Part shown: positions 1 through 64,000 of the stretch, piece after piece
How positions within the stretch are numbered: position 1 is the stretch's first letter
How the letters are laid out: each line of letters opens with the position of its first letter
Virus record (IMG/VR): IMGVR_UViG_3300045996_002337
Coordinates: 62,001-126,000 of that record
DNA: 64,000 nt
Direction: 5' to 3' (one strand)
The notes under the pieces: model-generated
Told to the model about the DNA's origin: nothing
Databases searched by the model: none
What the model saw: only the letters and a program-made list of their open reading frames with translations
Program-made: the position numbers and the translations under genes

Positions 1-3000
1 TTGGTGTGGAAACAACCTACAGTGCCGATGGGTGTTGTCAGCACGACCCTTCCATTGACGATCACAGGTATCCAGAACGTTGTCAACTTCCTGTACGGAT
101 ATGCGGCCTACTTGACCGATCGCGGATGGGAATTCAATCAACCATCTGAACACAACATTGACGCTGAAACTGGTCGCACCCGCAACTTCCAATTGGAAAT
201 TGAAAAATTCGTGGATGCTTGCTACGTTGGTCTAGAAGTAGATCAAGGCCACGTTGTGAACCCTTTCATTGATAGGGCGTGGTTCAATCAAGAAACTGGC
301 CTGATGTCTGAGTTCATTGACACATCCCTCTTTGATGTCACAGGTCACCCTGGCGTCTTTGACGCCCTAGGCGTGAAGTACAAGAAAGATGATCTCGATG
401 TTGTTCGCACTAATGCGCAGTCGTCGTTTGGCGCAACCGGACCGATGTTCTCTGCTCATATTCAGGTAGACGACTTCGAGCACCTGTTCATCTTTAACAA
501 CTTCTCGCAGCCTTCGACAGCATCTGGTCTTCTGTACGATCCATTTTCGGGCGGGCGCGTGATGACCTACAAGTTCAATGGGCGCAAACAGGCCTCGACG
601 ACCATGCGACCAGAGTTTGGTGGTCACTTCCTGGTCGGAAACAAGGTTCACCAGAACTTGCAGGCGTCAACTGATAACGTTGCAAACTTCTACGATCCTA
701 ACCGCGCGTTTGAGAATGAAACCACATCGCGTCACGCCCTCGCTCTTCTTGGCTTCAATACCAAGCAGTACTTTGACGACCTCGACATCTCAAACAAGAC
801 GCAGTTCAATTTCTGGCGTGGCCTGATTCAGGCCAAGGGCACGAACATGTCTATCGCCGCCTACCTCAACAACAATCGTTTTGATGATGCGAAGATTGAT
901 GAGTATTGGGCCTACAAGGTGGCGGAGTACGGCGATGCCCGACAGCGCGAGTATCCTGAGCTTAAGCTTTCTGTCAACGACGCCCTGACACAGTTCACAC
1001 AGCTTCAATTTGACGCAGCAGGTGGCGAGGGGCCAGGTGAACTAAGCGGCTTCTCGCAGATTAGTCGTTTCGATGAAAGTCGGTGGTTCAGCATCGATGA
1101 TATGGATCAAGACACTTACTTCAAAGCTGAGGTCGTAGGCACCTTCAAGAAGCAGGCGGTAGAGGGTGAGATCATCACGTTGCCGTTTATTGCTGACAAC
1201 CTTGAGCCAACAAGTGTAACTGGAGCTGCGGGATCTTTCGAGATCATTAACGCCACCACTATCATGGTGACAACGCTCGGCTCTGTCCAGGCTGACGGCA
1301 CGAACTTCAGCGTGATTGGTTATGGTCCTGCACGGCCACGTTTCAACCCAGTCAAACTATTCAACTACGTTGAAGATGAGTTGGTTGCTGAAATTTCGCT
1401 ATGGCATCCCGCTGCTGGCATCCATACCCCAGCAGCGATCGAAAGCATCAATGTAATCTCAGATCAAAACCCAGCGAAGTACAACTACTCGACGCTGTCT
1501 CTAAACAACAGCTCGTACGATCCGCTCCGGGCCTGGGGTGAGAATGAAGTTGGCCGCGTTTGGTTTGATACCCGTAACCTTGACTACCTCCCGTACTATG
1601 ATGAAAATGTCTTCTTGACACTTGATGAGAGATTGAGCCGTTGGGGCACTCTCGCCGATTACGCAAGCGTTGATGTATACGAATGGGTTCAATCTTCAGT
1701 GCCGCCGTCAGAGTACAACGTGCTGGCACAAGAGCAGGCTGGAGATGCGGATTTAGATCCAAACACAAAGGCAGCAGGTGAAGTCGCCAACCGCCAAACT
1801 TACGTACGTAACCGCCTGTGGTCTATTCGCCCTGTCGCATGGTCTTACTCGCCAGTTCCTGTTGACGTAGATTGGGGAGCAACACCGCCGTTTGTTGGCG
1901 GTTCTACTGATGCGCAACTTTCATTCAGCGATGGTTTGGCGTCACTTGACCGTGGCACATTTGCAGAATATGGCATCTTTGCGGGCATGCGTATTGGCGC
2001 ATGGAACAATGATGAAGTAAACCCTGCTCCATTGAGCGAATATCTTATCGAAGATGAATTCACCAAGGTCCTCAAGACAATTGATGGCGCTGCTTGGACA
2101 ACGCAGCCATCGACAACCGCTCTTGAGTGCTCAGTCGATGTGATTGCGTCTGGATACTCCAGCATCTCAGGGCAGCTTCTTTTCTCAGCAGCGCCAGTTG
2201 AAACGATTGGCAATGCTACAGATGAAAATGGCCTAGTAATTTCTTGGGGTGTGGATGTTCCAATGCGAGTCACTGAAGTTGGAAGTGGTGACAGCGAGTA
2301 TGTGATTGTTAGCTCAGGCGTTGGTGCAAATTCCTCAGCCTTGCTCTATGGCGCGACAGTTTCAGTTATTGCAGGAGAGAAGATCACCGTTGAGCTTCCG
2401 GCGTTTGGCCTAACTGTCATTGTTACAATCGCAGAGGCAGGCGAGTTCCCAATTGATTCGATTCGTAACGCAATCGTTAGCGCCCTGGGTGACAAACTCG
2501 TCGTGCGAGATGCTGTTGTAATCTCACCAATCGTGCCAGGCGCTGTTGTTGACATGTCAAACGATCTGCAGGACAATGATTTCCGTTTTGGATGGAGAGC
2601 TTGGTCTGTACCATCTCAAGCGCAGCTTGCTGCTGATGCTGTGCAGCCGTATTCCTCGTGGAAACCGTATGTTGGTGAATTCATGCCAATCGTGGGTAAC
2701 ATGACGCAGGTGCAGGACGCGGTTCAGTACGCCAGAGAGCCATTGTCCCTTAACGATGGCACGATCATCGAGCGTTACAAAACGACCTGGTCGAATTGGC
2801 GGGTTCTTGAAAATGAACGCAAGTCGGTCACCGCCGTAGGTCTTGAAAATGGCGAGCCTGTTCTTTTCACTTTTGACGAGAACATCGACCCTGCGCGGGT
2901 ATCTGTGTATGTGAATGGTATTGCCCAGCTAAAGGCTGCCTATACAATCACTGGTAAGACGGTCACGGTGCATTCTGTTCGCCGAGCTTCCACTGCCACT

Positions 3001-3948
3001 GTCATCATTCGTAAGTACGAGCCGTCTCTGGCCGAACTTGCCTTTGATCCAGATGTCGCTGATAACTTGGCCTTCCAGCAGCAATTTAAGCAAGACTACG
3101 AGTACGTTGCACAGCCGGTGCGTGACAACGAAGGTTCATTGACACAAATGCGTTATTTCTTCTGGGTCAAGAATAAGACGACGACAGCCATTGGCAAGAA
3201 GCTTTCAGTTCAAGCGATCACGCAGGAACTGCAAGAAGGTCCATCAAACTACCTGACCTTCCAGCATTTCTTAGAATCTAATTGGGCCCAGCCGAAGAGA
3301 TACGACGCAATTACGATTTCAGGTCTGTCGTATGTCGTCACGAAAGATGACACGTTTAAGCTGCGTTTCACCCGCGATTTTACCCTACGTGATGAACCAG
3401 AAGAACTGAACCTGAAGAACACTCACACTGAATGGGCGTTGATTCGTGCTGGTCAGAAGACACGTATTCCTGAAACACTTTGGCAAAAATTGACAGATAG
3501 CGTAGCTGGAGAAGACGCAGCTGGAAATGCCGTGCCAGCGGTTCGTCGTGTCCTGTATGACGAACGCAATGGAACGCGCACCCAGTTCGGCTTTAACCGC
3601 GAGCAAACCCTGGCCCCGTCCAATTTGCTCAGGTCGTCAATTGCTCATACCATCGTAAATACTACCTTGGTTGATTCGAGTGGTTCTGTCCCGGTTCCAG
3701 ATTACATTTCGTTCTTGGATTTGGATGATGCAGATGCGTGGTTTGCAGATGCAACGACAGCTCGTAAAACGATGACAGATATTTGGAATTCTGCGAAGGT
3801 TGAACAGGTAAACGAGATCTTTTTTGCTGCGCTGAATGATATTCTAGCAAGCAACTATCAGCTCTCAGATATCTTCAAGACGTCGCGCCTTTCAGCCTAC
3901 TCAATTAAAGTGGTGCGAGCCGCTGCAGTACCACAAACTTATGAGTGA
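1..3948 (+). CDS. Large virion structural protein (baseplate/tail-associated), 5' truncated by window edge
   Basis: Uninterrupted 1315-codon ORF from base 1, in the structural cluster; no enzyme motif seen. Confidence 0.6.
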   Translation: MVWKQPTVPMGVVSTTLPLTITGIQNVVNFLYGYAAYLTDRGWEFNQPSEHNIDAETGRTRNFQLEIEKFVDACYVGLEVDQGHVVNPFIDRAWFNQETGLMSEFIDTSLFDVTGHPGVFDALGVKYKKDDLDVVRTNAQSSFGATGPMFSAHIQVDDFEHLFIFNNFSQPSTASGLLYDPFSGGRVMTYKFNGRKQASTTMRPEFGGHFLVGNKVHQNLQASTDNVANFYDPNRAFENETTSRHALALLGFNTKQYFDDLDISNKTQFNFWRGLIQAKGTNMSIAAYLNNNRFDDAKIDEYWAYKVAEYGDARQREYPELKLSVNDALTQFTQLQFDAAGGEGPGELSGFSQISRFDESRWFSIDDMDQDTYFKAEVVGTFKKQAVEGEIITLPFIADNLEPTSVTGAAGSFEIINATTIMVTTLGSVQADGTNFSVIGYGPARPRFNPVKLFNYVEDELVAEISLWHPAAGIHTPAAIESINVISDQNPAKYNYSTLSLNNSSYDPLRAWGENEVGRVWFDTRNLDYLPYYDENVFLTLDERLSRWGTLADYASVDVYEWVQSSVPPSEYNVLAQEQAGDADLDPNTKAAGEVANRQTYVRNRLWSIRPVAWSYSPVPVDVDWGATPPFVGGSTDAQLSFSDGLASLDRGTFAEYGIFAGMRIGAWNNDEVNPAPLSEYLIEDEFTKVLKTIDGAAWTTQPSTTALECSVDVIASGYSSISGQLLFSAAPVETIGNATDENGLVISWGVDVPMRVTEVGSGDSEYVIVSSGVGANSSALLYGATVSVIAGEKITVELPAFGLTVIVTIAEAGEFPIDSIRNAIVSALGDKLVVRDAVVISPIVPGAVVDMSNDLQDNDFRFGWRAWSVPSQAQLAADAVQPYSSWKPYVGEFMPIVGNMTQVQDAVQYAREPLSLNDGTIIERYKTTWSNWRVLENERKSVTAVGLENGEPVLFTFDENIDPARVSVYVNGIAQLKAAYTITGKTVTVHSVRRASTATVIIRKYEPSLAELAFDPDVADNLAFQQQFKQDYEYVAQPVRDNEGSLTQMRYFFWVKNKTTTAIGKKLSVQAITQELQEGPSNYLTFQHFLESNWAQPKRYDAITISGLSYVVTKDDTFKLRFTRDFTLRDEPEELNLKNTHTEWALIRAGQKTRIPETLWQKLTDSVAGEDAAGNAVPAVRRVLYDERNGTRTQFGFNREQTLAPSNLLRSSIAHTIVNTTLVDSSGSVPVPDYISFLDLDDADAWFADATTARKTMTDIWNSAKVEQVNEIFFAALNDILASNYQLSDIFKTSRLSAYSIKVVRAAAVPQTYE

Positions 3949-3974
3949 TCTAAACACCTCTGCTCAGGTCAAGA

Positions 3975-6900
3975 ATGGCTAACACGCAAAATAAAAACAG
4001 CCAGTACATCAATTCGTTAGTCTCGTTTATTCTAGACACGAAACCGTACCACAGCAAGCTTTCAGAGACTGTCGAGGAATACCAGTTCCTCGACACCGCC
4101 AAGGTAAAGTTTACAGAGCGCCTTTCAATCCGCGCTAAGCTCAGCGGTACCTGGCTCTATAACTATTTCTCTGGTGCAAATCCAAACTTTAGAACTTCGG
4201 TCATTCATCGTCTTGAAGCTCCTATGTTTGCGCGCGATCGCTTTACTGTTGGCGCAGATGAGCACAAGGATCTAGCCCTTGTTCCGTATGCCTACTCCAA
4301 GAAGGCATTTGACGGTGTAGGGGTCAATGCCGTTCTTGTACGCAGGGCAAGCGGTGCCGCAGAACCATTCACAGAGTCAGTTGATTACTTTCAAAGTCAC
4401 GGGGCATTCCAATTTCAAATCAAGCAGACCCATGACGCGAACGGTGAGTTTGTGCCGCTGTGGACATCCTCAATGGACAACGGAGTTGTAGGTCAATCCA
4501 TTGCCAACACTCGCACCCTCGCCCTAGATCGAACAAATCCAAGCAGCGCGATCAATCGTGTAATTGCATTGCTGTCTGAAGTACAGGCGGCCGTAACTGC
4601 TGCAGGTGGTGATGTCGATGTGCAACGTGAACTTGATCTTCTTTTCGAGATCATTGCGGCCGACAACCTTCCACAGAGCTATGAAGCGCTCATTGCATGG
4701 CTCGGCGTGAATCCCTTGATTCTCGTTGATCGTGAAGAACTTGCCGTAAATTTGCATCTTCAATCTCCGCCATTGTTCTTTGGTCAATTTTCTGACATTG
4801 GCATCCGTGAAAGCGGGCTTGCGCAATATGAATCTGTCGAAAGTGCGCACGTTAGAGTGTTTGATATTCAATCGACACCAGAGGGTAACTACGAAGAGTG
4901 GACGCTTACCGCGGTGGATGAAGACACCCCACTGTATCGTGTCTCAGGCTCGGTATCGAACTTCATTGGCTTCGTAGTTGCCGGCGATGACTTCTCTTCG
5001 CCGGAAAAAGTTTCATTCAAAACTGAGCATATTTCCCAGGCAGCAGTTGGGCATTCGGTTTCATTTGCGCCTGCAAACAAACTAATCATTCACCCTAACG
5101 CCCCACTTGAAACTTGGAACATCATCAAGGTCAATCCAATTGCCCATGATCGCCCGTACTTGGTGTCAACAGGCTACGGAAAAATTCAAGACAGTAATGG
5201 AGTGGTTGGTAAGGTCACAGTTCTTGATCCAACCCTTCCAACGACAGACATTGTGCTAGAGGCAAGATCAAACGGAACGACATTCGACCTGTCTAGCAGT
5301 GCAGACCCCACCCACACTGGTGTCGCGAATGCTGGCGTTCCATTTAACGATGGGCGAATTGCATTCACAATCATCCCCGGCATTCAGCCGTTCGCGACAG
5401 GTGATCGCTTTTACATTCCAATTGAGAACCTTCCTGCGTCTGCCGAGAACGTCGATCTTGGATATGGGTATGACTTGGATCCATATGACAATGATCAACT
5501 ACTCGATGATCAAGGCAGAAAAGTCGGCTTCTTTTATGATGGTCGATTCACGGATTATGACACATCCCTCTTGAACATTGAGGTAAGTGAAGCTGCGGTT
5601 TCAGGCAGAAAGTGGAGGGCCCGGGCTCTTCCTTCTGCAAATGCAATTGCCACCATCAAGAAAGATGGCAGTGGTCCAAACATTCGTATTGACCTAACTG
5701 ATGCCACCTCTGGCGTTGCCCCAGATCCCGCGCTTGATTCTGTACCGCTTTACTCAATGGATGGCGACGCAAATACTGCAGCAGATCTTTTCCTTTACTA
5801 CGCCGACACCTTCAGTGTCGAGTACTCGGACGATGATTTTGTTACAACTGTGCCGGTATCAACCGTTGGCGTCGGACAGACATTCAACTCGGTGGCGCAT
5901 GGCGTGAAGTTTACCATCCAGCCGGGCTCAAAGCCGTTTGTTGCTGTGTCTTCAGATGACGGCTTGGCTAAACCTCGCGTCGAGGGTGGTGACGTTTTCA
6001 GCTTCACTGTTAACAATCCGTTCCCTTCGGTAGCGGATGGCGGGCAAGTAGGCCTGACTTCATCGGCAATTCCACGCCTGCAAATGCACAGCGATGGTTT
6101 TCATTATGCGCCCGCGGCCCGTTGGACAGTTACATTTACATCGCCAACTGAGTACGTTGTCTCTGCTACCCAGTTGGGTGAGAACGAAGAGGTTCCACTT
6201 GCGGGGTCACCAATCTCAGGAACACTGACGACGCCAGGTGCAGGCGGCCGAGAAGGCCGTTCGTTTAACGCTCTCGGCGTTCACTTCACGGTGGTGCCAA
6301 ACGCTGGCATTTATCCTGGCGATACGTTCACGTTTCAAACGTTCGCTCGTAAGCCTTCATATTTGGTTCATGGATCTGTTTCTGGGTGGGCTGGCGAAGC
6401 TGTTGTCGGACAATATTTCTGGAACGGTAAGATAGGTTTCAAGCTTGACGCTCCTACAGCGAACCTATATCAAAATGGAATCATCGTAGAAGATCACTCT
6501 ACGGTCGGCTTCACTCTAAATCGGGTGCGTGAAGATCTAGGTACCGTTGCCTACCTCATTACAAAAACAGAGACTGGCTACATGGTGTCAAGAACTGACA
6601 CTGGCGTCCTTGGGTTTGTTGGAGCTACTGGTGAATTCAATGATACATATGTGTCGTTTGCACTTACCGGCGCAACGTTCGATGAAATCAAGTTAGACAT
6701 CAGCAGCCATGATTTCCCACTGTTTAATGGCCAGGACCTCGTTATCCTGCGCCCTACTATTGGCAGCAAGCTTCCAAAAACTGGTGAGCACGTCATTGTA
6801 GAAAAAACTGAGGATTCAAGGTTTGGTATTAGCCTGACGCCGGGCGGCACCGACATGAGTGCTCTCGCACCGATTACGATCGACCCGCGCTTCATTGATA

Positions 6901-8075
6901 CTGATACAAACAGCCCGATTCCGCTGTCATTCACCAGTCCAGAAACTGCAATTCTGCGCGGATGGTTGCCACTCACAGTAGAAAAGTTCGACAGCTCGAC
7001 GTCCGTGGCAGAATTTTCAGATCCCGTTACGAGTTACCTGTTCAAGAGCGCGGCAACCGGTTTGACCGTCGGCTCAATCAAGCAGCAAACAACCGACTTG
7101 AATGGACCCACCGTATTTGAATGGGATGCTGACTTCTTTGCCCAGTATCTGCCGCTGAACGCTGAGGCAAACTTTGTAACGCTGGGAACCGGCTGGAACG
7201 ATAAGACCAATGTTCGCATTTCAGAAAGCGTAAAGTTTTTGATTAGCGGTGGCGCCCTCGACGGTAGCTTCATGTTCAACGATGAGATTGGCGTTGATTT
7301 TATTGAAGACACGTTCATGCATATCGGCTTGAACCCTGAGGACCAAACTGAAGTCGTTATCAATGATGGACCATTTGTTGGGTTTGTTCGTGGTTACGAT
7401 AACGTACTCTTTGACGAGACAGGGTATGATGAAGGTCAACCGCCTGACATCTACTCCCTCATGGCCCGAGCCAACCTAACACAGCAAGAACAGGCAGACA
7501 TTCTTGATTCTTGGAACTTCTTTATCGGTGGAGATTTGGTTCCAACGACCGCCGAGCAGTGGGCCTACCTTCGCGCTCGACTAGCTGAGGATCCAAATCC
7601 GGGCCTTACAACTACAGACAAGTTTGGATATCCATCTGTTGGCCTTGCAATGGACATCAAGACCGATCCTGTGAACACTGCCTCGGCACAGTTCCAAGAA
7701 GCAATGGTCGTTTTCTCTGTAGATTCAGGCAACCTGCATGACGTTCGCCCATATGATATTGGAAGCATCGACCTTCAGGAAAGCAGCACCGCAATCATGT
7801 ATTCTGGCTCGCTGCCACCAGTGCCAACGTCTGTCCCGGCAGGTGCCACGTTTGAAACATTCGAGACACCGCTCGAGGTTCAAGTGCCTTCTCGAATTTT
7901 TGAGATCACATTTAACGCCTCACCCGCACAGCTTGATACGTTGAACCCACAGTTTTCCATCTGGCTGCCCGGCTACCCAGCACCCCAAGCCGTTCCAACG
8001 GTAGAGAAGGTCTCCGCAGGAAAATATCGTTTCTCAATCGCGCGAGCGTCCGAAGCGAAGATAATCGTTGGTTGA
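3975..8075 (+). CDS. Large virion structural protein (baseplate/tail-associated)
   Basis: 1366 aa, beta-rich, repeated 'F.I.PG..pF..GD.F.F' modules and YD..pYD motifs. Confidence 0.6.
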   Translation: MANTQNKNSQYINSLVSFILDTKPYHSKLSETVEEYQFLDTAKVKFTERLSIRAKLSGTWLYNYFSGANPNFRTSVIHRLEAPMFARDRFTVGADEHKDLALVPYAYSKKAFDGVGVNAVLVRRASGAAEPFTESVDYFQSHGAFQFQIKQTHDANGEFVPLWTSSMDNGVVGQSIANTRTLALDRTNPSSAINRVIALLSEVQAAVTAAGGDVDVQRELDLLFEIIAADNLPQSYEALIAWLGVNPLILVDREELAVNLHLQSPPLFFGQFSDIGIRESGLAQYESVESAHVRVFDIQSTPEGNYEEWTLTAVDEDTPLYRVSGSVSNFIGFVVAGDDFSSPEKVSFKTEHISQAAVGHSVSFAPANKLIIHPNAPLETWNIIKVNPIAHDRPYLVSTGYGKIQDSNGVVGKVTVLDPTLPTTDIVLEARSNGTTFDLSSSADPTHTGVANAGVPFNDGRIAFTIIPGIQPFATGDRFYIPIENLPASAENVDLGYGYDLDPYDNDQLLDDQGRKVGFFYDGRFTDYDTSLLNIEVSEAAVSGRKWRARALPSANAIATIKKDGSGPNIRIDLTDATSGVAPDPALDSVPLYSMDGDANTAADLFLYYADTFSVEYSDDDFVTTVPVSTVGVGQTFNSVAHGVKFTIQPGSKPFVAVSSDDGLAKPRVEGGDVFSFTVNNPFPSVADGGQVGLTSSAIPRLQMHSDGFHYAPAARWTVTFTSPTEYVVSATQLGENEEVPLAGSPISGTLTTPGAGGREGRSFNALGVHFTVVPNAGIYPGDTFTFQTFARKPSYLVHGSVSGWAGEAVVGQYFWNGKIGFKLDAPTANLYQNGIIVEDHSTVGFTLNRVREDLGTVAYLITKTETGYMVSRTDTGVLGFVGATGEFNDTYVSFALTGATFDEIKLDISSHDFPLFNGQDLVILRPTIGSKLPKTGEHVIVEKTEDSRFGISLTPGGTDMSALAPITIDPRFIDTDTNSPIPLSFTSPETAILRGWLPLTVEKFDSSTSVAEFSDPVTSYLFKSAATGLTVGSIKQQTTDLNGPTVFEWDADFFAQYLPLNAEANFVTLGTGWNDKTNVRISESVKFLISGGALDGSFMFNDEIGVDFIEDTFMHIGLNPEDQTEVVINDGPFVGFVRGYDNVLFDETGYDEGQPPDIYSLMARANLTQQEQADILDSWNFFIGGDLVPTTAEQWAYLRARLAEDPNPGLTTTDKFGYPSVGLAMDIKTDPVNTASAQFQEAMVVFSVDSGNLHDVRPYDIGSIDLQESSTAIMYSGSLPPVPTSVPAGATFETFETPLEVQVPSRIFEITFNASPAQLDTLNPQFSIWLPGYPAPQAVPTVEKVSAGKYRFSIARASEAKIIVG

Positions 8076-8083
8076 CCTTTTCG

Positions 8084-8090
8084 ATAAATA
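8084..8090 (+). promoter_or_regulatory. T4-type late promoter core (ATAAATA)
   Basis: ATAAATA 26 nt before ATG 8117; the motif recurs before many structural genes; resembles T4 TATAAATA. Confidence 0.7.
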
Positions 8091-8116
8091 GTCCGAATAA
8101 CCCACTAGGATTTCAT

Positions 8117-8749
8117 ATGCAAGAAGCTCTAAAAACCACAGTTGTTGGCCACGTTCTTATCAAGGACGATCTTGGCAACGTGCTGGTGGACAAAACAAAT
8201 GCCATCCACCCGAAGAACATGGCCACTGCAATTGCTCGCGGTCTTTCAAACACCGCCAACTTTCAGGTCTACAAGCTCAAGCTAGGTAACCAGGGAACTT
8301 ACATTGACAGCTCCCAACAGATCGTGTTTCGTCCGCCTAACGTTTCTGGCGATACCGCTGATCTGTACAACCCAACCTATGTTGAAATTGTTGATGACGC
8401 GGATGCTAGCGTAGGTAGTGGAAACTCGGTAACGTTCTCGAACATTCCAGCTTCTACAAACACCCGCGTAATTATTACTGCTGTCGTGTCAGCGAACGAG
8501 GCCATCAATCGCGCAACTGACGAGGCTGACAGCGCTACACCGACGCCAGACGCAGAAACAGACGCCACACTTGATCCAGACAGCCAGTTCTTCTTTGACG
8601 AACTTGGTCTCTTCACGCGGGAAACATCTGGTACAATGCTTGATGGTGCGGGCGAGCTGATGCTTAGTCACCTCATTTTCAGCCCGATTGAACACACAGG
8701 TTCACGTGAGCTGACAATTGTGTACTCCCTGACAATTTCCGTTTCCTAA
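8117..8749 (+). CDS. Virion structural protein (baseplate wedge-like)
   Basis: Start moved to ATG 8117 (MQEALK, AGGA SD, after late promoter); 'FDELGL...LSHLIFSPI' C-terminus. Confidence 0.55.
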   Translation: MQEALKTTVVGHVLIKDDLGNVLVDKTNAIHPKNMATAIARGLSNTANFQVYKLKLGNQGTYIDSSQQIVFRPPNVSGDTADLYNPTYVEIVDDADASVGSGNSVTFSNIPASTNTRVIITAVVSANEAINRATDEADSATPTPDAETDATLDPDSQFFFDELGLFTRETSGTMLDGAGELMLSHLIFSPIEHTGSRELTIVYSLTISVS

Positions 8750-8781
8750 TCGACCTTGAGGTCACACAACACGGAAGCATT

Positions 8782-10437
8782 ATGCGACTAACCTTTAGGC
8801 AAGGCATCGCCAGATATCAGACCGACATTTATGGGACCCCAACATTCCTTAGAAAGTCTGTATCGCCCGATGGTTTTGTGGACCTCATTGTTTCGCCGGA
8901 TCCAACAATTGTAGTGTTCGCGCACAAGGCTGCGACGTACATTGTGGAGGAGAGCCGAACTGTTGCTGGTGCGTGGGGACCTTTCCCCGCTAGTGGACCG
9001 ACAAAGTATCTCTACTGGGACATCAACTTACTTGATGCATCCCTTACACGAGGTTTCACAGCGCTTCTTCCAATTGTTGGAACAGAGAAGCCAGTTGAGC
9101 CAGCAATTGATCAGCACTGGTTTGATAAAACAAATCACCAGATGAAGGTCTGGAACGGGACAAAATGGATTGAGAAGCTGCGCGTGTTTGCGGCGAGCTA
9201 TTCCTCAGGCGCCATCCTTCACCCCATGCCGTTAGGTACACAGGCCGGAGAAAATGGTCACTTTGAGGCTGGCAATTTAGTTCTTGATACCTTTCAGAAA
9301 CCGCTTCGACAGTCAGACGGTACGTTCGTTACCTCAGCGAGTGAGCTGTCAATTATCAACGCCGCCACAAAGAAGGTGAAGTTTGAAGCTGAGATCTATA
9401 GCGGACTAGCAGAGGAGTACATCGCGCAGTTCAGCTTTGTGCAATCGCGGCCGGGGCGGCGCATTATTCTCGCGCGTAGCGATGATTGGAAGAGCCGTAT
9501 CTCTGGAATTGTCACTGAAGATCTACATCAAAATGAAGTTGGCAACGTCGTGACGGATGGTCTCGTGCGCTTCGAACAGTGGAACTGGGCACCAGAGACC
9601 ATTGGAAAGCCAATTTTCTGTGGTCCCACAGGTGAGGTAACGTTGATCCCACCAACAATTGGTGTTCATCAAATCGCTGGGTACGTTTACGATAAGGACA
9701 GTGTGTTCATCAACGTTAAGCAGGCCGTAATTTTAGATGACTTGAGCCCGCTTTCACCGGTTGATAACACGCAACCGATGCTCGCTCCTGTCGCGTCATT
9801 TACCGCAACGCCAGCAGTTGGAACTGTGCCGCTCACAGTTACGTTTAACAGCACGTCACTTCATAATCCAACTTTGATCGAATGGGATTTCTTTGGCACT
9901 GGCGAGGTGGACGCGGTTGGTGAATCCGTATCTTTCACTTACCGCGATGCTGGAACGTATTCTGTAAGGTTGCGCGCCTCAAACATTTTTGGTCAAGATG
10001 AAGAGGTAAAAACTGGAGTCATTAAGGTGAATCCAACATCTGCACCGAATCTGCAAACGAATTTAGGAATTCAACTCTCCGGCCCGCTTCAAGTTGAAAC
10101 CTCACAGGAATTTGCCATCTCAGTCATCGTGTCAAATGATGGTAACCTACATTCCACTGAGGTGGCTCGAATCATTGAAATTGATGACGTAGTTGGCGTT
10201 CCAGTTACTATTTCAAGCTCACCGTCTGGTAGCATCATCAATCATGTGGGCACAAAAACAATCCTGGCGCTGCCTGTAATTTCAATGCTTGGAACTGGTG
10301 AGTACCGCAGCACGTCATTTAATCTGACGGCGCCGTCTGTGATCGGCCCTTTCCGTGTTATCGCAAATGTTCAAAGCCCGGAAACAGACAGCACGATGGC
10401 CGATAACAGCGCTGAACTATTGATCAGGGTCAAATAA
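8782..10437 (+). CDS. Virion protein with PKD (Ig-like) and DUF11-like C-terminal domains
   Basis: PKD signature 'PVASFTATPAVGTVPLTVTF...WDF..G...FTY.DAGTYSVRL.ASN'; 'D...ADNS' end. Confidence 0.65.
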   Translation: MRLTFRQGIARYQTDIYGTPTFLRKSVSPDGFVDLIVSPDPTIVVFAHKAATYIVEESRTVAGAWGPFPASGPTKYLYWDINLLDASLTRGFTALLPIVGTEKPVEPAIDQHWFDKTNHQMKVWNGTKWIEKLRVFAASYSSGAILHPMPLGTQAGENGHFEAGNLVLDTFQKPLRQSDGTFVTSASELSIINAATKKVKFEAEIYSGLAEEYIAQFSFVQSRPGRRIILARSDDWKSRISGIVTEDLHQNEVGNVVTDGLVRFEQWNWAPETIGKPIFCGPTGEVTLIPPTIGVHQIAGYVYDKDSVFINVKQAVILDDLSPLSPVDNTQPMLAPVASFTATPAVGTVPLTVTFNSTSLHNPTLIEWDFFGTGEVDAVGESVSFTYRDAGTYSVRLRASNIFGQDEEVKTGVIKVNPTSAPNLQTNLGIQLSGPLQVETSQEFAISVIVSNDGNLHSTEVARIIEIDDVVGVPVTISSSPSGSIINHVGTKTILALPVISMLGTGEYRSTSFNLTAPSVIGPFRVIANVQSPETDSTMADNSAELLIRVK

Positions 10438-11393
10438 TGGCAAACGTTCTCAAGCCCATCTACCTCGTTGATACCGTAGGCGAATTTGCGCGACTACCTG
10501 ATGGTGCGGTTATCAACGCCGGTGGCGTGGCAGGTCCAACTTTCTCTGTTGGTGGTAAGCCACTTCTATTTGCCGATGGGACTGCAACTGACGGCACGAC
10601 AGTTCAGCTTCCTTCGATTGATTTCCAAACTGTTTATCAGAACTCCGTTGGTGAGGCGTTCATTGATTTCACAAGTGGGAAAGATTTCATCCTCCAGGCC
10701 GTTAACGACAAGCAGTTTAGATTTGATGCAGACACTGGGCTGGTAACAATTACTGGCGACCTGGTGGTAATCGGCACCGCCACGACCGTAATTAACACTG
10801 AAATTTCATCACACAAAGTTCATATTCACCCGACAGCTGGTGACTATGTGCCCCTCTTGATTGAACCCGTTGCGGGGGTAACACCTACAGAAAACGTCGT
10901 CGATGTCAAAGTTGCATATGACGGTGCCTCTGTCTTCTGGATCAATGCAGCTGGCACAACGAATCTCCAAAATCTAACGATCACAAGCGGACAGGTTAAT
11001 GGCGTTGATATTGCTGGTCTGCAGCAACAGCTCATCGATCATGCGAATCTATCTTCAGAGTCAATTAAGCACACTGCGGCGCAGATTTCATTTGATGATA
11101 GCGAAGCTGCACCTGTTATTGGAGAGACCGTCCAAGCGGCCATTCAAAGCATCGCCACCTCATTGGCAGCCATCAATCCTAGTAACGTAACAGGATTTGA
11201 GCATGTCCAAGAAACCCCATCAACCACATGGACCGTAGTGCATGGACAAAATACCCGCAAAGCGCATGTCACGCTGTGGGATACATCTGACGAGATGATC
11301 ATGGCAGACACCGTTACAATTGCTGATGCGAACACCATTGTAATAAGGTACAACACTGCCATCGCGGGGCGAGCTGTCTTGGTGCTTTTCTAA
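10437..11393 (+). CDS. Tail fibre/appendage protein
   Basis: 'H.AAQISF' fibre motif plus C-terminal 'H.Q..PS..W.V.H' module; TAATG overlap. Confidence 0.55.
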   Translation: MANVLKPIYLVDTVGEFARLPDGAVINAGGVAGPTFSVGGKPLLFADGTATDGTTVQLPSIDFQTVYQNSVGEAFIDFTSGKDFILQAVNDKQFRFDADTGLVTITGDLVVIGTATTVINTEISSHKVHIHPTAGDYVPLLIEPVAGVTPTENVVDVKVAYDGASVFWINAAGTTNLQNLTITSGQVNGVDIAGLQQQLIDHANLSSESIKHTAAQISFDDSEAAPVIGETVQAAIQSIATSLAAINPSNVTGFEHVQETPSTTWTVVHGQNTRKAHVTLWDTSDEMIMADTVTIADANTIVIRYNTAIAGRAVLVLF

Positions 11394-11412
11394 GTAATTT
11401 GTCGTTCACTCC

Positions 11413-11419
11413 ATAAATA
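11413..11419 (+). promoter_or_regulatory. T4-type late promoter core
   Basis: ATAAATA in the intergenic gap before 11453. Confidence 0.7.
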
Positions 11420-11452
11420 GAGTGAACATCACAAAGTGCTTAAAGAGGCAAC

Positions 11453-11680
11453 ATGAAACGACATATTGAAACATCCGACATCGTGCTGGCTGCTTCGCTA
11501 AAGGTCAAGGGCTACAAGCTAGATCGCATTGAGAAGCAAGGCAACCGAGGTATCTTCTGCTTCGCGGACGTAGATGACGCCGTCCTAATTGAATTTGACC
11601 TTGGTAAATGCCTTGTCGAGCCAGTGTCTTTTAACAACGCGATTAAAGCGTTGACCACCGCCACACGCCGCATGGCCTAA
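11453..11680 (+). CDS. Small hypothetical protein (DUF5659-like)
   Basis: 'TSDIVLAASL..KGY.L...IFCF' pattern; GAGG SD. Confidence 0.5.
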   Translation: MKRHIETSDIVLAASLKVKGYKLDRIEKQGNRGIFCFADVDDAVLIEFDLGKCLVEPVSFNNAIKALTTATRRMA

Positions 11681-11715
11681 ATCTTGGTCTCTGTCTAGCA
11701 GTCTAAGGAGACACA

Positions 11716-14091
11716 ATGAAAATTATTGGCAGCCTAAAGTTTGACGCTTCTGGCCTTTCACAAATTGAAAATCTTCGAGTCGAAAAACTTGTGACGCTGC
11801 CCGTTTGGGCAAGCGGTGACGTGGGTCGACTTGTTTACATCACCGCCAACCAGGTTCTCTACGTCGGCGGTGAAAGTTCATGGGTAGCAGTCGCTGTTGG
11901 CGGTAGCACATCCGCGGTTCAGAGCGAGGTGGATAAGATTGAGGTTACCCTTGGTGGGGGCATCGATACAAACGGCGATTTCGTTGTTGGTGGTTTTACC
12001 TTGCCAAGCGAAATGGGAGTCCCAACTTCCTTCACTGACGCCATCAACAAGATTGCAGCTTTTGCTTCCGGTGCATCCGCTCTTCCAGATCTTAGCGACG
12101 TCACAATTACTGGCGCAACCCTCGGCGATGCATTGGTTTTCACTGGTAACGGCGTTTGGGAAAACCGCGCGCCTGGTGCAGCATCAGGCCTTCAGGCCCA
12201 CAGCGCCACCCTCGATGGTGTGGTTAGCTTGGCAGCAAGCACTGGCATTCTGGTAAAAACCGGTGCCAATTCATTTGCAGGTCGTGAGATTGTCCAGCCG
12301 TCTTTTGGCATCACAGTGACCAACGGCAATGGTGTAGCGGGCAACATGACCCTAGCTCTTGCAAATGACCTTAACGCGCTCGAGGCGCTTGGAGGTTCTG
12401 GCTTTGCCGTTCGCACGGGTGCAGACGCATGGGTACAACGATCAATTTCTGGAACCGCGGGCCGGATTTCAGTAACAAACGGAAACGGTGTTACTGCGGC
12501 ACCCACTATTGATCTAGCAACTGTCACACCAACTGCAACAGGCACCTTCCAAAAAATCACCGTTGATACATACGGTCGTGTTTCGGGCACGACGCCTGTC
12601 GTGGCAGGTGACATTGAAGGGCTCCTTGGCAATGCATTTGTGGATACCACCGGTGACACAATGACTGGCAATTTAGTTTTCCAGGGCGGCGCCACTATCA
12701 CTGGACTGCCAGCTCCAACCGGGGATTCTGAAGCCGTCAACAAAGCGTATGTTGACGCCCGCTCAGCGGGCCTTTCATGGAAAGCACCGGTACGTGCTGC
12801 TACACTCGGGAACATTGATCTTGCGTCTGCAGCTTCAGGCTATGATGGTGTAACGCTTACACCTGGTGACCGCGTCCTGGTCATGGCGCAGACTGCTGCG
12901 TCAGAGAATGGTGTTTACGTTTTTAATGGCGTTGGCGCTGCTCTTACTCGCGCAACCGACATGGATGCACCAGCAGATTTTTCTGCTGCCACTCTATTCG
13001 TTCTTCAGGGAACGGTTTATGAAAATTCTGGCTTCACACAGACATCTGAGGTGGCGGCCGTTGGCACCGATGCAGTGGCGTTTGTGCAATTTTCTGGATC
13101 TTCAACCTATACTTGGGGCGTCGGCCTTTCAACATCAGGTAACACTGTCAGCGTTAACATGGGCGCGGGTATCGCGCAACTGCCAACAGACGAAGTGGGC
13201 ATTGAGATCTATGGATCTGCCACTTCGCCACTAATTCTTACCACAGACGGAACCACGCGATCAACTCTTGCTGGTGCTGGTCTGGCGCTGCTCACCGGAG
13301 ATGGTCTTACACAAGGGGCTGGTGGTATCTCAATTGCTGCAGGTGGCGTAACAAACGCGATGCTTGCAAATAGCACCATCGTTCTTGATGGCGACGGTGC
13401 TGGCACGGGAACAGCTACGCTGGGTGGTACATTGATGTTCACTGGCACCGCTGAACAGGGCATCACTACTGATGTTGGCCCAAACACGGTGACTATCTCG
13501 GCCGTCGATGCCTCCGTGACACAAAAGGGTGTTGCAAGCTTTAACCCAGAACACTTCTATGTGTCTGAGCGCCTGCTTGATGAAGAGTTGAACGTCATTG
13601 AGCCAGGTGGCCAGGTGTCGCTGGAAGCAACTCTTGAGGACCTAGTCAACGTCGCGCCTGGAACTGATGCCGCCCCGTTGGGGTCTGTCATGGTGGTTAT
13701 TGAGGGTCAGCAGGGTGATGAATGGGGCTACCTAACACAAGAAGAATTTCTAAACTACTTCCCGATAACTGACTTCGGCGGCATGCCAGAGACGGTTAAC
13801 GGTGGCGATTTCTTGATGGGTAACGGATTTGATGGGTTCTTCTCAAAGAAGATTTACCATCTTTACCAATCAGTGGAACCGGCAGCTGTTCACACAGTGG
13901 TCCACAATCTCGAAACGACCTTCTGTAACGTCACTGTTTCTGATACCGACACTGGCGGCCTCACTCGTGCTGGTAGTGTGATTATTCCAGAATCGATTGA
14001 ATTTGTTGATTTCAATACCCTCCGCGTAACATTCAATGCCGCGATCGACTGCGCAGTTGTTGTTATGGGCGCACACTTCGGCGGCGGTTGA
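11716..14091 (+). CDS. Tail fibre protein
   Basis: Gly/Ala/Thr-rich; 'GDTMTGNL', 'AVNKAYVD', 'GDRVLV..QT..SENGVY' fibre motifs; repeated 'VTNGNGV'; AGGAG SD. Confidence 0.7.
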   Translation: MKIIGSLKFDASGLSQIENLRVEKLVTLPVWASGDVGRLVYITANQVLYVGGESSWVAVAVGGSTSAVQSEVDKIEVTLGGGIDTNGDFVVGGFTLPSEMGVPTSFTDAINKIAAFASGASALPDLSDVTITGATLGDALVFTGNGVWENRAPGAASGLQAHSATLDGVVSLAASTGILVKTGANSFAGREIVQPSFGITVTNGNGVAGNMTLALANDLNALEALGGSGFAVRTGADAWVQRSISGTAGRISVTNGNGVTAAPTIDLATVTPTATGTFQKITVDTYGRVSGTTPVVAGDIEGLLGNAFVDTTGDTMTGNLVFQGGATITGLPAPTGDSEAVNKAYVDARSAGLSWKAPVRAATLGNIDLASAASGYDGVTLTPGDRVLVMAQTAASENGVYVFNGVGAALTRATDMDAPADFSAATLFVLQGTVYENSGFTQTSEVAAVGTDAVAFVQFSGSSTYTWGVGLSTSGNTVSVNMGAGIAQLPTDEVGIEIYGSATSPLILTTDGTTRSTLAGAGLALLTGDGLTQGAGGISIAAGGVTNAMLANSTIVLDGDGAGTGTATLGGTLMFTGTAEQGITTDVGPNTVTISAVDASVTQKGVASFNPEHFYVSERLLDEELNVIEPGGQVSLEATLEDLVNVAPGTDAAPLGSVMVVIEGQQGDEWGYLTQEEFLNYFPITDFGGMPETVNGGDFLMGNGFDGFFSKKIYHLYQSVEPAAVHTVVHNLETTFCNVTVSDTDTGGLTRAGSVIIPESIEFVDFNTLRVTFNAAIDCAVVVMGAHFGGG

Positions 14092-14105
14092 TACATGATG
14101 CTAGG

Positions 14106-14132
14106 CTAAGGCTGGCCTTTGGCCAGCCTTAG
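14106..14132 (+). terminator. Stem-loop, probable intrinsic terminator
   Basis: CTAAGGCTGGCC-TTT-GGCCAGCCTTAG, perfect 12-bp stem after the fibre gene; weak U-tract. Confidence 0.6.
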
Positions 14133-14147
14133 ATTTGAAATTAGCCG

Positions 14148-14154
14148 ATAAATA
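14148..14154 (+). promoter_or_regulatory. T4-type late promoter core
   Basis: ATAAATA between the hairpin and ATG 14177. Confidence 0.7.
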
Positions 14155-14176
14155 GAGCACATGTACTAAGGTCACT

Positions 14177-14779
14177 ATGAAGTTTTTCGGTCACGCCAAC
14201 CTCATGCAGAATGAACTGCAACAAGCAGTCATTCCACTTGAAAATGCTTTTCCTGCCGCACCAAAGGCAGGACAGCTGGCGTTCGTCAATAAGATTCTTT
14301 ACATCTGTGTGGAAATTACAGATGGCCTACCTATCTGGGTTCCACTAACACGTGAACTTACTCTGTACACCCACGCTCAAGATGTCGCGGCCTCTACCTG
14401 GACGATCAATCATGATCTAAACACGACAGCAGTACAAGTTCAAGTTTTTGGTGTAGATGACCATTACATCGCGCCAACCGACATCGTGGTAGCAAATGCA
14501 TCGTCAATCACAGTGACATTTGGTTCTGCCGTTTCAGGACGGGCAATTGTTCTTACTGGTCACAACGACGGTAACCCAAAGCCAACCTACTCGTACATTC
14601 ATTATCAAACGGTTTCATCTAATTCGTGGGTGGTTAACCACGGCCTCGGAAGAGAGCCGATCACCCGCGTGTTCGTTGGTAATCAAGAAGTTCAACCACA
14701 GTCGATTACGCACACAACGCTTAATTCATTGACTGTGGCATTTTCACAGCCATATGTTGGCATTGTAAAGTTGGTGTAA
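14177..14779 (+). CDS. Virion protein with two 'H.Q...S..W.I.H.L' modules
   Basis: Internal duplication visible in the translation. Confidence 0.55.
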   Translation: MKFFGHANLMQNELQQAVIPLENAFPAAPKAGQLAFVNKILYICVEITDGLPIWVPLTRELTLYTHAQDVAASTWTINHDLNTTAVQVQVFGVDDHYIAPTDIVVANASSITVTFGSAVSGRAIVLTGHNDGNPKPTYSYIHYQTVSSNSWVVNHGLGREPITRVFVGNQEVQPQSITHTTLNSLTVAFSQPYVGIVKLV

Positions 14780-14780
14780 C

Positions 14781-15002
14781 ATGGCAACGCGACAAGCTAC
14801 GGTGTATAAACATATTCAGGAAACCGCTGCACTTTCCTGGGTGATCGATCATCACCTGCAGTCCTATCCTATCGTTGACGTGTACACGGAAGTCAACGGT
14901 TCGGCGGTCAAAATTCTACCAAAATCTGTCGTCTACAACACACCAAATCAGTGCACGGTGACATTTAGTCAGGCGCGATCTGGTGTTGCAACGGTGATCT
15001 AA
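14781..15002 (+). CDS. Small virion protein, single 'H.Q...W.I.H.L' module
   Basis: Paralogous to neighbouring modules. Confidence 0.55.
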   Translation: MATRQATVYKHIQETAALSWVIDHHLQSYPIVDVYTEVNGSAVKILPKSVVYNTPNQCTVTFSQARSGVATVI

Positions 15003-15003
15003 A

Positions 15004-15219
15004 ATGACGGGTGCAACCTTCTTCATCTTTACTCAAGTCACCCCCTCGACTGAGTGGACAATCACCCACAATCTAGGTCATCACCCGATCTTTGACGTTG
15101 TCATTGACGTTGATGGGGGTCGGGAAAAGGTTCTGCCATTGGCAGTCGAGCATGTTTCTGTCAATCAAACTGTTGTGCGATTTCTAGAAGCTAGAACTGG
15201 AAGTGCGCGTTTTTTCTAA
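15004..15219 (+). CDS. Small virion protein, single 'Q..PS..W.I.HNLG' module
   Basis: Paralogous to neighbouring modules. Confidence 0.55.
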   Translation: MTGATFFIFTQVTPSTEWTITHNLGHHPIFDVVIDVDGGREKVLPLAVEHVSVNQTVVRFLEARTGSARFF

Positions 15220-15243
15220 CGCAGAGGAATAGGAGATAAACAT

Positions 15244-15708
15244 ATGTGGTTCTTAAATCTGATTGGCGGCATCAAAGGCATCGCCGTAATTTTGTTGATC
15301 GTTGCTGTTGGTGCTTGGGCATTTACGCAGAAGCGCAATGTTGAAAAAGCCGAGCTTGCCCGAGATCAGGCAATCGCTGAACGTGACCAGGCGGCTGTTC
15401 AGCGCGACAAAGCTATTGAGGCAGCTAGAGTCAATGAACAAACCATTGCGAGGTTGGAGCAGGAAAAAGAGCTCGCCAACTTCGCCTTAAATACTCTTCA
15501 ACAAGCCCGCGATTCGAATCGCACCAACACGGTTACACGTGAGGTGATCATTCAAAATCAGGCTTCAGTTCCAGCGAACGCAGCTCAGGCCGCTCCGGTT
15601 CTAGGTTCAATCATTGAAGAAATACAAGCAGACCGCAATCGTCGTAGGGGTGTTCCAGCTACCACTGCATCGGGCCGTCCTGCTGCACAAAAGAGGATTT
15701 TAGAATGA
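15244..15708 (+). CDS. Inner-membrane spanin (Rz-like)
   Basis: One N-terminal TM followed by a coiled coil; directly upstream of a lipoprotein. Confidence 0.65.
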   Translation: MWFLNLIGGIKGIAVILLIVAVGAWAFTQKRNVEKAELARDQAIAERDQAAVQRDKAIEAARVNEQTIARLEQEKELANFALNTLQQARDSNRTNTVTREVIIQNQASVPANAAQAAPVLGSIIEEIQADRNRRRGVPATTASGRPAAQKRILE

Positions 15709-16157
15709 AGATGATCATTGTTCTTGCCGCCATTGCAGGTCTCGCAGGTTGCTCTACCACCGGGACGGGATTTAACAACACTGAGGTTGTCGTTCAGCGC
15801 GAGTACGTGGTGCGCACTGCACCAGACGCGCTTAAAACTCTGCCACCGCTTCCTCCAGCTTTGGCAAATCCAAAGACCGCAAGCAACACTCAAATTGGAA
15901 CGTGGATCAATAACACTGAAGAGTATGTTGCGAACCTTGAAGCAATGGTCCAAACCCTCGTGAACTTTTATGAAAAACCAGTGACTTCCGGCGAGGTGAC
16001 AGCAGCTGGTGGAATGAGAGCTGTGACGCCGCTGGCAACACCCACGCCTACAGCGGCCCGAGTTATTCAACCGCAGACAACAGCGGCGCCTATTCCTACG
16101 CCCGCCGCATCAGCGCCACGCTACTCAGATCCAATTCAACGCCTTCGTGCACAGTGA
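15705..16157 (+). CDS. Outer-membrane spanin lipoprotein (Rz1-like)
   Basis: Lipobox LAGC, Pro-rich, overlaps the Rz-like stop. Confidence 0.65.
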   Translation: MKMIIVLAAIAGLAGCSTTGTGFNNTEVVVQREYVVRTAPDALKTLPPLPPALANPKTASNTQIGTWINNTEEYVANLEAMVQTLVNFYEKPVTSGEVTAAGGMRAVTPLATPTPTAARVIQPQTTAAPIPTPAASAPRYSDPIQRLRAQ

Positions 16158-16165
16158 GGTCATAA

Positions 16166-17779
16166 ATGTCATGCTGCCCGCCAGCACCAGCAATTAACGT
16201 TGGTGGATCAGGTGATGAAGATTTCCATGCCCAGGATACCGAGATTAGGCGCGGTGAGACCGTAGAATGTTATATGCGGCGCTCTGGCAACACGACTGGG
16301 CGGATGGATGACAAGACAGAGGACATTCCAAATAAGATTCGGAACACTGACATTCCTCTTTCTGCGAATGCTACCGTAAACGTTACGTTTCGGCTTACAC
16401 CAAACTCTGATCGCGTTGCCACCTCCTGGGAATTGAAAGATGCCGATGACAACGTCATCTCAGCCTTCTCGGGCCCACCAGATGTAACCTTTACCGCGGG
16501 CGGTGTTCTATCAGGCACGTTCGCGCCAAGCTACCACGGAAAATCAATCAAAGTTAAGGTAACAGCCCGCGATGCTAATGGCGAAATTGACACGCGCGGC
16601 TTTGTGTTCTCACCAGCGGTTGCAACTGGCTCAAATAACATAAGCTTTATTCATCCATTGCCAGGTTCACGTGTAACATCAAAGTTTGGTCCTCGACGGC
16701 CGCCGGCTACAGGGGCAAGTTCACAACATGGCGGGGCAGATTTTGCGTACGCAGGTGGAAAAGTGGCTGACGTTGTCGCTGCAGCGGACGGGGAGGTAGA
16801 GTTCACCGGCTTCCAGAACGGCGGGGCGGGGAATTACGTAAAGATTCGTCACCTCAACACCGCTGGTAAACACCTGTGTACGACCGTCTACATGCACTTG
16901 AACAAGATCTATGTGACGACCGGCCAAAAGGTCGCAGCAGGCCAAAAGATTGGGCTTGAAGGCAACACTGGCGTGGGTACGGGAGCCCACTTGCACTTTG
17001 AATGCCGCCTGCCAAATGGAACTAAAATTGATCCAGTCCCACTTATCAGAGGGTCTCTAGCGGTTGCACAGCAAACCAATCCTGACAACAGCGCAGTTGA
17101 GGAATCTATTGAGACACAGGAAGCCAATAACGTCCTAACGAAGGAAAACGTTGAGGCAAAGGAGAACGGATGCGAGGCCTTTGGCCCTGAGTATCCAAAG
17201 GACCCAACTGAGACGACAGATCCGGTGCCTGTTGTTCCAATTACCGACCCGTTTGAGCGTGCATGGTTTTTCACCATGACCCATGAAGTTGGTCCGCACT
17301 GGACGACTGCTGCGCCAACCGATCCCGAAGTTTCTGCAGGCCTTATCGACACCGCCCCGCAACGTAAAAAAGTAGGGTACGTAAACACCCCCTCATACCC
17401 AGGTGGTGAAACAAAGTTCGGCATTGCGCAAGGACCCAACCCAAGCATCAATGTTAAGGGGATTGCCTACGATCCAGCAAAGCAGACAGGCTTCAATAAC
17501 TATTGGAAGCGGGGACCATCAACACTAGTTGTTCAAAAGCCAAAAACTGCCATCATGTTGTTTGACATGAACTACCTGCACGGTGTTGGTAATGCAAACG
17601 TGATTAAGGCCAATGCGGACATTGCGGACAAGACTGATGCAGAAGCAGTTGAGGCGCTTTCAGCTGCTCAACGCGCCTTCATGTTGAACATCGTTGCCAA
17701 AAATCCTCAGCGTAAAAAATATCTCAACGGTTGGCTAAAGCGGTCAGCCGAACTTCTTGCATACGTAAAAGCTCTCTAA
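16166..17779 (+). CDS. Multidomain peptidoglycan hydrolase: Ig-like + M23 peptidase + GH108-like lysozyme/PG-binding
   Basis: M23 HGGAD, YMHL, HLHFE; GH108 'THE...GGETKFGI' and 'KYLNGWLKR'. Confidence 0.8.
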   Translation: MSCCPPAPAINVGGSGDEDFHAQDTEIRRGETVECYMRRSGNTTGRMDDKTEDIPNKIRNTDIPLSANATVNVTFRLTPNSDRVATSWELKDADDNVISAFSGPPDVTFTAGGVLSGTFAPSYHGKSIKVKVTARDANGEIDTRGFVFSPAVATGSNNISFIHPLPGSRVTSKFGPRRPPATGASSQHGGADFAYAGGKVADVVAAADGEVEFTGFQNGGAGNYVKIRHLNTAGKHLCTTVYMHLNKIYVTTGQKVAAGQKIGLEGNTGVGTGAHLHFECRLPNGTKIDPVPLIRGSLAVAQQTNPDNSAVEESIETQEANNVLTKENVEAKENGCEAFGPEYPKDPTETTDPVPVVPITDPFERAWFFTMTHEVGPHWTTAAPTDPEVSAGLIDTAPQRKKVGYVNTPSYPGGETKFGIAQGPNPSINVKGIAYDPAKQTGFNNYWKRGPSTLVVQKPKTAIMLFDMNYLHGVGNANVIKANADIADKTDAEAVEALSAAQRAFMLNIVAKNPQRKKYLNGWLKRSAELLAYVKAL

Positions 17780-17780
17780 C

Positions 17781-18365
17781 ATGGCAAAAACTGCACCACT
17801 TCCATCAGTTCAAGTAAATTACCCAGTCGGTCGAACAATGATCAAGTCGGGGGATATCATCAGCTTCTTTGCTTCACACGAAGAAGGGGTGATTAAGCGT
17901 CTTGTCACACAATCGATTCTATTTTTTACAGGCTCTAGAATCTATCACACTGGTGTTGCGTTGTGGATCACGACGGACACAGGCGAACGCCGGCTCATGC
18001 TATGCGAAGCGGTTGGTGTTGGGCGCCGCCTTGTAAACTTGTCGCGCTTTCACCATCACAAGATGGAGGTCCACAGCGTTCCAAAAGAGCTCGATCAAAA
18101 AGCAATTGAAGCGTATCTCATGGATGGCATTGGAACTGGATATGGTTTTTGGACCTTGATTGCGATAGCAATTCGTGAGTTCATCGGTGTGAAGCCACCG
18201 TCAAGCAGCCGCGTTCAGGTATGCTCTGAGACCGCAGCAAGAACCTGGAGAGCAGGCGGCATGGAGTTTGAACAAACAATTTTAAGCCCTGGCAAGCTGC
18301 GAAATGTACTCTCAGAGAAGGGTGTACCACCAAGCTTTGTGATCAATCCAGACTCAGGAAATTAA
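17781..18365 (+). CDS. Permuted papain-like NlpC/P60 (YiiX/YebB-like) enzyme
   Basis: 'KSGDII', 'YHTGVA', later 'VCSE' and 'SPGKL' (His before Cys). Confidence 0.7.
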   Translation: MAKTAPLPSVQVNYPVGRTMIKSGDIISFFASHEEGVIKRLVTQSILFFTGSRIYHTGVALWITTDTGERRLMLCEAVGVGRRLVNLSRFHHHKMEVHSVPKELDQKAIEAYLMDGIGTGYGFWTLIAIAIREFIGVKPPSSSRVQVCSETAARTWRAGGMEFEQTILSPGKLRNVLSEKGVPPSFVINPDSGN

Positions 18366-18385
18366 ATTTTAACACGGAACAACAG

Positions 18386-18685
18386 ATGAGCGGCAATATT
18401 GTCAGGATCGGGGATAGCGTTAGCTGTGGGGACCATGCAGCTGTCGGGTCCGGTGATGTTCACGCCAACGGCATGCCGATTGCTCATGGTGGTAAAAGGT
18501 CAACTACAGGCCACGGATGCTTTCATCCAACTGAGTTCATTGGCCCCTGGTCAAAAACCGTTTTTGTCAATGGTGAACCAGTCGCCATCAAGGGCAAAAC
18601 AAAGATCGCGGTACATCGCTGCGGAAAGCAATGGCATGATGGGGTTGCCACCTCTGGGTCTTCAACCGTTTCAGTCGAGGAGTAA
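18386..18685 (+). CDS. PAAR-repeat spike tip protein (gp5.4-like)
   Basis: 'RIGD...CG...GS.DV.ANG.P', 'TVFVNGEPVA', conserved His/Cys. Confidence 0.8.
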   Translation: MSGNIVRIGDSVSCGDHAAVGSGDVHANGMPIAHGGKRSTTGHGCFHPTEFIGPWSKTVFVNGEPVAIKGKTKIAVHRCGKQWHDGVATSGSSTVSVEE

Positions 18686-18687
18686 AC

Positions 18688-19635
18688 ATGCCCAGTGGTC
18701 TAATGCCTTCCTACAAATATCGGCCATCTATCGCTGGAACTGAGCCAGCCATTCGTACCCGGTCCACGAGAAGGGCCCGGCTCTTCGCTGGTGGCACGTA
18801 CTTTCGCGCTAGAGATCCCGGGGTTCAAGGAAACAACATCTCAGTCGAGCTCATTGACTGGGTCTCCACACAACCTGGGGAAGAAGGAGTTCGTAAAGGT
18901 AAACTGATCGTCACGAACCATAACACAGTTTTTTCTGAGAACGTAACTGGTCCTGCAGATGTCGAGCTGCTTGAGCAAGAGCTGACGTGGAGAGAGCGAT
19001 ACGTCATCGACCAGCTAACAGGAACACCGCAAGCGCACAAATATAGCATTAGCTTACAAATAGCGCCCGCCGCAGTCCTTGAGGAGGATATCGGCCCCTT
19101 CAACTTTTCTCGCCTTTTTCACATTCCGAGTAAGCTGTCGGTAAAGCTCACCCCAAGGACCTCAGAATTCACACAAACCAGTGTGATTACGATCAAAGCA
19201 CGCACCCGGGTGTACGATTTGGTTGAAATTTCAGTGACCCCAGAGGCCGAGGAGGGGGAGCCAGCGGGCGAACCAATGACAGGGTGGGACCCTGAGGCAC
19301 TAAGGACCGCGGTTAACGCCTCAGATCCTTGGATTGAGATGATGGAGCGCAGCGGAACTGAGGGATCTGGAGGAGGTGTGCCGCTCCCAGATCTCGAAAA
19401 GCCTGACGCGCAGGACGATGGGGTAGATGATACGTTTTTGTTTGCTTTCCCAAGCACCCGCCTGGCAGGCGGTGATGGTCTCCCATTGACCCCATCAGGG
19501 GAGCGCACAGGACCAAGCCGCTCCATTGTTCATATCAACTTTGGAGAGGCCTACAACGGCAAGATGGCCGAAGTAAATGAGGTCTACGAGTGGGTAGGTG
19601 AAACGCCAGCAAATGGCGTATGGAAGCGTTACTGA
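18688..19635 (+). CDS. Hypothetical virion protein
   Basis: Last gene of the + strand structural run; converges on lolA. Confidence 0.45.
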   Translation: MPSGLMPSYKYRPSIAGTEPAIRTRSTRRARLFAGGTYFRARDPGVQGNNISVELIDWVSTQPGEEGVRKGKLIVTNHNTVFSENVTGPADVELLEQELTWRERYVIDQLTGTPQAHKYSISLQIAPAAVLEEDIGPFNFSRLFHIPSKLSVKLTPRTSEFTQTSVITIKARTRVYDLVEISVTPEAEEGEPAGEPMTGWDPEALRTAVNASDPWIEMMERSGTEGSGGGVPLPDLEKPDAQDDGVDDTFLFAFPSTRLAGGDGLPLTPSGERTGPSRSIVHINFGEAYNGKMAEVNEVYEWVGETPANGVWKRY

Positions 19636-20231
19636 CCTAGAACGTCGGCACCCTTAGGAGCCGTAAACGTAAATGTGCCATCCGGAATGGATGGATTAGT
19701 TTCCATGTTTGAGAAGGTCAGGACTGAGCGTTGCCCAAATGAATCCATGATTTCAAGAACCGCGAGCTCATTACCGCGAAATGCAACCTTCATGGCTTCA
19801 ATTGCCCCGTCATTTGATTTTGGGCGGGCGAGAACCCATTCAAGGCCGTCCTTCGGCTCCAGGTTCTGCAGCACAAATTCCTTCTCGATGTTGCCACCCG
19901 AGAGAATGACTGCAGGTGTGGAGCCGAGGACCGCGCCCAGATCTCGCACTGTCACTTGGTTCAGGTCAGCATCATACAGGTATACCTTCTTGCCATCAGC
20001 AACCATGGTTTGATTGAAGGGTTTGGTGTAGACGAACTTGAACTTGTTCGGGCGCGAGAATTCAAAGGTTCCAGAAGAGGTCTTTCTTTTACCATTTGGT
20101 GACACAACCGTTTGAGAGAAGTCTGCTTTGCCCGTTTTTGCTGTTTGGGCAAAACTTTTCAAGGTGGTCACCGCTTCAGCATTCGCTAGCAGCGGAGCTG
20201 CTGCTAGAACAATCATCGTTAAAAATTTCAT
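19629..20231 (-). CDS. lolA: Outer-membrane lipoprotein chaperone LolA
   Basis: Start moved to 20231 (signal peptide MKFLTMIVLAAAPLLANA); 'ADFSQTV', 'SGTFEFSRPNKF', 'VADGK..YLYDADLNQVT', 'STPA', 'D.FGQ', 'FTFTAPKGADV'. Confidence 0.9.
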   Translation of the reverse strand: MKFLTMIVLAAAPLLANAEAVTTLKSFAQTAKTGKADFSQTVVSPNGKRKTSSGTFEFSRPNKFKFVYTKPFNQTMVADGKKVYLYDADLNQVTVRDLGAVLGSTPAVILSGGNIEKEFVLQNLEPKDGLEWVLARPKSNDGAIEAMKVAFRGNELAVLEIMDSFGQRSVLTFSNMETNPSIPDGTFTFTAPKGADVLGQ

Positions 20232-20872
20232 TCGAACCAATCCGTGTATGAGCCAGGGAAGCCATCTGGCTGATAGAGCCACATGCCGCCATCAGCGGTG
20301 TTGAGCTTCAATGAAAACTTAAGTTGCTCGAGTGACCCGACCAAAACCGGCGAAACCGCGGTAATGAAGTGTGGGCCAGCAGGGAAGATTACCAAGGTGC
20401 CGCGCTGTGGGACTAGGCTAAAATTATATGCTGGAAATTCAAGCTTACCACCATATACTTCATGACGCGGGTCAAGTGGCACTCCACCACCAAAGTCTTT
20501 AAGCCAAAGGTAACAAACCAGATCTACGTCTTTTACCTTGACCCACTTCTTTCGAAGAAACTTTGAATTCTCGCATCCGTGCACTTCGCACGGGTGTTTT
20601 GGATCTTCAAAGTACTGTTGAAAGCGGGGCTTATCCATGCCCTTAATGATACCACGGAAGCGAGATTGAATGTCGCCCCCATGCTCAAGCAACGCCTGTT
20701 GCAGTAGTTCAATGAGCGGCTCTTCTGAAACGATACGCTCATTTTTTACTGGCCGCCCATCTTCTGCAATTGAAGGAACCTTGATGCCGTACTCTGCAAT
20801 GATTCTTTCGCAATTGGCGGGGGAGATGAACTCCTCTACCACATGAAACGGGCTATGTGTATGTTGTGTCAT
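20228..20872 (-). CDS. 2OG-Fe(II) oxygenase-fold protein (prolyl-4-hydroxylase-like), possibly degenerate
   Basis: 'YGGKLEFP...P.RGTLVIFP...V.PV..G' double-stranded beta-helix signature. Confidence 0.7.
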   Translation of the reverse strand: MTQHTHSPFHVVEEFISPANCERIIAEYGIKVPSIAEDGRPVKNERIVSEEPLIELLQQALLEHGGDIQSRFRGIIKGMDKPRFQQYFEDPKHPCEVHGCENSKFLRKKWVKVKDVDLVCYLWLKDFGGGVPLDPRHEVYGGKLEFPAYNFSLVPQRGTLVIFPAGPHFITAVSPVLVGSLEQLKFSLKLNTADGGMWLYQPDGFPGSYTDWFE

Positions 20873-20873
20873 T

Positions 20874-21458
20874 TCACTTTACTTGGAACATGTCAATGAT
20901 GTCATCACCGACCATGAGTTGGGCCTTCTCTGCCTGCTCAACGGGAAGCTCAATTGATGTCGAGTGGCGATTAACACTGATGCTCAACCGCTGTGACGGT
21001 GCCTTAACATCCGCTGGCCAAAACGAGAAAATGCTTTCATTGAGGTTGTAGGTCATCTTAGCTTCACCAACCAGGCGCTCAACGCGGAGCACGCTTGTTG
21101 GCTGCTTGACACGAACAGCTTCGATGAGTTCACCGTCTACCGTAACTTGACCAAGGGACTCAAAATTGAAGTCGTCACCTGAGACATCGATGTCATCACC
21201 GGCGTCTGCGTCATCAGCAGCTTGCTCGCTATCGGCTGGTTCACCATCAGCGTCGTCAACTTCAGAGCCGGGAGAGAACGCATAACCGGGGCCGAAGCCA
21301 TATGCGTTAGGTCCAAGAAGGCCGAGCACAATGTGCAGCAAAGACTTTGGTGTTGGTTCTTCAACGTCAACGTCATGGCCAGCACCACGCAGCATCTTCA
21401 CAGCGTCGTCAACATCAGATTTTACGTCGCTAGGTGCGACAATAACAATTTTTGCCAT
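20874..21458 (-). CDS. Hypothetical protein with acidic linker
   Basis: In the late operon 21906-19629. Confidence 0.5.
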   Translation of the reverse strand: MAKIVIVAPSDVKSDVDDAVKMLRGAGHDVDVEEPTPKSLLHIVLGLLGPNAYGFGPGYAFSPGSEVDDADGEPADSEQAADDADAGDDIDVSGDDFNFESLGQVTVDGELIEAVRVKQPTSVLRVERLVGEAKMTYNLNESIFSFWPADVKAPSQRLSISVNRHSTSIELPVEQAEKAQLMVGDDIIDMFQVK

Positions 21459-21468
21459 CTTGATTTCC

Positions 21469-21906
21469 TTATTTGAGACCGGCTAGAGCGCGGAAGCGGG
21501 CTGTGGAAACACCACCCTCTTGTACTGGCTTCTTCGCCTCTACGATTGAAACTGGAGTGGTCGACTTGGCGTCATTCGCCATCTTCATGCGATCTACGCC
21601 GATGCGCTTTACAACTTGAAACGTCTCAGTACGACCAGAATCTGGGCAAACAATGCCCACTGAAAATACTACGTCAAATGCAACGATCGCGGAATCGTTG
21701 GCATATGAAACAGGGTTGATGCTGTTTGCGAAAACGGAGATGTGGCTGGGGTCCAGCGCTGCAACCGTTGGTGCTCCAATAACAATAGAGGCATCTACGA
21801 CATCTCCATCTGGCACAGTGATTGGCACTTCAGCCGCTGGCAGCGATGCATAGTTAGCGCCTGCATTGGCGTAGCTGTCATCCATTTCTTTGATTTCTGG
21901 GTTCAT
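21469..21906 (-). CDS. Hypothetical late protein
   Basis: GGAG SD; late promoter at 21931; ends 'FRALAGLK'. Confidence 0.5.
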   Translation of the reverse strand: MNPEIKEMDDSYANAGANYASLPAAEVPITVPDGDVVDASIVIGAPTVAALDPSHISVFANSINPVSYANDSAIVAFDVVFSVGIVCPDSGRTETFQVVKRIGVDRMKMANDAKSTTPVSIVEAKKPVQEGGVSTARFRALAGLK

Positions 21907-21930
21907 TATGACTCCTAAATTCAGACAGTC

Positions 21931-21937
21931 TATTTAT
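21931..21937 (-). promoter_or_regulatory. T4-type late promoter core
   Basis: ATAAATA on the minus strand, 24 nt before ATG 21906. Confidence 0.65.
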
Positions 21938-22602
21938 GCCGTTGCCAGGGTCTTGGCCCAGAAGGCATCTACCCGTTTCCCAAGTTCTTCATAATGGTCA
22001 ACAAGTGTAACCACAAATTCCATTGGAAAACCTGTGTCTGCCACCATTAAGATGACGCCAGTTTGGATGTCAGTGCCAAACATTTCATTGTGCGCGATGG
22101 CGTAAAATGTCAACTGCAGCTCGTAATCTGAGATGTCCTTGCGGTTCTTGATTCGCGAGGCTGTCTTGAAGTCAACAATGCAGGGGATTCCCTTGTATTG
22201 TCCAACGAGGTCGCAACGACCCGCAACTTCAAGTGTCTCAGAATAGAGAGCAACCTCTTGCCCCCACACTTGGTCTACCTTGTTTAACTTTAGCTTAAGC
22301 GCGTTGAACGAATTCAAATCTGCCTGAGGAACAGGTTTGCCACCGATAGGAGCATCAACCTGTTCTTTCTTAAGATAACGTTCAGCTAGCAAGTGAACGT
22401 TGGTTCCTCGATCAGTCGCCTTCTTAGACACCTCTGCAGCTTTAGCGTGCCCTAGGGCGTTGCGCCAATTTTCAAGAGAGGCTGCTTTTTCCGGAGGTTC
22501 AGTGCCACCTAACACGGTGGTGATTGACGGATAAAATCCTTTTGGGCAATCATACCATCGCCCGTTGTGGGTTACGGTGGTTAGCTCTGGGTATTCAAAC
22601 AT
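21934..22602 (-). CDS. PD-(D/E)xK exonuclease (Cas4/RecB-like phage nuclease)
   Basis: 'YPSITTVL', 'RGTNVH', 'AGRCD', 'IVDFKT', 'YELQL..YA'. Confidence 0.8.
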   Translation of the reverse strand: MFEYPELTTVTHNGRWYDCPKGFYPSITTVLGGTEPPEKAASLENWRNALGHAKAAEVSKKATDRGTNVHLLAERYLKKEQVDAPIGGKPVPQADLNSFNALKLKLNKVDQVWGQEVALYSETLEVAGRCDLVGQYKGIPCIVDFKTASRIKNRKDISDYELQLTFYAIAHNEMFGTDIQTGVILMVADTGFPMEFVVTLVDHYEELGKRVDAFWAKTLATA

Positions 22603-22612
22603 GGTGCTTTCG

Positions 22613-23224
22613 TTAGGCGCTGAGCGTCTTTATAATTTCTTCAGACCAGTCTGTGTACAGTGGAACCGCAAAGTATTCCGCGCATTGAATCATAATTTCA
22701 TTTCCAGAATCAATGGCGTCTATGAAATTCTTGTCGGTGTATTTGAGCTTAGATAGGTATTTGTCAGCGGCTTCGGCTTCGGCGGCTTCAACGTTCGCGC
22801 CTTTACTGGCCGCGCCGCGCATGGCCTGAATAATTGCCTGGTCAAGCCCGGTTTGAAAGAACAGATCAGATACATCAGGCGACCAGAGAAATTCAAACGA
22901 GCCGATTGGGAAAATTGCGTGAACTCGCCCATAGGTCTGCGCGTCAACAAGTTCGCCGGTTGCAAATAGCGCAGCACTTCGCCCGTTAATGCCAAATTGT
23001 TGCTGAAACCAAGCGTCAACCAGTTCGTGCACTTTCTGGCTCGAGCTTTTTGGGCGACGGTCAATTCTAACTTCTTTGCGCAAAAACTCCGACTGAGGAT
23101 TCTTCAGACCACGATAAATGAGTCCACCTTGGGCCGCCCTCAGGAACGGTGCGCACTCTTCATTAATCATTTCAATGATCTTGGCCGCGTCTGTTTCGCT
23201 CTCAAACAATTCTCGAATTTTCAT
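22613..23224 (-). CDS. Putative internal head protein, possible ADP-ribosyltransferase fold
   Basis: Leader MKIRELFE; 'LIYRG', 'ALFAT', 'GNEIMI' resemble R-S/T-E ART motifs. Confidence 0.45.
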   Translation of the reverse strand: MKIRELFESETDAAKIIEMINEECAPFLRAAQGGLIYRGLKNPQSEFLRKEVRIDRRPKSSSQKVHELVDAWFQQQFGINGRSAALFATGELVDAQTYGRVHAIFPIGSFEFLWSPDVSDLFFQTGLDQAIIQAMRGAASKGANVEAAEAEAADKYLSKLKYTDKNFIDAIDSGNEIMIQCAEYFAVPLYTDWSEEIIKTLSA

Positions 23225-23895
23225 CTTTTTGCTTTGTTCATTCGCGTTAGACGCTTGCTTAATGATTTCTTGCGTGTGCGCTTCGACTTCAAAACGCGGA
23301 TGATCTTCTTCCGACGTCCTGCAATAGAGAGCTTCATGCGTGTCGATGCTTTAGCGCGCGGCTTGTAGGCCGTCTTGATGTTAGCAACGACACGACCTTT
23401 ACGGTATCCCGACGTTACTCGGAATCCCTTCTTGATCTTTTTACCAGAACGACGAAATGCAGCCTTCACTGCCTCATCAACTAGTTCAATTGTAACATCA
23501 TCGGTTGGCGGTTCATCCTCGGCTTCAGGTTCGCCCTCCTCAATGCCGAGCTCCTTCAGTGTATCCATGTCAAGAACTACACCTGAAGGATACACATCAT
23601 CGTTGACACGCGTTAGGACAATTGAATCTTCCGTAGGTTCAACCAGAACGACCTTGCCGTTCTGGTCCTTAATCTCCCCAGGTTCGCCGTCCTCAGCGAT
23701 GTCGAAGAACTTCTGAAGCTGAACGTTGTCAATCTTCAATTGGAAGCCATCGCAAGAGAGGATCAAACCATGATTGGCGAGGTGACCAACGGACCACCCA
23801 GCAGGAACCGTAGGTCCAACTTCAGGAGAGGCTTGCGCCTCTCCGTCTGTTGAAGGCTCTTCAATCTCTTTTGAGACTTCCTTTAGAAGATTCAC
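23221..23895 (-). CDS. Prohead core protein-like (acidic N-part, very basic C-tail)
   Basis: Likely GTG start 23895 overlapping the upstream stop (MNLLKEV); basic tail 'RRSGKKIKKGFRVTSGYRKGRVVA...' like T4-group prohead core proteins. Confidence 0.5.
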   Translation of the reverse strand: MNLLKEVSKEIEEPSTDGEAQASPEVGPTVPAGWSVGHLANHGLILSCDGFQLKIDNVQLQKFFDIAEDGEPGEIKDQNGKVVLVEPTEDSIVLTRVNDDVYPSGVVLDMDTLKELGIEEGEPEAEDEPPTDDVTIELVDEAVKAAFRRSGKKIKKGFRVTSGYRKGRVVANIKTAYKPRAKASTRMKLSIAGRRKKIIRVLKSKRTRKKSLSKRLTRMNKAKR

Positions 23896-26819
23896 AGCGA
23901 AGCTTTCACCAGTGCGTTGTACTCGGACTTGGTAACGCGATGCTTCTTGAACCATGCCTTGTTTTCTTCCCAGTCGCCACCAGAATCATAGCCATCCTTT
24001 TCAAGCTTAGCGAGATAGGTGTCCATGCCAGCGGCCGAACCGCCGAGGAACAACGCGCGAACTGCGCGAGCTGAACCATTAGTTGACTGTTGAATCTTGG
24101 ACAGCACTGCTTCAACATCTACCTTAGCTTCATTCAGATCTTCGTTAGCTTGTTCAGGCTGGCCACCACGTGGAGCAGTGTTCTTAGAAAGAACGTCTTG
24201 CAGTCGACCGATGAGGGTCAGTACCTGCGCGCGGTTACGAAGCTCAGCCTTGCGTGTGCGCAGCGACTGCACGATCTGTGTACGGCGACGTTGGAGTACA
24301 TCGTCTGGAATGCCCAGAGCGGAGACGAGACCAACAACTGCTTGCGCGAAGTCGTCGTTACCAACGTCAAGGGCTTCTTTGAGTGGGGGTGCTTTGTTAA
24401 GCTTCACGACCTTATGATCGTCCAGGCCTTCACCGTCGATTTCGTCTTGGGCATCTTGCTTGGTATCAAATGGACCATCGTAGTAGTCGCCATCGTATGT
24501 CACGATGTAATAACCTGGGCCCTCACGATTTTCTTTGAGGCCAGAGAGCTTCTTGCCTTCCGAAACCGGCTTCATCGCGTCAGACGACTTAACACCTAGA
24601 CGGGTTGCCAGCAGACGCAGCGCACGTTCAAGATTTGAATCCTGCTCGATGAGCTCAGCGGTGCGATACACGCCAGTACCAACTGCAGATGGACCACCAG
24701 TGGTGATCAGTGATTCTGGAAGACCCAGTTCTACGAGAACGGTTTCAAACAGCTTCTGAATGAACGAACCACGCTTCTGGCGAGGAGCTTCAGTGAGCTT
24801 GGCTTCACTAACTTTGGCCGTCTTGATCCAACCAGTCGACCCATCCCATTCGCCGACGCCCTTTGTGGAGCCACGCTTGAACGGCTTGTCACCGACCAAA
24901 GCATTGGCGATGTCCTCGTCGCCATCAAGCCAGTGGCCAGGGTGGGCCTTCTTTAGAGCGCGCTTCCAGGCTGCGAACGACGTGTATTCCTGGTTGCCAT
25001 CTGCATCTTTAGCTTCATTTGTTTGCTCAGCTGGTGGTGCGTAGCCCTTGGCATTTGCAAGGCCCTCATACAGCGACATGAATGCGCGACGGACAGAGAC
25101 CTTCTTGCGGAGCATATCAGCAGCACTGGAGATTGTTGACTCAACGTCTTCAGTGTTTAGGTAACGACCTGGAACGCCCGCCATTACGTGGAAAGCGATC
25201 AAGCGCTTTGCGAATGGGAGCTTGAGCTTAGCGGTCAGGGCGCGTGCTTGGCTGTCAAGCGGAATGTTGAAGCCGTCCTTGACGCCATCACGATCTTCGC
25301 CAGGAGCCTCTTGCAGAACGCGGGCGAGGAATTTGGAACCAATTGTTGTCATGTTATTCTCCTGTTCAATATCCTCTTTTTTGAGGCGGGTTAGTTTTTT
25401 GCCGTGCTTTTCCTTGGTGAGCTTCTTATCACCACGCATTACGTACTCTTCGCCTTCATTGTCCTCAATGTAGACTACATTGTTTGGACCCTCTACCATC
25501 GCGGCGATGTGAAGACCCTTACCTGTCATTGCCTTGATGGCAGCAGCTTGAGAAGGAGAGTCTGCTTCTTGCTCCTTGGCCTCATTTGTGCGAGACGTTG
25601 GGACGATGTCGAATGTCAAGTCCTTGTACTTTGCCTGATCACCCATCTCTTCGATCCACTGTTCGCAATTATCGTATGAACCTTCATAGTAGATGCGACC
25701 CTTTGTCTCATCTGCTTTGACGCGATAGGTGCCCTTGGCCTCGTTCATGCGTTTTTTGGCGCGATCAGTTAGCAGATCAGGATTTTGATTGATCAAATCC
25801 GCCATGTCATCCTCATCCAGCGACGCAAAGCCAAACTCGCCATATTCATCTTCAGCCATCTTATTTGCTCGCTTAATGTCGATGTAATCTTCCATGTCAT
25901 CTTCATCAAGCCCCGAGAATCCGAATTCGCCGTGATGCTCTTTTGCGATGTAGTTCAGCTGCGCCCACGGCGTTTTGCCCTTAGCATTGAGCGCCTCCTT
26001 CACGGGCTCATCCTCATCTTCAACTGGCTCTGCTGGTGCCGCCTTCTTTTTCTTTTTCTTCTTAGGCTTGCCGTCTTCGTCAGTCTCGTCCTCTTCACTT
26101 GACCCTTCGTCAGAGGCTTCCTCATCTCCAGCTTCATCTTCTGCGGCTGCAGCGGCAATTTCGTCCTCTACTTCAGCTTGAGGATCGGCTTTCTTTTTAG
26201 GAGCCTCTTCCTCCTCGGAGTCATCACTAGCAACAACGTCAAAGTTGTCATCAGCAAAATCATCGCCGATTTCAAGATCTTCGGTGTCATCGAGTTCAAG
26301 GTCAGCGTCAGGATCGGCATCGCCCTCCTCGTCTTCAGAACGAGGCCATACGACGTCAACGATGTCAAACTCAGTCGTAAGGCGGTTGATGGCTTCCTCG
26401 ATGTCATCCTCGAGGCCGAGCATGTTCTTCATGGCCTCTTCAAACTTGTCGGCTTGCTCGGCGTTGACATAGACCTTAACGATCTGGCCGTCATCGGTTT
26501 CAAGCCCGAACGGGACGGTGTCGATCTCGTCATTGAGTTCCTCAGCGCGCTCGATATAGTTTGCTACATCGGAACCACTCACTACACCGTTCGAGTTAAT
26601 GGTGTTGCGCATCAAGCTGAAGGCAATGTCAGTGCTCGCGCCTGCCTTATCGGCGACGTCGTTGGTTCCAGCGTCAGTGGCATCCGATTTCTTGAGAAGC
26701 TGCTGCGTGTTGCTCAGCTCCTTAAGAAGGCTTGACTGAGACTGAGATTCCTGTTGAACGGGTGCGACAGTAGGGGTCTCAGCGATTGATTGTGTGTTGA
26801 TGGTCTTTAGAAGACTCAT
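23892..26819 (-). CDS. Large acidic probable head-internal polyprotein
   Basis: 975 aa; repeated hydrophobic-x-E-A/G junctions, acidic tract, internal repeats, internal SD+ATG at 25352. Confidence 0.55.
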   Translation of the reverse strand: MSLLKTINTQSIAETPTVAPVQQESQSQSSLLKELSNTQQLLKKSDATDAGTNDVADKAGASTDIAFSLMRNTINSNGVVSGSDVANYIERAEELNDEIDTVPFGLETDDGQIVKVYVNAEQADKFEEAMKNMLGLEDDIEEAINRLTTEFDIVDVVWPRSEDEEGDADPDADLELDDTEDLEIGDDFADDNFDVVASDDSEEEEAPKKKADPQAEVEDEIAAAAAEDEAGDEEASDEGSSEEDETDEDGKPKKKKKKKAAPAEPVEDEDEPVKEALNAKGKTPWAQLNYIAKEHHGEFGFSGLDEDDMEDYIDIKRANKMAEDEYGEFGFASLDEDDMADLINQNPDLLTDRAKKRMNEAKGTYRVKADETKGRIYYEGSYDNCEQWIEEMGDQAKYKDLTFDIVPTSRTNEAKEQEADSPSQAAAIKAMTGKGLHIAAMVEGPNNVVYIEDNEGEEYVMRGDKKLTKEKHGKKLTRLKKEDIEQENNMTTIGSKFLARVLQEAPGEDRDGVKDGFNIPLDSQARALTAKLKLPFAKRLIAFHVMAGVPGRYLNTEDVESTISSAADMLRKKVSVRRAFMSLYEGLANAKGYAPPAEQTNEAKDADGNQEYTSFAAWKRALKKAHPGHWLDGDEDIANALVGDKPFKRGSTKGVGEWDGSTGWIKTAKVSEAKLTEAPRQKRGSFIQKLFETVLVELGLPESLITTGGPSAVGTGVYRTAELIEQDSNLERALRLLATRLGVKSSDAMKPVSEGKKLSGLKENREGPGYYIVTYDGDYYDGPFDTKQDAQDEIDGEGLDDHKVVKLNKAPPLKEALDVGNDDFAQAVVGLVSALGIPDDVLQRRRTQIVQSLRTRKAELRNRAQVLTLIGRLQDVLSKNTAPRGGQPEQANEDLNEAKVDVEAVLSKIQQSTNGSARAVRALFLGGSAAGMDTYLAKLEKDGYDSGGDWEENKAWFKKHRVTKSEYNALVKASL

Positions 26820-26828
26820 GTTAGTCCT

Positions 26829-29129
26829 TTATACGGTGCTGTCGGTTGGCTTTGGAAACTTAGCCTTCTTGACATCAGGGTTGCGTTTGCGTTTCACAAC
26901 CTTGCGCGCCTTGTTAGGCATGGCGGGTGTGTTTGAGGCGGTGTCAGCGCTTTTTGTCGCAACCTCTAGTGAAGATCCTTGATTTTGCGGCGTCGAATCA
27001 CCATCGTCTTCAACCAGCGAGTTTACTTCAGCGAGCAGTTTCATTTCCTGAACCATTTGATCATTTTCTCCGTTCGCATTCAACAGAAGCTCTTCTTGAA
27101 TCGCCTTCAATCGAATGAACAACGGTGAAGTTGGGATGAATTGCTGCACGTAGTAGTACAGCTTTGCAATCGTTTTAACCTGCTTATCATGCGAAAGGGC
27201 CTCAAAATCGAACACCCCGTCAAGCAGGGTATTTATACGGTCGACATTGAGTCCCTCGAACTGCTGCAGAAGCTTAAGCGTTTTCTTGTGGTCTGACCAA
27301 TCAATTGGGACATCCTTGCCAAAGCTCAGGTCCATGTGTAAGTATCGGGCGGCGGCAGCAGGCGCACGTCGCGCCACCTTGTAGATCTGCTGAGAGTTTT
27401 TGTTACCAATGAGCTTCTTAACAGCCGGCTGAGATGCTCTCCAGACTGGATAACCCCAAAAATTGAGGGGAGACATTTCCTTGCTCCAACTTGTGAGCTT
27501 GTAATTTGTCTTGTCCTTTAGCATGCGAAGGCCCTTGGCGTCCTTCGTTGCATAGATGATTACCGACATCATTACGGTGGCAAGGTAGATGTTAAGGATA
27601 GTCCAGGCATCCTTGCCAGAGTACCGCGCTTTGTCCGTGTCGTACTTTGATTCGAACAGAAGACCTTCAGCAACCGGCTCAGAATCACCGACGGTGTGAA
27701 CAGCTTTGGCATGGTGCCCGTACAAAACCGCAATCACTTGTGCAACGGTTTTTGTCTTTTTGATCTTGTCAAACAGCTCAAGAATGTTACGGCGAGATTC
27801 AGCAAATGCTAGAAGGGTACGCTTCTCAATTTCGGGGGTGATACCAATCACCCTACCATTCTTTAACTTCAGGCGAAATTCATCCTTGTGTTCCTTGAAG
27901 TCCTCTAGGAGGGTCTTCAGGTCCATGGCTGCGCGCTGAACGAGTGCGAGGATCTTACGTTTGGCGCCAAGAAAATCATCAATTTCAAGCTGCGCTGAAA
28001 AGGCCTTGACCGTATCAACGGGAGTTGCTCCCTTAACGGCTGCAAACGCCCGCTTCGCAGTACCTCCGCGAGATAGCTCCGCGTTGCCCAGAAGATCTGC
28101 GATGCTGATCTTCATGTTGCCCAAGATTCCGCCCCGCGCTTCAAGTGGTGCATTTGGGTCCAGTGTTTTAACAACACCAGAGATTTGATTTCGAATTGCG
28201 TGATTGAAGGAATTGATCGTCGTGAAGTTGTCCTTGTCAACTAGCTTGATCAGCTCACCATTTGTTGGATCGCGTAGAACGACACCTTCAATTCCCACAT
28301 CTTCGTCTGAAGTCAAGTCACTATCTGACAGCGCAGGTTTAATCTTGCTGACGTAATTGTCGAGGAGTTCTTTTTTGACGGGCAGCTTGAAATCCGTCAT
28401 GATCTTAGCGGTAATCTCTGCCTTCTTGTCCTTGGCCTGCGGCCGCACGTCGACTTTAATAGAGCCGAGCGACGTGAAAAGCAGATCACCATTCGTCAGC
28501 TCAACACCTTCAACACCTGCTGGCTCATTCAAAAACTTTTCAAGTGCATCGAGGTGAGAGGTGAGGTTGATGTCCTTCAGCTTAGAAGGATCAACGCGTT
28601 GGGCACCAGTGAACTGGAATGTAACTTCCGTTGGGTGAATGTCGAGATTCTCACCATCGGTTGTAACAACAATGTTAGCCTGAACCTTAACAGAGGTTCC
28701 ACCCAGGGCTGTAGAAAGCTGGTCAGCGATTACGTCAGGTGTTCCATTAACACCACGCAGAAAGGCGATGTAGGACTTCCCCTCTGCTCCGTATGTGACG
28801 GCATTAGGCTGGCGCCCGTAGAGCACCTCAGCCTCAACCATTTGCCCTGGTTGCATGATTCGATTGATGTCTTCAATTCGTGCTTCCATGGCAGCGTGAG
28901 CCGAGCGAAAGCCGTTGTACGCACCAAAGTTTGGGTACTCGGCTTCAGCATAGAAGCGTTTGGCCTGAGCCCGCTTTCCTTCACGAGAGGTGAAGAACTT
29001 GCCATCTTCATCTCGTCCTAGCCAGAGATTTGCGCCATCAAGTTTTTCACTGGCGTGAAAGGAGGCAATGTTTCGAACTGCCTTGATGAAAGCTGGTAAA
29101 GCGAGGTCTTCTAGGTGCTGAATCGACAT
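26829..29129 (-). CDS. Ligase-like nucleotidyltransferase (DUF6267-like N-domain) fused to an unknown C-domain
   Basis: 'HLED', motif I 'SEKLDG', 'EAEVL', 'IEGVVL', 'IKLVDK'. Confidence 0.6.
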   Translation of the reverse strand: MSIQHLEDLALPAFIKAVRNIASFHASEKLDGANLWLGRDEDGKFFTSREGKRAQAKRFYAEAEYPNFGAYNGFRSAHAAMEARIEDINRIMQPGQMVEAEVLYGRQPNAVTYGAEGKSYIAFLRGVNGTPDVIADQLSTALGGTSVKVQANIVVTTDGENLDIHPTEVTFQFTGAQRVDPSKLKDINLTSHLDALEKFLNEPAGVEGVELTNGDLLFTSLGSIKVDVRPQAKDKKAEITAKIMTDFKLPVKKELLDNYVSKIKPALSDSDLTSDEDVGIEGVVLRDPTNGELIKLVDKDNFTTINSFNHAIRNQISGVVKTLDPNAPLEARGGILGNMKISIADLLGNAELSRGGTAKRAFAAVKGATPVDTVKAFSAQLEIDDFLGAKRKILALVQRAAMDLKTLLEDFKEHKDEFRLKLKNGRVIGITPEIEKRTLLAFAESRRNILELFDKIKKTKTVAQVIAVLYGHHAKAVHTVGDSEPVAEGLLFESKYDTDKARYSGKDAWTILNIYLATVMMSVIIYATKDAKGLRMLKDKTNYKLTSWSKEMSPLNFWGYPVWRASQPAVKKLIGNKNSQQIYKVARRAPAAAARYLHMDLSFGKDVPIDWSDHKKTLKLLQQFEGLNVDRINTLLDGVFDFEALSHDKQVKTIAKLYYYVQQFIPTSPLFIRLKAIQEELLLNANGENDQMVQEMKLLAEVNSLVEDDGDSTPQNQGSSLEVATKSADTASNTPAMPNKARKVVKRKRNPDVKKAKFPKPTDSTV

Positions 29130-29151
29130 ATTTTCAGATAGAGTTACGGCC

Positions 29152-29158
29152 TATTTAT
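29152..29158 (-). promoter_or_regulatory. T4-type late promoter core
   Basis: ATAAATA on the minus strand upstream of 29129. Confidence 0.7.
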
Positions 29159-29164
29159 GGCAAA

Positions 29165-29190
29165 AGGGTAAGAGTGTTACCTCTTACCCT
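29165..29190 (-). terminator. Intrinsic terminator
   Basis: 10-bp stem AGGGTAAGAG/CTCTTACCCT with T-run on the minus strand, just after the stop at 29195. Confidence 0.65.
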
Positions 29191-29194
29191 CATG

Positions 29195-29503
29195 TCAGAA
29201 AGGAATACCTTCTGGATCCTGTGGATCGATCCCGTTGGCCCGGCAAAGGGCCTTAAGTCTTTCAACCTGAGTTTCTAGCGAATAGATTGTTTGATGTAAC
29301 TCATGTCGATAATTCTTTACTCCATTGTCAGGATAAAAGATAGACCGCCAAGTTTCAATTCGTTCTCGAAAGAACTCCTGTGTCGCAGGATCACGAATTT
29401 CATCAACGGCGTGGTCGAAGTCATGAACGCAACGACGGCCCGCCTTGATAGAGAGCTGAAGCATCTCAGCAAGCTCTTCCTTCGGATCATGCGCTGGAAT
29501 CAC
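29195..29503 (-). CDS. Hypothetical protein
   Basis: ATGA-coupled ORF. Confidence 0.5.
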   Translation of the reverse strand: MIPAHDPKEELAEMLQLSIKAGRRCVHDFDHAVDEIRDPATQEFFRERIETWRSIFYPDNGVKNYRHELHQTIYSLETQVERLKALCRANGIDPQDPEGIPF

Positions 29504-29760
29504 TCAGCCGCCCCATTCGCGCTCTTTGCGGCGCTCTGCGCTGCGGCAGCCTGCTTCTCTGCCAGTTCCTTCTTCACGGCCTCGGTGATCTGAGCACCGA
29601 CCTGCTGAATTGCGGCCTGCGTCTTCATGACCTCAAGCTGCTGATCTTGCAACTGACCATTGAACTTGTTGTAAATCGCCACAGCTTGTTGAACACCTTG
29701 GCTGAATTGTGAGACATCGTAGCTGATGCCATCGAGATTGATTGTGCGTGGTTGTTCCAT
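29500..29760 (-). CDS. Small coiled-coil hypothetical protein
   Basis: GGAG SD; late promoter at 29795-29801. Confidence 0.55.
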   Translation of the reverse strand: MEQPRTINLDGISYDVSQFSQGVQQAVAIYNKFNGQLQDQQLEVMKTQAAIQQVGAQITEAVKKELAEKQAAAAQSAAKSANGAAE

Positions 29761-29800
29761 GAGAAACTCCTATTGGTATGGTTATGGTGCGGGATATTTA

Positions 29801-31162
29801 TCAGTCGACCTGGAACTTACGGGTCAGGTCACTGAGGCTCGGTTTCGGGGCTCCAGGCTTTACGCCTTGGATTGTTGGGCTGCTTTTCTTGTTGAACTGT
29901 AGATCTGTTCCCATGTCCGAGATCTTCAGGGTCGTCTTGTTCCAGGCCATTGTGACCTGCTTGGTGCCTGCATCAGAGTTACGTGCCTTTGGAAATTCGA
30001 AGCGGTACTCACCAGCCTCATGCATTGCATCAGTCTTCACGGTTGCGATCATCAAGTCAGACGTGTTCGTCTTGGATGAGCCACCTTGAACGTTACCTTG
30101 GTGCATCTTCTCGCCGTTATTGATCTTATCGGTTGCTCCCTTTTCAAGCTGCGATGCCGAGATCATGATGCAGTTGAAGTCCAAACCGATGGCTCGAACC
30201 TCCTGTGAGACGTACTTGTCATTCGTGAACATGTTGTCACCAGCACCGCGCTGAATCGGCGCCATGATGTCAAGATAGTCGACAATGATGAAGTCAGGGC
30301 GGAAGGCCTTGGTGGATTCAAGCTGCCGCAGGTAGGCGATGATGTCGTTCGCGGTGGTCGTGCCCTCGCGCATTCGCTTGATGAAGAACTTGGCACCTGT
30401 GCGTTCACCGAACAGCTCAATCTCATGGGCCACCTGGGCCTTGTTCATGTTGATCATGCCACTTGCGATGCGAGCGATCATCTGGTCGGTACGTCGAGCA
30501 ACCTTCTTGTCACGCATTTCAAGCGAAACGTAAACGCCGTTTAGCCCCTGCTCGAGCAAGTTTCGACCGAGGTTCAGCATCGAAACCGACTTGCCACCAC
30601 CAGATGGTGCGAGGAAGGTCACAAGTTCCTGTCGTCCAACACCGCCACCAATCACGTCGTCGACACTCTTCCAACCAGTAGAGATGACCGGATCCTCCGT
30701 CTCGTCGGATTCAAGACGCTGCAGTGGGTTGTCGAAGTAGTCGATGCCAAGGTCAGTCATCAGGCCAATCTCAGTCGCGGCCTTCATCTCGGCGACCATT
30801 CGACCGAGGTCACCAGTTTCGAAGTAGCCGTCCTTGCCGGTCGCCTTGCGAATCACCTCAATGCACGCTTGAAACTTGCAGAACTCGGCGATCTGCTCGG
30901 ACACAAACTCGATGTCCTGGCGTGGAAGCAGCACCTGGTCCGTTGGGAGCTTCGTTGCCGCCTTGAAGACGCTTTCGGCTGGAACTGCGCGGTACTCTTG
31001 GAAATACTCTTGAATGAACTTGACGCCCTTTGCAAGGTGCGGGTCAAAAAATGACGGGCGAATAAGGTTGTTCACCCGAGCAAACAGCTCAGGGTTTGAA
31101 AGCATCGAGTTGATGTAGAGACGCTGTGCGTCCTCGTCTAAAAGTGGTACGTTGTTGTTCAA
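29801..31162 (-). CDS. gp41: Replicative DNA helicase (gp41/DnaB-like)
   Basis: Walker A APSGGGKS, 'SLEM', 'IVDYLDIM', 'ASQL'. Confidence 0.9.
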   Translation of the reverse strand: MNNNVPLLDEDAQRLYINSMLSNPELFARVNNLIRPSFFDPHLAKGVKFIQEYFQEYRAVPAESVFKAATKLPTDQVLLPRQDIEFVSEQIAEFCKFQACIEVIRKATGKDGYFETGDLGRMVAEMKAATEIGLMTDLGIDYFDNPLQRLESDETEDPVISTGWKSVDDVIGGGVGRQELVTFLAPSGGGKSVSMLNLGRNLLEQGLNGVYVSLEMRDKKVARRTDQMIARIASGMINMNKAQVAHEIELFGERTGAKFFIKRMREGTTTANDIIAYLRQLESTKAFRPDFIIVDYLDIMAPIQRGAGDNMFTNDKYVSQEVRAIGLDFNCIMISASQLEKGATDKINNGEKMHQGNVQGGSSKTNTSDLMIATVKTDAMHEAGEYRFEFPKARNSDAGTKQVTMAWNKTTLKISDMGTDLQFNKKSSPTIQGVKPGAPKPSLSDLTRKFQVD

Positions 31163-31164
31163 GT

Positions 31165-32178
31165 CTATCTTCTCCTCAGTCTATCTTCCAAGCCCCAAAG
31201 GTTGAGCTCGATAGAAGATTGTAACTTATTGTCTGGGTGGCGCGCGTTCTTTAGCAGGCTGTAGGCGGTGAATGGTAGACCGTAATTCTCTACTGACTCA
31301 TTGATGTCATTGACGCGATTATCAACTGTCGTAATCTCCCAACCATTTTCGAGCACCTGCTGGGACAGCGAATCACCCTGTGAATCGCGGTCTCGTACAA
31401 ATATGAGGCGGCGCCTAGTTCTCTTCAGAATTTCTATCTTAGCGGCGTTCAGTGAAGCGCCCATGATAGAGATACCATCGACGAGGATGGCGTTGAAAAC
31501 ACCTTCTGTCACGAACAAAGGAGCTTCCTCATACGAGTGGAGCTTGTCGTAGCCGTAGATGACTGCATCCTTTGAGACGACGCAGTTGAGGTAGCGGGGC
31601 TTGACGTCGTTGTCAATCGCTCTCGCCTGCCAATAAATGAGCTTGCCATCTCTCCAATAAGGAATGATGACCCGGCGAAGCATCTTTGGATCCAGGCTAA
31701 AGTAAAACTGCGTCTCAAGCGGATCGATGCGCCTAGCGATAAGGTACTCAAGAAGTGGCTCTTGAAAATCTTCTAGACCCTCACTTAACAGAGGGCGGGT
31801 ACGATCTGGAAACGCCACCTCTGGGGTGAAAAGCTTTACCTTTGTGAGGCTTTCAGATGTGATTTCTTTTTCTGTCTTTTCGGCAGGATTCAGAAAAATT
31901 GAAGACGTCAGCTCACGAAGGTCCTCACGAGAGATGCCGAAAGCCTCAAGGATTTCCTTGGCGTTGCGAGACAGCTTGCCTGTGCCTTCTTCGTAACGAA
32001 AGCGCGCGGAACAATTCCAGCAGCTGTAGCCCGTGGTGTCGCCATCAAACTTGAACCCACCGCGCTCACTGTGATCGTTGCAGACAGGGCAGCGTAGATT
32101 GTAGAAGCCCGTTGAACTGAGCTTTCCCAAGCTTACGCGTTGTTGAATGATGTCTGCTAATGACTTTTGTTCGATCAT
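31165..32178 (-). CDS. gp61: DNA primase (gp61-like)
   Basis: Zn ribbon CPVC..CWNC, 'WQARAI', TOPRIM 'VTEG..NA', 'DRD'. Confidence 0.85.
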   Translation of the reverse strand: MIEQKSLADIIQQRVSLGKLSSTGFYNLRCPVCNDHSERGGFKFDGDTTGYSCWNCSARFRYEEGTGKLSRNAKEILEAFGISREDLRELTSSIFLNPAEKTEKEITSESLTKVKLFTPEVAFPDRTRPLLSEGLEDFQEPLLEYLIARRIDPLETQFYFSLDPKMLRRVIIPYWRDGKLIYWQARAIDNDVKPRYLNCVVSKDAVIYGYDKLHSYEEAPLFVTEGVFNAILVDGISIMGASLNAAKIEILKRTRRRLIFVRDRDSQGDSLSQQVLENGWEITTVDNRVNDINESVENYGLPFTAYSLLKNARHPDNKLQSSIELNLWGLEDRLRRR

Positions 32179-32231
32179 GCTTCATTGTAACACCAGTGGA
32201 ACCTGGGTTAAACCTGAAGCTCGAATGCAGG

Positions 32232-32318
32232 TTAGACGCGCTTAACGATTTTCTTGCCACCAGAGCCTGGCTCTTCTAGCTTGCCGGCGCGCTTCGGCTC
32301 TAGTTCTGCTACTTTCAT
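32232..32318 (-). CDS. 28-aa mini-ORF/remnant with shared leader (MKVAELEPKRAGKLEEPGSGGKKIVKRV)
   Basis: Not in the ORF track; ATGA overlap; first 18 nt identical to the start of 32315-32668. Confidence 0.45.
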   Translation of the reverse strand: MKVAELEPKRAGKLEEPGSGGKKIVKRV

Positions 32319-32668
32319 GAGTCACTGTCGATGCTTTTTACAGCCGCGAGATCCTTTAGCTTGATCTCTTTTTCATCATGATTATCACCAGTGATGAGAC
32401 GTACTGAAGCCGGTCGATAGCGCTTCGACCATGTAACAACTGGGGCGTCACTCATATTGGCCGGGTGTTCGCCCTTACGCATTAGGTAAATCGCACCGTA
32501 AAGATCTTCGTCATATTCGCCAAACTCATTGTTAAGCAGATCGACAATGTCAAGCTTGAAGCGCTTAGCAAATGCCTCGAGAATGTCAAGAACGAGACGT
32601 TCCTTTTCGTACGCGTTGAGCTTAGGTTTGGACGTTTTTTCGGCTTCGAATAGTTCTGCTACTTTCAT
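32301..32668. repeat. 18-bp direct repeat TAGTTCTGCTACTTTCAT (32301-32318 and 32651-32668)
   Basis: Exact match, encodes MKVAEL on the minus strand. Confidence 0.9.
32315..32668 (-). CDS. Putative internal head protein (leader MKVAELFE)
   Basis: Shared leader; late operon. Confidence 0.55.
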   Translation of the reverse strand: MKVAELFEAEKTSKPKLNAYEKERLVLDILEAFAKRFKLDIVDLLNNEFGEYDEDLYGAIYLMRKGEHPANMSDAPVVTWSKRYRPASVRLITGDNHDEKEIKLKDLAAVKSIDSDS

Positions 32669-33102
32669 CGGTTACTTTTAGAAAGGATGTACTCCATGTT
32701 TCCGTACTTGTCTTCGGTTTTCTTTAACTTGAAGCCAAGCTCGCTCGCTGCTCTCTTGAGCAAACGGTCATAGAGGCGTTCACGAGAGGCCGATTCGCCA
32801 TCAATCACTACTATGAGAAGCTCTGGTTTTACGCCGCTAATAAGACGTTTCACAAACTCCGCTGCATAACTGAAGACTTCGAACTCATTACCGGATCCAG
32901 TTGCCTCAAGCTCTCCGTATTCGTCGAAGTAGATTGCCCAAGAGTTCTCTGGATAATTTCTGTCTTCTTCCGGATCAGGCTGAATCTTCAGCGCACCGAA
33001 GTTGATGGCACGATCGCCGATGGTGACAGTTGAGCTAACCTTGTCCGCCGTAAATTTGACGTCCATCTCTTTGGCTGACTTGAAGAGTTCTTGTAGTTTC
33101 AT
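32665..33102 (-). CDS. Putative internal head protein (leader MKLQELFK)
   Basis: Shared leader; 'TG.GN.F.VF...SR.RLYDRL' phage family pattern. Confidence 0.55.
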   Translation of the reverse strand: MKLQELFKSAKEMDVKFTADKVSSTVTIGDRAINFGALKIQPDPEEDRNYPENSWAIYFDEYGELEATGSGNEFEVFSYAAEFVKRLISGVKPELLIVVIDGESASRERLYDRLLKRAASELGFKLKKTEDKYGNMEYILSKSNR

Positions 33103-33575
33103 TTGTCAACTTTCACGACCGAATGACCTTTGATTTTGAATTGATCAGGGTCAAATAGAATGTATGCCTCAATCTGCTCGTTCTCTAGCGCATCAAACAC
33201 GTGGAGACTGTCATATCCCTCTTTTTTGAGCTGGGCCACGAACCGTGGAACATAAACTAAGTCAATTGGATTTGACCCATCATATTCACTGTGCTCGGCA
33301 ATTTCTTTACAGTAGAAATATGGCCTAAGGCTAAAATCAACGCCTGCACGCTCTGCCATCTCGAATAGGTCGCCATCATCAAGAGGATTGTTGACGCTTA
33401 ATTCGCCATGCAGCACGACGCCTTCGCCATTACCGCTATTTTCAATAGCGTACCATCTGGCGCCACTTTTTTCCAAAGTCACAAAAATCGGAGGCCGAAG
33501 ATTGGTCGTGGGTAGCTTGCCGGTGCCATGAAACGCCTTGAGTTTTTTGGCTTCAAATAGCTGTTCAAGTTTCAT
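33099..33575 (-). CDS. ADP-ribosyltransferase-like (ART-PolyVal type) internal protein (leader MKLEQLFE)
   Basis: 'AFHGT', 'IFVT.....A.WYA', 'L.V.NPLD', 'LKKEGYD', 'YILFDPDQFK'. Confidence 0.65.
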   Translation of the reverse strand: MKLEQLFEAKKLKAFHGTGKLPTTNLRPPIFVTLEKSGARWYAIENSGNGEGVVLHGELSVNNPLDDGDLFEMAERAGVDFSLRPYFYCKEIAEHSEYDGSNPIDLVYVPRFVAQLKKEGYDSLHVFDALENEQIEAYILFDPDQFKIKGHSVVKVDK

Positions 33576-34054
33576 TTATATCCAGTGAAAACGAGCTTCT
33601 TTGGATTCTTGTCATCGCGCATGACCTTAAATGTCTGCATGTCACTCACGGGTTCTCCACGAATCCCGATATCGTCTTCTTCTGACCATTCAAACGTGGC
33701 CCGAATCGTGGCAACTGCAACGTCCTGCCCGCTCTCCAATGTAATCTCGCTGTGGCTGATGATTGAAAGATCGTCCATCCGGCCACCAAAAATATCCTTA
33801 GCAATTTTCTCGATCTCGGCTGCATCATCAGCCGAAATTTTGGTCCATGGCCAAAGTGTATCGTAGTCATCGAACCCCGATTTTTCCCATTTTTCCGTCC
33901 ACCACTGAGGCGAATACTTAGCCGGCTTGGCCTTCTTAGCTGTCTTCTCTTTCCAAGCCTTGGCTTCAGCGGAGTTGGCGTCTTTGAAACGCTTCTCAAC
34001 GCCGTCAGCAGATTTGACTACGTACATTCCTTCAAACAGATCTGATACTTTCAT
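33572..34054 (-). CDS. Putative internal head protein (leader MKVSDLFE)
   Basis: Start moved to ATG 34054, 22 nt after the late promoter. Confidence 0.55.
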   Translation of the reverse strand: MKVSDLFEGMYVVKSADGVEKRFKDANSAEAKAWKEKTAKKAKPAKYSPQWWTEKWEKSGFDDYDTLWPWTKISADDAAEIEKIAKDIFGGRMDDLSIISHSEITLESGQDVAVATIRATFEWSEEDDIGIRGEPVSDMQTFKVMRDDKNPKKLVFTGYK

Positions 34055-34076
34055 GAGGCGCCCCAATGTGTTCGTT

Positions 34077-34083
34077 TATTTAT
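34077..34083 (-). promoter_or_regulatory. T4-type late promoter core driving the leader-gene array
   Basis: ATAAATA on the minus strand. Confidence 0.7.
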
Positions 34084-34292
34084 GCATCTGGAAGAACAGG
34101 GACCCATGGGGTTGACCGTCGCTCCATCTCATGACTTTGAAACCCGGAATACCCAGGAGTCATCGTCAGAACCTTATTGCAATCTGCACAGACTACAAAC
34201 ACGCTAGAGACCTGCCACTCACCCTCGGCAAAGACCTCAAAATCGCTTGTCACCTTATTCAGGTGAGCGCAGCTCATTTTCGCCGCTTCCAT
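34080..34292 (-). CDS. Small hypothetical protein (Cys/His-containing)
   Basis: ORF coupled to the SLT gene; start probably MSCAH. Confidence 0.4.
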   Translation of the reverse strand: MEAAKMSCAHLNKVTSDFEVFAEGEWQVSSVFVVCADCNKVLTMTPGYSGFQSHEMERRSTPWVPVLPDA

Positions 34293-34906
34293 GCAGCCAA
34301 CTTGGCTTCAGCGCCTAGGGCATAATGGAAGGTGTCATCGACGGCCTTCACACCACCCGGCCCACGGTTGTAGGCATTCACCAGTTCACGGCCGTGAAAC
34401 CCATATTGGACCTGAAGCATGCGAAGATACTTTGTGCCGACCTCGAGATTAAATTTCTCATTGAGGATCAAGTTGGCCTTGATTTCATCATCCGTGCGTG
34501 TGTGAAAGTCATACTTTGCCCAAAGGCCGGGGTAGCGAGCGAGGACATCTTTCGTGGCAGCCAGCTTAATTTGCATGGGGCCGAAGTAAGCCTCAGGTCC
34601 AGGGTTCGCTACCTTGTAGCTCTTTAGTCCACCCGCGTGCGTTTCCTGTAGAAGGACACTTTGCACAACCTCGGGGTTCTTGAATCCTTCGGCCTTAGCC
34701 AAAGAATACGCCATGTTGAGGAGGGCGCTCTGTTTGCTAGTCAGCGTGGTCGGGAGAAGCGTGGCCGCTTGACCTCCCATCGTCTTGCCAGGTTTTTCAG
34801 CGATTACAGCGGTCGGTGCAGGCGCTGGCAGAAGTTGGTAAAGCTCGTACGCTCCACTGATAACGCCTGCCGCAAACAACACCATGACGGCGATTACTTT
34901 TTTCAT
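34274..34906 (-). CDS. Lytic transglycosylase (SLT-like) with N-terminal signal/anchor
   Basis: 'LLQET', 'GPMQI', 'G.KYL', 'AYNRGPG'. Confidence 0.8.
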   Translation of the reverse strand: MKKVIAVMVLFAAGVISGAYELYQLLPAPAPTAVIAEKPGKTMGGQAATLLPTTLTSKQSALLNMAYSLAKAEGFKNPEVVQSVLLQETHAGGLKSYKVANPGPEAYFGPMQIKLAATKDVLARYPGLWAKYDFHTRTDDEIKANLILNEKFNLEVGTKYLRMLQVQYGFHGRELVNAYNRGPGGVKAVDDTFHYALGAEAKLAAWKRRK

Positions 34907-35032
34907 CTTATTTTCCTTTATGAGTTCTTAGTATGGGTTAAGCCACGCGAAGCACTTTTACGCCAGCACATCAGCTGGGAGATTCATTCTAACATAAGGG
35001 CGTCAGGAAGTAAAATGCTGATTCCTGAAAAG

Positions 35033-35058
35033 AGAAAAGGACCGTTAGGTCCTTTTCT
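35033..35058. terminator. Probable (bidirectional) intrinsic terminator
   Basis: AGAAAAGGACC-GTTA-GGTCCTTTTCT. Confidence 0.7.
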
Positions 35059-35077
35059 TGTTAAACGCGTGAAACGT

Positions 35078-35506
35078 TTAGAGAGTTGGCTTCTCGTTCG
35101 TGACCTGAGCGCCGCGTGGATCCGAGAACTTCGAGCCGATGATGTTGTCTTCACCGTACACTTCTACGGAAGCGAGGCCGCCACCAAGGATAGCACCACG
35201 AGGACGCTTGACCTTAACGTAGTTCATGTGGAAGAAGTCAAGCGGGTTGATGCCGTTGTTCAGCTTGCCTTGCGACAGGAGTTCCCACAGTGGGTACTTG
35301 TCGGCGTGGACGGAAACCAAGAACTTCTTCAGGCGACCCTTGTCAATCGGGTGAAGCTTGTCAACTTCAATGCCGTAGATCTGGCCATCCGGTGTTTCCA
35401 TCACAACGGCGACTTCCTTAAGGATGCCGTCGTCGTTCCAGTCAATGAGGTAGACGTGATGCAGGTCGGTGGCCCGCTTGTCAATTTTTGCAGGTGCTTG
35501 TGCCAT
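35078..35506 (-). CDS. Hypothetical late protein
   Basis: AGGAG SD, TATAAATA at 35603-35610, own terminator. Confidence 0.6.
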   Translation of the reverse strand: MAQAPAKIDKRATDLHHVYLIDWNDDGILKEVAVVMETPDGQIYGIEVDKLHPIDKGRLKKFLVSVHADKYPLWELLSQGKLNNGINPLDFFHMNYVKVKRPRGAILGGGLASVEVYGEDNIIGSKFSDPRGAQVTNEKPTL

Positions 35507-35633
35507 TTTTATCTCCTAAGTGGCTTGGGAAACGTTACACGTTTTGCGCACGCGAGGTGCAACCCGTTGGGTTAAGATAGAGATTGCTCTCTAATCAAAA
35601 CTTATTTATAGGAGAATGGAGGTCATCCGGTGG

Positions 35634-35921
35634 TTACATCAGTGAACCCGTTCTTGAATAGTCATTTGTAATGCGTGGTTTTAACTTATACCAAATAATG
35701 ATGCCGACAAAGAACACATTCGCGACATAGTTGCAGATCAACGGCAGGTCATAGACGTCCTTGCTGAAGAGATACACTAGCGTGAATAGTTCACCCCATA
35801 ACCACAACATCAGAAGACCCCAAGTAATCCCGTACGAATTCCCGGTCTTCCAGGAATCGTACGCCTGAGGTACGGCGCAGACTGCTAGGAGCGAAGCGCC
35901 GATCCAACCAAAGACTTCCAT
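35634..35921 (-). CDS. PQ-loop / SemiSWEET-like membrane protein
   Basis: 'GWIG..LL..C.VPQ....W' and three TM helices. Confidence 0.7.
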   Translation of the reverse strand: MEVFGWIGASLLAVCAVPQAYDSWKTGNSYGITWGLLMLWLWGELFTLVYLFSKDVYDLPLICNYVANVFFVGIIIWYKLKPRITNDYSRTGSLM

Positions 35922-36937
35922 TAGAACACCAATGAGCTGGTTTTCTTCTTAGCCACGTGAAACGCCTTCGTCTCTTCGCGGTGCTCTGAGTTCAATCCTG
36001 AATTAGAGAACAGCGAGACGAAATTCGCAGCATCATCACCGATCTTTTTCAGATTGTACTTACCACAGAATTTTTGAAAGTGAAACAAACTAAACTGACC
36101 GTGGTGCACCACCTCATGCTCAAGGGTCTTGAACATTTCTTCACGCACCCATTCGGGCTGGCGCTGAAGGTTCATGAGCTTGTGATTCTCTTCAAACAAG
36201 TCGCCGACGCGGAATACACGCTCTTGACCGGTAGACGGCTCATTGAACTTCCACGTTTCGTTCAGCATGTTGGTCAGCTCGTACTGATCCTCATACGCCT
36301 TCTTCAAACGGGTGGCGCGCACGCGCGGATAAGCTGGCATCACGTTGTCGCCAGCGTCTCCGCGAAACGCCTTTTCAAACATGAAGTAGTCAGCGTCGAT
36401 GGGGGTGCCATCCTTGTTGAGGTTACGTTCTGCACCGAGCTTATCGGGGTTGAGTAGCTTGAAACCCTTGAACTTCAGAAGCTGCACAAAGTCCTTGTCC
36501 CCAGACAGGCCGATGACTTCATCACCCTCGCCTGTGTATTTTTCAACATACGCACCGAACATGTCATCACCTTCGCATACCGGATTTGACAGGCAAACGA
36601 GTGAGGTGTGATTTCTAACAAGATCTTCGAAGGCCTTAATGAGCTCGAAGAACGGAATCATTGAATCATCTTTAACCCGATTGGCTTTGTAGATCCGTTT
36701 TGAGACGCACTCTTCAGACTTCGTGTACGTCTTGCGCCAGTTGTTTGCGCCTTCGAAGGTCAGCGCCACCTGGTCAGGGCGAACCTTGTTGTAGTGGGAT
36801 TTCAGGGTATTGAGGGCCATATGTAACGCGAGCCCTGCTTGATCTTCAGCCGATCCACCGGAGTTGTACTTGCCATGGGCGGACGCAACTCTAAACAAGA
36901 TGTTCGCGGTGTCCACGATCATACGTTTCTTAGCCAT
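35921..36937 (-). CDS. rnh: T4-type RNase H / 5'-3' exonuclease
   Basis: 'IVD..N', 'WRK', 'YKANR', 'EGDD', 'SGDKDFVQL', 'GDAGDNV'. Confidence 0.9.
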   Translation of the reverse strand: MAKKRMIVDTANILFRVASAHGKYNSGGSAEDQAGLALHMALNTLKSHYNKVRPDQVALTFEGANNWRKTYTKSEECVSKRIYKANRVKDDSMIPFFELIKAFEDLVRNHTSLVCLSNPVCEGDDMFGAYVEKYTGEGDEVIGLSGDKDFVQLLKFKGFKLLNPDKLGAERNLNKDGTPIDADYFMFEKAFRGDAGDNVMPAYPRVRATRLKKAYEDQYELTNMLNETWKFNEPSTGQERVFRVGDLFEENHKLMNLQRQPEWVREEMFKTLEHEVVHHGQFSLFHFQKFCGKYNLKKIGDDAANFVSLFSNSGLNSEHREETKAFHVAKKKTSSLVF

Positions 36938-37008
36938 CTAAATTTCCTTGATCTTTTACACCTGGAGAACCCAGGTGTCTTTAAACATTATAGCGCGCGG
37001 CTCAAATT

Positions 37009-37314
37009 TTACGCACGGGTTGTGAGGTCGGCGGCCAAATTAGGGTGCTCTGCTGAGGTAGCGGCTTCCGCGTCGACACCGTCGAGTTCGGTTGGGCGCA
37101 TCGAAGAGGCGTAGAAAAACAGCTGAACACTGTCTTCTTCTGTTTCAGCAATGAACCCGAGACCGTGAATCGTTTCAATGAACTTATCGTTCCAATTGAA
37201 TTCGACCTTGATTCGTCCATCATCCTCAAATCCCTTGATTTCAAAAGCAGCCCAAGGCTGCTTTGATTCCATCCGGCATCGATTGAGAATTTTCTCAAGC
37301 CACTTCGTTACCAT
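37009..37314 (-). CDS. Hypothetical protein
   Basis: ORF in the replication operon. Confidence 0.5.
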   Translation of the reverse strand: MVTKWLEKILNRCRMESKQPWAAFEIKGFEDDGRIKVEFNWNDKFIETIHGLGFIAETEEDSVQLFFYASSMRPTELDGVDAEAATSAEHPNLAADLTTRA

Positions 37315-37670
37315 TTGCCTGCGCCCTGAATGCTGCGAACACCAGTAGTTGCGCGCTCGACTTCGGGCTGAACAACTTCGCGGAACCGATCCGCAATCAG
37401 GTTCACGAAGAACGAATCAATCACTGCGCTAGTTGTGTCGGTCACGCTTGTTTCAACGAGCGTGTGCTGCGGCACCGTCGCGGTAACATGCTTTCCGCCA
37501 AAAGCCAGGGTGATTCGCGCGACCTGCTCCCGTGGATCCATGACCATCGCAACGGCCGGAATCCATTTTGCCTGGGCTTGAAGTTCAGCGACGGTGTGCT
37601 GAAGGTGCTTGACCTGGTTCTCCAGGTGCTGCACGTATTCTACTCTGTTCTTTTCGAAGTCTTCTGCCAT
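37308..37670 (-). CDS. Hypothetical protein
   Basis: GGAG SD, follows the clamp gene. Confidence 0.55.
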   Translation of the reverse strand: MAEDFEKNRVEYVQHLENQVKHLQHTVAELQAQAKWIPAVAMVMDPREQVARITLAFGGKHVTATVPQHTLVETSVTDTTSAVIDSFFVNLIADRFREVVQPEVERATTGVRSIQGAGKW

Positions 37671-38390
37671 TTAATCTTCTCCTGTGATTTGAGGCATGAT
37701 CATAACTGTATGTTGCTTGACCTTTGCCGTCATTGACCCGACTTCACCTACGACGAAGTCGATTTCCTCGCTCTCTTTTGCCGCCGCGTCAATGACGTCG
37801 ACAAACAAGCCCGCGAGGTACGTTTGAACGAGGCTTTGAACCTCGTCTTCGTATTTAGCGGCCGCCGAGAGCTCAATCTCAAACTTGTCATTAGCCGAAT
37901 CGGTGCACTCAAGTCGCGCAATCCCATTCCGCGAAACCTGAAGAACGATCGTCTCTGCACACAACGTCTTCACAGCCCTCGACACCTGCGCGATCTCTGC
38001 CCGTGTCATGAGGATGGTGGCGACGGGCTGATCATCATTCGATTTTGGATAGCGCACCAGCTTGGATGATGTGCAGCGAAACTGCATCTTTGTCTTTCCA
38101 GCTGAGAGAGTGAGGAGAGTTACATCACCGTTGTCATTTGTCTTGCCCTCCATCTCAACGTTTGAGCCAAAGATTGCGAGCCGTTTTTCAAGCTCCACCA
38201 CTTTACCAATGCCCATTTGAATATCGGGCGAAATCGAAAGGTCAAGGTCAGTAATGATCGCCGCATCGAGGGAAGGCAGCCGTGCACCACGTGCCATGCC
38301 TTCGTTGATTACAAGCGCGTCTACGCCAATCACCTTGCAGGCAGCAAGGACATTGCGAAGTTTTTCAATGTCGGTAGGTGTTAATTTCAT
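37671..38390 (-). CDS. Probable sliding clamp (gp45-like)
   Basis: 239 aa, starts MKLT, alternating alpha/beta pattern, next to the polymerase. Confidence 0.55.
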   Translation of the reverse strand: MKLTPTDIEKLRNVLAACKVIGVDALVINEGMARGARLPSLDAAIITDLDLSISPDIQMGIGKVVELEKRLAIFGSNVEMEGKTNDNGDVTLLTLSAGKTKMQFRCTSSKLVRYPKSNDDQPVATILMTRAEIAQVSRAVKTLCAETIVLQVSRNGIARLECTDSANDKFEIELSAAAKYEDEVQSLVQTYLAGLFVDVIDAAAKESEEIDFVVGEVGSMTAKVKQHTVMIMPQITGED

Positions 38391-38443
38391 AATGCAATTG
38401 TAACTTGTTTGTGAACCTAAAAATCGTGTTATAATGGTTGGGC

Positions 38444-41158
38444 TTAAAACTTGAGGATGGATTTGACCATGGATTTCTGCGGGGTTGGAATCTCCCAGTC
38501 GAGCGCTTCAAAGATCCGCTCGAGCTTAGCATCAATCATCTTGTCCTCGGTTTTCTTCTTGTCCATCTTAAAGTTGTCGAGGAACCACTGCGGAAACCTG
38601 CTGGTGTCAGCTGGGAACGCAATTGATTTTAGCGCCCGTTCGTTTGGTTGCAGATAGAAAACAATCCCCTTGTCCCCAGCCCTTAGCAGCTTCGCGACAC
38701 CTGGCTCAAATTCCTGGGCAAGCTCGTTGTAATTGATGGCAGCACGCACGTGACCAGGCAAGTTGACACGCCCCTTTCCTGGTTTTTCAACACGTTGCCA
38801 CTCCGCGTATTTTGCATCGAGGTTATTGATCTGCTTGGCCGCTCCGAGTTGGATCGGGTCTTTAACGGCACGAACGAGAACGCTACGTTGCGTGTTAATG
38901 TATTTCTCGACGTCCTCATAGCTGCCCCCATCAAGGATGATGTCCATGAGATGCTTCAAGAAATCCTGAATCACTTTTGGAGTATCTGCTTTCTTCATCT
39001 CCGAACCGACCGTCTTGAGCTTCGGTGGGTTGAGGTCGAAGCCATCAAGGTTCACCACCTTGATGGTGTACTTCTTCTTTGCGTTCAGGAACAGACCCTT
39101 GGAGCCAACGATTTCGCGACCAGCTTTGATGAGATCATCGTGCTTCGGCTGGCAGTTGAAGGTCTTGCGCATGAAGCCAGGGAACATGTCGTTCACGGCT
39201 TCGGCAACCGCGTCTGCAATCTGAATCGCATCTTCCTTGTTCGTGGCATTCGTCTTGAAGTAGCACGAGTCGGTGTCCGACAGAAGAATCACGTCACTGT
39301 CCGTGTGGTAGATGTTAGAGACACTGCCGTCCTTGTCAACATGCATGCTCTTCGACACCGTGCACTTCTTGCCTGTCACTAACTCGCCGATCTGCTCGAT
39401 CATGAACGTCGTGATCTGACGGCCGCACGCGGTAACCGAAGCACCCATCTCCTTCCGGCCAAGGCGGAAGTGTGGAGAAAGCAGGGCGCCGTAGGTTGAG
39501 TTCAGCTGAATCTTCTTGGTCAGCTGTAGAAGGTCGTAGTGATCTACCTGCTTGTTCGCCTCAACGAGCTGAGAGGTAAGCTCTGCATCCTCTGGCTTTT
39601 CCTTGAGCTGAGCTTGCAGTTCCTTGACAACCTTCTGCCACTTCTTCTTTTCTGCTTGCAGACGTTTACGTTCTGCGTACCAGAATTCGATGGCCTCAGG
39701 CACGATGCCGAGGCCATTCCCTTCGTCGAAGACCGTGCCAAACGCGGTGATGACCCACTTATTGTCGATCATGGCTTTCCACCACTCAGCACCAGTCATG
39801 GTGACCGATTCATGGTGATCATTTACCATGGTGTGCATCTCGTCGTCCATGTCGAGGATGCCGCGCCAATCTTCCTCACCGTTAGCGAACTGACCGATAA
39901 ACTTCTCAGGTGAGATGTTCAACGCGCGAATCACCGATGGATACAGAGAGTTGATGTCAACGGAACCAAGCCAGTCATGCAACCCAACGAGTGGAGAGAG
40001 CACAAGCGCGCCCTCGACCTTCTCACCGTCAGTCATGATCCGCTTGTCAGCGACGATCAGGTTGTGGACGTTGTGAGCTCGGTTAGTGATGCCAGTTTCT
40101 ACATAGCGCACGGTGCCCTTCATGTTCTCAAATAGGCACGTGTTCTCATGCGCCATCTGGTTCACGAGGGCGATGAACTTGAACTTGTCATCGAGTTTCA
40201 CCAGAACTTCAACGTCTCGAGCGTTGTATGCGACGAAGTGCGCGAAGTCACGATTATAGAGCTGCTCAAGAGTTCCGTCATACTCCAGTTTTGGAATATC
40301 GAGCTCTTCGGCGGCGATGTTAGCCAGAGAGTAAGAGGTGCGCCCTTCAAAGGTGAACTTCTTGAAGAGATCCAAGTAGTCAAGGTGGGTTCGACCGTTG
40401 AGTTTGTACACGATCGAAGGCGAACCATAACGTTCGACTGTGCTTTCCTTCGGTGGCTTGCATCCAATGAAGCTCATCTTGTTGGCGAGCTTCGGGTTGA
40501 CGCGCTCAATCCGCTTCATGATATACGGAAGGTCGAAGAACTCCGAGTTCCAGCCAGAAATGATGTCGGCGTCTTGAATGTCATTGACCATCTCGCGGAT
40601 GAGCTCTGCTTCATCCACACACAGGACAACGTTAGGTTCAAAGCCGAGTTTGTGCTCTGCCCACAGCGCCTTGATCTTGGCGTGAAAATCATCCTTAAGA
40701 ACACGCCAACCTTTCGGTGGGACTGCGTACGTCAGGTACTTTTTAGTCCAAGACTGGTAGATCGTGACGGCGTTGATTGGCGCGTATGGGTTCTCGGGCG
40801 ACGAGAAGCCAAGAGATGACTTGTAGTCAACTTCAATGTCAAGGAAGGCGTAGTGAACATCCGGGACGGGTCGAGCATAGTACTCATTCATGAGCACCTT
40901 GAACAAAGGAGGGATGTCGCTTTCGAACTTGCGTGAGTAGTTTCTCGCGTGCTGCTGAAATTCATCTTTGTTGTCAAAGACCAATTTTTTCAGCTTGTCT
41001 CCATAGATGGAGGTGTACTCGCCTTCTTCATCTGGCACGTAAAAATAATGCGGTGCATGATGAGCTACAACTTTGCGCCCACCTTCGCCTCGCTCCCATA
41101 CCATAACTGCGTCGGTATCCCAGTCATAAACTGCTCCAACGTAACTTGCTTGCGTCAT
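38444..41158 (-). CDS. gp43: Family B DNA polymerase (gp43-like)
   Basis: Exo 'DIE', 'GWNSEFFD', 'YN.RD'; Pol 'DINSLYPS', 'KIQLNSTYG', 'SDTDS'; start 41158 with AGGAG SD. Confidence 0.95.
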   Translation of the reverse strand: MTQASYVGAVYDWDTDAVMVWERGEGGRKVVAHHAPHYFYVPDEEGEYTSIYGDKLKKLVFDNKDEFQQHARNYSRKFESDIPPLFKVLMNEYYARPVPDVHYAFLDIEVDYKSSLGFSSPENPYAPINAVTIYQSWTKKYLTYAVPPKGWRVLKDDFHAKIKALWAEHKLGFEPNVVLCVDEAELIREMVNDIQDADIISGWNSEFFDLPYIMKRIERVNPKLANKMSFIGCKPPKESTVERYGSPSIVYKLNGRTHLDYLDLFKKFTFEGRTSYSLANIAAEELDIPKLEYDGTLEQLYNRDFAHFVAYNARDVEVLVKLDDKFKFIALVNQMAHENTCLFENMKGTVRYVETGITNRAHNVHNLIVADKRIMTDGEKVEGALVLSPLVGLHDWLGSVDINSLYPSVIRALNISPEKFIGQFANGEEDWRGILDMDDEMHTMVNDHHESVTMTGAEWWKAMIDNKWVITAFGTVFDEGNGLGIVPEAIEFWYAERKRLQAEKKKWQKVVKELQAQLKEKPEDAELTSQLVEANKQVDHYDLLQLTKKIQLNSTYGALLSPHFRLGRKEMGASVTACGRQITTFMIEQIGELVTGKKCTVSKSMHVDKDGSVSNIYHTDSDVILLSDTDSCYFKTNATNKEDAIQIADAVAEAVNDMFPGFMRKTFNCQPKHDDLIKAGREIVGSKGLFLNAKKKYTIKVVNLDGFDLNPPKLKTVGSEMKKADTPKVIQDFLKHLMDIILDGGSYEDVEKYINTQRSVLVRAVKDPIQLGAAKQINNLDAKYAEWQRVEKPGKGRVNLPGHVRAAINYNELAQEFEPGVAKLLRAGDKGIVFYLQPNERALKSIAFPADTSRFPQWFLDNFKMDKKKTEDKMIDAKLERIFEALDWEIPTPQKSMVKSILKF

Positions 41159-41211
41159 ATTTCTCCTTTGCAACCTTTTACGGCGTTGCTACCAAGTTTT
41201 GTGTGTTGCTC

Positions 41212-41445
41212 TTATTTCCGAGAAGCTTCGGTCTTATCACGAACAATTATCTCTGTGCACGATGCATGCCCATGAACGCATTCTGTTGGCATCCCTTCTG
41301 GAAAAGTGCAGCAGCAATCTGCACAAATCCAAGAGCACTCGCCCCTCGCAGCGGTGTATGTCCACTGCTGCAGTGCGATATCCATCTCAGTGAGCAGTAA
41401 TGAAAGATCCTGCGTGCTCGCGATAAAAATGCCAGGTGGCGTCAT
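41212..41445 (-). CDS. Small Cys-rich hypothetical protein
   Basis: 'CSWICADCCC...C.H.H..C'. Confidence 0.45.
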   Translation of the reverse strand: MTPPGIFIASTQDLSLLLTEMDIALQQWTYTAARGECSWICADCCCTFPEGMPTECVHGHASCTEIIVRDKTEASRK

Positions 41446-41446
41446 A

Positions 41447-41779
41447 TCAGTCGTCGTTGGGGGCGATGTTGTTGTCCTGCATGACGAAGTCAATCAGGTC
41501 GACGAGCTCTTCCAGCTTGTCCTTGCGCTGCAGGTAGTCGTTGCTATAAACCATTGCGACATACTGGTTGAAGACTGCAGGCTTGAGACCGAGTTCATCA
41601 AGCGCGTTGTCACGCAGCGCCTTGATGTTTTCTTGCTCGTGTTGAATCTTCTGCTTGCACTTGACGGCTTCGTCAACGTATGAAGACAGCTTTGCCTTCA
41701 TGGACGGCTGCGTCATGATCTCGCGAATTTCACGGAACTTGGAGGACTTGCCGGTCAGGTCAGTAACATTATTTGCCAT
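41447..41779 (-). CDS. T4 DsbA-like double-stranded DNA-binding protein
   Basis: 'EA...K.KI....E.IK..R..A.DELG....FN' resembles T4 DsbA. Confidence 0.7.
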   Translation of the reverse strand: MANNVTDLTGKSSKFREIREIMTQPSMKAKLSSYVDEAVKCKQKIQHEQENIKALRDNALDELGLKPAVFNQYVAMVYSNDYLQRKDKLEELVDLIDFVMQDNNIAPNDD

Positions 41780-41863
41780 GATTGTTTTGAATTGAGGGTG
41801 AAAGAAATGTTTCGATGGTAACATTGTACCATAAACACGGGAACCGCCAGGTGAAGCGGAGAA

Positions 41864-42256
41864 TCAGTTAAGCGAGGAATCACCGCGAGGCACCATGAAA
41901 ACTGACACCTTGCCAGTTGCATGAATGTTGCGGGCCTCTGCTTCTATTTTGCTGAACAGCCAAAGACGAGAAAGTTCATCCTCTGCCCAGTCACGCGAGC
42001 GCGTTTCAACCCCAGTGTGGAGGGGATTGGCCTCACTGCTTACCATAAATTGCAGGGAGCTGTGCGCGTTGATGTCAGCAGCGATGTCATCCATTAGTCG
42101 ACGAGCGCTGCTGATGCACTCGGTATATGAGCCAAATGCACGCGAGTTCAGTGAAATATCACTTACTGTGGGGAACGCCAACTTCGATGCACAGGTCGGC
42201 AGCTCACTGAGCTTGATCGTCGCGCAATACGAAAAATTTGAAATTTGCAGGTTCAT
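41864..42256 (-). CDS. Hypothetical protein
   Basis: Coupled ORF. Confidence 0.45.
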   Translation of the reverse strand: MNLQISNFSYCATIKLSELPTCASKLAFPTVSDISLNSRAFGSYTECISSARRLMDDIAADINAHSSLQFMVSSEANPLHTGVETRSRDWAEDELSRLWLFSKIEAEARNIHATGKVSVFMVPRGDSSLN

Positions 42257-42714
42257 CAGTTCAGCTTGATGTCAGAGTGTGCTTTGATCAGCTCGCTGTA
42301 CGGCGGAAGATCAAAAGGGCGGCAGGCCAACTTGCCAGCAATGATGTCGCGGTCGTTAGCGCTGACGCTAACAACCTTAATTGTGAATGGGCTCCCATCC
42401 ATCCCAACGAACCGCATGTTTTCGGTAGTTTCATCGCCATCAAGCGCCTCTTCAATCTCCTCGGCGGAGGATGGGATGTAAAGAGGATTGAGTGTCGTGA
42501 ACTCAGTGAAGTCATCAATGAGTCGGGTTTTGACGTCATCGACCGTTTTGTCTAACGCTAGGGTTGCTTGGATATCATTCTTGAAATCGGTCGAGATTAA
42601 CACGGCGTCGAGAATATCGCTAGCAACCGCCGCCGAAAGGGCTGAAGCCACGTATTCAACGGCTTCGCCCTCCACGCGTACTACGTAAAAACAATCGGTT
42701 GGTGGGGTTATCAT
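42256..42714 (-). CDS. Hypothetical protein
   Basis: Coupled ORF. Confidence 0.5.
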   Translation of the reverse strand: MITPPTDCFYVVRVEGEAVEYVASALSAAVASDILDAVLISTDFKNDIQATLALDKTVDDVKTRLIDDFTEFTTLNPLYIPSSAEEIEEALDGDETTENMRFVGMDGSPFTIKVVSVSANDRDIIAGKLACRPFDLPPYSELIKAHSDIKLN

Positions 42715-43829
42715 GCGTCAGGTCCAATAATTACCCGTCCATCAACTACAAGTTGCTCTTCAACTCCAGCTGTGGCGGTTTTGATAGTTGATTCTATCGC
42801 AAATTTGCCGAAGCGGAGTGGCGGATAAAGGTTGGTCAGCGCGCTTTCAGTGACTCTAGCTGTGGTGACGGAGTCAACCGCGTAGTACTTGATGTAGTCA
42901 CGCTCGGCGCTGAGGTCCTCTAGAGCAACAACAATGTCTCCGTACCGGTCAACTTTTGTGTATGGTTGGCGGGCAAGAAGAAAGAAGGCGTCCCGCTCCT
43001 GTGGAACTAAGATGCTGTTGAGCTTGAGCTCTGACGTTACGTCGTCAAGGTCTAGCGTGAAAAGATAATAGCGAACCCAATTTCCTTCCATGAACCGGTC
43101 AACATACGACACGTTCTCATATGCCCCGCTCCGCCCCCCATCGGCCACGTTGCGAAGGAAGGTCATTGTGACAGCAGATGATGCGGCCTCCTTAGAGACA
43201 ACGATGTCGACCTGCGTAACTCCAGGCGCGTCGATTGGCGTGTTGAAAACGATTGTGTTTGGCGGAGCGCTGCCAGTTGCTGACCCGGTAAAGACCTGAA
43301 AATCCTCGGGATCAGTCCCTTGTTCCCGCTTTACGCCATTGACAAACACCTCAATAACGTCAGGTGTTGCGCCATATGCGGTGAAGCGGAGAGCTTTCTT
43401 TTCTAAACCACTTTCAACACCAGAAATCGTTGAGAAGGATCCTTCTTTTCTGAAAACGTACTGTCTAAACGCTTTTGGTGCATCAGCAATGACGGCAAGC
43501 TCAAGCTCGACGACTGCGTCGGATGCAGGGGCAGTTGCGAAAGGAACAGCGAGAACCAACTGCTTCAATTCACCTGTTTCCAGACCTATCAGTTGCTCTT
43601 CCTGAATTGGTTTTGACTGTGCTGCGGTTGACCCGCGTGGTCGCCAGTCAGTTACACCTACCTCAGGGGCTACAGCAATGCCAGCATTGGAACGATATTC
43701 GAGGAGCTGTAAGCGCCCCTCACACCCCAATGTGATTGTGCATTGATCTGGGGTGTAGTGCGTGACATCAACAAGTTTGTCAATGTCACGTTTACAGGTG
43801 GCACACTTGAGGCGTTGGTATTTTTTCAT
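42711..43829 (-). CDS. Hypothetical (probable virion) protein with N-terminal CxxC..C...C
   Basis: Downstream of late promoter 44073-44079; 'VFVNGV' beta motif as in the structural genes. Confidence 0.5.
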   Translation of the reverse strand: MKKYQRLKCATCKRDIDKLVDVTHYTPDQCTITLGCEGRLQLLEYRSNAGIAVAPEVGVTDWRPRGSTAAQSKPIQEEQLIGLETGELKQLVLAVPFATAPASDAVVELELAVIADAPKAFRQYVFRKEGSFSTISGVESGLEKKALRFTAYGATPDVIEVFVNGVKREQGTDPEDFQVFTGSATGSAPPNTIVFNTPIDAPGVTQVDIVVSKEAASSAVTMTFLRNVADGGRSGAYENVSYVDRFMEGNWVRYYLFTLDLDDVTSELKLNSILVPQERDAFFLLARQPYTKVDRYGDIVVALEDLSAERDYIKYYAVDSVTTARVTESALTNLYPPLRFGKFAIESTIKTATAGVEEQLVVDGRVIIGPDA

Positions 43830-44062
43830 TTAGTCGGCGTTTGGTAGCGCCGAAGAATCACATCCACATCGTTGCAGTTGAAGGCATGGCCGTTCTCAAA
43901 ATTATCAACCTTGAGACACGTACCAGCGGCGTCTTTGTGAACCATCGGCAGGGTCCTGAAATCCTTGTACAAAAGGAAAGTGCACGTCATGACTGAAGAA
44001 ATCGTGGCCATCGAAATTGCCAACACGATCATTTGACCCGCAGTAACGTTCATGAACTTCAT
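43826..44062 (-). CDS. Small single-TM membrane protein
   Basis: Hydrophobic N-helix plus two C-terminal Cys. Confidence 0.5.
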   Translation of the reverse strand: MKFMNVTAGQMIVLAISMATISSVMTCTFLLYKDFRTLPMVHKDAAGTCLKVDNFENGHAFNCNDVDVILRRYQTPTK

Positions 44063-44071
44063 TTTGCTTCC

Positions 44072-44263
44072 TTATTTATTATCAGGGTTGATGATGGCAA
44101 AGAGCGTTTGGGGGTTAACCCATTTCTTCCAAGAGCCATCGTACTCATTTGCTGGGGTGATCTCAACTAGGATCATCTTTTGTTTGCCGCCTGGCATATC
44201 CTTCTGGGCTTCACGCCCAGTCTTTCTCACTTCAATTTCACCGTGTACAAAGGTATCTGTCAT
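44072..44263 (-). CDS. Hypothetical protein
   Basis: ATGA-coupled ORF. Confidence 0.5.
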   Translation of the reverse strand: MTDTFVHGEIEVRKTGREAQKDMPGGKQKMILVEITPANEYDGSWKKWVNPQTLFAIINPDNK

Positions 44264-44613
44264 GATCGTGGTTTGATTTCTGCAACAACTCCGGTTTGGA
44301 GTTCGTGCCGCGCAAAGCCATTCCAGAGGCCAGCCAGGTTGGCAGCCCCAACGGGGTTTGCTGAGTGAATGATGATTCGCTTGACGGCATTCAGGTCGAG
44401 CGTTTTATCGAGGTGGCTTTCAACGAGAAACCACATGAATTCCATGGCCGTCGGTTCTCTTTTGCCGAGGTCGTGGTCAAAGCTAATGACCACAGGTACG
44501 CCTAGCGCGGCAACCGCTGTTACCGCGTCAGAAACCGTACGCACCACGTACACGTCCTGACCTAGATCCCAAGTAGGATCTCGAATGTCATCAAGAAACA
44601 GAGTGTATGTCAT
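44260..44613 (-). CDS. Cyclic-phosphate-processing receiver (Rec)-domain protein
   Basis: 'LFLDDIR.P', 'ISFDHDLG', 'IHSANPVG'; start moved to 44613. Confidence 0.75.
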   Translation of the reverse strand: MTYTLFLDDIRDPTWDLGQDVYVVRTVSDAVTAVAALGVPVVISFDHDLGKREPTAMEFMWFLVESHLDKTLDLNAVKRIIIHSANPVGAANLAGLWNGFARHELQTGVVAEIKPRS

Positions 44614-44644
44614 GAAGCCATTATAACACACGGCCTCAAGGGTG

Positions 44645-45115
44645 TTAACTGTTTCTCTTCTTAAATACTGACGCGGCAGTGTGAACCTCAGCAATGGCAA
44701 GGTCAAGGTCAGTGAAGACCTGCTTTCCATGTTTTCGACACGTCACTTGGATATTTGTCGACCTCCAAAATTCTTCAGGGCAGCAAATGACGGTGCCAGG
44801 TCTATTGATGTAGAGACCTAGCTCCAGCATAGTTACCGGTGAAATGGAGCCTGGAGCAAAATAAAAGAGAATGCCATCGGCGGCGTCCAGTGCGTTTAGC
44901 TCCCAATAAATCTGCTCATTGAGTTCAAACTTCGTCGGGTTTTTGACCCAATTTGCTCGTCGCGGGTTATAGAGTGTAACCTTTTCTTTTTTGAGCCGGT
45001 CAATTACATGACTCTGCCAGTCCACTGCGGCCCCATCATCAATGGACCCCGCAAGAAAAACAGTCGGATCATTAGAAATGGTTGGGATACGATCAGGGGC
45101 GGTGAACAGCTGCAT
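44645..45115 (-). CDS. Nucleoside 2-deoxyribosyltransferase-like protein
   Basis: 'VFLAGSI...DWQ', 'NPRR', 'QI.WEL', 'SP.T.LELG'. Confidence 0.8.
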   Translation of the reverse strand: MQLFTAPDRIPTISNDPTVFLAGSIDDGAAVDWQSHVIDRLKKEKVTLYNPRRANWVKNPTKFELNEQIYWELNALDAADGILFYFAPGSISPVTMLELGLYINRPGTVICCPEEFWRSTNIQVTCRKHGKQVFTDLDLAIAEVHTAASVFKKRNS

Positions 45116-45720
45116 TAACCCTCCAGAGCTTGGTTAAACATAGCTCGCATGTTGCGAACTACTTCGAGTGCCATCAGCGCATCATCTAGCGCGTTGTGAG
45201 CACCTTCGCGCGTCTTGCCGGTGAAGAACTCAAACACGTCATCGGATCGATACTTGCCGATCGCAATGAAGCCGGCACCTGACGTCTCAAGGCTAACATG
45301 GTGTGGCACAAGCTGCACATCGAAATCATTTGCAAGCTGCAGTGTAAAGTCAATGTCGAACTGCACATTGTGACCGAGGAAGAAGATCTTCGATTCGGCA
45401 CCAATGTAACGCAAAATCAGGTCGAGCAAATCGGCAAGGGCTTCATCACGAGGAATGCCGTTTGCAGCCAGGTGGGTTTGTGAGAGACCGTGGATCTTCT
45501 CAGCGTCTTCGGACCACTTGTACTTGGACGAATCGAAATGCAGTTCACGGTAAAGGGTTTCTACAGGTTCGAAAGTTTCTGTGTTGAAGATCACCGCGCC
45601 AAATGAGATACCTTGGTAGCTCTTCGAGCTATCGCCACCGAAGTCAGATCCGCTGGTTTCCCAGTCGATGGAAATCCCAAATTTTCCTGGCGAATGGCGA
45701 GAATAAGGTTTAGCTGTCAT
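45115..45720 (-). CDS. DEDDh 3'-5' exonuclease
   Basis: 'IDWETSG', 'GHNVQFD', 'HNALDDA'. Confidence 0.85.
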   Translation of the reverse strand: MTAKPYSRHSPGKFGISIDWETSGSDFGGDSSKSYQGISFGAVIFNTETFEPVETLYRELHFDSSKYKWSEDAEKIHGLSQTHLAANGIPRDEALADLLDLILRYIGAESKIFFLGHNVQFDIDFTLQLANDFDVQLVPHHVSLETSGAGFIAIGKYRSDDVFEFFTGKTREGAHNALDDALMALEVVRNMRAMFNQALEG

Positions 45721-46325
45721 AGTGTTTTGATCCAGTTGTTAACTTGGTCAATTCTACCTTGAACAGAGCCTTCTGTAATCCTGAATACAGGTACGTCTTT
45801 AGGATTCTTTACCTCAAAGAAGCGATCAAGCTGCTCAACAATAAAACCAATGTCCTTCTGCGCGGCACGATTAGGATCTGCCTGCCATGCAATGTGCGGC
45901 ATGAATGGGAGAAGAATATTGCCTGCGTAGACATGCTGAAAGCGGGCGCACTCGTCGACAAACTTGAGACTGAAGGTGACGGCATCCTCTACTGACCACT
46001 TACCAGCATGTGCCAGTTCCCAGCTCCAGAGCTGGGTGTAGGACGCGATGTCAGCAAACGTGCGTTCAGTTAACACGATATCCACATCTGTTCGCTGGGA
46101 GTTAAAGAAATCACGTTCGTACTTTACGTCACGCACCTTCTCTTGAAACATCATCATCGTAGCCACGCTCGATGTTGCGTTCTCGAGACTTTCCCAACCG
46201 AGGTCCGCCTGCACTTTACGTGAAACTTTGAAGTCGTCAACAACGATTCCATTACCCTTCAAACCATTGAGCAGCGTGGTCTTGCCACCACCCTGGGGGC
46301 CGCTGAGGCCGATGACTTTAGACAT
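45717..46325 (-). CDS. P-loop nucleotide kinase-like protein (AAA_28/dNMP kinase-like)
   Basis: 'IGLSGPQGGGKTT', 'TERT..D...Y'. Confidence 0.7.
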   Translation of the reverse strand: MSKVIGLSGPQGGGKTTLLNGLKGNGIVVDDFKVSRKVQADLGWESLENATSSVATMMMFQEKVRDVKYERDFFNSQRTDVDIVLTERTFADIASYTQLWSWELAHAGKWSVEDAVTFSLKFVDECARFQHVYAGNILLPFMPHIAWQADPNRAAQKDIGFIVEQLDRFFEVKNPKDVPVFRITEGSVQGRIDQVNNWIKTL

Positions 46326-46689
46326 AGATAACCTTCTTCAATTGTTTCATGTCACGATCGAGCTCAGACTGCGACAGGTCCTTTGCATGAAAACCGATGT
46401 CCTGAGACAGGAATTCGACGAAATGGTATGTGATGACAACCTTCGGCTCTTGATTCAAGGCCATAATAGGCGACGTGGCCCAAGTATCTTCGCCCCGTTG
46501 GTGAAGCGTATAAGTGCTGACGCCTCGCTCGCCCATGAACTTTGAAATAAACCCTGGCACGGTATCACCTCGCTTGAGTGCGCTTATCCCTCTAGCGAGG
46601 GTCGTCTTTAAATGCCCGCGGCCAATGAAGCCCGAGCCTGTGATAATCGTCGCTACGACTTTTACCAGTCGCTTGTCGTTCTTGATCAT
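46318..46689 (-). CDS. Hypothetical protein
   Basis: Coupled ORF. Confidence 0.45.
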   Translation of the reverse strand: MIKNDKRLVKVVATIITGSGFIGRGHLKTTLARGISALKRGDTVPGFISKFMGERGVSTYTLHQRGEDTWATSPIMALNQEPKVVITYHFVEFLSQDIGFHAKDLSQSELDRDMKQLKKVIYV

Positions 46690-47447
46690 TCGCCGTCTTC
46701 TTCTAAGAATGGAGGCTCTTCCACATCAACATGCGTGCTTTGTTGAAGAGATTCGAGTGCAAGCCCTACAGTGGTTGGGAGACCAGGAACCCCACGCCGA
46801 CGTAGAATCTCAAGGTTCATTGGAAGACAAATCACCTCTTCATCTGTCACATGCGCTTGTGCATTCTTCATGACCTGCAGGGGCATGTAGGCTGCAAACA
46901 TATGCAGCGCATATGAGCCTGGTTGGTTGTCATACATAGCCGCGCGGTGCTTTTTGCCGACATAGACCCAATCAATGCCGTGCATTTCTGAGTCGAGCCC
47001 GGTTTCTTCATAGAACTCGCGCTTCATGGCGGCGAAGGGGAATTCATTTGCTTCGATTTTGCCACCAATGCCGTTCAGCAGCCCGTTTTGCCAACGTGGG
47101 CGGTTCTTCCAAACAAGCAAGACGTGTGTCCGATCGTAATTGAAAGCAAAACCGAGGGCGTACTTGGCGTCAACCTCATGCGGATCTGGATGCATGTCCC
47201 GCTTGGCTTGATCGATGGATTCTTTGATCTTCCTATCTGAGATACGTCCGGCTTTCAACACCTCGATTGCCTCAGGCGTGAACATCCCAGTCTCTAGCAT
47301 CGCGTATGACATCTTTTTGATGGCAGTATCGCGCTTCTTAAGCAGGTCAAATTCTGCAGTGGTGTCGATCGCCACAGTGCGCTTGCCAGGGCTGGGGTAA
47401 CCTGCAACTTCGTTGGGGGTCGGGATATCACGCGTGCGTTTGACCAT
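46686..47447 (-). CDS. NUDIX hydrolase with N-terminal extension
   Basis: Nudix box 'GGKIEANE....AMKREFYEETG'; start 47447 with AGGAG SD. Confidence 0.85.
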   Translation of the reverse strand: MVKRTRDIPTPNEVAGYPSPGKRTVAIDTTAEFDLLKKRDTAIKKMSYAMLETGMFTPEAIEVLKAGRISDRKIKESIDQAKRDMHPDPHEVDAKYALGFAFNYDRTHVLLVWKNRPRWQNGLLNGIGGKIEANEFPFAAMKREFYEETGLDSEMHGIDWVYVGKKHRAAMYDNQPGSYALHMFAAYMPLQVMKNAQAHVTDEEVICLPMNLEILRRRGVPGLPTTVGLALESLQQSTHVDVEEPPFLEEDGE

Positions 47448-47528
47448 TGAATGCTCCTTTATCTTTAGACACAATTGTAACATTTCTGCAACCTGTTGCA
47501 GAAAAATGTTCAGGACGGGTCTCGATCA

Positions 47529-47536
47529 TATAAATA
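47529..47536 (+). promoter_or_regulatory. T4-type late promoter (perfect TATAAATA)
   Basis: Upstream of the isolated + strand gene 47568. Confidence 0.75.
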
Positions 47537-47567
47537 TCGCAACAATCCTATTGCCTTTGAGGCCCAA

Positions 47568-48329
47568 ATGACAGTATCCTTCAAACAGTTCACCTCCTTC
47601 CTCGCTGCCGTATCAGATGGGGATCACACTGACCAGCAGCTTGATGAAATCTGGGACAAGATTCTCGGCAAAAAGAAAGAAGAGCAGGACGAGAAGGAAC
47701 AGGGCAGCAAGTCCAAGGTCCTGACTCTGAAGGACAAAATTGCCAAGGACAAGGAGAAGGCCGAACAGCGTAAGAAGGAGCTGCAGGCCCAACGTGACAA
47801 GGCCTTCCTTGATGCTAAGGACAGAGCAGAAGGCCGCAAGAAAACGCCATCAAGTCGGTACGATCGTGATGACTACGCAATCCACCGCCAAGTACGTGAA
47901 GGCAAGGAGTCCTTCACCGACGAAGGTCACTGGAAAGAAGCCGCGCAATCTGCTGGCTTCAAAGTCAAGAAGCTCTCAGGCAACTTGATGGACGGCGATC
48001 AAACCTGGGGCGCCTTTGATGGCGACAAGAAGGTTGGTGAATTCACCGAACAAGAAGAAGGTCGCGGTGGCTGGCTCATGACGAGCTTGAAGGAAGCGAA
48101 AAACATTGGCTTCTTTCAGATGTCAGATGCTTCCAAGGTAGAGAAGATGGACCTCGAGAAGGCCAAGGAATACCTAAAAGCTCAGGTAAACAAGACCGCT
48201 GCCAAGGCAGATCCAAGCAATGTGCGCAAGGCCATTGCTATGATTGACTCCGCAAAGGATGTCAAGAAACTTATGTTCGGCGTAGCGAACTTTATGATGT
48301 CCGCCGACGGCAACAAAGTTATCCGTTAA
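47568..48329 (+). CDS. Putative internal head (poly)protein
   Basis: Start MTVSFKQF (T4 targeting-leader-like), highly charged, junctions LDE, VRE-G, LKE-A. Confidence 0.55.
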   Translation: MTVSFKQFTSFLAAVSDGDHTDQQLDEIWDKILGKKKEEQDEKEQGSKSKVLTLKDKIAKDKEKAEQRKKELQAQRDKAFLDAKDRAEGRKKTPSSRYDRDDYAIHRQVREGKESFTDEGHWKEAAQSAGFKVKKLSGNLMDGDQTWGAFDGDKKVGEFTEQEEGRGGWLMTSLKEAKNIGFFQMSDASKVEKMDLEKAKEYLKAQVNKTAAKADPSNVRKAIAMIDSAKDVKKLMFGVANFMMSADGNKVIR

Positions 48330-48466
48330 AGATTTCGATCTGTCAAAATTCGCTTAAGGGCACGAAACTCCATTCGTGCTGCGAATTTTGCGGCGAGCGC
48401 CCCATCTACAATGCAGCGCACCGTGATGACAGGAACGAAGATCAGAAGGGCGATGATTTTGTACAT
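48326..48466 (-). CDS. 46-aa membrane-associated mini-protein (MYKIIALLIFVPV...)
   Basis: Not in the ORF track; ATG 6 nt after TATAAT. Confidence 0.4.
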   Translation of the reverse strand: MYKIIALLIFVPVITVRCIVDGALAAKFAARMEFRALKRILTDRNL

Positions 48467-48510
48467 GATGCTATTATAAACAGACTATAGCTTCACAACC
48501 GACTGTTACA

Positions 48511-49299
48511 TCATGTGCGCTTGCGTTTCTTCTGCTTCTTCAAGGGCTTCTTGATGGTGCAGGAAGGCGCTTGAAAATCTGAATCACCCAGCTTCCTGCG
48601 TAGTTCAGCAAGATCGCACCAACGAGTTCTGACAGTCGAAGAGCCAAGAATGACAATCGTGACAAGTCGATCTTTGATCTTCAGAACGGTAACGACGCAG
48701 CCACCTGCCTGATTAATGAATCCGGTTTTCGTCAGCAGAAAATCCCAAGTCGGTTTCCCTGTCAGCGGGTTTGTGTTCTTTCGAACGTGATTGCCGACAT
48801 AAGCCATCGGTTGAACAGACATCAGGGCCGCGTCTGAGCCTACCATTTTCTGTGCCAACTGGGCTATTGACCTGGCAGTGGACACGTTCTTAGGGTTCAA
48901 TCCAGAGCCTTCTAGAATTACCGTGTCAGCTGGCAATGGAACCTCAGGTACTCGGCTGAGGGCCAGCGCAGCCACATTATCTGAACGAACCATTGCGAGG
49001 GAAAGTAGATCGCGCCGTGAATAGGAATGACCCGCGATCAGGGGACTGCTTCGTGATTCCCCCTTTCGAACGTCCTCAGCTGTAACGATGATGTGTTCAT
49101 CGAGAGGAAGTCCTGCGTTGCGTTCCGCTATGAACAGCTTCGTGATGGACGCCATGGGGCGTCGCACGTCTGGGGCGTGCTCAAGAAGCACGTTACCTTC
49201 TTCGTCCAGCGCAATGTAGGACTTTGCCGTTGTGGCGCCTGCGAGAATTGGAAAGCAAAGGAGGACGGGCGCGAGGAATTTTAAAGCAAACGATTGCAT
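48511..49299 (-). CDS. D-alanyl-D-alanine endo/carboxypeptidase (peptidase S11, PBP7-like)
   Basis: Signal peptide, 'ASITK', 'SDN', 'KTG'. Confidence 0.9.
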   Translation of the reverse strand: MQSFALKFLAPVLLCFPILAGATTAKSYIALDEEGNVLLEHAPDVRRPMASITKLFIAERNAGLPLDEHIIVTAEDVRKGESRSSPLIAGHSYSRRDLLSLAMVRSDNVAALALSRVPEVPLPADTVILEGSGLNPKNVSTARSIAQLAQKMVGSDAALMSVQPMAYVGNHVRKNTNPLTGKPTWDFLLTKTGFINQAGGCVVTVLKIKDRLVTIVILGSSTVRTRWCDLAELRRKLGDSDFQAPSCTIKKPLKKQKKRKRT

Positions 49300-49688
49300 C
49301 TTACCAGTTCAGTGTGCGCTTGATTCACCACACCAAGCGTGAAATTCTTCAGAGGGATATCCTGACGAATGAAGAAGAGCATCGTGGCTTCCATTGTTGC
49401 CTTCAGCTCATTGAGGTACTGGGTTTCAACTCCCAAACGGCTCAAAATTCGATCGTCTTCTCTCTTCCATCGCTCAATCTCGAGCGAAATTTGGCGAAGC
49501 AGCTGGGCCATCTCGCTGATTGCAAGATTCAGTCCATCGCTTTTAATGCGATCTGATTTTGTGATCGCGGGATAAAGATCGCAGTAAAACTGCGCGGCAT
49601 CGAGGAGGTCGTCAACCTGTTCAGCGAGTTTAATGAAAGCGACATCAGCTTGTGCGATGAGGCTTTCACGTAGCCGGGTATTGTCCAT
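49281..49688 (-). CDS. Hypothetical helical protein
   Basis: AGGAG SD; GTAAATA at 49708-49714. Confidence 0.5.
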   Translation of the reverse strand: MDNTRLRESLIAQADVAFIKLAEQVDDLLDAAQFYCDLYPAITKSDRIKSDGLNLAISEMAQLLRQISLEIERWKREDDRILSRLGVETQYLNELKATMEATMLFFIRQDIPLKNFTLGVVNQAHTELVRCNRLL

Positions 49689-49718
49689 GGTTCTCCTATT
49701 AACCGTCTATTTACGACT

Positions 49719-49886
49719 TTATCGCTTGAGAAAAAGCAGCTTCAGAAGAAAGACCGTCACGATGATCAGAATCCCAAGCACGAGAACAGAAGCGATGACG
49801 AACGACACCCGAATAATCACGGTGAAGAGGAGCAGGCCGATGAAAACACCGAGGACTGCGCACAGAATATACGGAAGTTTGCTCAT
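49719..49886 (-). CDS. 55-aa two-TM membrane protein (MSKLPYILCAVLGVF...)
   Basis: Not in the ORF track; ATGA-coupled, GGAG SD, almost wholly hydrophobic. Confidence 0.55.
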   Translation of the reverse strand: MSKLPYILCAVLGVFIGLLLFTVIIRVSFVIASVLVLGILIIVTVFLLKLLFLKR

Positions 49887-50209
49887 GCCTTCTCCTCAAA
49901 TTTTGCCTTCAGCTCTTCGTACTGCCGACGTTCCCATTGTTCCCGGTACAGCTTCGTTTCAGCTTCTGACGCTTCGCGTTTGGCCGTTTCTTCTGCGGTT
50001 TCCGGTCGCTGGAACGTCATGGCAAAGTACACCGCGGGATTTTCATCGTACGTGTGGTGTTCCTCAACCACGCCGAATGTGGCAGATGCACGTTGATCTT
50101 CGGGCAGGTCTTCGAGCGCAACGTTGATGGCGTCCATGAGCTCCGGCAGCGTGTGATTTTCGTACGTACCGAACAGATAGCGCGTTTTAGATGTCAGTTT
50201 GGTGGTCAT
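49883..50209 (-). CDS. Early hypothetical protein
   Basis: GGAG SD, downstream of an early promoter. Confidence 0.55.
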   Translation of the reverse strand: MTTKLTSKTRYLFGTYENHTLPELMDAINVALEDLPEDQRASATFGVVEEHHTYDENPAVYFAMTFQRPETAEETAKREASEAETKLYREQWERRQYEELKAKFEEKA

Positions 50210-50242
50210 GCGTGGGCTCCGGTAGTGTTTGCGATGAACGGT

Positions 50243-50283
50243 GTTGATAGGTAGATTATATCAACCTGACCCAGGTTGTACAC
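50243..50283 (-). promoter_or_regulatory. Early sigma70-like promoter with hairpin
   Basis: GTGTACA-N16-TATAAT; inverted repeat GTTGATA/TATCAAC around the -10. Confidence 0.75.
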
Positions 50284-50285
50284 TA

Positions 50286-50456
50286 CTAGAAGCACATTGT
50301 GTAGCGAAGCTTTTTACCACGAATACCGATTCGGTCTTGACAGCCATTCTTTTCACTGATGACCCAATAGAGCGAAGGGCGCCCGCTCTTTGGTTCAGCT
50401 TTCATGGTCGAACAACCAGTGAGAAACAAGATCGAAAGGCAAATAAGCAGCTTCAT
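50286..50456 (-). CDS. Small lipoprotein (56 aa)
   Basis: MKLLICLSILFLTGC lipobox; AGGAG SD; GTAAATA at 50480-50486. Confidence 0.65.
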   Translation of the reverse strand: MKLLICLSILFLTGCSTMKAEPKSGRPSLYWVISEKNGCQDRIGIRGKKLRYTMCF

Positions 50457-50501
50457 ACAACATCTCCTTAGCACTCTGATATTTACCAGTCGATCAACCT
50501 G

Positions 50502-50645
50502 TCAATCGTAGCGAAACTGAAACCAGTGATATCGAGCCATGAACGCGGACTTTGACAGGTCGATGACTCGGATTTGATTACCGTGGTCATCGACGATGTG
50601 GGTCAGGATGAAGACGCCTGACCCAGGGATTGCAAATTCAGTCAT
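50502..50645 (-). CDS. 47-aa mini-protein (MTEFAIPGSGVFILTH...)
   Basis: Not in the ORF track; ATG overlaps the upstream stop (ATGACTGA). Confidence 0.4.
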   Translation of the reverse strand: MTEFAIPGSGVFILTHIVDDHGNQIRVIDLSKSAFMARYHWFQFRYD

Positions 50646-50955
50646 TGAGCACCGTCACACGGACATCACGCAGCTTCGGGTTGTGGAATACGTCGGCCCA
50701 TGTCGGGCGGAATTCCCAAAATCGGATGTCACCATCTGCATCACGTTGCTCGGCAACCATCTCGAACTCGACCTCTGCGCCAGTCTTGCTTGACACCATC
50801 ACGAAGCCACGTTCGGCGCTGTTGATGTAGAGCTGACCCATCGGATCCACACCGCCGTGACTAAGCATCGAAATCTCAGCCACGAATTCTTTGCTCTTGG
50901 GGATGAAGTCAAACTTGGAGGAATTGACCTTGCAACCAATGACGGGGTTCTGCAT
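50638..50955 (-). CDS. Early hypothetical protein
   Basis: Downstream of an early promoter. Confidence 0.55.
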   Translation of the reverse strand: MQNPVIGCKVNSSKFDFIPKSKEFVAEISMLSHGGVDPMGQLYINSAERGFVMVSSKTGAEVEFEMVAEQRDADGDIRFWEFRPTWADVFHNPKLRDVRVTVLND

Positions 50956-50970
50956 GTTGGGTTCCTGGTG

Positions 50971-51015
50971 GGTTGGTATGAAGCTATTATACTCAACCTA
51001 TGTTAGCTTGTACAC
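50971..51015 (-). promoter_or_regulatory. Early sigma70-like promoter with hairpin
   Basis: GTGTACA-N17-TATAAT; GGTTGGTAT/ATAC(T)CAACC. Confidence 0.75.
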
Positions 51016-51053
51016 CGCTATCTAGCAACTAATGCTATAATTGTTGCGCGCTG

Positions 51054-51383
51054 TTATGTCAGTGCCTCGTCGAAGTAGGACTCGTCAGTTGCATACCAGC
51101 TGTCTTCGATCACAGCATTTTCCTGCACGACTTTTCCGATCACGACGTGTTTCTTCGACGAGCTTAGCTCAATCTCACGCAGTGAGATTTTCTTTGCGAT
51201 GAAGGCCCGCACAGACTCGATGTCTGTCTCGATGATCATCCACACGTCCTCGTTCTCGACGACGTCTACCCACTTTCTGAGTGCGATTTCCCCATCAAGG
51301 GTTTCATAAAGACTCAGCACGGGACCATCGAACCACAGCAGGTCCTCAAGGAAGACAAGTTTGTCGATGTCGATTTTGGTCAT
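51054..51383 (-). CDS. Hypothetical protein (DUF6575-like)
   Basis: 'FDGP.L', 'WVD', 'ISLRE'; start moved to 51383. Confidence 0.45.
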   Translation of the reverse strand: MTKIDIDKLVFLEDLLWFDGPVLSLYETLDGEIALRKWVDVVENEDVWMIIETDIESVRAFIAKKISLREIELSSSKKHVVIGKVVQENAVIEDSWYATDESYFDEALT

Positions 51384-51481
51384 GTTTAACCTTAGTGTGA
51401 AATGGAGTAGAGGAGCATGCAAGCAACGCCGATCAGGAAGATAGCTTGCGGCCACGTGAATTCGGGTGGTTCGTTTTGCAT

Positions 51482-51985
51482 TTAGGTGCACTCATAGAGC
51501 GTATTTTTCTTGCCACTGTTTGCAAGACGGATGCTCGAGCGCATCCGCAAGCGAAGGACTCGAGCTTCATCGGACTCTTCGCCAGCACGAGGCATCACCC
51601 GAAGCACCGGTACTGGTTCACCTTGCTCGGTGCACCGAGCAGCTTTGCGTTGCAGCTTTGCCGTGGTACTGTAGCGGGTCTTCCACGTCCTCAGTTCGCT
51701 GATCAAAATGTTTGTCACTAGTTCCTGAGCTAGCTTGTCAGGTAGCTGAAGGGCGCCCGCCCGCATCGCCGTGTCCATCATGGCTAGAACACGCCCGAAC
51801 GTTGACGGTAGAATCTCGTCAGTGCGTATGTGGGCCATCACGATGTCCTTCAAGGTTCCGCGCCAGATTTCAAGTTTGCGGGCGACCTTCCGATTGAGGG
51901 CCGCATCGCCCTTCTCGTTCAGGTACAACGTCAGGTACAGCGCCGCTGGGGACTTACCGTATGTGTTCTTACTGAGGTTCAGCAT
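51482..51985 (-). CDS. Hypothetical basic protein
   Basis: Start moved to 51985. Confidence 0.5.
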   Translation of the reverse strand: MLNLSKNTYGKSPAALYLTLYLNEKGDAALNRKVARKLEIWRGTLKDIVMAHIRTDEILPSTFGRVLAMMDTAMRAGALQLPDKLAQELVTNILISELRTWKTRYSTTAKLQRKAARCTEQGEPVPVLRVMPRAGEESDEARVLRLRMRSSIRLANSGKKNTLYECT

Positions 51986-51986
51986 A

Positions 51987-52418
51987 TTAGCTCGCGTATT
52001 TTGCATGGAACTTCTCCAGATCGGCTTCGATGGAACCGTAACCCTTGCGGACTCTGCCATCGTGCAACCAGTTCACCAGCTTCTCGACCTTCGCGAATGC
52101 CTCGTACTTGTAGTTGAAGGTCCAGTCCTTGGTGTCTTCCCAATCACGTGCTTCCGAGGTGACCACATAGGCGCCGTCTTCACGCTGCGTGATGGGATAC
52201 TGCTTCTTCGCGAGCTCCCACCAGTCCGAGCCCGTGTGCTTTTCAAGGAAGTTCTTTTCCTTGGCAGCCATCTCGCTGTCCATGAGGGATTTGGCAGTAC
52301 GCGCAAGATTCGCGATCGTGGTCTCAAGAAGCGGACTCGGGTTGATGGCGAACTGTCGCTTCATTTTTTCAAGAATGAGAAACGTTTGAGCTGCAGTTTG
52401 CTTAATCATCTTACCCAT
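51987..52418 (-). CDS. Early hypothetical protein
   Basis: AAGGA SD, downstream of an early promoter. Confidence 0.6.
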   Translation of the reverse strand: MGKMIKQTAAQTFLILEKMKRQFAINPSPLLETTIANLARTAKSLMDSEMAAKEKNFLEKHTGSDWWELAKKQYPITQREDGAYVVTSEARDWEDTKDWTFNYKYEAFAKVEKLVNWLHDGRVRKGYGSIEADLEKFHAKYAS

Positions 52419-52434
52419 GCTGCTTCCTTAAGGT

Positions 52435-52477
52435 GGTCGATGGGTTGATTATACACCCATCGACCTGCGTTGTACAC
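52435..52477 (-). promoter_or_regulatory. Early sigma70-like promoter with perfect 11-bp hairpin
   Basis: GTGTACA-N17-TATAAT; GGTCGATGGGT/ACCCATCGACC flanks the -10. Confidence 0.8.
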
Positions 52478-52483
52478 TACTTC

Positions 52484-53962
52484 TTAGGTGATGTTAGCAA
52501 GCGCAATACGCTTCCACAGCTTCGAGCCGGAGTTCGCAACTTGGATCACGTTCAGCAGGGAGCGGCTCGAGATTTCTGCCGCGATTTCACGGTTGTCGTA
52601 GAGGAACTTGTAAGCTTCTTCCTTGATTTCCATCGAGACACCGGGCGCGAACTTCTCGCTCGGCAGAATTTGACGCATGCGTTCGAAGCGCTCTTCAATC
52701 GTCATCTCGAGGTCTGCACGCAGCGAGCGCGTGATCAGCGGTTGGGGGAAATCTTCGGACTTCACGTTCGAGATGAAGATGACGCGGCCTTCAAACAGGA
52801 AGCTGCGCGGCAGGTCGTCGTTGGCCGAGCCTTCCACGTTCCACGTCACCCAACGCTCGGTGTCGGTGTCGAGGGCGGCCTTCAGCAGGTTTGCCGAGAC
52901 CTCATTCTTCCATGCGGCGTCGCAGTCATCAAACACGACGAGCTTCTTCTTGTTCTCGAACAGCGTACGGAAGAGGCCCTTGGCGCTCGAGTAACCTTTG
53001 ACATAGTGATAGTCACCTGCCAGGTCGGGGGCTTGCTTGACGTTCTCTACGTCCATGGTGTGATATCGGTCGGCAGGGATGCCGAAAACCGACGTCATGA
53101 TCTTGCACCATTCCTTGCCGTGGCCCTGCTTCACCTTAAGGCTCTTGGGGAAGAGCATAAATTGCACGTGGTGGGCAACCTCGTGCGGCACGATGATGTC
53201 GTAGTACTCGCTGGGGTTCGCCATCGCCAGCTTGATGTTGAACTGATACTTGTTGGTACCGGGGAAGAACCGACCGCCACAGGTGCGATCCTCGAGTGAT
53301 TTGGAGGTGTGCAGGCCGGTGAAGTCCACATCACCAAAGACCAGCTCGAGCTCGTCGAGTTCCTCGTCTTCTTCGTCCTCGTCCTCGTCTCGATCGGCCT
53401 TGCTGGTCTTCGGGAGACCATGTTCCTTGTAGTACGCGATCGCTTGGGCACGGCATTCCTTCATGCGACGAAGGATGTTGTCGGCTACGACTTGTTCTTC
53501 CGGTGTGAGGGTGTAGGCAAGCTTCATGGCTTCCTCGGTGGAGAGGAGACCGTGTTCGCGAATCTTTTCCTTCGTGTGGAAGGTCTTACCGAGCGAACCC
53601 TCACCGGTGATGATCAGCGATCGAATGCCGATGTTGCGGATCACGATATCGACGCACTCGTCGAGCAGCTCGTAACGTTCCTCAACGCTGAGGAGGTTGT
53701 TCGGCTTAACGCGGGGAGCTTGCGGGGTATAGGCGCGCGAGACGCCTTCCGACGTGGGGCTCGGTGCAAAATTGACTGGGCCGAGGTTGGAGAAACCTGT
53801 CACGTTCAGCTTGAGGGCCTTCGAGCACTTGCCCTCGAGAATGCGGGAGATGACATACTGCTTCGACGATTCGCCACCAACTGAACGCACAAGAACTTGG
53901 CCGTCAAATTCGGCAGACCAAGTGTTGGTGTTTTCGTCGTGGCAAAGGGTTGCGAGATTCAT
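52484..53962 (-). CDS. AAA+ ATPase with nested SprT-like zinc metalloprotease domain
   Basis: Walker A GEGSLGKT; HEVAH...GHGKEW; Walker B VVFDDCD; start moved to 53962. Confidence 0.75.
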   Translation of the reverse strand: MNLATLCHDENTNTWSAEFDGQVLVRSVGGESSKQYVISRILEGKCSKALKLNVTGFSNLGPVNFAPSPTSEGVSRAYTPQAPRVKPNNLLSVEERYELLDECVDIVIRNIGIRSLIITGEGSLGKTFHTKEKIREHGLLSTEEAMKLAYTLTPEEQVVADNILRRMKECRAQAIAYYKEHGLPKTSKADRDEDEDEEDEELDELELVFGDVDFTGLHTSKSLEDRTCGGRFFPGTNKYQFNIKLAMANPSEYYDIIVPHEVAHHVQFMLFPKSLKVKQGHGKEWCKIMTSVFGIPADRYHTMDVENVKQAPDLAGDYHYVKGYSSAKGLFRTLFENKKKLVVFDDCDAAWKNEVSANLLKAALDTDTERWVTWNVEGSANDDLPRSFLFEGRVIFISNVKSEDFPQPLITRSLRADLEMTIEERFERMRQILPSEKFAPGVSMEIKEEAYKFLYDNREIAAEISSRSLLNVIQVANSGSKLWKRIALANIT

Positions 53963-53971
53963 TCGGTGATT

Positions 53972-54024
53972 TCCTGCAGTGGAGTTGATAGGATAGATTA
54001 TATCCACTCCATGCAGGATGTACA
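53972..54024 (-). promoter_or_regulatory. Early sigma70-like promoter within a long hairpin
   Basis: TGTACA-N16-TATAAT; stems TCCTGCA/TGCAGGA, TGGAGT/ACTCCA, GGATA/TATCC, loop GATTA. Confidence 0.8.
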
Positions 54025-54047
54025 ACATTGAGTTGTAACCGTTTACT

Positions 54048-54416
54048 CTAACTTGTTGCGTCGATGGCGGGTGGTTGCGGCAGCGACATCCAGTAGGTCG
54101 GCTCAACGACGCAGCCGTTGATTGCCTCCCAATAAACCAAGTCGTGTTTTTCGTTGCGCCAACCAGCAGAAACTACGCACGCCCCAAGTCCAGGCGCATA
54201 AGCCAAGACCCGCCGCCCATCCCTCGGGGCCGACTCAATCGGAAGCCATCGCTCAGCATCCTTCGCCGCGCTGGCCGCCATGTCATGCAGGCGGTCGATG
54301 GCAGAGTACAGACGTCCCAAGGTTGTGACGCGGGATGTGTCACGGCTACGGGCTTGAAGGTTGTCCGCGTACCGCTTGCAATCTTCTGCCAGCGCTTCCG
54401 CCATTTGGTTTTTCAT
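54048..54416 (-). CDS. Hypothetical protein with DUF551-like C-terminus
   Basis: 'WLPIESAPRDG', 'PTYWMSLPQPP'; start moved to 54416. Confidence 0.6.
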   Translation of the reverse strand: MKNQMAEALAEDCKRYADNLQARSRDTSRVTTLGRLYSAIDRLHDMAASAAKDAERWLPIESAPRDGRRVLAYAPGLGACVVSAGWRNEKHDLVYWEAINGCVVEPTYWMSLPQPPAIDATS

Positions 54417-54904
54417 CAAAATGCCTTGGTGAGGGAGAGCTGCAACGCATTCACACCAGGATTCGGGCGCTTGAACCCAGCGTTGCTGAAATGTGAGGCG
54501 CGAACCCCAACAACGATGGAGGGGCCGTATCGCCACCCCACACCGAGATGGTCAGCGAACTGCCACCGAGTGGTGATGTCCTGCTCAGCGAACGTCGTGT
54601 CCGTAAAGTAGGAGACGCCGATGCCTGCCTCAACGAACCACCGCGGATTCAAGTTGGCCCGCAGCATAGGGACTGCTGACAGCTGTACAGATCCGCCATT
54701 TGGGCCGTGCCAAAAAGACACGCCGACTTCGGGATGCATCATGATCGAGTATTTCCCGAATTCGCTAACGAACTTCGGTTCGAAGAGGCGATTAACCGTT
54801 ACGCGATACGTCCGCTTCTCGCCACCCACTTGGGCTGAATACAGCGTGTCTGCTTGAGCGGAGGTGGCGAGAAGCGCCACCAGGAGGATTGCCGCGCTCT
54901 TCAT
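54416..54904 (-). CDS. pagL: Lipid A 3-O-deacylase PagL
   Basis: Signal peptide, beta-barrel pattern, 'FVEAGIG', 'QFADH', 'HFSNAG..RPNPGVN', terminal Phe. Confidence 0.85.
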   Translation of the reverse strand: MKSAAILLVALLATSAQADTLYSAQVGGEKRTYRVTVNRLFEPKFVSEFGKYSIMMHPEVGVSFWHGPNGGSVQLSAVPMLRANLNPRWFVEAGIGVSYFTDTTFAEQDITTRWQFADHLGVGWRYGPSIVVGVRASHFSNAGFKRPNPGVNALQLSLTKAF

Positions 54905-55104
54905 TACTTGGCCAGAGCAGTTTGAACCTTGCCGAGCAGCGTCTCGAACTTCAGCCGACGAAGGTCCGACTTGGCCCCGACCTTCAGCTTGACGCCGTGG
55001 GCGACGAGCTTATCAAAGTCCTTCGCCTTGCCGGCAAGAACGGAAGCTGCCCAAACGGGGCCGAACGAGAAGCGCTTGCGGGGCTTGGAAACGGTATCAG
55101 TCAT
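54904..55104 (-). CDS. Small basic early protein
   Basis: GGAG SD, first gene after an early promoter. Confidence 0.55.
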   Translation of the reverse strand: MTDTVSKPRKRFSFGPVWAASVLAGKAKDFDKLVAHGVKLKVGAKSDLRRLKFETLLGKVQTALAK

Positions 55105-55146
55105 CTTTTCTCCAAAACAGTTTAGTATGAGTTCATCAAACTTCTG

Positions 55147-55186
55147 ATGATGGTTAGATTATAACCACATTTTGAAAGATGTACAC
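55147..55186 (-). promoter_or_regulatory. Early sigma70-like promoter with hairpin
   Basis: GTGTACA-N16-TATAAT; ATG(A)TGGTTA-GATTA-TAACCACAT. Confidence 0.8.
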
Positions 55187-55188
55187 AC

Positions 55189-55416
55189 TTAAACTGTAAC
55201 GTCGCTAGGAAAGAACGCCGACTTCTTCACGTTGAAATCATAGCTAGAGCGATATTCAACGCCCAAATCTCGAGAAAGAATGCCTAGGATTGACCGTTGA
55301 ATTACGAGGTAATCGTCAAATGACTGCCTCAAACTGAAACCACGAGGTGGCAGATCAAAGCACGCGCGGTCTGAAATAGATGACAGCACAAAATCTCTAA
55401 ATTCTTCGTTGGTCAT
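55189..55416 (-). CDS. Hypothetical protein
   Basis: TAATG-coupled ORF. Confidence 0.45.
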   Translation of the reverse strand: MTNEEFRDFVLSSISDRACFDLPPRGFSLRQSFDDYLVIQRSILGILSRDLGVEYRSSYDFNVKKSAFFPSDVTV

Positions 55417-55874
55417 TACCGCACCTTGAGGCGAAGCCAGCTCTCAATTGCTTGACGAACGATTGGCTTGATATCTTCCTTGCTGATAACCACGTCTTCA
55501 GAGATTGAAATTTCCCCATCAAACGTCGGCTCGAATGCACCAGTGGCCACCAAGGCCTCCATCATGTCAATGGTGGCGTGATCAAGCTCGTCATCGTATG
55601 GAACACCTTGGTCAATCGTGTCATGAATCTCCTTGAGAATTTCATCTTGACGATCAACTTTCATAGAGAGCCGCTGAACTTCAGCTTCGAGCTCATCCAC
55701 AGTTTCCATGTACGCAACGAACATGCCGTCAACCTGCGTAATAAGTTCATTGAGTTCCTCACCGGGAGGAACGTGCCCAGTTTCTGAAATTGAGCCTCCA
55801 GAAACTGCATCAAGAATGTCTCGAAGGCGGGCCAACCCGATTTCTTCGTCGCTAACTCTACTTACGATTTCCAT
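55416..55874 (-). CDS. Acidic coiled-coil hypothetical protein
   Basis: AGGAG SD. Confidence 0.55.
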   Translation of the reverse strand: MEIVSRVSDEEIGLARLRDILDAVSGGSISETGHVPPGEELNELITQVDGMFVAYMETVDELEAEVQRLSMKVDRQDEILKEIHDTIDQGVPYDDELDHATIDMMEALVATGAFEPTFDGEISISEDVVISKEDIKPIVRQAIESWLRLKVR

Positions 55875-56319
55875 TATTGTCTCCTTGATAGAACTGTTGG
55901 AAGCACTGCGTCCAATCTTTACGGATGCATTCCTGCGCCTGGGTTATTTCCATCCGCCCTGAACAAACTTCTTTGCGAAGTCGCACCTCTAGGCGGGTCT
56001 TCGAGAAAACATTCCAATCTGCCCCGTATTCATGGGGCCAAAGGTTCCTTGGATCGTTTGAGCCGCCAATGGACAGCGGAATCAAGTGATCAATCTTGCA
56101 ACCTTTATTACACCGCTCTTTATCAACCTTGTGAGCCCTGTAGACTTTATTCTTGATTGATCTGGAGACATTTCGCGCCTTTGCGGGATAGTCTTTGGCG
56201 CACACTAGAACTGTGTCGGTTGACGCAACAAGCCCTGGCGTTAATTCTGGGGATGGGAGATATGGATATGACTGCGCCGTTGTCGCGCAAAAGAGAAGAA
56301 GCCAGATGCCGCTGCGCAT
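55858..56319 (-). CDS. HNH nuclease with signal peptide (probably exported)
   Basis: 'MRSGIWLLLFCATTAQS', 'IDHLIPLSIGGSND..NLWP', several Cys. Confidence 0.7.
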   Translation of the reverse strand: MRSGIWLLLFCATTAQSYPYLPSPELTPGLVASTDTVLVCAKDYPAKARNVSRSIKNKVYRAHKVDKERCNKGCKIDHLIPLSIGGSNDPRNLWPHEYGADWNVFSKTRLEVRLRKEVCSGRMEITQAQECIRKDWTQCFQQFYQGDNNGNRK

Positions 56320-56325
56320 GGGGCC

Positions 56326-56589
56326 TCAATCTGGAACGTAGCCAACGAGGGCTTCAGTTCCACTTGGGCAAAATGCCAAAAGCTCGGTGAGCTCATCAGC
56401 ATCGACATCCGTGGGATCAACTGGACCGAACCGCTCAATGAACGTTAGGTCTTCGGCTTGACCTTTGAAGCCGACGCCTTCATAAGAAATTTGACCGCGA
56501 TTATTGTTGGTGACGACCAGGTATTCTTGAACTTCAGTGTTGAGATAAATTTGACCAACAAGAATCAAAGGTGACTTGATAGGCGACAT
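56326..56589 (-). CDS. Hypothetical protein
   Basis: GGAG SD; TGTACT-N17-TATAAT promoter at 56649-56677. Confidence 0.55.
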   Translation of the reverse strand: MSPIKSPLILVGQIYLNTEVQEYLVVTNNNRGQISYEGVGFKGQAEDLTFIERFGPVDPTDVDADELTELLAFCPSGTEALVGYVPD

Positions 56590-56691
56590 GTTTTGTACTA
56601 CTCCGGGGTTTATGAAAGTAACATCAATATCATTACCGATGTTACTTCATTATAGAACTACAGGTTAAAATAGTACAATTGTAAACGAAGG

Positions 56692-58278
56692 TCAGGACTG
56701 GAACACGAAGAACGCCGACCCGGCCGTCTTATCACCTGTCGTGTACGCATTCGGCGAACCGAATACTGGAGTGCTTGCTGGAGCCAGGTAAGTCGAAGTG
56801 TCCTTGATCACATCATACTTCACAGACAGGGCGCCGTTCATGACGTCCGTGCTCGTGAATGAAACGGCAATGTGAAGGGTCGTATCAGTCGGTGTTGCAA
56901 CTGTGACCGTGTAGGAGGCACCCGCAACGGTCTGGGTGGTGAGCGCCACGCCGCCCGCTGTAGCTGCCTTTACGCCAGAGTTAACAGGGGCGATTGACTG
57001 CGAAAGCGGAAGCGCACTGCTGAAGATGCGAACCTTATCGGCGTTGAGGCGAATAACACCGCGCTGGTCCAGGAGCGACTTCATATTCGTATCGCCCGTG
57101 GTTGTTGGACTTCCCAAGTTCATCGTCAACTGAATTGCACCACCGGAATTGAGGAACGTGTTGCGTGCCTCGAGCGAAGGAAACTGAAACCGCATGGTCA
57201 TTGACGCGGTAGCTGAACCACCAACTGAACCACCAAATTGAACGTGATGCGCAACGGTTGTCGTGGCTGCGAATGCAGTGTTCGAACCAGTCGCCCCATT
57301 GATACCGCGCAGCGAGTAGCGGTTGAGGACTGCGGTGTTCAACACGTTCATTGTTTCTGAATACAGGCGCATGAGGGTCACAAGACCAAAGCGACGACCT
57401 GAACGGCGCTCGAGCGACGGGTAGCGTGAATCAGCAGTGTTAAGACCGAGGAGAGAAACTGGAGCCTGACGCCCGTCAGTGATGAAAGGCACTGGTGAGA
57501 TATCGTCAGCATAGCCGGCTGGAAGATCGAGCCGCTCAATTGCGTATTTGGCCGCGGCGAGGAGGGTGTCCCAATCATTAGAGTTCGGGTCGACCATCAT
57601 TTCGGCTGTTGACTCACCTGTCGGGGTCAGAACATTACCGTCTAATGGTGTACGAAGCGCGAACTTGGCACGAAGGTTAGTGTCAAGCGCTTCCAGGTTT
57701 GAAACGTCAGTGATCGCTTTGCCGAGGGCACCATTGCCACCGACGGATGTCGGGCCAATAAGTTGGTTCAGAAGCGACAGAGCGGCTTCATATTCCTCAC
57801 GGCCCGCTACGAAATCGACGGTTGGCCAAACTTGGTTCCAGCCACCGATTGTGGTGCCAGAAACAGGGTAGCGCCCGAGACCAGTGTAGACGTACAGAAT
57901 GCCAGACGATGAACCAGTGCGCTGGAACCAAATATCGCCAAGAGCAGCTGATGTAGGGGCCTCTTCACCGTTGTTTGTAACCTGAATACCGGCGAGTGAC
58001 TTCCAAGTTAGGGGCGCGGTCGACGCGCACAGACGAAGAATTGCGTTAGTTGAATCATACCAAAGCTGACCAACGGTTGGATACGCTGGAGCTGTGCCGT
58101 CTGCGAAGTTCTCAAGCAGACGCATCAAGTTTTCTTGCTGAACGGTGCCGTAGTTTGCTGCACCCTTACCTGTGAAACGAATCGACGCCTTGTCAGATAC
58201 GATCGTGCCAACGGGCACTTGAATGGGGGTTCCCTTGTTTACATCAAGGGCAGGGCTTTTCCAATTGAGAATATACAT
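56692..58278 (-). CDS. Virion structural / tail-fibre-like protein
   Basis: 'G.G..NYG....ENL..LLENFA...P..P..GQLWYD' motif of large-phage fibre/baseplate proteins; GTAAATA at 58344-58350; start moved to 58278. Confidence 0.65.
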   Translation of the reverse strand: MYILNWKSPALDVNKGTPIQVPVGTIVSDKASIRFTGKGAANYGTVQQENLMRLLENFADGTAPAYPTVGQLWYDSTNAILRLCASTAPLTWKSLAGIQVTNNGEEAPTSAALGDIWFQRTGSSSGILYVYTGLGRYPVSGTTIGGWNQVWPTVDFVAGREEYEAALSLLNQLIGPTSVGGNGALGKAITDVSNLEALDTNLRAKFALRTPLDGNVLTPTGESTAEMMVDPNSNDWDTLLAAAKYAIERLDLPAGYADDISPVPFITDGRQAPVSLLGLNTADSRYPSLERRSGRRFGLVTLMRLYSETMNVLNTAVLNRYSLRGINGATGSNTAFAATTTVAHHVQFGGSVGGSATASMTMRFQFPSLEARNTFLNSGGAIQLTMNLGSPTTTGDTNMKSLLDQRGVIRLNADKVRIFSSALPLSQSIAPVNSGVKAATAGGVALTTQTVAGASYTVTVATPTDTTLHIAVSFTSTDVMNGALSVKYDVIKDTSTYLAPASTPVFGSPNAYTTGDKTAGSAFFVFQS

Positions 58279-58361
58279 TTTCTTCTTTCTCCTGTCGGGT
58301 AAGATGGGTGCGAGGCCGCCCGACTGTCCTTGACCGCGCATCTTATTTACGCAGAAACAGG

Positions 58362-58383
58362 AAGAGGACCCGAAGGTCCTCTT
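58362..58383 (-). terminator. Intrinsic terminator with C(UUCG)G tetraloop
   Basis: AAGAGGACC-TTCG-GGTCCTCTT on the minus strand after phoH. Confidence 0.75.
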
Positions 58384-58407
58384 ATTATGCGTTAAAAGAA
58401 GTTGAGA

Positions 58408-59211
58408 TTATCCGTGCAGAAGCGCTGGGCCGCTGAAATCATGACGGCTGATACCGTTGACTGCCCCATTTGCGCGGCGCTTTTCCGGTTGAACTTTTGG
58501 TTCAGGGGAATCGAGATGCTGAAGGATGGTTTTAACAATCTCTGAACGAACTACGTCGCTGTTGGAGAACTCGATGACGTTGATATCTGATGAACACCCG
58601 CGCAGCTTGCGTGCCACCCATTGAAGACCGTTTTCTGGAACACCTCGAAGGTCGGTCTGCGAAACGTCTCCGTTAACCGCGAACTGTGAGTACTCGCCGA
58701 TACGGGTAACAAACAACTTCATTTGCTCGATGGTCGTGTTCTGCGCTTCATCCAAGATGACGTAGCAGTTTGTGAACGTACGCCCACGCATGTAAGCAAG
58801 CGGAGCAAACTCGATCTTGCCGCCTTCCAATAGCTTCTTTGCCATCGTAGGACCAACTAGATCATTGAGCGCGTCGAGAAGTGGTAGGAGATAAGGGGAG
58901 ATTTTCTCTTCAAATGTGCCAGGCAGGAAGCCGAGCGATTCACCAGCCTCTACGATTGGTCGCGTGATAACGACCTTAGAGACCTCATTTGAGAGAAGTT
59001 TTTCAACGGCAACGGCCATTGAAAGGAACGATTTGCCCGAACCAGCAGGGCCTGTTCCAATAGTCAGTTTCGCATTCGTGAGTGATTCAACGTAGAAACG
59101 TTGCGACTCATTCTTAGGGTTTGGGCGGAACTTAAGGCGAATAGCAGTGCTCCCTTCTGGGTTAACTGGTTGCGGATATTTCTGTTTAGCCAAGGCGAGT
59201 TTTCTTCCCAT
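58408..59211 (-). CDS. phoH: PhoH-like ATPase
   Basis: 'GPAGSGKS', 'LGFLPG', 'YMRGRTF', 'LDEAQN', 'GD..Q.D'. Confidence 0.95.
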   Translation of the reverse strand: MGRKLALAKQKYPQPVNPEGSTAIRLKFRPNPKNESQRFYVESLTNAKLTIGTGPAGSGKSFLSMAVAVEKLLSNEVSKVVITRPIVEAGESLGFLPGTFEEKISPYLLPLLDALNDLVGPTMAKKLLEGGKIEFAPLAYMRGRTFTNCYVILDEAQNTTIEQMKLFVTRIGEYSQFAVNGDVSQTDLRGVPENGLQWVARKLRGCSSDINVIEFSNSDVVRSEIVKTILQHLDSPEPKVQPEKRRANGAVNGISRHDFSGPALLHG

Positions 59212-59262
59212 TGTAATCCTCCAGGAAATGGGATCAGGCGAGAACTCGTGCTACATTAGCGA

Positions 59263-59628
59263 TTATTCCTGCTTTTGCAACACGAAGCGAAGCCAATCAG
59301 AGGAGCTGATCTGTGTGCTGTGAAGCGCTGCTTCCCCAGCCTTGATGCAATCAAGGAGGTACTGGGCGAGTTTCACCTTTTCGGAGGGGGTTAAGCTCTT
59401 GATTGTCTCAATGACACGGACCGAGGTCGCATCAGAAGAGATGTTGACGATTCCATCAAGTTGGCTGTTAACGCTAACGCCGCCATTCTTGAAGAATTCA
59501 GAAAGATTTGCGAGGGCAAAGATGTGGTAGTGGTTGGTGGCATCCCCTGCTTGAATGATCTCAGCCATGGTGAGCTCGTAAGGGATTGGGCCTGTCATTT
59601 CTTGAACTACTACGCGGTGAAGTTTCAT
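59263..59628 (-). CDS. Hypothetical late protein
   Basis: TATAAATA at 59657-59664; N-terminus MKLHRVVVQE. Confidence 0.5.
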   Translation of the reverse strand: MKLHRVVVQEMTGPIPYELTMAEIIQAGDATNHYHIFALANLSEFFKNGGVSVNSQLDGIVNISSDATSVRVIETIKSLTPSEKVKLAQYLLDCIKAGEAALHSTQISSSDWLRFVLQKQE

Positions 59629-59714
59629 GCTACTGTCTCAGCAGGTTGTTATCGTTTATTTATAGTGCGCCGTTACATGGTTAAATAATAGCACACAACC
59701 AAACGGAGACCCAA

Positions 59715-59942
59715 ATGGATACAGGTTTGACACCAAATGAGGGCGAAAGCTTTGTAGATGAAGCTCGCCAACCAATTCCGCCAGCGAATACGTGGGATGA
59801 GCTGACTGTTAATCAGCTCATTGAGTTGAAGGGGCAGCTTGAAGAAAAGCGTTGGGCTTTCGCCAAGAACGCCGTGATTGCCAAGGCCCTCGATGAAGGC
59901 CTGGCAAAAATCACTCTGCTGATTTCTTCGCGCTCTTCCTAA
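59715..59942 (+). CDS. Small hypothetical late protein
   Basis: TTAAATA at 59681-59687, GGAG SD; divergent from 59628. Confidence 0.5.
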   Translation: MDTGLTPNEGESFVDEARQPIPPANTWDELTVNQLIELKGQLEEKRWAFAKNAVIAKALDEGLAKITLLISSRSS

Positions 59943-60555
59943 CGCGTGGCACCTTTGGAATCTGCGGAATGTCAAGGTAGTCAGTAACGCGGTCACAGAG
60001 ACCAAACTTCTTGCATTCTGCGGGACTCAGCCATCGATCAGAAGGAGCAAACAGCACGTCGTTGATTTGCTTCTCATTCATGTTTGAATGGCGAAGAAAG
60101 TGGTCAACGAACAGCGACTTCAGACGAATGTGCTCGTTTGTTACAGCCATCAGTTCGTGAAATTTTCCCTCCATGCCACCCATCCACTGGTGTGCCATGA
60201 TCTCGGTGTTCTTCGTGATGGTGCGGGTGCCTTTATGGCCTGCCGCCAAAATAAGGAGCGCCATTGACGCGATCAAACCAGTTCCCACGGTTTGAACGGG
60301 AAGACGCGACGTCTCCATGACATCGATGATTGCAAAGCCGTCATTCACATGACCGCCTTCAGAGTTGATGATGAACGTCAGGGGATTTTCTGTCGCCTGA
60401 AGCATGTTCGCCTTGATGATGAACTCACACGCTTCGTAGGCGGTTCCTTGATCTACCCCGCCAAATAGCATGTACGCACCAAGCGATTGCAGACTGATCA
60501 TCTCATATGGCACCGACACCTGTTCTGATGCCGATGTTTGGTCAGTTCTACGCAT
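59911..60555 (-). CDS. clpP: ClpP-like serine protease
   Basis: 'INSEGG', 'GLIASMA', 'IMAHQ', 'DRWLS..E...FGL.D'. Confidence 0.85.
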   Translation of the reverse strand: MRRTDQTSASEQVSVPYEMISLQSLGAYMLFGGVDQGTAYEACEFIIKANMLQATENPLTFIINSEGGHVNDGFAIIDVMETSRLPVQTVGTGLIASMALLILAAGHKGTRTITKNTEIMAHQWMGGMEGKFHELMAVTNEHIRLKSLFVDHFLRHSNMNEKQINDVLFAPSDRWLSPAECKKFGLCDRVTDYLDIPQIPKVPRVRKSAKKSAE

Positions 60556-60604
60556 TATGATCTCTCCTATGAACGTGCCAGATGCACGTTCTATTTAGAG
60601 GAGT

Positions 60605-61231
60605 TTAACCACAATAGAACTCGCCCGGGCTGCCCCCAGCAATCGCGACAGAAATGAAGCCCAAAGCAGGAACCCGGCCCCTTTTTTCATAGAAAAGAGC
60701 ATCTTTCGCGTACCCGGCGTCAGCCTGCGCAATCGCCTGGCGAGTCGTGAAGACCTGCTCACCCCGGGCAAAAGCGATTCGAACAATTGCGGCATCAAAG
60801 ATCGCCAAAGAAAAATGCCTCGACCATGCTCTTCCGAAGAAGATGTAAGTCACCAACTGGTAGAAGATGATGCTGGTGATTGGAACCTGCGGTGAAAAAT
60901 CTGTCACGCCAAAGTTCCAAAAGGTAGAAACAATTGGCCCCCAGATAACAAAAAGGGTGACGTCTCGCATGTTCTCAAACATCCACGATACCGCCGCCTT
61001 ATCACCGGTGAAAGCCGAGTACATCAGCGTCAGGGCCATGCCAAAGAACAGCGCAAGAATGTTTGAGAACAGAAGTGAAGTGGGGAACGCAACGAACTTG
61101 ACGATGCGATACCGCACGCCAGCCTTGGCTAGAAAGAACGCCAGCGCCGTGAAGAGGGCGCTTGCAATCATCAATGGCAGCATGAAGAGGAAGGCGAAAA
61201 CTCCACCTCCACCTTCCGACTTCGTGCTCAT
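60605..61231 (-). CDS. Multi-TM membrane protein
   Basis: Three to four hydrophobic helices; start moved to 61231 (ATGA overlap). Confidence 0.55.
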   Translation of the reverse strand: MSTKSEGGGGVFAFLFMLPLMIASALFTALAFFLAKAGVRYRIVKFVAFPTSLLFSNILALFFGMALTLMYSAFTGDKAAVSWMFENMRDVTLFVIWGPIVSTFWNFGVTDFSPQVPITSIIFYQLVTYIFFGRAWSRHFSLAIFDAAIVRIAFARGEQVFTTRQAIAQADAGYAKDALFYEKRGRVPALGFISVAIAGGSPGEFYCG

Positions 61232-62391
61232 GCAGCTTCTCCAGTTACGGTAGGAATCACTTCCAACGACCAGTTTTCGTCGAGCTTGTTCTTCACGTAC
61301 CACTCACGGTAATCAACCTCTTGACCGCGGAAGGCACGCATGATCAGACCGAAAAGCGCGTGCTCACGAAGAGCCAGGGCCATGTCCTTCGCAGTCCGCT
61401 CGAGCACACGACCGTTGCCAGCATGCAGCTCGACAGCAGTCTGAATGATGTTCAACTCACGGTTGATGCGGTTCTCGATATCCACAATCGGCTGGATCGA
61501 GCGGCCCGTCATCGCGAAGGCAGCCTTCAAGTCGTCGGACTTGTCTTCCAGCACAACGCGAGCCACATCGCGGTAGCGGGTGAAGGTAACCGAGTGGTGC
61601 AGATCGCAGTACCACTTCGTCTTGATCTTCCACATCTGGCCATCGTCAGCTTGAATGATCCAACCTTCAACACCGGTTCGGGTTTCTGCAGCTCGCTTCA
61701 GCATTTCCCAGGACACCAGGTTTTCAATACCGGCGTCCGTCACCTTCGCTTCGGAGAAGAGACCGAGAACATTCTCGACGGTCGGAAACGGGCAGTCATC
61801 ACCGAAGTGACGGTCTAGTTCGACGACGTAGTTACCCGTCGTGTTGTCACGGATCTGAAGCAGAGTCAGCTCGTCCTTGTCGTACGTCAACACGATAGGA
61901 AACCGAGGAGACGTCCATTCAAAGGTCGGCGTGTAGCCGTTTTGAAGCATCTTCAAAACCCACAAGAACTTTTCAGGATCAGCCTTCAAGAACTCGTTGG
62001 CTGCCAGAGCTTCCGCGGACGTGAAGGTCTTCTTCGTCTTGCACGCGATCGAGCCGTCCGCCAGCAGAACCGGCGTGATCATCGAACCATCACGCTTGTC
62101 CATCACACGAACGATCCGATTCCAAGGAATCAGGTCGGGCTGCGTGGATTCGTTTTCGCCAACGTTTTGGAACTTGTGAAGGGTTCGCGCTACCACTCGC
62201 CCCGTCGAGGTGTCGAAGGTGATACCACGGCATTCTTTGTACCAATCTTCGTGCTCACCGCGGAAGGTGTCTTCGTCTTGGAGCATGTAGCAGATGACGG
62301 TCGTGCCGTTGGGCTGCTCAGCCACTCGGAACTGCGAGTTGCCTTCGATGTATGGGAGTAGATCATTGATGTGATTGATAGTTGGAAACAT
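61228..62391 (-). CDS. rnlA: RNA ligase 1 (T4 RnlA-like)
   Basis: 'ECRGI.F', 'KF.N..E', 'KRDGSMI', 'T.TFE', 'EGW', 'KIKT.WY..LH'. Confidence 0.9.
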   Translation of the reverse strand: MFPTINHINDLLPYIEGNSQFRVAEQPNGTTVICYMLQDEDTFRGEHEDWYKECRGITFDTSTGRVVARTLHKFQNVGENESTQPDLIPWNRIVRVMDKRDGSMITPVLLADGSIACKTKKTFTSAEALAANEFLKADPEKFLWVLKMLQNGYTPTFEWTSPRFPIVLTYDKDELTLLQIRDNTTGNYVVELDRHFGDDCPFPTVENVLGLFSEAKVTDAGIENLVSWEMLKRAAETRTGVEGWIIQADDGQMWKIKTKWYCDLHHSVTFTRYRDVARVVLEDKSDDLKAAFAMTGRSIQPIVDIENRINRELNIIQTAVELHAGNGRVLERTAKDMALALREHALFGLIMRAFRGQEVDYREWYVKNKLDENWSLEVIPTVTGEAA

Positions 62392-62400
62392 TTTGATTCC

Positions 62401-62733
62401 TTAGGCCACTTCGACTTGTGCTTCGACAAACGCGACATAGTCGGCGTACGGAATCGGCATGATGTCGTCTTGTTGGGTGATCACACACCAACCATTCTTG
62501 TTGTAGTTTTGCTTCCTCGAGCACGGATAGAACATGTCGTCTTTCAGAACACCGATCGCTTGCCAGACCGACGGCGCGTCGAAGTCGAAACCGTAGAAGG
62601 CCTTGAACTCACCGAAGATCACGAAACCCATTTCGTCGTATCGAACGACGTCTTTTGCCCGCCGCTGACCTTTCTTGCGGGTCGGAAAGCAAGCGGGGAA
62701 GACATCACGACCGGCGGGTTTCTTGTCAGACAT
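62401..62733 (-). CDS. Early hypothetical protein
   Basis: First gene after the promoter at 62763-62791. Confidence 0.55.
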   Translation of the reverse strand: MSDKKPAGRDVFPACFPTRKKGQRRAKDVVRYDEMGFVIFGEFKAFYGFDFDAPSVWQAIGVLKDDMFYPCSRKQNYNKNGWCVITQQDDIMPIPYADYVAFVEAQVEVA

Positions 62734-62750
62734 TTCGAGTTCCGTTTTGA

Positions 62751-62791
62751 TTCGATAGATGTATTCTAACTCGAACCTGTATTTCTGTACA
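62751..62791 (-). promoter_or_regulatory. Early sigma70-like promoter with hairpin
   Basis: TGTACA-N17-TAGAAT; TTCGATAGA/TCTA(AC)TCGAA. Confidence 0.7.
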
Positions 62792-62808
62792 TCAAATAAG
62801 TGTAACGA

Positions 62809-63063
62809 TCAGGCTTGAGGTGTAGGCACGAGCCGGTGTGGGAATACGGAGCCTGTCGAGTTTACATCTTGCTCTTCGACCATCACACCATGACGATACA
62901 CTTCAACGCGAGTGAAGTTCAACGTAACCTTGTCGCCAAGCTTTCCGTGAAGGATGTTCTTGGCCACCCCGAAGGCGATTTGGTTGTACTCTTCCTTGTC
63001 ACCACCGACGTGAATGAGATACTCGCGACCGAGCACGACATCTTGCATGAATGCGTCTCTCAT
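62809..63063 (-). CDS. Hypothetical protein
   Basis: TAATG-coupled ORF. Confidence 0.5.
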   Translation of the reverse strand: MRDAFMQDVVLGREYLIHVGGDKEEYNQIAFGVAKNILHGKLGDKVTLNFTRVEVYRHGVMVEEQDVNSTGSVFPHRLVPTPQA

Positions 63064-63473
63064 TACTTCACCAGCTCGTGAAGCGTGCCATCGGCCTTGC
63101 GACGACGAACTTCAGATTTCGAGATGCCATACTTCGCGGAGATTTCAGCCACCGTGCCAAGCTCGTGCGGCTGCTGATTCGCCTTCAGCTCTTCGAGAAC
63201 GACGGCTTTAGCAGCTTTTCGTTCTTGGTGATCTTCCTTGAAAGCGTAGTCCATCAAGATTTGGAGCTGATGCTTGAAGTTAGCCTTGATATTTTCGAGG
63301 CGCACAATGGCATCCGCTTCGTCTTTGGCATTCAGCTTGGCAGTTTCGAACAGGACTTCATCGTGCGAACCCATCGCAATACACGTGATGATCGTGAGTT
63401 GATCAGGACCAGGGGTAATTGCGCCAGAGATGATGCTCAGCCCACGCAGTGACAGTTCAGTGTTGATTTTCAT
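63063..63473 (-). CDS. Hypothetical protein with C-terminal HTH-like motif
   Basis: 'TVAEISAKYGISKSEVRRRK'. Confidence 0.55.
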   Translation of the reverse strand: MKINTELSLRGLSIISGAITPGPDQLTIITCIAMGSHDEVLFETAKLNAKDEADAIVRLENIKANFKHQLQILMDYAFKEDHQERKAAKAVVLEELKANQQPHELGTVAEISAKYGISKSEVRRRKADGTLHELVK

Positions 63474-63475
63474 GA

Positions 63476-63817
63476 TCAGGCCTTTTTAACGTAGTGGGCA
63501 GTCATTGCGATCCGGACTTCAGGATTTGCCAATTGAGCGCAAACCGCTTTGAGGCCTTCAGCTGTTTCGTAGAAATAATCGACGATGAACACCCCCTCAA
63601 TCCCGAAGAGGCGGACAGTATCACCAACCCGATAGGAGCCAGTGTTACACGTGTATTCCAGCAGTTCAAGCTGATCCGGCAGAAAGAAATCCACCGTCGA
63701 ATCGGCGATCTGCTCTGCCTTAATCATGTTGAGAGCAAATCCCTTGATACAATATTCGGGAGAGCCACGTTTTCCAGCTTCGCGAACGATTTGGCCGACT
63801 TCGAAGGTGATGTTCAT
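63476..63817 (-). CDS. Hypothetical protein (two short SH3/KOW-like repeats)
   Basis: 'FEVGQIV', 'YRVGDTV'; probably leaderless. Confidence 0.5.
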   Translation of the reverse strand: MNITFEVGQIVREAGKRGSPEYCIKGFALNMIKAEQIADSTVDFFLPDQLELLEYTCNTGSYRVGDTVRLFGIEGVFIVDYFYETAEGLKAVCAQLANPEVRIAMTAHYVKKA

Positions 63818-63853
63818 GAATGAATTATATCCATAACATCACAGGTTGTACAC
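63807..63853 (-). promoter_or_regulatory. Early sigma70-like promoter with hairpin
   Basis: GTGTACA-N17-TATAAT; GTGATGTT/AACATCAC. Confidence 0.75.
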
Positions 63854-64000
63854 AACTATTTTCCTGCTTTTATGCAGGCCAAAAGAAATGTTGCGCGATC
63901 GTCGGCGTTAGCGTCCTTGGTGATCTTAGTTGGGGGCGTCACCTCTTTCTCGCCAATTTGGCAGGTGATTACCCCGTCGAGCTTGCACACAACTGGGTCT

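What the first reader, a model, noticed from the sequence alone, without database searches (positions are those of the whole stretch)
50243..63853. Early promoters whose -10 box sits at the tip of a hairpin with a different stem sequence each time
Seen: seven minus-strand TGTACA-N16/17-TA(T/G)AAT promoters (-10 at 50255, 50986, 52448, 53997, 55158, 62763, 63824). In each, the spacer is complementary to sequence downstream of the -10: a perfect 11 bp at 52435-52465, 18 bp in three segments at 53972-54018, 8 bp plus an inner stem at 63807-63842. Two share the loop GATTA. Structure is conserved while stem sequence is not. Known: N4 virion RNA polymerase uses hairpin promoters, and T4 genes such as e and soc have hairpins that hide the RBS only in read-through transcripts. 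Inference: either cruciform-assisted promoter opening/recognition, or insulators that silence or process read-through RNA (the arms cover the SD at 53971-53976 and the ATG at 63815-63817).
Basis: partly seen in the sequence, partly recalled or inferred. Interest (0 to 1): 0.75.

Follow-up and report, generated by a model that had tools for sequence, protein, structure and literature searches.

The report
Promoters embedded inside read-through RNA hairpins
In an uncultivated 350-kb jumbo phage, about a third of the host-type promoters have a spacer that base-pairs with the start of their own transcript, so the hairpin can form only in RNA read through from upstream; it most likely silences or insulates the next gene, as known T4 hairpins do, rather than helping the polymerase find the promoter.

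Summary
All seven minus-strand TGTACA-N16/17-TA(T/G)AAT promoters are real (0.01 expected by chance). They belong to a set of 49-51 in the 349,660-bp phage genome, all on the minus strand. The hairpin claim holds for the class but not for each site. Two of the seven (-10 at 52448 and 53997) fold far better than shuffles (z about -5), three are modest and two are at chance. Genome-wide, each spacer pairs with its own downstream sequence much better than with other promoters' (z = -9). Two related contigs repeat this (z = -6.6 and -5.3) with unrelated stems, and the effect appears only when the -10 is central. The arms fill the spacer and the first ~15 nt of the transcript. Loops run 5-40 nt, no U tract follows, and ordinary terminators occur elsewhere. 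G·U pairs and a sense-strand stability bias mildly favour RNA. Strong hairpins usually cover the Shine-Dalgarno site or AUG. About a quarter of the promoters drive leaderless genes. Best reading: T4 e/soc-type masking of read-through transcripts, PeSL-like in anatomy. The N4-like cruciform reading is not supported. No transcript data exist, so the mechanism is inferred.

The parts
50255..50282 (-). Promoter P1 (TGTACA-N16-TATAAT). It has a weak 7-bp pairing GTTGATA/TATCAAC at 50243-50265 and a small hairpin inside the spacer. The downstream ORF is 49883-50209.
   Evidence: The fold is no better than shuffles (z +0.57).
50986..51014 (-). Promoter P2 (N17). It has a weak GGTTG/CAACC pairing at 50971-50998, the arm pair shared by about ten promoters of the genome. 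The downstream ORF is 50638-50955.
   Evidence: z -0.55.
52435..52476 (-). Promoter P3 (52448-52476) with a perfect 11-bp hairpin at 52435-52465. The 9-nt loop holds most of the -10. The downstream ORF is 51987-52418; the SD lies just 3' of the stem.
   Evidence: (z -4.9, 0/200 shuffles).
53972..54024 (-). Promoter P4 (53997-54024) with an 18-bp, three-segment hairpin at 53972-54018 and loop TAATC. The 3' arm reaches into the SD (CAGGAA). The downstream gene, 52484-53962, encodes a SprT-like/ATPase protein.
   Evidence: (z -5.3, 0/200 shuffles).
55150..55185 (-). Promoter P5 (55158-55185) with a 7-bp hairpin at 55150-55168 and loop TAATC. A second small hairpin follows in the gene's own transcript. 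The downstream ORF is 54904-55104.
   Evidence: z -1.7, 13/200 shuffles.
56616..56677 (-). No hairpin encloses its -10. Instead a 10-bp hairpin (56616-56647) sits at the 5' end of the gene's own transcript.
62749..62791 (-). Promoter P6 (62763-62791, -10 TAGAAT) with a moderate hairpin at 62749-62777. An alternative 7-bp pairing, TTCGAGT/ACTCGAA, reaches next to the ATG. The downstream ORF is 62401-62733.
   Evidence: z -1.15.
63807..63852 (-). Promoter P7 (63824-63852) with a hairpin at 63807-63842 (8 bp perfect plus an inner stem with two G·U pairs) that pairs the ATG at 63815-63817.
   Evidence: z -1.4.
63476..63817 (-). Leaderless ORF (113 aa). Its ATG begins 6 nt after the -10 of P7, so no SD is possible.

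Best explanation
The hairpins are RNA structures, not DNA structures. Each affected intergenic cassette runs: stop codon of the upstream gene, TGTACA, a 16/17-nt spacer (the 5' arm), TATAAT (the loop), the transcription start, a short 5' UTR or the first codons (the 3' arm), then SD/AUG.

The start site lies between the arms. A transcript made from the gene's own promoter therefore lacks the 5' arm and has an open ribosome-binding region, or for about a quarter of the promoters a 5'-terminal AUG. RNA that reads through from an upstream promoter carries both arms and folds, burying the first ~15 nt of the UTR and usually the SD or AUG. Each gene would then be translated essentially only from its own promoter's transcripts.

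Shown here:
- The promoters exist.
- The arm complementarity is specific to each promoter, specific in position, and repeated in relatives.
- The arms occupy the spacer and the 5' UTR.
- No U tract follows the stem.
- There is a mild sense-strand bias.

Inferred:
- The start site position.
- That read-through transcripts exist.
- The effect on translation.
For: - Arm complementarity is specific to each promoter: z -9.2 in this genome, z -6.6 and -5.3 in two relatives with unrelated stem sequences, and 30/121 strong helices against 2.3% of swapped pairs.
- It is position-specific. The own-minus-swapped energy is -3.2 kcal/mol with the -10 central and within +/-0.8 at every other shift.
- The 5' arm fills the spacer. 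The 3' arm peaks at +9 to +22 after the -10, which is the 5' end of the gene's own transcript.
- 62-76% of strong hairpins pair at least 4 nt of the SD-AUG region, against 33-36% for chance duplexes (p about 1e-4).
- In several leaderless genes the 3' arm contains the AUG.
- Internal mismatches are G·U 11 against A·C 4. Sense-strand duplexes are more stable than antisense in 24 of 36 cases (Wilcoxon p 0.023), while the swapped controls lean the other way.
- No U tract follows the stems: mean 2.1 T in 8 nt, with 1 of 33 having 5 or more.
- GC-rich, short-loop, T-run terminators occur elsewhere in the same genome.
- Precedent: in T4 genes e, soc, 49 and I-TevI a promoter lies inside the hairpin, so that only long transcripts are masked (PMC3014915).
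Against: - No transcript data exist. No RNA run is listed and the host is unknown.
- Only about a third of the promoters have a clear hairpin.
- The 3' arm position does not track the AUG position (rho 0.10). The excess pairing of the SD-AUG region could simply reflect that the arms sit in the short UTR.
- tRNA-array promoters, which have no SD or AUG to hide, also show short flanking pairings.
- One strong hairpin (genome 205973) sits at a promoter divergent from a + strand lipoprotein gene, where read-through is less obvious.
- Hairpins are not conserved at the few orthologous promoters in relatives.
- The enrichment next to an adjoining upstream same-strand ORF is only a trend (37% against 23%, p about 0.15).
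- The G·U against A·C count alone is borderline (p 0.06).
Confidence: 0.45

Rival explanations
1. PeSL-type element acting on the upstream transcript. In read-through RNA the hairpin attenuates transcription, marks a processing site, or protects the 3' end of the upstream gene's mRNA. It straddles the -10 only because the spacer and the UTR are the only unconstrained bases in very tight intergenic gaps.
For: - PeSLs of RB49/phi1 combine a sigma-70 early promoter with a stem-loop that is most often between -35 and -10 or overlapping the -10. One such stem-loop cut lacZ expression as strongly as a strong terminator (PMC2839356).
- Upstream stop codons lie 0-30 nt from the -35 at most strong sites.
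- The arms spread evenly over the spacer and the UTR rather than focusing on the SD.
- tRNA promoters also show the pairing.
Against: - No U tract follows the stems.
- Canonical terminators exist separately in this genome, some directly upstream of other promoters of the same class.
- The stems are unique sequences with 5-40-nt loops, unlike the Gn-loop-Cn or A3-4G3-loop-C3T3-4 stems of PeSLs.
Confidence: 0.25
2. No selected function. The complementarity is a by-product, for example of duplicated promoter cassettes that share the CAGGTTG...CCAACC pair, or of template-switch (quasi-palindrome) mutation in AT-rich promoter DNA.
For: - CAGGTT is present in 19 of 49 spacers (0.35 expected) and about ten promoters share the GGTTG/CAACC arms.
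- Hairpins turn over between orthologous promoters.
- Many promoters lack one.
Against: - The strongest stems are all different, and several have their 3' arm inside coding sequence.
- The signal survives swapping tests that penalise shared arms.
- It is centred exactly on the -10.
- It recurs in three genomes with different stems.
Confidence: 0.15
3. DNA-level role. Supercoil-driven extrusion of a hairpin or cruciform presents the -10 as single-stranded DNA to aid or gate initiation, either N4-like or as a supercoiling sensor.
For: - The -10 is central.
- A few stems are long and perfect with short loops (52435-52465; genome 210827-210856).
- One strong hairpin is at a divergent promoter where read-through is less likely.
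Against: - The fixed 16/17-nt -35/-10 geometry of duplex promoters.
- Loops of up to about 40 nt, bulges and G·U pairs.
- The sense-strand bias.
- Two thirds of the promoters have no hairpin.
- No N4/T7-type polymerase was detected. The relative RsoM2USA is reported to encode no RNA polymerase (PMC8504454).
Confidence: 0.08

Closest known systems
T4 translation-masking hairpins of genes e, soc, 49 and I-TevI (promoter inside the hairpin)
   Same: The promoter lies within the region that encodes the 5' part of the structure, so the start site falls between the arms. The 3' arm pairs the SD and/or the AUG. Only longer transcripts from upstream can fold (PMC3014915).
   Different: - In T4 these are a handful of genes, the internal promoter is a late one (TATAAATA), and the masked RNA is early read-through.
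- Here the internal promoters are sigma-70-like and dozens share the design.
- Both the read-through and the internal promoters may belong to one class.
- Some targets are leaderless genes or tRNA arrays.
- Nothing has been tested experimentally.
PeSLs (promoter-early stem-loops) of T4-like phages RB49, phi1, PST and nt-1
   Same: Compact intergenic cassettes in front of small ORFan genes combine a sigma-70-type early promoter with a stem-loop. In RB49/phi1 the stem-loop is most often between -35 and -10 or overlaps the -10, and G-T pairs are noted in the stems (PMC2839356).
   Different: - PeSL stems have stereotyped sequences (Gn-loop-Cn; A3-4G3-loop-C3T3-4).
- Their position relative to the promoter varies.
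- They are described as terminators and as recombination sites.
- Here the stems are unique, always straddle the -10 and the start site, and lack a U tract, and separate canonical terminators exist.
N4 virion RNA polymerase hairpin promoters
   Same: An inverted repeat lies at a phage promoter.
   Different: From established knowledge, N4 promoters have 5-7-bp stems and 3-nt loops, no -35/-10 hexamers, and are read by a packaged T7-like polymerase. None of this applies here.

Membership tests
T4 e/soc-type promoter-in-hairpin translational masks | A promoter lies inside the structure, so the start site falls between the two arms | tested here: met
   The 5' arm is the -35/-10 spacer and the 3' arm begins 1-12 nt after the -10. 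The start site is predicted from the -10 and has not been mapped.
T4 e/soc-type promoter-in-hairpin translational masks | The 3' arm sequesters the SD and/or the start codon | tested here: inconclusive
   62-76% of strong hairpins pair at least 4 nt of the SD-AUG region, against 33-36% of chance duplexes. There is no correlation with the AUG position, and some stems end upstream of the SD (for example 52435-52465).
T4 e/soc-type promoter-in-hairpin translational masks | Longer read-through transcripts exist and are poorly translated | not testable with these tools
   No RNA run is listed and only low-depth wastewater DNA contigs were found.
PeSL (promoter-early stem-loop) | A sigma-70-like early promoter in a short intergenic gap before small, poorly conserved ORFs | tested here: met
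   There are 49-51 promoters, all on the gene strand. Most downstream ORFs have no Pfam family, and only 12 of the promoter-proximal ORFs have a match in the relative G001.
PeSL (promoter-early stem-loop) | The stem-loop works as a transcription terminator or attenuator, with stereotyped G/C or A3G3...C3T3 stems | tested here: not met
   At sequence level the stems are unique and no T run follows (1 of 33 has 5 or more T in 8 nt). Terminator activity itself cannot be tested here.
PeSL (promoter-early stem-loop) | Repeated, conserved cassettes of about 100 bp that serve as recombination sites | tested here: inconclusive
   A subfamily of near-identical cassettes exists (genome 285520, 300710, 334546, 301912, 19822). 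No recombination junctions were examined.
N4-type hairpin promoters | A 5-7-bp stem with a 3-nt loop and no -35/-10 hexamers | tested here: not met
   Loops are 5-40 nt, and TGTACA and TATAAT are present with a fixed 16/17-nt spacing.
N4-type hairpin promoters | A virion-packaged single-subunit (T7-like) RNA polymerase gene | tested here: inconclusive
   There was no PF00940 match in the genome, but the control genomes did not respond either. The six largest ORFs have no polymerase domain. The 2,873-aa ORF remains unassigned.
Intrinsic (rho-independent) terminators | A GC-rich stem, a short loop and a U tract | tested here: not met
   no T run; terminator-like sites are no more frequent than in shuffles. 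True terminator-like hairpins occur elsewhere.
Palindromic operator for a dimeric repressor | A shared arm consensus at fixed spacing | tested here: not met
   Arm sequences and loop lengths differ from promoter to promoter. Swapped arms do not pair.

The most novel reading that the evidence does not exclude
The inverted repeats act on DNA. In this phage clade, supercoil-driven extrusion or a transient single-stranded state places the -10 of a host-type promoter in a hairpin loop, and this gates initiation. That would be a sigma-70-class counterpart of the N4 hairpin promoter. The evidence does not exclude it for the minority of sites with long perfect stems and short loops, or for the divergent promoter at genome 205973.
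Probability: 0.07. Interest if true: 0.85.

Novelty: new variant of a known kind. Interest (0 to 1): 0.5.

Why it matters
If the masking model is right, this phage clade uses as a general rule what T4 uses for a few genes. Each small gene carries its own promoter, and the promoter's spacer doubles as an anti-UTR. The gene is then expressed only when its own promoter fires and stays silent in any RNA that runs through it. That would explain how hundreds of co-oriented genes can be regulated individually with few terminators. It would also give a sequence signature for predicting transcription units and start sites, including leaderless genes, in uncultivated phage genomes. And it offers compact, protein-free insulator parts for synthetic operons. 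Even if the function differs, the position-specific covariation between spacer and 5' UTR is a clean handle for experiments.

Tried and rejected
- Transcript evidence. A first search for sequencing runs listed none. A second listed only wastewater DNA metagenomes. Laying them gave a few 151-nt unitigs at depth 2 with no coverage of the promoters, plus low-complexity cross-matches at 53351-53397. So there were no 5' ends and no natural variants.\n- Close relatives for compensatory changes. megablast against phages found nothing. The metagenome scan gave one 3-kb contig at 66% identity. The closest contigs (DNA polymerase 58-75% identical) are too distant for intergenic alignment.\n- Conservation at orthologous promoters. 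Only 12 promoter-proximal genes have a match in G001 and the hairpins are not retained there.\n- Folding of whole 86-nt windows by minimum free energy. This measure is weak: the -10 lies in a hairpin loop at 39% of promoters against 27% for swapped halves, and random genome windows fold as well. I replaced it with arm-swapping and shift scans.\n- Upstream terminators against hairpin strength. My detector found only 2 terminators, so the test was dropped. Adjacency to an upstream same-strand ORF gave only a trend.\n- Correlation between 3' arm position and AUG position: none.\n- Rfam found no family in 49500-64000.\n- The operator-palindrome and intrinsic-terminator readings were rejected on sequence grounds.\n- A fifth relative (G006) and RsoM2USA show no signal or only a weak one, so the feature is not universal in the wider group.
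Full report
**What the sequence is.** The window is bases 62001-126000 of a single 349,660-bp virus contig with 51% G+C, which IMG/VR rates 97% complete. About 80% of its ORFs are on the minus strand. It carries 51 tRNA genes and a tmRNA.

Its family-B DNA polymerase is 47% identical to that of Ralstonia jumbo phage RsoM2USA and 34% identical to that of Xanthomonas phage XacN1. Closer uncultivated relatives exist in IMG/VR, with DNA polymerase 58-75% identical. Low-depth traces occur in wastewater metagenomes.

**The promoters.** Genome-wide there are 35 exact sites and 51 with at most one mismatch. Every one is on the minus strand, and nearly all have a 16- or 17-nt spacer (two have 18).

They precede small ORFs, mostly without a known family. 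They also precede the two tRNA arrays. Relatives use the same unusual -35: TGTACA in G002, G006 and RsoM2USA, and TGTGCA or TGTACA in G001. An eighth site in the window, at 56649-56677, has TGTACT. These are therefore real promoters of sigma-70 geometry. That they are 'early' is plausible but untested.

Against dinucleotide shuffles, 52448 and 53997 are outstanding (z -4.9 and -5.3; 0/200 shuffles fold as well). Three sites are modest: 55158 (z -1.7), 63824 (z -1.4) and 62763 (z -1.15). Two are at chance level: 50986 (z -0.55) and 50255 (z +0.57). 'In each' is therefore too strong.

**The hairpins as a class.** I paired each spacer with the 36 nt after its own -10 and, as a control, with the same stretch from every other promoter.
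- Own partners average -10.7 kcal/mol and swapped partners -7.6 (z -9.2; 0 of 20,000 permutations reach it). For 11 of 51 promoters the own partner ranks first.
- The result repeats in G001 (z -6.6, 27 promoters) and in G002 (z -5.3, 23 promoters), with unrelated stem sequences. It is weak in RsoM2USA (z -2.0) and absent in G006 (z -0.1).
- With a helix finder that treats G·U and A·C alike, 30 of 121 promoters have a strong helix, against 2.3% of swapped pairs (p = 3e-22).
- Sliding the same test from -150 to +150 nt shows the excess only at shift 0. There the own-minus-swapped energy is -3.2 kcal/mol, and it stays within +/-0.8 elsewhere. Strong pairs make up 33% at shift 0 and 0-7% in the neighbouring positions.

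So the structure is real and centred on the -10. It is present at roughly a quarter to a half of the promoters: about 30% have unique stems, and about ten promoters share GGTTG/CAACC arms.

A cruder measure, whole-window minimum-free-energy folding, barely separates promoters from controls. I do not rely on it.

**Anatomy.**
- The 5' arm occupies the whole spacer. The 3' arm peaks at +9 to +22 after the -10, which is the first ~15 nt of the transcript expected from that promoter.
- Loops range from 5 to about 40 nt, and bulges are common.
- No U tract follows the stem: mean 2.1 T in the next 8 nt, with 1 of 33 having 5 or more.
- The genome does contain ordinary terminator-like hairpins, with GC-rich stems, 2-7-nt loops and flanking A/T runs. 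Several lie directly upstream of other promoters of this class, and one is in the window at 58362-58383.
- The hairpins that enclose a -10 are therefore a separate class.
- In this genome the spacer also carries a conserved motif, CAGGTT, in 19 of 49 spacers (0.35 expected). This explains the shared arms.

**RNA or DNA?** Several points argue against a duplex-DNA cruciform that helps recognition:
- The strict 16/17-nt spacing of -35 and -10.
- The absence of a hairpin at most promoters.
- The variable loop size and the bulges.
- Strand asymmetry. Internal mismatches flanked by Watson-Crick pairs are G·U 11 against A·C 4, compared with 15 against 20 in swapped controls (Fisher p 0.047).
- Among pairs that are strong on either strand, the sense strand is the more stable in 24 and the antisense in 12 (Wilcoxon p 0.023). 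Chance duplexes lean the other way.

The asymmetry is modest and is not proof.

No T7/N4-type polymerase domain was found, although that search is weak. The relative RsoM2USA is reported to encode no RNA polymerase (PMC8504454).

**Relation to translation starts.**
- Twelve of 49 promoters have an ATG 5-6 nt after the -10 that opens an ORF of 61-654 codons with no room for an SD. These would be leaderless mRNAs; the window example is 63476-63817.
- The arrangement recurs at orthologous genes in G001 and G002.
- The other genes have 5' UTRs of about 20-30 nt with GGAG or AAGGA.
- Among strong hairpins, 62-76% pair at least 4 nt of the SD-to-AUG region, against 33-36% for equally strong chance duplexes (p about 1e-4).
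- In relatives, several 3' arms are the SD itself.
- Part of this excess may only reflect that the arms sit in a short UTR. The 3' arm position does not follow the AUG position (rho 0.10).

**Mechanism proposed.** The start site lies between the arms, so only RNA that arrives from upstream can fold. In that RNA the 5' UTR, or the AUG, of the next gene is paired with the promoter spacer. In the gene's own transcript that region is free. This is the logic shown experimentally for T4 genes e, soc, 49 and I-TevI (PMC3014915), here applied to a whole promoter class. I give it 0.45.

**Rivals.**
- A PeSL-like role on the upstream RNA: attenuation, processing or 3'-end protection (0.25).
- No selected function (0.15).
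- A DNA-level role (0.08).

**Evidence that does not fit.**
- tRNA promoters show short flanking pairings although they have nothing to mask.
- The 12-bp hairpin at genome 205973 is at a promoter divergent from a + strand lipoprotein gene.
- Hairpins are not kept at orthologous promoters.
- Association with an adjoining upstream same-strand ORF is only a trend (37% against 23% strong; p 0.12-0.19).
- No RNA data are available.

**Comparison with known systems.** PeSLs of RB49/phi1 are the closest in anatomy. They combine a sigma-70 early promoter with a stem-loop that often lies between -35 and -10 or over the -10, and G-T pairs are noted in their stems (PMC2839356). However, their stems are stereotyped, their position varies, and they are described as terminators and recombination sites.

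The T4 masking hairpins are the closest in logic, but they are few and are built around late promoters. N4 hairpin promoters share only the presence of an inverted repeat. Literature searches found no description of TGTACA promoters or of this arrangement in the RsoM2USA/XacN1 group.

**Verdict.** This is a real, statistically robust and position-specific feature, overstated at the level of single sites. It is best read as a genome-wide variant of a known phage device and not as a new way of recognising promoters. Interest is moderate (0.5), and the mechanism awaits 5'-end mapping and stem-swap reporters.

Noticed in passing
window 63476-63817 (-); also genome 318615, 302229, 299194, 229220, 220719, 210837, 205973, 185261, 180040, 168220, 147079: Twelve of 49 promoters have an ATG 5-6 nt after the -10 that opens an ORF of 61-654 codons with no possible SD. 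These are probably leaderless mRNAs. The arrangement is kept at orthologous genes in two related contigs.
   Followed up: partly
genome 195139-199494 and 241167-250364 (outside the window); promoters at genome 200075, 200171, 250796, 251012, 251202: There are 51 tRNA genes in two minus-strand arrays. Each array is driven by tandem TGTACA/TATAAT promoters that share a conserved leader (agcttcatcggtt...) with its own small hairpin.
   Followed up: partly
genome 258611-258769 and 259276-259675: Two adjacent tRNAs have anticodon CUA (amber-suppressor-like; ARAGORN labels them 'Pyl'). A phage-borne tmRNA has the tag ANEANYRMAA.
   Followed up: no
window 54416-54904 (-): This ORF has a PagL lipid A 3-O-deacylase domain (E 2e-27) and a hydrophobic N-terminus. 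That implies a Gram-negative host and possible remodelling of the outer membrane.
   Followed up: no
all promoters; e.g. window 50261-50267, 50994-50999: The -35 hexamer is TGTACA, a palindrome, and not TTGACA. The spacer motif CAGGTT is in 19 of 49 spacers (0.35 expected), and its complement AACCTG directly follows the -35 in four others. Together they would form CAGGTTGTACAACCTG, so this may be a third promoter element or a factor-binding site. The relative G001 prefers TGTGCA and lacks CAGGTT.
   Followed up: partly
Its hairpin (10 bp, 56616-56647) lies wholly in the gene's own transcript, directly after the -10, and does not enclose the -10.
   Followed up: partly
genome 252149-252185 and nine other sites (e.g. 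window 59650-59657): TATAAATA, the T4 late-promoter motif, occurs 10 times on the minus strand (8 of them intergenic) and once on the plus strand. At genome 252164 it sits in the loop of a 12-bp hairpin. At 256033 and 237472 a hairpin begins right after it. A weak sigma-70 region 2 match lies at genome 46356-46544.
   Followed up: no
window 58362-58383 (-); genome 36763, 171064, 231854, 348289 and others: These are canonical terminator-like hairpins, many bidirectional (A-run, GC stem, short loop, T-run). They are clearly distinct from the hairpins embedded in promoters.
   Followed up: partly
window 52484-53962 (-), especially 53351-53397: This 492-aa protein has a SprT-like metalloprotease domain and a C-terminal region matching phrog_1250. 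An acidic DEDEDEED-type stretch in it attracts spurious metagenome matches.
   Followed up: no
genome 57327-65948 (+), i.e. window 1-3948 and upstream: This 2,873-aa ORF has no Pfam family. It is of the size class of packaged giant proteins and was not examined further.
   Followed up: no

What the first reader, a model, noticed from the sequence alone, without database searches (positions are those of the whole stretch)
52484..53962. SprT-like metalloprotease nested inside an AAA+ ATPase
Seen: Walker A (GEGSLGKT, ~53590) and Walker B (VVFDDCD, ~52930) are separated by ~200 aa containing an acidic tract (DRDEDEDEEDEELDELE) and HEVAH...GHGKEW; the gene has its own early promoter. Known: SprT/SPRTN/Wss1 proteases remove DNA-protein crosslinks with the separate AAA+ p97/Cdc48; FtsH and Lon fuse their domains in tandem, not nested. 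Inference: a single-chain ATP-driven protease that could strip host or defence proteins from phage DNA, with the acidic tract as a possible DNA mimic or autoinhibitor.
Basis: partly seen in the sequence, partly recalled or inferred. Interest (0 to 1): 0.7.

Follow-up and report, generated by a model that had tools for sequence, protein, structure and literature searches.

The report
SprT protease nested inside phage ATPase
A roughly 350-kb jumbo phage encodes one protein in which a SprT-type zinc protease domain is spliced into a surface loop of a phage AAA+ ATPase (the T4 NrdC.10 family), a real, conserved and apparently undescribed arrangement whose target is still unknown.

Summary
Window 52484-53962 (-) is one 492-aa ORF. 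Its ends form a complete AAA+ module. Residues 137-315 in the middle are a SprT-like zincin domain, with an acidic tract inside it.

- **Scaffold:** it belongs to the phage NrdC.10 / phrog_1250 family.
- **Insertion site:** the insert sits in the connector between the Walker A helix and strand beta2, which is hypervariable in this family.
- **Active sites:** both are conserved. G125, K126, D345, D346, N399, R412 and R467 are invariant in 120 relatives. H260, E261, H264 and H281 are invariant in all 47 insert-bearers.
- **Structure:** the AlphaFold model (pLDDT 90.9) aligns with AAA+ structures across the insert. The insert alone matches bacterial SprT residues about 2-122 and human SPRTN, but lacks SprT's zinc ribbon.
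- **Origin:** a scaffold-only tree needs only one insertion event. Carriers are jumbo-phage contigs and Ralstonia phage RsoM2USA.

The scaffold's named sequence relatives are clamp loaders and replication initiators, not unfoldases. It has a DD Walker B and no aromatic-hydrophobic-Gly pore loop. Acidic tracts also occur in this loop in relatives that lack SprT.

My best reading is an ATP-gated, DNA-associated protease. The substrate is untested.

The parts
53997..54024 (-). sigma-70-like promoter, TGTACA-N16-TATAAT, 35 nt upstream of the ATG
   Evidence: 10 of 12 consensus matches; one of 6 copies of the same motif in the window (expected 0.02)
53972..53975 (-). AGGA ribosome-binding site, 9 nt before the ATG
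   Evidence: read directly from the sequence
52484..53962 (-). CDS, 492 aa plus stop: SprT domain nested in an NrdC.10-like AAA+ ATPase
53783..53962 (-). N-terminal small beta/alpha domain (aa 1-60), shared with insert-less NrdC.10-like proteins; function unknown
   Evidence: pLDDT 88-96; 65% pairwise identity
53705..53782 (-). poorly conserved, low-confidence linker (aa 61-86)
   Evidence: pLDDT below 50 at aa 64-76; 33% identity
53555..53704 (-). first piece of the AAA+ core (aa 87-136): alpha0, beta1, P-loop, alpha1
53582..53605 (-). Walker A, GEGSLGKT (aa 120-127); G125 and K126 invariant in 120 sequences
53018..53554 (-). insert (aa 137-315): SprT N-terminal helices, basic/acidic loop and zincin core; no zinc ribbon
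53345..53395 (-). acidic low-complexity tract (aa 190-206), variable in length (7-20 D/E among carriers)
   Evidence: the same kind of tract occurs in insert-less relatives
53171..53185 (-). HEVAH zinc-binding and catalytic motif (H260, E261, H264), invariant in 47 carriers
53108..53125 (-). GHGKEW with the third zinc ligand H281 (invariant), matching HGKEW of Salmonella SprT
52487..53017 (-). second piece of the AAA+ module (aa 316-492): beta2 to beta5 and the helical lid
52976..52999 (-). beta2-alpha2 loop, KGYSSAKG (aa 322-329); K322, G323, K328 and G329 are conserved; not an aromatic-hydrophobic-Gly pore loop
52919..52939 (-). Walker B, VVFDDCD (aa 342-348); D345 and D346 invariant
52766..52780 (-). 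beta4, IFISN, ending in the sensor-1 residue N399 (invariant)
52727..52729 (-). R412 (invariant) in the motif SRS just before beta5; aligned to the SRC arginine-finger motif of RFC5
52562..52564 (-). R467 (invariant) in a lid helix, at the sensor-2 position

Best explanation
This is a bifunctional jumbo-phage enzyme. The N-terminal ~120 residues of a proteobacterial-type SprT zinc protease (helix plus zincin core, without its C-terminal zinc ribbon) were inserted once into the variable alpha1-beta2 connector of a phage NrdC.10-family AAA+ ATPase. Both active sites have been kept since. SHOWN: the nesting, the contiguous AAA+ fold, conservation of the ATPase motifs and of the HExxH...H zinc site, a single origin, single-copy status in the genome, and a promoter-like site upstream. 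INFERRED: the ATPase works as a nucleotide-dependent switch or targeting module of the clamp-loader/initiator kind, not as a threading unfoldase. It stands in for the lost zinc ribbon, which is SPRTN's DNA-binding sub-domain. In this way it would bring or license the exposed protease to proteins sitting on DNA, bound tightly or covalently, probably early in infection. The acidic tract would be a flexible, scaffold-associated loop rather than part of the protease mechanism.
For: Architecture. AAA+ fold across the insert: about 200 residues spanning model positions 93-492 align with NorQ, CbbQ, dynein, ClpA, LonC, RuvB and RFC at Z 10.4-13.0; Foldseek finds HslU, RFC and NorQ at E 1e-4 to 1e-3. 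Model quality: pLDDT 90.9, pTM 0.77. Insert: equals bacterial SprT residues ~2-122 of 165 (TM 0.55-0.64, E 2e-6); best solved match is the human SPRTN SprT domain (probability 0.92); 33-34% identical to enterobacterial SprT; the alignment shows the CxC...CxxC ribbon is missing. Invariant residues. All 47 carriers match PF10263. Single origin: carriers form one side of a branch in a tree built without the insert columns (SH-aLRT 87; the 46-member core 100), needing 1 change. One copy of each domain in the 349,660-bp genome, with no insert-less paralogue. Switch-type scaffold: sub-threshold NCBIfam hits among 74 insert-less members are RFC small subunit (24 and 14 members, best E 1e-5 to 3e-6), Hda (17), Orc1/Cdc6 (12), RFC large subunit (8), DnaC-like, Pol III gamma/tau, DnaA and IstB, with none to Clp/HslU/Lon/FtsH in the 25 most-matched families listed. 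A profile search against PDB sequences puts RFC5 at E 0.006, with IFISN...SRS aligned to LICNY...SRC, and ORC4 at 0.009. DD Walker B is typical of DnaA/DnaC-type switches (general knowledge). DNA link of the protease family: SPRTN is DNA-activated through a zinc-binding sub-domain next to its protease sub-domain and uses a third histidine as ligand (PMC7213743; PMC7534798 abstract).
Against: No direct evidence here for DNA binding, oligomerisation, ATP hydrolysis or proteolysis. The biochemical role of bacterial SprT itself did not turn up in my searches, so the DNA link is extrapolated from eukaryotic SPRTN, Wss1 and GCNA. The best structural neighbours (NorQ, CbbQ, dynein) and two short strands at aa 371-373 and 387-389, just before beta4, look like a pre-sensor-1 hairpin. 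That points to clades which include unfoldases, so the AAA+ clade is unresolved. All clamp-loader/initiator hits are below curated cut-offs. Gene neighbours (PagL, HNH, ClpP, PhoH, RNA ligase) say nothing specific. In a T4-like phage that has both a stand-alone sprT and an NrdC.10-like gene, the two lie 30 kb apart, so there is no 'Rosetta stone' adjacency.
Confidence: 0.5

Rival explanations
1. One reading: a self-contained Lon/FtsH/HslUV-like machine. A hexameric ring unfolds substrates through a central pore and feeds them to the built-in SprT sites, as a single-chain equivalent of p97 plus SPRTN.
For: AAA+ fold with lid, arginine finger and sensors. Foldseek ranks HslU, Cdc48 and LonC high, and HslU, LonB and LonC also carry insertions between Walker A and B. 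A possible pre-sensor-1 hairpin. p97 does assist SPRTN (PMC9127365).
Against: No aromatic-hydrophobic-Gly pore loop (KGYSSAKG). Walker B is DD, not DE. No sequence-level hit to any Clp/HslU/Lon/FtsH model, while RFC, Hda and Orc recur. By textbook AAA+ topology the alpha1-beta2 connector lies at the strand-start edge of the sheet, away from the pore loops and the ATP site. The protease should therefore be displayed on the outside rather than enclosed below a pore (inference; coordinates could not be inspected).
Confidence: 0.15
2. Passenger model: the SprT domain landed in a permissive loop and acts as an ordinary, ATP-independent protease. The ATPase keeps its unknown NrdC.10 function. The two are merely tethered, so they are co-expressed and co-localised.
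For: The connector is hypervariable (0 to about 75 aa, median 24) and tolerates other inserts. The zincin core evolves faster (59% pairwise identity) than the ATPase (72-81%). Stand-alone SprT genes exist in other phages, unlinked to NrdC.10 (PMC7824862).
Against: The fusion has persisted from about 30% to 77% identity across a jumbo-phage lineage with no split or loss seen among 47 carriers, and no insert-less paralogue is retained. The SprT zinc ribbon was lost, which suggests the scaffold now supplies what the ribbon did.
Confidence: 0.2
3. Self-processing or non-catalytic model: the SprT domain cuts only its own chain, for example in the disordered acidic loop or the aa 61-86 linker, to activate or release the ATPase; or it is a structural substrate-binding module.
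For: SPRTN is known to autocleave (PMC7826251 title and abstract). Two disordered, fast-evolving segments are present.
Against: A purely structural role is unlikely while H260, E261, H264 and H281 are invariant in 47 sequences down to about 25-30% identity. Nothing here indicates a conserved cleavage site, because the loops are not conserved.
Confidence: 0.07

Closest known systems
T4-type NrdC.10 / phrog_1250 phage AAA+ ATPases (function unknown)
   Same: The whole scaffold: N-terminal small domain, Walker A, KGYSxAKG loop, DDxD Walker B, IFISN sensor 1, SRS arginine, lid with R467. phrog_1250 E 1e-38. 35-52% identity over the C-terminal half. Atlas and BFVD neighbours are nearly all viral.
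   Different: Those proteins are about 280-350 aa with a short alpha1-beta2 connector. This one carries a 179-aa SprT insert there. Among the best 150 of 3001 representative hits, only two full-length clusters have it.
Gammaproteobacterial SprT (E. coli/Salmonella SprT, PRK04860)
   Same: N-terminal helix plus zincin core; VPHExAH and HGKEW motifs; TM 0.55-0.64; 33-34% identity over 84 residues.
   Different: SprT is a free-standing 165-aa protein with a C-terminal CxC...CxxC zinc ribbon. The Atlas SprT cluster carries PF17283 in 98% of members. Here the ribbon is absent, an acidic loop is added after the first helix, and the domain is embedded in an ATPase.
SPRTN/Wss1 working with p97/Cdc48 (eukaryotic DNA-protein crosslink repair)
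   Same: An SprT-fold protease combined with an AAA+ ATPase. The protease sub-domain is the best solved structural match (6mdw/6mdx).
   Different: In eukaryotes these are two separate proteins. p97 is a classical-clade unfoldase recruited through ubiquitin/SUMO adaptors. Here it is one chain, with a different and probably switch-type AAA+, no ZBD, and no SHP, PIP or UBZ motifs.
AAA+ proteins with a domain inserted between Walker A and B (HslU I-domain, archaeal LonB membrane anchor, LonC insertion, RuvBL1/2 domain II)
   Same: The AAA+ core is interrupted between Walker A and B. HslU aligns over about 450 columns for this reason.
   Different: None of those inserts is a protease. In Lon and FtsH the protease follows the ATPase in tandem, and HslV is a separate chain. 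As far as I recall, those inserts come after beta2/alpha2, whereas here the site is before beta2 (general knowledge, not tested).
ArdC (plasmid R388 anti-restriction protein)
   Same: A mobile-element protein that joins a DNA-binding module to an SPRTN-like zincin domain (PMC7213743). ArdC-like peptidases are also noted in jumbo and huge phages.
   Different: ArdC uses an ssDNA-binding N-domain in tandem, has a Glu as third ligand and has no ATPase. Its protease activity was not needed for its known phenotype.
GCNA/ACRC (acidic disordered region plus SprT domain)
   Same: An acidic low-complexity region in the same polypeptide as an SprT protease.
   Different: In GCNA the acidic region is long and N-terminal. 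Here it is a 20-50-aa loop that also occurs in relatives without any protease.

Membership tests
SprT-like zincin (Pfam PF10263) | Profile match above the curated cut-off | tested here: met
   40.8 bits against 25.6, E 2e-10; all 47 carriers match
SprT-like zincin (Pfam PF10263) | HExxH plus a third His ligand in an HGxxW/F motif | tested here: met
   H260, E261, H264 and H281 invariant in 47 sequences; aligned with HELAH and HGKEW of Salmonella SprT
SprT-like zincin (Pfam PF10263) | Fold of the SprT/SPRTN protease sub-domain | tested here: met
   Insert model pLDDT 86; SprT TM 0.55-0.64; SPRTN 6mdw probability 0.92, though E only 0.15
Bacterial SprT proper (PRK04860 equivalog) | C-terminal zinc ribbon (PF17283) and full-length match | tested here: not met
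   57.8 bits against a 175 cut-off, profile positions 51-124 of 170 only; ribbon cysteines absent
SprT/SPRTN family | Zinc- and DNA-dependent proteolysis | not testable with these tools
   needs biochemistry
AAA+ ATPase | Walker A GxxxxGK[ST] | tested here: met
   GEGSLGKT; G125 and K126 invariant
AAA+ ATPase | Walker B hhhhD[DE] | tested here: met
   VVFDD; D345 and D346 invariant, the DD variant
AAA+ ATPase | Alpha/beta base plus helical lid, with sensor 1, arginine finger and sensor 2 | tested here: met
   About 200 aligned residues at Z 10-13 to many AAA+ structures, spanning base and lid; N399, R412 and R467 invariant
AAA+ ATPase | Ring or spiral oligomer with a trans-acting arginine | tested here: inconclusive
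   The only attempt, a dimer prediction, returned no verdict
NrdC.10 / phrog_1250 | Collinear profile match over the whole scaffold | tested here: met
   E 1e-38 in two stretches around the insert; alignments; single clade in the tree
AAA+ proteases (Lon, FtsH, HslUV, ClpXP type) | Aromatic-hydrophobic-Gly pore-1 loop after beta2 | tested here: not met
   The loop reads KGYSSAKG; position 324 is K in T2 NrdC.10
AAA+ proteases (Lon, FtsH, HslUV, ClpXP type) | Protease domain or partner downstream of the ATPase forming a chamber; sequence kinship to those ATPases | tested here: not met
   The protease is nested before beta2; no Clp/HslU/Lon/FtsH model appears among the listed hits
Clamp-loader / initiator clades (RFC, DnaX, Hda/DnaA, Orc/Cdc6) | Profile match over cut-off | tested here: inconclusive
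   Recurrent but sub-threshold hits only; structural Z for RFC is 10.4-10.9, against 13.0 for NorQ
Clamp-loader clade (RFC, DnaX) | C-terminal collar domain after the lid | tested here: not met
   The chain ends with the three-helix lid at aa 492
Known anti-phage defence proteins (PADLOC) | Any profile match | tested here: not met
   No hit for this protein or for T2 NrdC.10

The most novel reading that the evidence does not exclude
A new class of single-chain, ATP-gated, DNA-associated protease. A clamp-loader-like phage AAA+ recognises a DNA structure or a DNA-bound host protein and licenses its built-in SprT domain to cut that protein. This would give jumbo phages a one-polypeptide counterpart of the eukaryotic SPRTN/p97 pathway, used for host takeover, counter-defence or clearing crosslinked proteins from a 350-kb genome. 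It would also give the widespread NrdC.10 family of T4-like phages its first functional handle.
Probability: 0.25. Interest if true: 0.8.

Novelty: new variant of a known kind. Interest (0 to 1): 0.55.

Why it matters
AAA+ ATPases and proteases are classically joined in tandem or as separate rings. A catalytic protease domain spliced into the ATPase core is a different way to couple nucleotide state to proteolysis.

It also links two orphan families. Bacterial-type SprT has an unclear role. The NrdC.10 phage ATPases are present in T4-like phages and in thousands of metagenomic sequences, with no known function.

Ralstonia phage RsoM2USA is cultivable and carries an orthologue, so the idea can be tested at the bench.

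If the protease acts on DNA-bound proteins, this would be the first prokaryotic-virus analogue of DNA-protein-crosslink proteolysis, or a new counter-defence principle.

Tried and rejected
- **Dimer prediction:** two full-length copies returned no verdict. It is not evidence either way. A hexamer did not fit the size limit.
- **Direct sequence search against solved structures:** the whole protein and the insert profile gave only chance-level hits.
- **Word-indexed search with the insert alone:** nothing at E 1e-3 or better, so the donor of the insert could not be traced beyond 'proteobacterial SprT-like'.
- **PADLOC:** no defence-system match.
- **Atlas feature search of the N-terminal domain:** nothing usable. 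That domain remains unassigned.
- **Megablast against phage records:** no near relative.
- **Sequencing runs:** only wastewater metagenomes holding 5-8% of the words, meaning relatives. I laid no reads, so there are no transcription data.
- **Adjacency of stand-alone sprT and NrdC.10-like genes:** in Cronobacter phage LPCS28 they are 30 kb apart.
- **Recent foreign insert, judged by composition:** GC is uniform (0.55-0.60) across insert and flanks, consistent with an old event.
- **Frameshifted, chimeric or two-gene artefact:** rejected. The same continuous ORF occurs in 47 independent contigs and one isolate.
- **The long antisense ORFs over the gene as genes:** rejected as shadows of the sense frame.
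- **Model coordinates:** I could not inspect them. The position of the SprT active site relative to the ring, and the zinc-site geometry, are therefore not measured.
Full report
**1. Is it there?**

Yes. Window 52484-53962 (minus strand) is a single open frame of 492 codons. It starts at an ATG preceded by AGGA. The gene call on the source contig gives the same 492-aa product.

- Walker A GEGSLGKT, aa 120-127
- acidic tract, aa 190-206
- HEVAH, aa 260-264
- GHGKEW, aa 280-285
- Walker B VVFDDCD, aa 342-348

These are not chance matches:
- Pfam SprT-like scores above its curated cut-off (E 2e-10, aa 223-301).
- The NCBIfam model of E. coli-type SprT matches at E 1e-15.
- phrog_1250, a 327-position phage family of unknown function, matches at E 1e-38 in two pieces that lie either side of the SprT segment.

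**2. The nesting**

A translated search of phage genomes gave 1268 records matching only the C-terminal third, and one full-length match. The partial matches are the NrdC.10 genes of T4-like phages. The full-length match is gp429 of the 344-kb Ralstonia jumbo phage RsoM2USA, 34% identical and annotated as hypothetical.

Alignments with T2 NrdC.10 and with insert-less metagenomic relatives show collinearity over the whole scaffold. The one exception is a gap of about 170-180 columns. It begins just after the helix that follows the P-loop and ends just before the strand DYHYVKGY.

In the AlphaFold model (120-sequence alignment, pLDDT 90.9, pTM 0.77) this gap is the connector between alpha1 (aa 126-136) and beta2 (aa 318-322).

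An exhaustive structural comparison aligned about 200 residues spanning model positions 93-492, on both sides of the insert, with many AAA+ proteins. These included NorQ (Z 13.0), dynein, CbbQ, ClpA, LonC, RuvB and RFC, all within Z 10.4-13.0. Foldseek found HslU, Cdc48, RFC, NorQ and LonC. The AAA+ fold is therefore contiguous in space although split in sequence.

**3. The insert**

I folded aa 137-315 alone (pLDDT 86).
- It superposes on gammaproteobacterial SprT residues about 2-122 of 165 (TM 0.55-0.64, E 2e-6).
- Among solved structures it is closest to the SprT domain of human SPRTN (probability 0.92, 24-26% identity).
- It is 33-34% identical to enterobacterial SprT over 84 residues.

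Alignment with Salmonella SprT shows three things:
- The first long helix and the zincin core are present, including VPHExAH and HGKEW.
- The acidic tract is an extra loop between that helix and the core.
- SprT's C-terminal CxC...CxxC zinc ribbon is gone. The chain goes straight back into beta2 of the ATPase.

H260, E261, H264 and H281 are invariant in all 47 insert-bearing sequences, down to about 25-30% identity. SPRTN uses exactly such a third histidine as a zinc ligand (PMC7213743). I could not inspect the zinc-site geometry because model coordinates are not exposed.

**4. Distribution and history**

The window lies in an IMG/VR virus record of 349,660 bp, rated 97% complete. That genome has one SprT domain and one NrdC.10-like gene, and they are the same gene.

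The word-indexed search found 46 full-length insert-bearing proteins including the window's own, the others at 58-77% identity. They come from metagenomic contigs of up to 375 kb. About 70 insert-less proteins of 270-350 aa followed.

The exhaustive representative search found 3001 relatives at E 1e-3 or better and 1302 at 1e-10 or better. Among the best 150, only two full-length clusters carry SprT: the window's own clade and an RsoM2USA-like one.

I built a tree from scaffold columns only. It puts all 47 carriers on one side of a branch (SH-aLRT 87; the 46-member core at 100). One gain therefore suffices.

A 375-kb relative keeps the same gene order around the gene: RNA ligase, ClpP, PhoH, a gene of about 530 aa, small ORFs, then the SprT-ATPase. 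RsoM2USA shares several other genes with the window at 27-45% identity.

GC content does not differ between insert and flanks. The insertion is old and has been inherited within a jumbo-phage lineage.

**5. What kind of ATPase?**

All motifs needed for an active AAA+ are invariant across 120 sequences: G125/K126, D345/D346, sensor-1 N399, R412 and lid R467.

Sequence evidence points to clamp loaders and replication initiators:
- Among 74 insert-less members, the recurrent sub-threshold NCBIfam hits are RFC small subunits (24 and 14 members, best E 1e-5 to 3e-6), Hda (17), Orc1/Cdc6 (12) and RFC large subunit (8), plus DnaC-like, Pol III gamma/tau, DnaA and IstB.
- No Clp, HslU, Lon or FtsH model appears in that list.
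- A family profile searched against PDB sequences puts RFC5 (E 0.006) and ORC4 (0.009) first among AAA+ proteins. IFISN...SRS aligns to LICNY...SRC, the arginine-finger motif.
- Walker B is DD, as in DnaA/DnaC-type switches (general knowledge).
- The beta2-alpha2 loop is KGYSSAKG rather than aromatic-hydrophobic-Gly.

Structural evidence points elsewhere:
- The structural ranking slightly favours MoxR and dynein modules.
- The model shows two short strands (aa 371-373 and 387-389) where a pre-sensor-1 hairpin would be.

I therefore call the clade unresolved. The sequence evidence leans towards a DNA-associated switch ATPase and away from a processive unfoldase.

**6. The acidic tract**

The tract is conserved in composition but not in sequence or length. 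Carriers have 7-20 D/E residues in segments of 22-52 aa, and pairwise identity there is 28%. For comparison, the zincin core is at 59% and the ATPase at 72-81%. The tract is modelled as a loop of middling confidence.

The same connector in insert-less relatives is hypervariable, with a median of 24 aa and a maximum of about 75. It carries acidic tracts in at least 15 of 73 of them. Some of those are helix-basic-acidic arrangements much like the one here.

Three such proteins sit in the sister group of the insert clade, at support 79.

The acidic tract is therefore a trait of the ATPase family's loop. It is either older than the SprT insertion or has been selected there repeatedly. It is not a device specific to the protease. 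What it does is open: a flexible tether, a mimic of DNA for a basic surface, or bait for basic proteins.

**7. Mechanism**

*Shown.* One polypeptide carries two conserved catalytic centres. The SprT module has lost its usual partner domain, the zinc ribbon, and is embedded next to the P-loop helix.

*Inferred.*
- The ATPase replaces the ribbon's role. In SPRTN, that zinc-binding sub-domain provides DNA binding and gating.
- Nucleotide- and probably DNA-dependent assembly would then target or license the protease.
- By AAA+ topology the connector lies at the edge of the sheet opposite the pore loops. The protease is therefore more likely displayed on the outside than enclosed.
- A target on DNA is suggested only by family analogy: SPRTN, Wss1, GCNA and ArdC.

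I put about 0.5 on this switch/targeting reading as a whole. Within it, I put about 0.25-0.35 on the specific 'proteins on DNA' target. The rivals are a Lon-like unfoldase-protease (0.15), an uncoupled passenger domain (0.2), and self-processing or a non-catalytic role (0.07).

**8. Promoter**

TGTACA-N16-TATAAT sits 35 nt upstream of the ATG. The motif recurs six times on the minus strand of the window (0.02 expected). Each copy lies in front of a minus-strand ORF, and the copies share downstream bases.

The gene thus has its own sigma-70-like promoter of a phage-wide class, in a cluster of small genes that each have one. This is compatible with early expression, which was not tested. The sequencing-run search found only distant holders.

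**9. Novelty**

- The jumbo-phage survey by Iyer et al. mentions SprT-like peptidases in some phages but not this architecture (PMC7824862).
- The RsoM2USA paper does not discuss ORF429, SprT or AAA.
- Other searches gave nothing.
- AlphaFold DB clusters, BFVD and the Atlas contain no other model with this architecture except the RsoM2USA protein.
- Databases label members 'SprT-like domain-containing protein' or 'hypothetical'.

It is a new variant built from two known kinds.

Noticed in passing
window 54419-54904 (-): A phage-encoded lipid A 3-O-deacylase (PagL, Pfam E 2e-27) with a typical signal peptide, two genes upstream of the target. No match to it was found in the syntenic 375-kb relative L007. 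This is an unusual accessory gene that would modify the host outer membrane.
   Followed up: partly
window 50255-50282, 50986-51014, 52448-52476, 53997-54024, 55158-55185, 63824-63852 (all -); a near-match ends at 56678: A recurrent promoter-like motif, gTGTACA-N15/16-TATAAT, followed by ctaYC.ATCA. Six exact copies against 0.02 expected, each upstream of a minus-strand ORF. Probably this phage's host-sigma-70-dependent promoter class.
   Followed up: partly
alpha1-beta2 connector of insert-less relatives (P0127, P0064, P0140, P0243, P0263, P0186 and others): Acidic low-complexity tracts, sometimes preceded by an Ala/Lys-rich helix and a KKKK patch, recur in the same loop of NrdC.10-like ATPases that have no SprT. 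The loop is a hotspot for insertions in the family.
   Followed up: partly
window 52433-53299 (+) and 53309-53884 (+); L001 3962-5275 (-): Long antisense ORFs (288 and 191 aa) overlap the gene. In the RsoM2USA record such an antisense ORF is annotated as a protein (RsoM2USA_428) opposite gp429. This is most likely a spurious call.
   Followed up: no
window 55861-56319 (-): A 153-aa ORF with a signal-peptide-like N-terminus and a sub-threshold HNH endonuclease match (HNH_5, 21.7 bits against 27.5). A secreted or periplasmic HNH-like protein would be odd.
   Followed up: no
window ~59.9-62.4 kb and ~43-49 kb (from the gene table): The neighbourhood also encodes a T4 Rnl1-type RNA ligase, a ClpP protease, PhoH, an S11 D-Ala-D-Ala carboxypeptidase-like protein, NUDIX, a nucleoside deoxyribosyltransferase and a cREC_REC domain protein. 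It looks like an accessory or host-takeover region, and the phage has a second, unrelated protease.
   Followed up: no
window 50286-50474 (-): A small ORF (62 aa) with a lipoprotein-like signal (hydrophobic stretch followed by LTGC).
   Followed up: no

What the first reader, a model, noticed from the sequence alone, without database searches (positions are those of the whole stretch)
54416..55186. Early-expressed PagL lipid A deacylase
Seen: an intact HFSN motif and outer-membrane barrel features, second gene after an early promoter. Known: PagL removes the 3-O-acyl chain of lipid A, altering outer-membrane properties, vesiculation and immune recognition. Inference: a lytic-type phage remodelling LPS, for superinfection exclusion or outer-membrane conditioning.
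Basis: partly seen in the sequence, partly recalled or inferred. Interest (0 to 1): 0.6.

Follow-up and report, generated by a model that had tools for sequence, protein, structure and literature searches.

The report
Jumbo-phage PagL lipid A deacylase gene
An uncultivated 350-kb phage carries an intact copy of the bacterial outer-membrane enzyme PagL, which strips one fatty acid from lipid A, behind a host-type promoter, so this apparently lytic phage probably remodels the outer membrane of the cell it infects.

Summary
Window 54416-54904 (-) is a 162-aa ORF with a Sec signal peptide, an HFSN motif and a terminal Phe. It matches Pfam PagL (E 1.9e-27, 96.5 bits). Its AF2 model (pLDDT 89.8) superposes on P. 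aeruginosa PagL 2ERV (TM 0.76/0.84). It is the second gene after a TGTACA-N16-TATAAT promoter. That promoter type occurs 26 times exactly in the genome, always on the minus strand (about 0.17 expected).

The genome is a 349,660-bp jumbo phage. Its nearest cultured relative is Ralstonia phage RsoM2USA. No integrase or phage RNA polymerase was found.

The small-gene-plus-PagL pair recurs at the same position in two other related phage contigs. There its GC matches each phage. Two further relatives lack PagL, and one of them carries a GlmU-like pair in the slot. So PagL is long-resident accessory cargo, not contamination.

Its bacterial relatives are Burkholderiales PagLs. The third triad residue (Glu140 in P. 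aeruginosa) is Asn in all three phage copies, as in OMPLA.

Still unproven: early timing, enzyme activity, and the biological role (superinfection exclusion, vesiculation or outer-membrane conditioning). No PagL was found in 50,697 GenBank phage records. A Pseudomonas-type PagL does sit in a temperate IMG/VR phage (phrog_15758, listed as 'unknown function').

The parts
55158..55185 (-). Sigma-70-type promoter of the operon: -35 TGTACA, 16-nt spacer, -10 TATAAT. It belongs to a genome-wide promoter class.
   Evidence: 6 window hits, 0 in the shuffles. (26 exact genome hits, all on the minus strand). (46 or more sites in the PWM scan, all on the minus strand).
54904..55104 (-). First gene of the operon: a 66-aa basic, four-helix cytoplasmic protein of unknown function ('gp66'). 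A GGAG lies 8 nt before its ATG, and its stop overlaps the PagL start.
   Evidence: 30 metagenomic homologues with no Pfam family. A paralogue at genome 19786..19511. AF2 pLDDT 86.9. Only weak SAP/Rho-N-like fold matches, best Z 5.4.
54416..54904 (-). PagL-family outer-membrane lipid A 3-O-deacylase, a 162-aa precursor.
   Evidence: Pfam PF09411 at 96.5 bits. phmmer against 2ERV, E 3.9e-15. AF2 pLDDT 89.8. Foldseek against 2ERV, TM 0.76/0.84, rmsd 2.3.
54851..54904 (-). Predicted Sec signal peptide, residues 1-18: Lys at position 2, a hydrophobic core, and an AQA cleavage motif.
   Evidence: Read from the translation. The AF2 model shows a helix at 3-13, low confidence at 15-17, and the first barrel strand from residue 21.
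54482..54493 (-). The HFSN motif: catalytic His138 and Ser140, plus the invariant Asn141.
   Evidence: Aligned to His126 and Ser128 of 2ERV. Invariant in alignments A1 and A4.
54449..54451 (-). Asn152, at the position of the third triad residue (Glu140 in P. aeruginosa PagL).
   Evidence: The HMMER alignment to 2ERV. This column is N in all three phage copies, D in P0002, P0003 and B. bronchiseptica, and E in the Pseudomonas type.
54048..54416 (-). Third gene: a DUF551-like ORF of about 122 aa. Its likely start is the ATG at 54416, which overlaps the PagL stop (TGATG). It is absent from the related phages.
   Evidence: Weak DUF551 match (E 0.013). Weak phrog_924 match. No counterpart in L003, L098 or L089.
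53997..54024 (-). The next promoter of the same class. It marks the end of the PagL operon and drives the SprT-like gene.
52484..53962 (-). Conserved downstream neighbour: a 492-aa protein with a SprT-like zinc-protease motif (HEVAHH) and a phrog_1250 C-terminal part. It anchors the synteny between relatives.
   Evidence: It is 74% identical in L003, 67% in L089, and present in L098 and L099.

Best explanation
The ORF encodes a working member of the PagL family, an eight-stranded outer-membrane beta-barrel serine esterase that removes the 3-O-linked hydroxyacyl chain from lipid A. It sits in a variable cargo slot of a clade of RsoM2USA-like jumbo phages whose hosts are probably Burkholderiales. 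It is transcribed by host RNA polymerase from a strong sigma-70-type phage promoter, as the second gene of a three-gene, translationally coupled operon. That most likely means expression early in infection. The precursor would be exported by Sec and inserted into the outer membrane by the host BAM machinery. There, His138, Ser140 and Asn152, with Asn141 nearby, would deacylate outer-leaflet LPS. From what PagL does in bacteria, the expected result is under-acylated lipid A, more vesicle shedding and a more permeable outer membrane. The benefit to the phage is not known. The likeliest is a change of the infected cell surface during a long latent period, giving exclusion or decoying of other phages, or conditioning of the outer membrane. 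Shown here: family, fold, catalytic motif, operon layout, promoter class, and conservation at the same position in related phages. Inferred: export, activity, timing and benefit.
For: Family and fold: Pfam PagL at 96.5 bits; phmmer against 2ERV at 3.9e-15, with His and Ser aligned; AF2 pLDDT 89.8 with 2ERV as the top PDB match at TM 0.76/0.84.

Conserved residues: H138, S140, N141, G143, K145, P147, N148 and G150 are invariant across the phage, Bordetella and Pseudomonas-type sequences.

Not an artefact: the gp66-PagL-SprT order recurs in L003 (an ENA contig, neighbours 45-84% identical) and in L098 (a Logan contig with the same two promoters). PagL GC follows each resident phage (0.58, 0.44 and 0.54), against 0.69 in the nearest bacterial copy.

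Promoter: 26 exact and at least 46 PWM sites, all on the minus strand. No RNAP beta subunit and no T7-type RNAP match in the genome, although the T7-type search was silent in every control genome and so is not informative. RsoM2USA also has no annotated RNAP and a 270-min latent period (PMC8504454).

Biology of PagL: expression raises vesiculation in Salmonella without envelope stress, and its His and Ser are essential (PMC4958258). A pagL knockout in B. pseudomallei gives penta-acylated lipid A and lower permeability (PMC13460123).

Relatives: the closest bacterial homologues are Burkholderiales, including B. bronchiseptica.
Against: There is no biochemical, RNA or protein evidence, and no sequencing run could be listed. 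The third triad residue is Asn rather than the Glu140 of the P. aeruginosa enzyme. This might lower the activity or alter it. However, Asn also occurs in bacterial homologues, and OMPLA uses a His-Ser-Asn triad (bioRxiv 10.1101/191650). Two related phages lack PagL altogether (L089 and L099), so it is dispensable. Lipid A lies beneath the sugars that phages usually bind, so a direct receptor-masking effect is not obvious. The 'early' class rests on analogy with other phages that depend on host RNAP.
Confidence: 0.7

Rival explanations
1. The barrel is an active esterase with a different substrate. For example, it could be an OMPLA-like phospholipase, or a deacylase of another outer-leaflet lipid. 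It would then help weaken the outer membrane at lysis rather than remodel lipid A early.
For: The third triad residue is Asn, as in OMPLA's His142-Ser144-Asn156 triad. All three phage copies share Asn, while the nearest bacterial copies have Asp. No spanin genes were looked for or seen near the locus.
Against: The Pfam match is to PagL alone, with a large margin. 2ERV is by far the best structural match. Asn at this position also occurs in bacterial PagL homologues of Verticiella, Pigmentiphaga and Pusillimonas. The gene sits behind the sigma-70-type promoter class and not beside lysis genes. In Salmonella, PagL overexpression gave no envelope stress or lysis (PMC4958258).
Confidence: 0.1
2. 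The protein acts mainly as a structural outer-membrane barrel, like lambda Lom or the many phage OmpA/OmpX-like barrels. It would mask or alter the cell surface without needing catalysis.
For: Phage-encoded outer-membrane beta-barrels are common in BFVD. One related phage (L003) places a lipoprotein and a small membrane protein in the same operon.
Against: The catalytic His, Ser and Asn, and the whole C-terminal active-site block, stay invariant across three phage copies that are only 45-49% identical overall. That pattern argues for selection on catalysis.
Confidence: 0.05
3. The gene is host DNA that entered the contig by misassembly, or a recent neutral pick-up with no role for the phage.
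For: The nearest sequence by identity (P0003, 50-55% depending on the alignment) lies on a clearly bacterial Burkholderiales contig. Some relatives lack the gene.
Against: The gene lies in the middle of a 350-kb phage record, inside a phage operon with overlapping stop and start codons. The same gene order occurs in two independent assemblies. GC and GC3 are adapted to each phage. The best identity to any bacterial copy is only about 53%.
Confidence: 0.03

Closest known systems
PagL of Pseudomonas aeruginosa (PDB 2ERV), and of Bordetella bronchiseptica, Salmonella and Burkholderia pseudomallei
   Same: Same Pfam family. Same predicted eight-stranded barrel. Same H-x-S-N catalytic block, signal peptide and terminal aromatic residue. 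About 30% identical to 2ERV and 38-41% to the B. bronchiseptica homologue.
   Different: It is encoded by a phage rather than a chromosome. It sits behind a constitutive-looking phage promoter, not under PhoPQ-type regulation. Asn replaces the Glu or Asp third triad residue. The mature protein is slightly shorter (about 144 aa).
phrog_15758: a Pseudomonas-type PagL carried by temperate phages or prophages (for example L008, a 58.8-kb IMG/VR phage)
   Same: A PagL-family gene inside a phage genome. The window protein hits this PHROG at 1.6e-18, and the L008 copy hits it at 4.8e-96.
   Different: L008 is a lambdoid temperate phage with an integrase, O/DnaC-like replication genes and a terminase. 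Its PagL sits in a moron-like position, fitting lysogenic conversion. The two are only 32-36% identical and lie in a different PagL clade. The PHROG is annotated 'unknown function'.
Lambda Lom and other phage-encoded outer-membrane beta-barrels (OmpA/OmpX/opacity-like)
   Same: Small barrels encoded by phages and inserted into the host outer membrane. Many appear in BFVD.
   Different: They carry no esterase triad. The BFVD matches are weak (TM 0.63 or less, identity 16% or less, high rmsd). Their function is adhesion or unknown, not lipid A chemistry.
OMPLA (PldA), the outer-membrane phospholipase A
   Same: An outer-membrane barrel serine hydrolase with an H-x-S-N motif and a His-Ser-Asn triad, which is the residue pattern found here (the motif itself is from my own knowledge).
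   Different: OMPLA is a 12-stranded, calcium- and dimerisation-dependent enzyme. There was no sequence or fold match to it here.
Phage LPS-modifying and superinfection-exclusion functions: O-antigen acetyl- and glucosyltransferases of temperate phages, and the T5 Llp lipoprotein (from my own knowledge)
   Same: Phage genes that change the infected or lysogenised cell surface. T5 Llp is also made early by a lytic phage.
   Different: They act on O-antigen or on a protein receptor, not on lipid A acyl chains. They have no sequence relationship to PagL.

Membership tests
PagL (Pfam PF09411, lipid A 3-O-deacylase) | The sequence matches the family model above the curated threshold. | tested here: met
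   96.5 bits against a cut-off of 23, E 1.9e-27, covering profile positions 22-133 of 136. The six-frame genome search gave the same result.
PagL (Pfam PF09411, lipid A 3-O-deacylase) | An eight-stranded antiparallel outer-membrane beta-barrel like 2ERV. | tested here: met
   This is a predicted structure only. AF2 pLDDT 89.8, pTM 0.78. Foldseek top hits are 2erv_B and 2erv_A at TM 0.76-0.77/0.83-0.84, rmsd 2.3-2.4 over 148-150 columns. The next hits are generic small barrels.
PagL (Pfam PF09411, lipid A 3-O-deacylase) | Catalytic His and Ser in an H-x-S-N block (His126/Ser128 in P. aeruginosa; His163/Ser165 in Salmonella, shown to be essential). | tested here: met
   H138, S140 and N141 align with the 2ERV residues. 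They are invariant in A1, A2 and A4. Essentiality is taken from PMC4958258.
PagL (Pfam PF09411, lipid A 3-O-deacylase) | An acidic third triad residue (Glu140 in P. aeruginosa; the residue number is from my memory of Rutten et al. 2006, a paper not held in the library). | tested here: not met
   Asn152 aligns with that position. The column is naturally variable among family members (N, D, E, and also T or G). So this is not a strict family-defining feature, but it does differ from the solved enzyme.
PagL (Pfam PF09411, lipid A 3-O-deacylase) | Export signals of an outer-membrane protein: a cleavable Sec signal peptide and a C-terminal aromatic residue. | tested here: met
   By reading the sequence: a Lys-containing n-region, a hydrophobic core, an AQA motif before residue 19, and a terminal Phe. 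The model supports this. No dedicated predictor was available.
PagL (Pfam PF09411, lipid A 3-O-deacylase) | Removes the 3-O-acyl chain of lipid A. | not testable with these tools
   This needs expression followed by lipid A mass spectrometry.
Host-RNAP-dependent (early-type) phage promoter | A sigma-70-like -35 and -10 at correct spacing, recurrent in the genome, in a phage with no RNA polymerase of its own. | tested here: met
   TGTACA-N16/17-TATAAT: 26 exact and at least 46 PWM sites, all on the minus strand. No match to PF00562. No match to PF00940 either, but that search was silent in every control genome, so it is uninformative. Only a weak sigma-like ORF was found.
Host-RNAP-dependent (early-type) phage promoter | Transcripts appear early in infection. 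| not testable with these tools
   No sequencing run was listed, and the phage is uncultivated.
Accessory (moron-like) phage cargo gene | Present or absent among close relatives at a fixed position, with its own promoter. | tested here: met
   Present in the window, L003 and L098. Absent from L089, both at the slot and anywhere in the 257 kb held. Replaced in L099 by a nucleotidyltransferase plus hexapeptide-transferase pair.

The most novel reading that the evidence does not exclude
A clade of virulent jumbo phages uses an early-made lipid A deacylase to re-engineer the infected cell's outer membrane at the level of lipid A itself. This would trigger vesicle shedding or surface change that excludes or decoys competing phages during a latent period lasting hours. 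It would be the first lipid-A-level LPS remodelling assigned to a lytic phage. The neighbouring variable slot (PagL, a lipoprotein, a GlmU-like pair) would be a dedicated envelope-remodelling cargo site.
Probability: 0.3. Interest if true: 0.7.

Novelty: new member of a known kind. Interest (0 to 1): 0.5.

Why it matters
PagL is known as a chromosomal, stress-regulated enzyme that bacteria use to tune lipid A, and with it immune recognition, vesiculation and permeability.

Finding an intact copy that is adapted to the phage, and kept behind a host-type promoter in several related jumbo phages, suggests that lytic phages can also act on the lipid anchor of LPS. The known phage examples act on O-antigen or on protein receptors.

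If the protein is active, it would be a compact, self-exporting tool for lipid A under-acylation. It would also offer a new handle on how phages with very long latent periods protect or prepare the infected cell.

The finding also gives a function to PHROG 15758, which is currently 'unknown function'. And it points to Burkholderiales as the likely host group of this uncultivated phage clade.

Tried and rejected
**Searches that found nothing**
- Megablast of the locus, and tblastn of the PagL against 50,697 GenBank phage records, gave no match even at E up to 5. The Pseudomonas-type phage PagL also gave none. I cannot rule out that records near this genome are withheld from that collection.
- NCBIfam had no model hit.
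- Four literature searches for a phage-encoded PagL or lipid A deacylase found nothing relevant. Most 'PagL plus prophage' hits were author names or unrelated. The EHEC LpxR paper mentions only phage-encoded regulators.
- The Rutten et al. 2006 structure paper could not be fetched. No held paper states the Glu140 residue.
- Sequencing runs: none was listed.

**Analyses that stayed inconclusive**
- A T4-type late promoter (TATAAATA) is only weakly enriched, so I could not define a late class.
- My crude gene caller lost the small genes, so the per-promoter operon table is unreliable. I did not use it.
- The 5' leader of the operon has no unusual RNA structure (z = 0.04).
- Phylogeny: with 72 rows, the window copy groups with P0002 and P0003, and then with the L003 phage copy (starred). 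With 40 rows plus L098, the backbone collapses. So one phage origin, or transfer in either direction, cannot be decided. I did not run the AU test.
- gp66: no Pfam family, no Atlas lead, and no Foldseek match. There are only weak SAP/Rho-N-like VIA rows with Z 5.4 or less, below the tool's own noise guidance for helical proteins.

**Tools deliberately not used**
- I did not use the large representative protein search, because the family assignment was already clear.
- I did not run complex prediction, because I do not claim that gp66 binds PagL.

Full report
**What is at the coordinates**

On the minus strand, window 54416..54904 is a 162-aa ORF. Its N-terminus reads as a Sec signal peptide: a Lys at position 2, a hydrophobic core, and an AQA motif before residue 19. 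Residues 138-141 are H-F-S-N, encoded at 54482-54493. The last residue is Phe.

Directly upstream is a 66-aa ORF (55104..54904), called 'gp66' here. Its TAA stop overlaps the PagL ATG. A GGAG lies 8 nt before the gp66 start. About 50 nt further upstream is a sigma-70-like site: TGTACA at 55185-55180, a 16-nt spacer, and TATAAT at 55163-55158.

Downstream, the PagL TGA overlaps an ATG at 54416. This opens a DUF551-like ORF of about 122 aa that ends at 54048. A second promoter of the same kind follows at 54024-53997. It drives a 492-aa SprT-like protein.

**What the protein is**

- Pfam gives PagL (PF09411) at 96.5 bits, E 1.9e-27, against a cut-off of 23. Nothing else comes close.
- phmmer against the PDB finds only 2ERV, the P. 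aeruginosa PagL, at E 3.9e-15. The HFSN block aligns to the block holding His126 and Ser128.
- An AlphaFold2 model built on 11 homologues has mean pLDDT 89.8. It shows a signal helix followed by a barrel.
- Foldseek puts 2ERV first, at TM 0.76/0.84 and rmsd 2.3 Å over 148 columns. Generic eight-stranded barrels follow well behind.

One point differs from the solved enzyme. Glu140 is the third triad residue in P. aeruginosa PagL; that number is from my memory of Rutten et al. 2006, which I could not fetch. It aligns with Asn152 here.

This column varies naturally in the family. It is Asn in several Alcaligenaceae homologues, Asp in B. bronchiseptica and in the closest bacterial copies, and Glu in the Pseudomonas type. 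OMPLA, the other outer-membrane serine esterase, uses His-Ser-Asn. I therefore expect activity, but this is the one defining feature that is not met literally.

**What genome this is**

The window is bases 62001-126000 of a 349,660-bp IMG/VR virus record, estimated 97% complete, with 51% GC. The window also holds virion proteins, a family-B DNA polymerase, a DnaB-type helicase and a peptidase/endolysin.

By DNA polymerase, the nearest cultured phage is Ralstonia phage RsoM2USA (47% identity, 343.8 kb). Next come Xanthomonas XacN1 and Xoo-sp13, then Stenotrophomonas jumbo phages.

I found no tyrosine integrase and no multisubunit RNAP beta subunit. The T7-type RNAP search also found nothing, but it was silent in every control genome, so it is uninformative. 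There is only one weak sigma-like ORF. RsoM2USA likewise has no annotated RNAP and has a 270-min latent period (PMC8504454). 'Lytic-type' is thus reasonable.

**The promoter**

TGTACA-N16/17-TATAAT occurs 6 times in the window, against 0 in 100 shuffles. It occurs 26 times in the genome, where about 0.17 is expected, and every copy is on the minus strand.

A PWM built from these sites finds at least 46, again all on the minus strand. The extended consensus has an A-rich upstream region, GTGTACA, CAGGTTG before the -10, and CATCTATCAAC after it.

A different motif, GTTACAAT without the TGTACA -35, is about four-fold enriched on the same strand. It precedes the helicase operon and a gene beside the polymerase.

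So the PagL operon belongs to the class with a full host-type -35/-10. In phages that depend on host RNAP, that class is usually the early one. This is analogy, not measurement, because no sequencing run could be listed.

**Is the gene really the phage's?**

Yes, on three lines of evidence.

- *Synteny in L003.* A 31.7-kb ENA contig (L003) is collinear with window 61701 down to 42948. The shared genes run from RNA ligase through ClpP, PhoH, the 549-aa protein, the HNH-like ORF, a gp66 homologue (62%) and PagL (48%) to the SprT-like gene (74%) and beyond.
- *Synteny in L098.* A 9.2-kb Logan contig (L098) shows promoter, gp66 homologue (73%), PagL (155 aa, with overlapping stop and start), a 70-aa ORF, promoter, and the SprT-like gene.
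- *Base composition.* PagL GC follows each phage: 0.58 here, 0.44 in the 40%-GC L003, and 0.54 in L098. The nearest bacterial copy has 0.69.

At the same time the gene is dispensable. L089, a 257-kb IMG/VR relative whose SprT-like gene is 67% identical, has neither gp66 nor PagL at the slot, nor anywhere in the record. L099 keeps the gp66 homologue. In place of PagL it carries a nucleotidyltransferase plus a hexapeptide acyltransferase, a split GlmU-like pair.

In L003 the operon also contains a DUF7248 membrane protein and a 97-aa lipoprotein with an LAGC lipobox. The slot therefore behaves as a variable cargo site that tends to hold envelope-related genes.

**Where the gene came from**

Word-based and pattern-based searches give relatives almost entirely from Burkholderiales. 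These include Verticiella, Pigmentiphaga, Achromobacter, Bordetella (among them B. bronchiseptica, 41%), Pusillimonas, Curvibacter and Cupriavidus.

In a 72-row tree, the window copy groups with P0002 and P0003 (99/87). That group then joins the L003 phage copy (98/91), inside an Alcaligenaceae/Comamonadaceae clade (99/90). P0003 lies on a 100-kb bacterial contig. Its MetRS is about 70% identical to those of Caldimonas, Piscinibacter and Methylibium.

With L098 added and fewer rows, the backbone is unresolved. One origin for the phage copies is neither shown nor excluded. Together with the RsoM2USA affinity, this points to a Burkholderiales host group. The 40-52% GC range of the phages warns that the exact hosts differ.

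**How it most likely works**

The chain of events I propose is:
1. Host RNAP transcribes the operon. *Shown:* the promoter type.
2. PagL is translated by coupling to gp66. *Shown:* the overlapping codons.
3. PagL is exported and assembled into the outer membrane. *Inferred* from the signal peptide, the barrel and the terminal Phe.
4. It hydrolyses the 3-O-acyl ester of lipid A. *Inferred* from family membership.

In bacteria, PagL expression increases vesicle shedding without envelope stress, and it needs the His and Ser (PMC4958258). Loss of pagL in B. pseudomallei leaves penta-acylated lipid A and lowers permeability (PMC13460123).

For a phage with a latent period of hours, plausible pay-offs are shedding or altering surface material so that other phages are excluded or decoyed, or making the outer membrane leakier or easier to break. 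I cannot rank these with confidence. A direct receptor effect is not obvious, because lipid A is buried.

**Comparison with what is known**

The enzyme family is well known. A Pseudomonas-type PagL already sits in PHROG 15758, labelled 'unknown function'. It also sits in a complete 58.8-kb temperate IMG/VR phage, between the replication genes and the terminase, in a moron-like position.

I found no PagL of either type in 50,697 GenBank phage records. BFVD has no close structural match, although generic phage outer-membrane barrels are common there. I also found no paper on a phage-encoded PagL.

I therefore rate this a new member of a known kind, in an unreported setting: a virulent-type jumbo phage with a host-type, probably early, promoter. 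Interest is moderate.

**Limits**

There is no expression or activity data. The signal peptide was judged by eye. The Glu140 numbering is from memory. The pattern-based genome scan favours sequences that resemble the query clade. Records close to this genome may be hidden in some collections.

Noticed in passing
window 50255-50282, 50986-51014, 52448-52476, 53997-54024, 55158-55185, 63824-63852 (all on the minus strand); genome-wide: A strong phage promoter class, TGTACA-N16/17-TATAAT, with an extended consensus: an A-rich upstream region, CAGGTTG before the -10, and CATCTATCAAC after it. There are 26 exact and at least 46 PWM sites, every one on the minus strand.
   Followed up: yes
window 31225, 32191, 38404, 47481 (minus strand) and 15 other genome sites: GTTACAAT is about four-fold enriched on the minus strand (19 hits against about 4.8 expected). 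It sits just upstream of the helicase operon and of a gene beside the DNA polymerase, without the TGTACA -35. It is a candidate second (middle?) promoter class.
   Followed up: partly
window 55858-56319 (-): A 153-aa ORF with an apparent signal peptide and a weak HNH-nuclease motif (Pfam HNH_5, E 1.9e-4, below the cut-off). It is conserved at 63-68% in L003 and L099. It may be an exported nuclease-like protein in the operon just upstream of the PagL operon.
   Followed up: partly
window 54904-55104 (-); paralogue at genome 19511-19786 (-), outside the window: The 66-aa first gene belongs to a family of small basic four-helix proteins found only in metagenomic phage contigs (30 homologues, no Pfam). 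A longer paralogue is the first gene after the strongest promoter of the genome. Fold matches to SAP/Rho-N-like domains are weak (Z 5.4).
   Followed up: partly
L003:7148-7366 and L003:7651-7944: In the related phage, the PagL operon also encodes a DUF7248 membrane protein and a 97-aa lipoprotein (lipobox LAGC) that the gene caller missed. The cassette there holds three envelope-targeted proteins.
   Followed up: partly
L099:3281-4991: In another relative, the slot after the gp66 homologue holds a nucleotidyltransferase (245 aa) and a hexapeptide-repeat acyltransferase (295 aa). This is a split GlmU-like pair in place of PagL, and it is another envelope-precursor function.
   Followed up: partly
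L008:5788-6300 (IMG/VR 58.8-kb record): A complete temperate lambdoid-type phage carries a Pseudomonas-type PagL (phrog_15758, E 4.8e-96) between its replication genes and its terminase. This gives a function to a PHROG currently labelled 'unknown function'.
   Followed up: yes
window 52484-53962 (-): A 492-aa protein with an SprT-like HEVAHH zinc-protease motif, an acidic Asp/Glu run, and a C-terminal part matching phrog_1250. It is highly conserved (67-88%) in all relatives and has its own promoter. Its function is unknown.
   Followed up: no
genome 200102, 200198, 250824, 251040, 251229 (minus strand; outside the window): Several promoters of the same class are followed by a near-identical CATCGGTTAAACAAAC... 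leader and lie in tandem about 100-200 nt apart. They are possibly small RNA genes or repeated leader units.
   Followed up: no
genome 46356-46544 (-), outside the window: The only sigma-factor-like signal in the genome: a weak Sigma70_r2 match (18.6 bits, below the cut-off) in a 245-aa frame. It could be a phage sigma factor for later genes.
   Followed up: no
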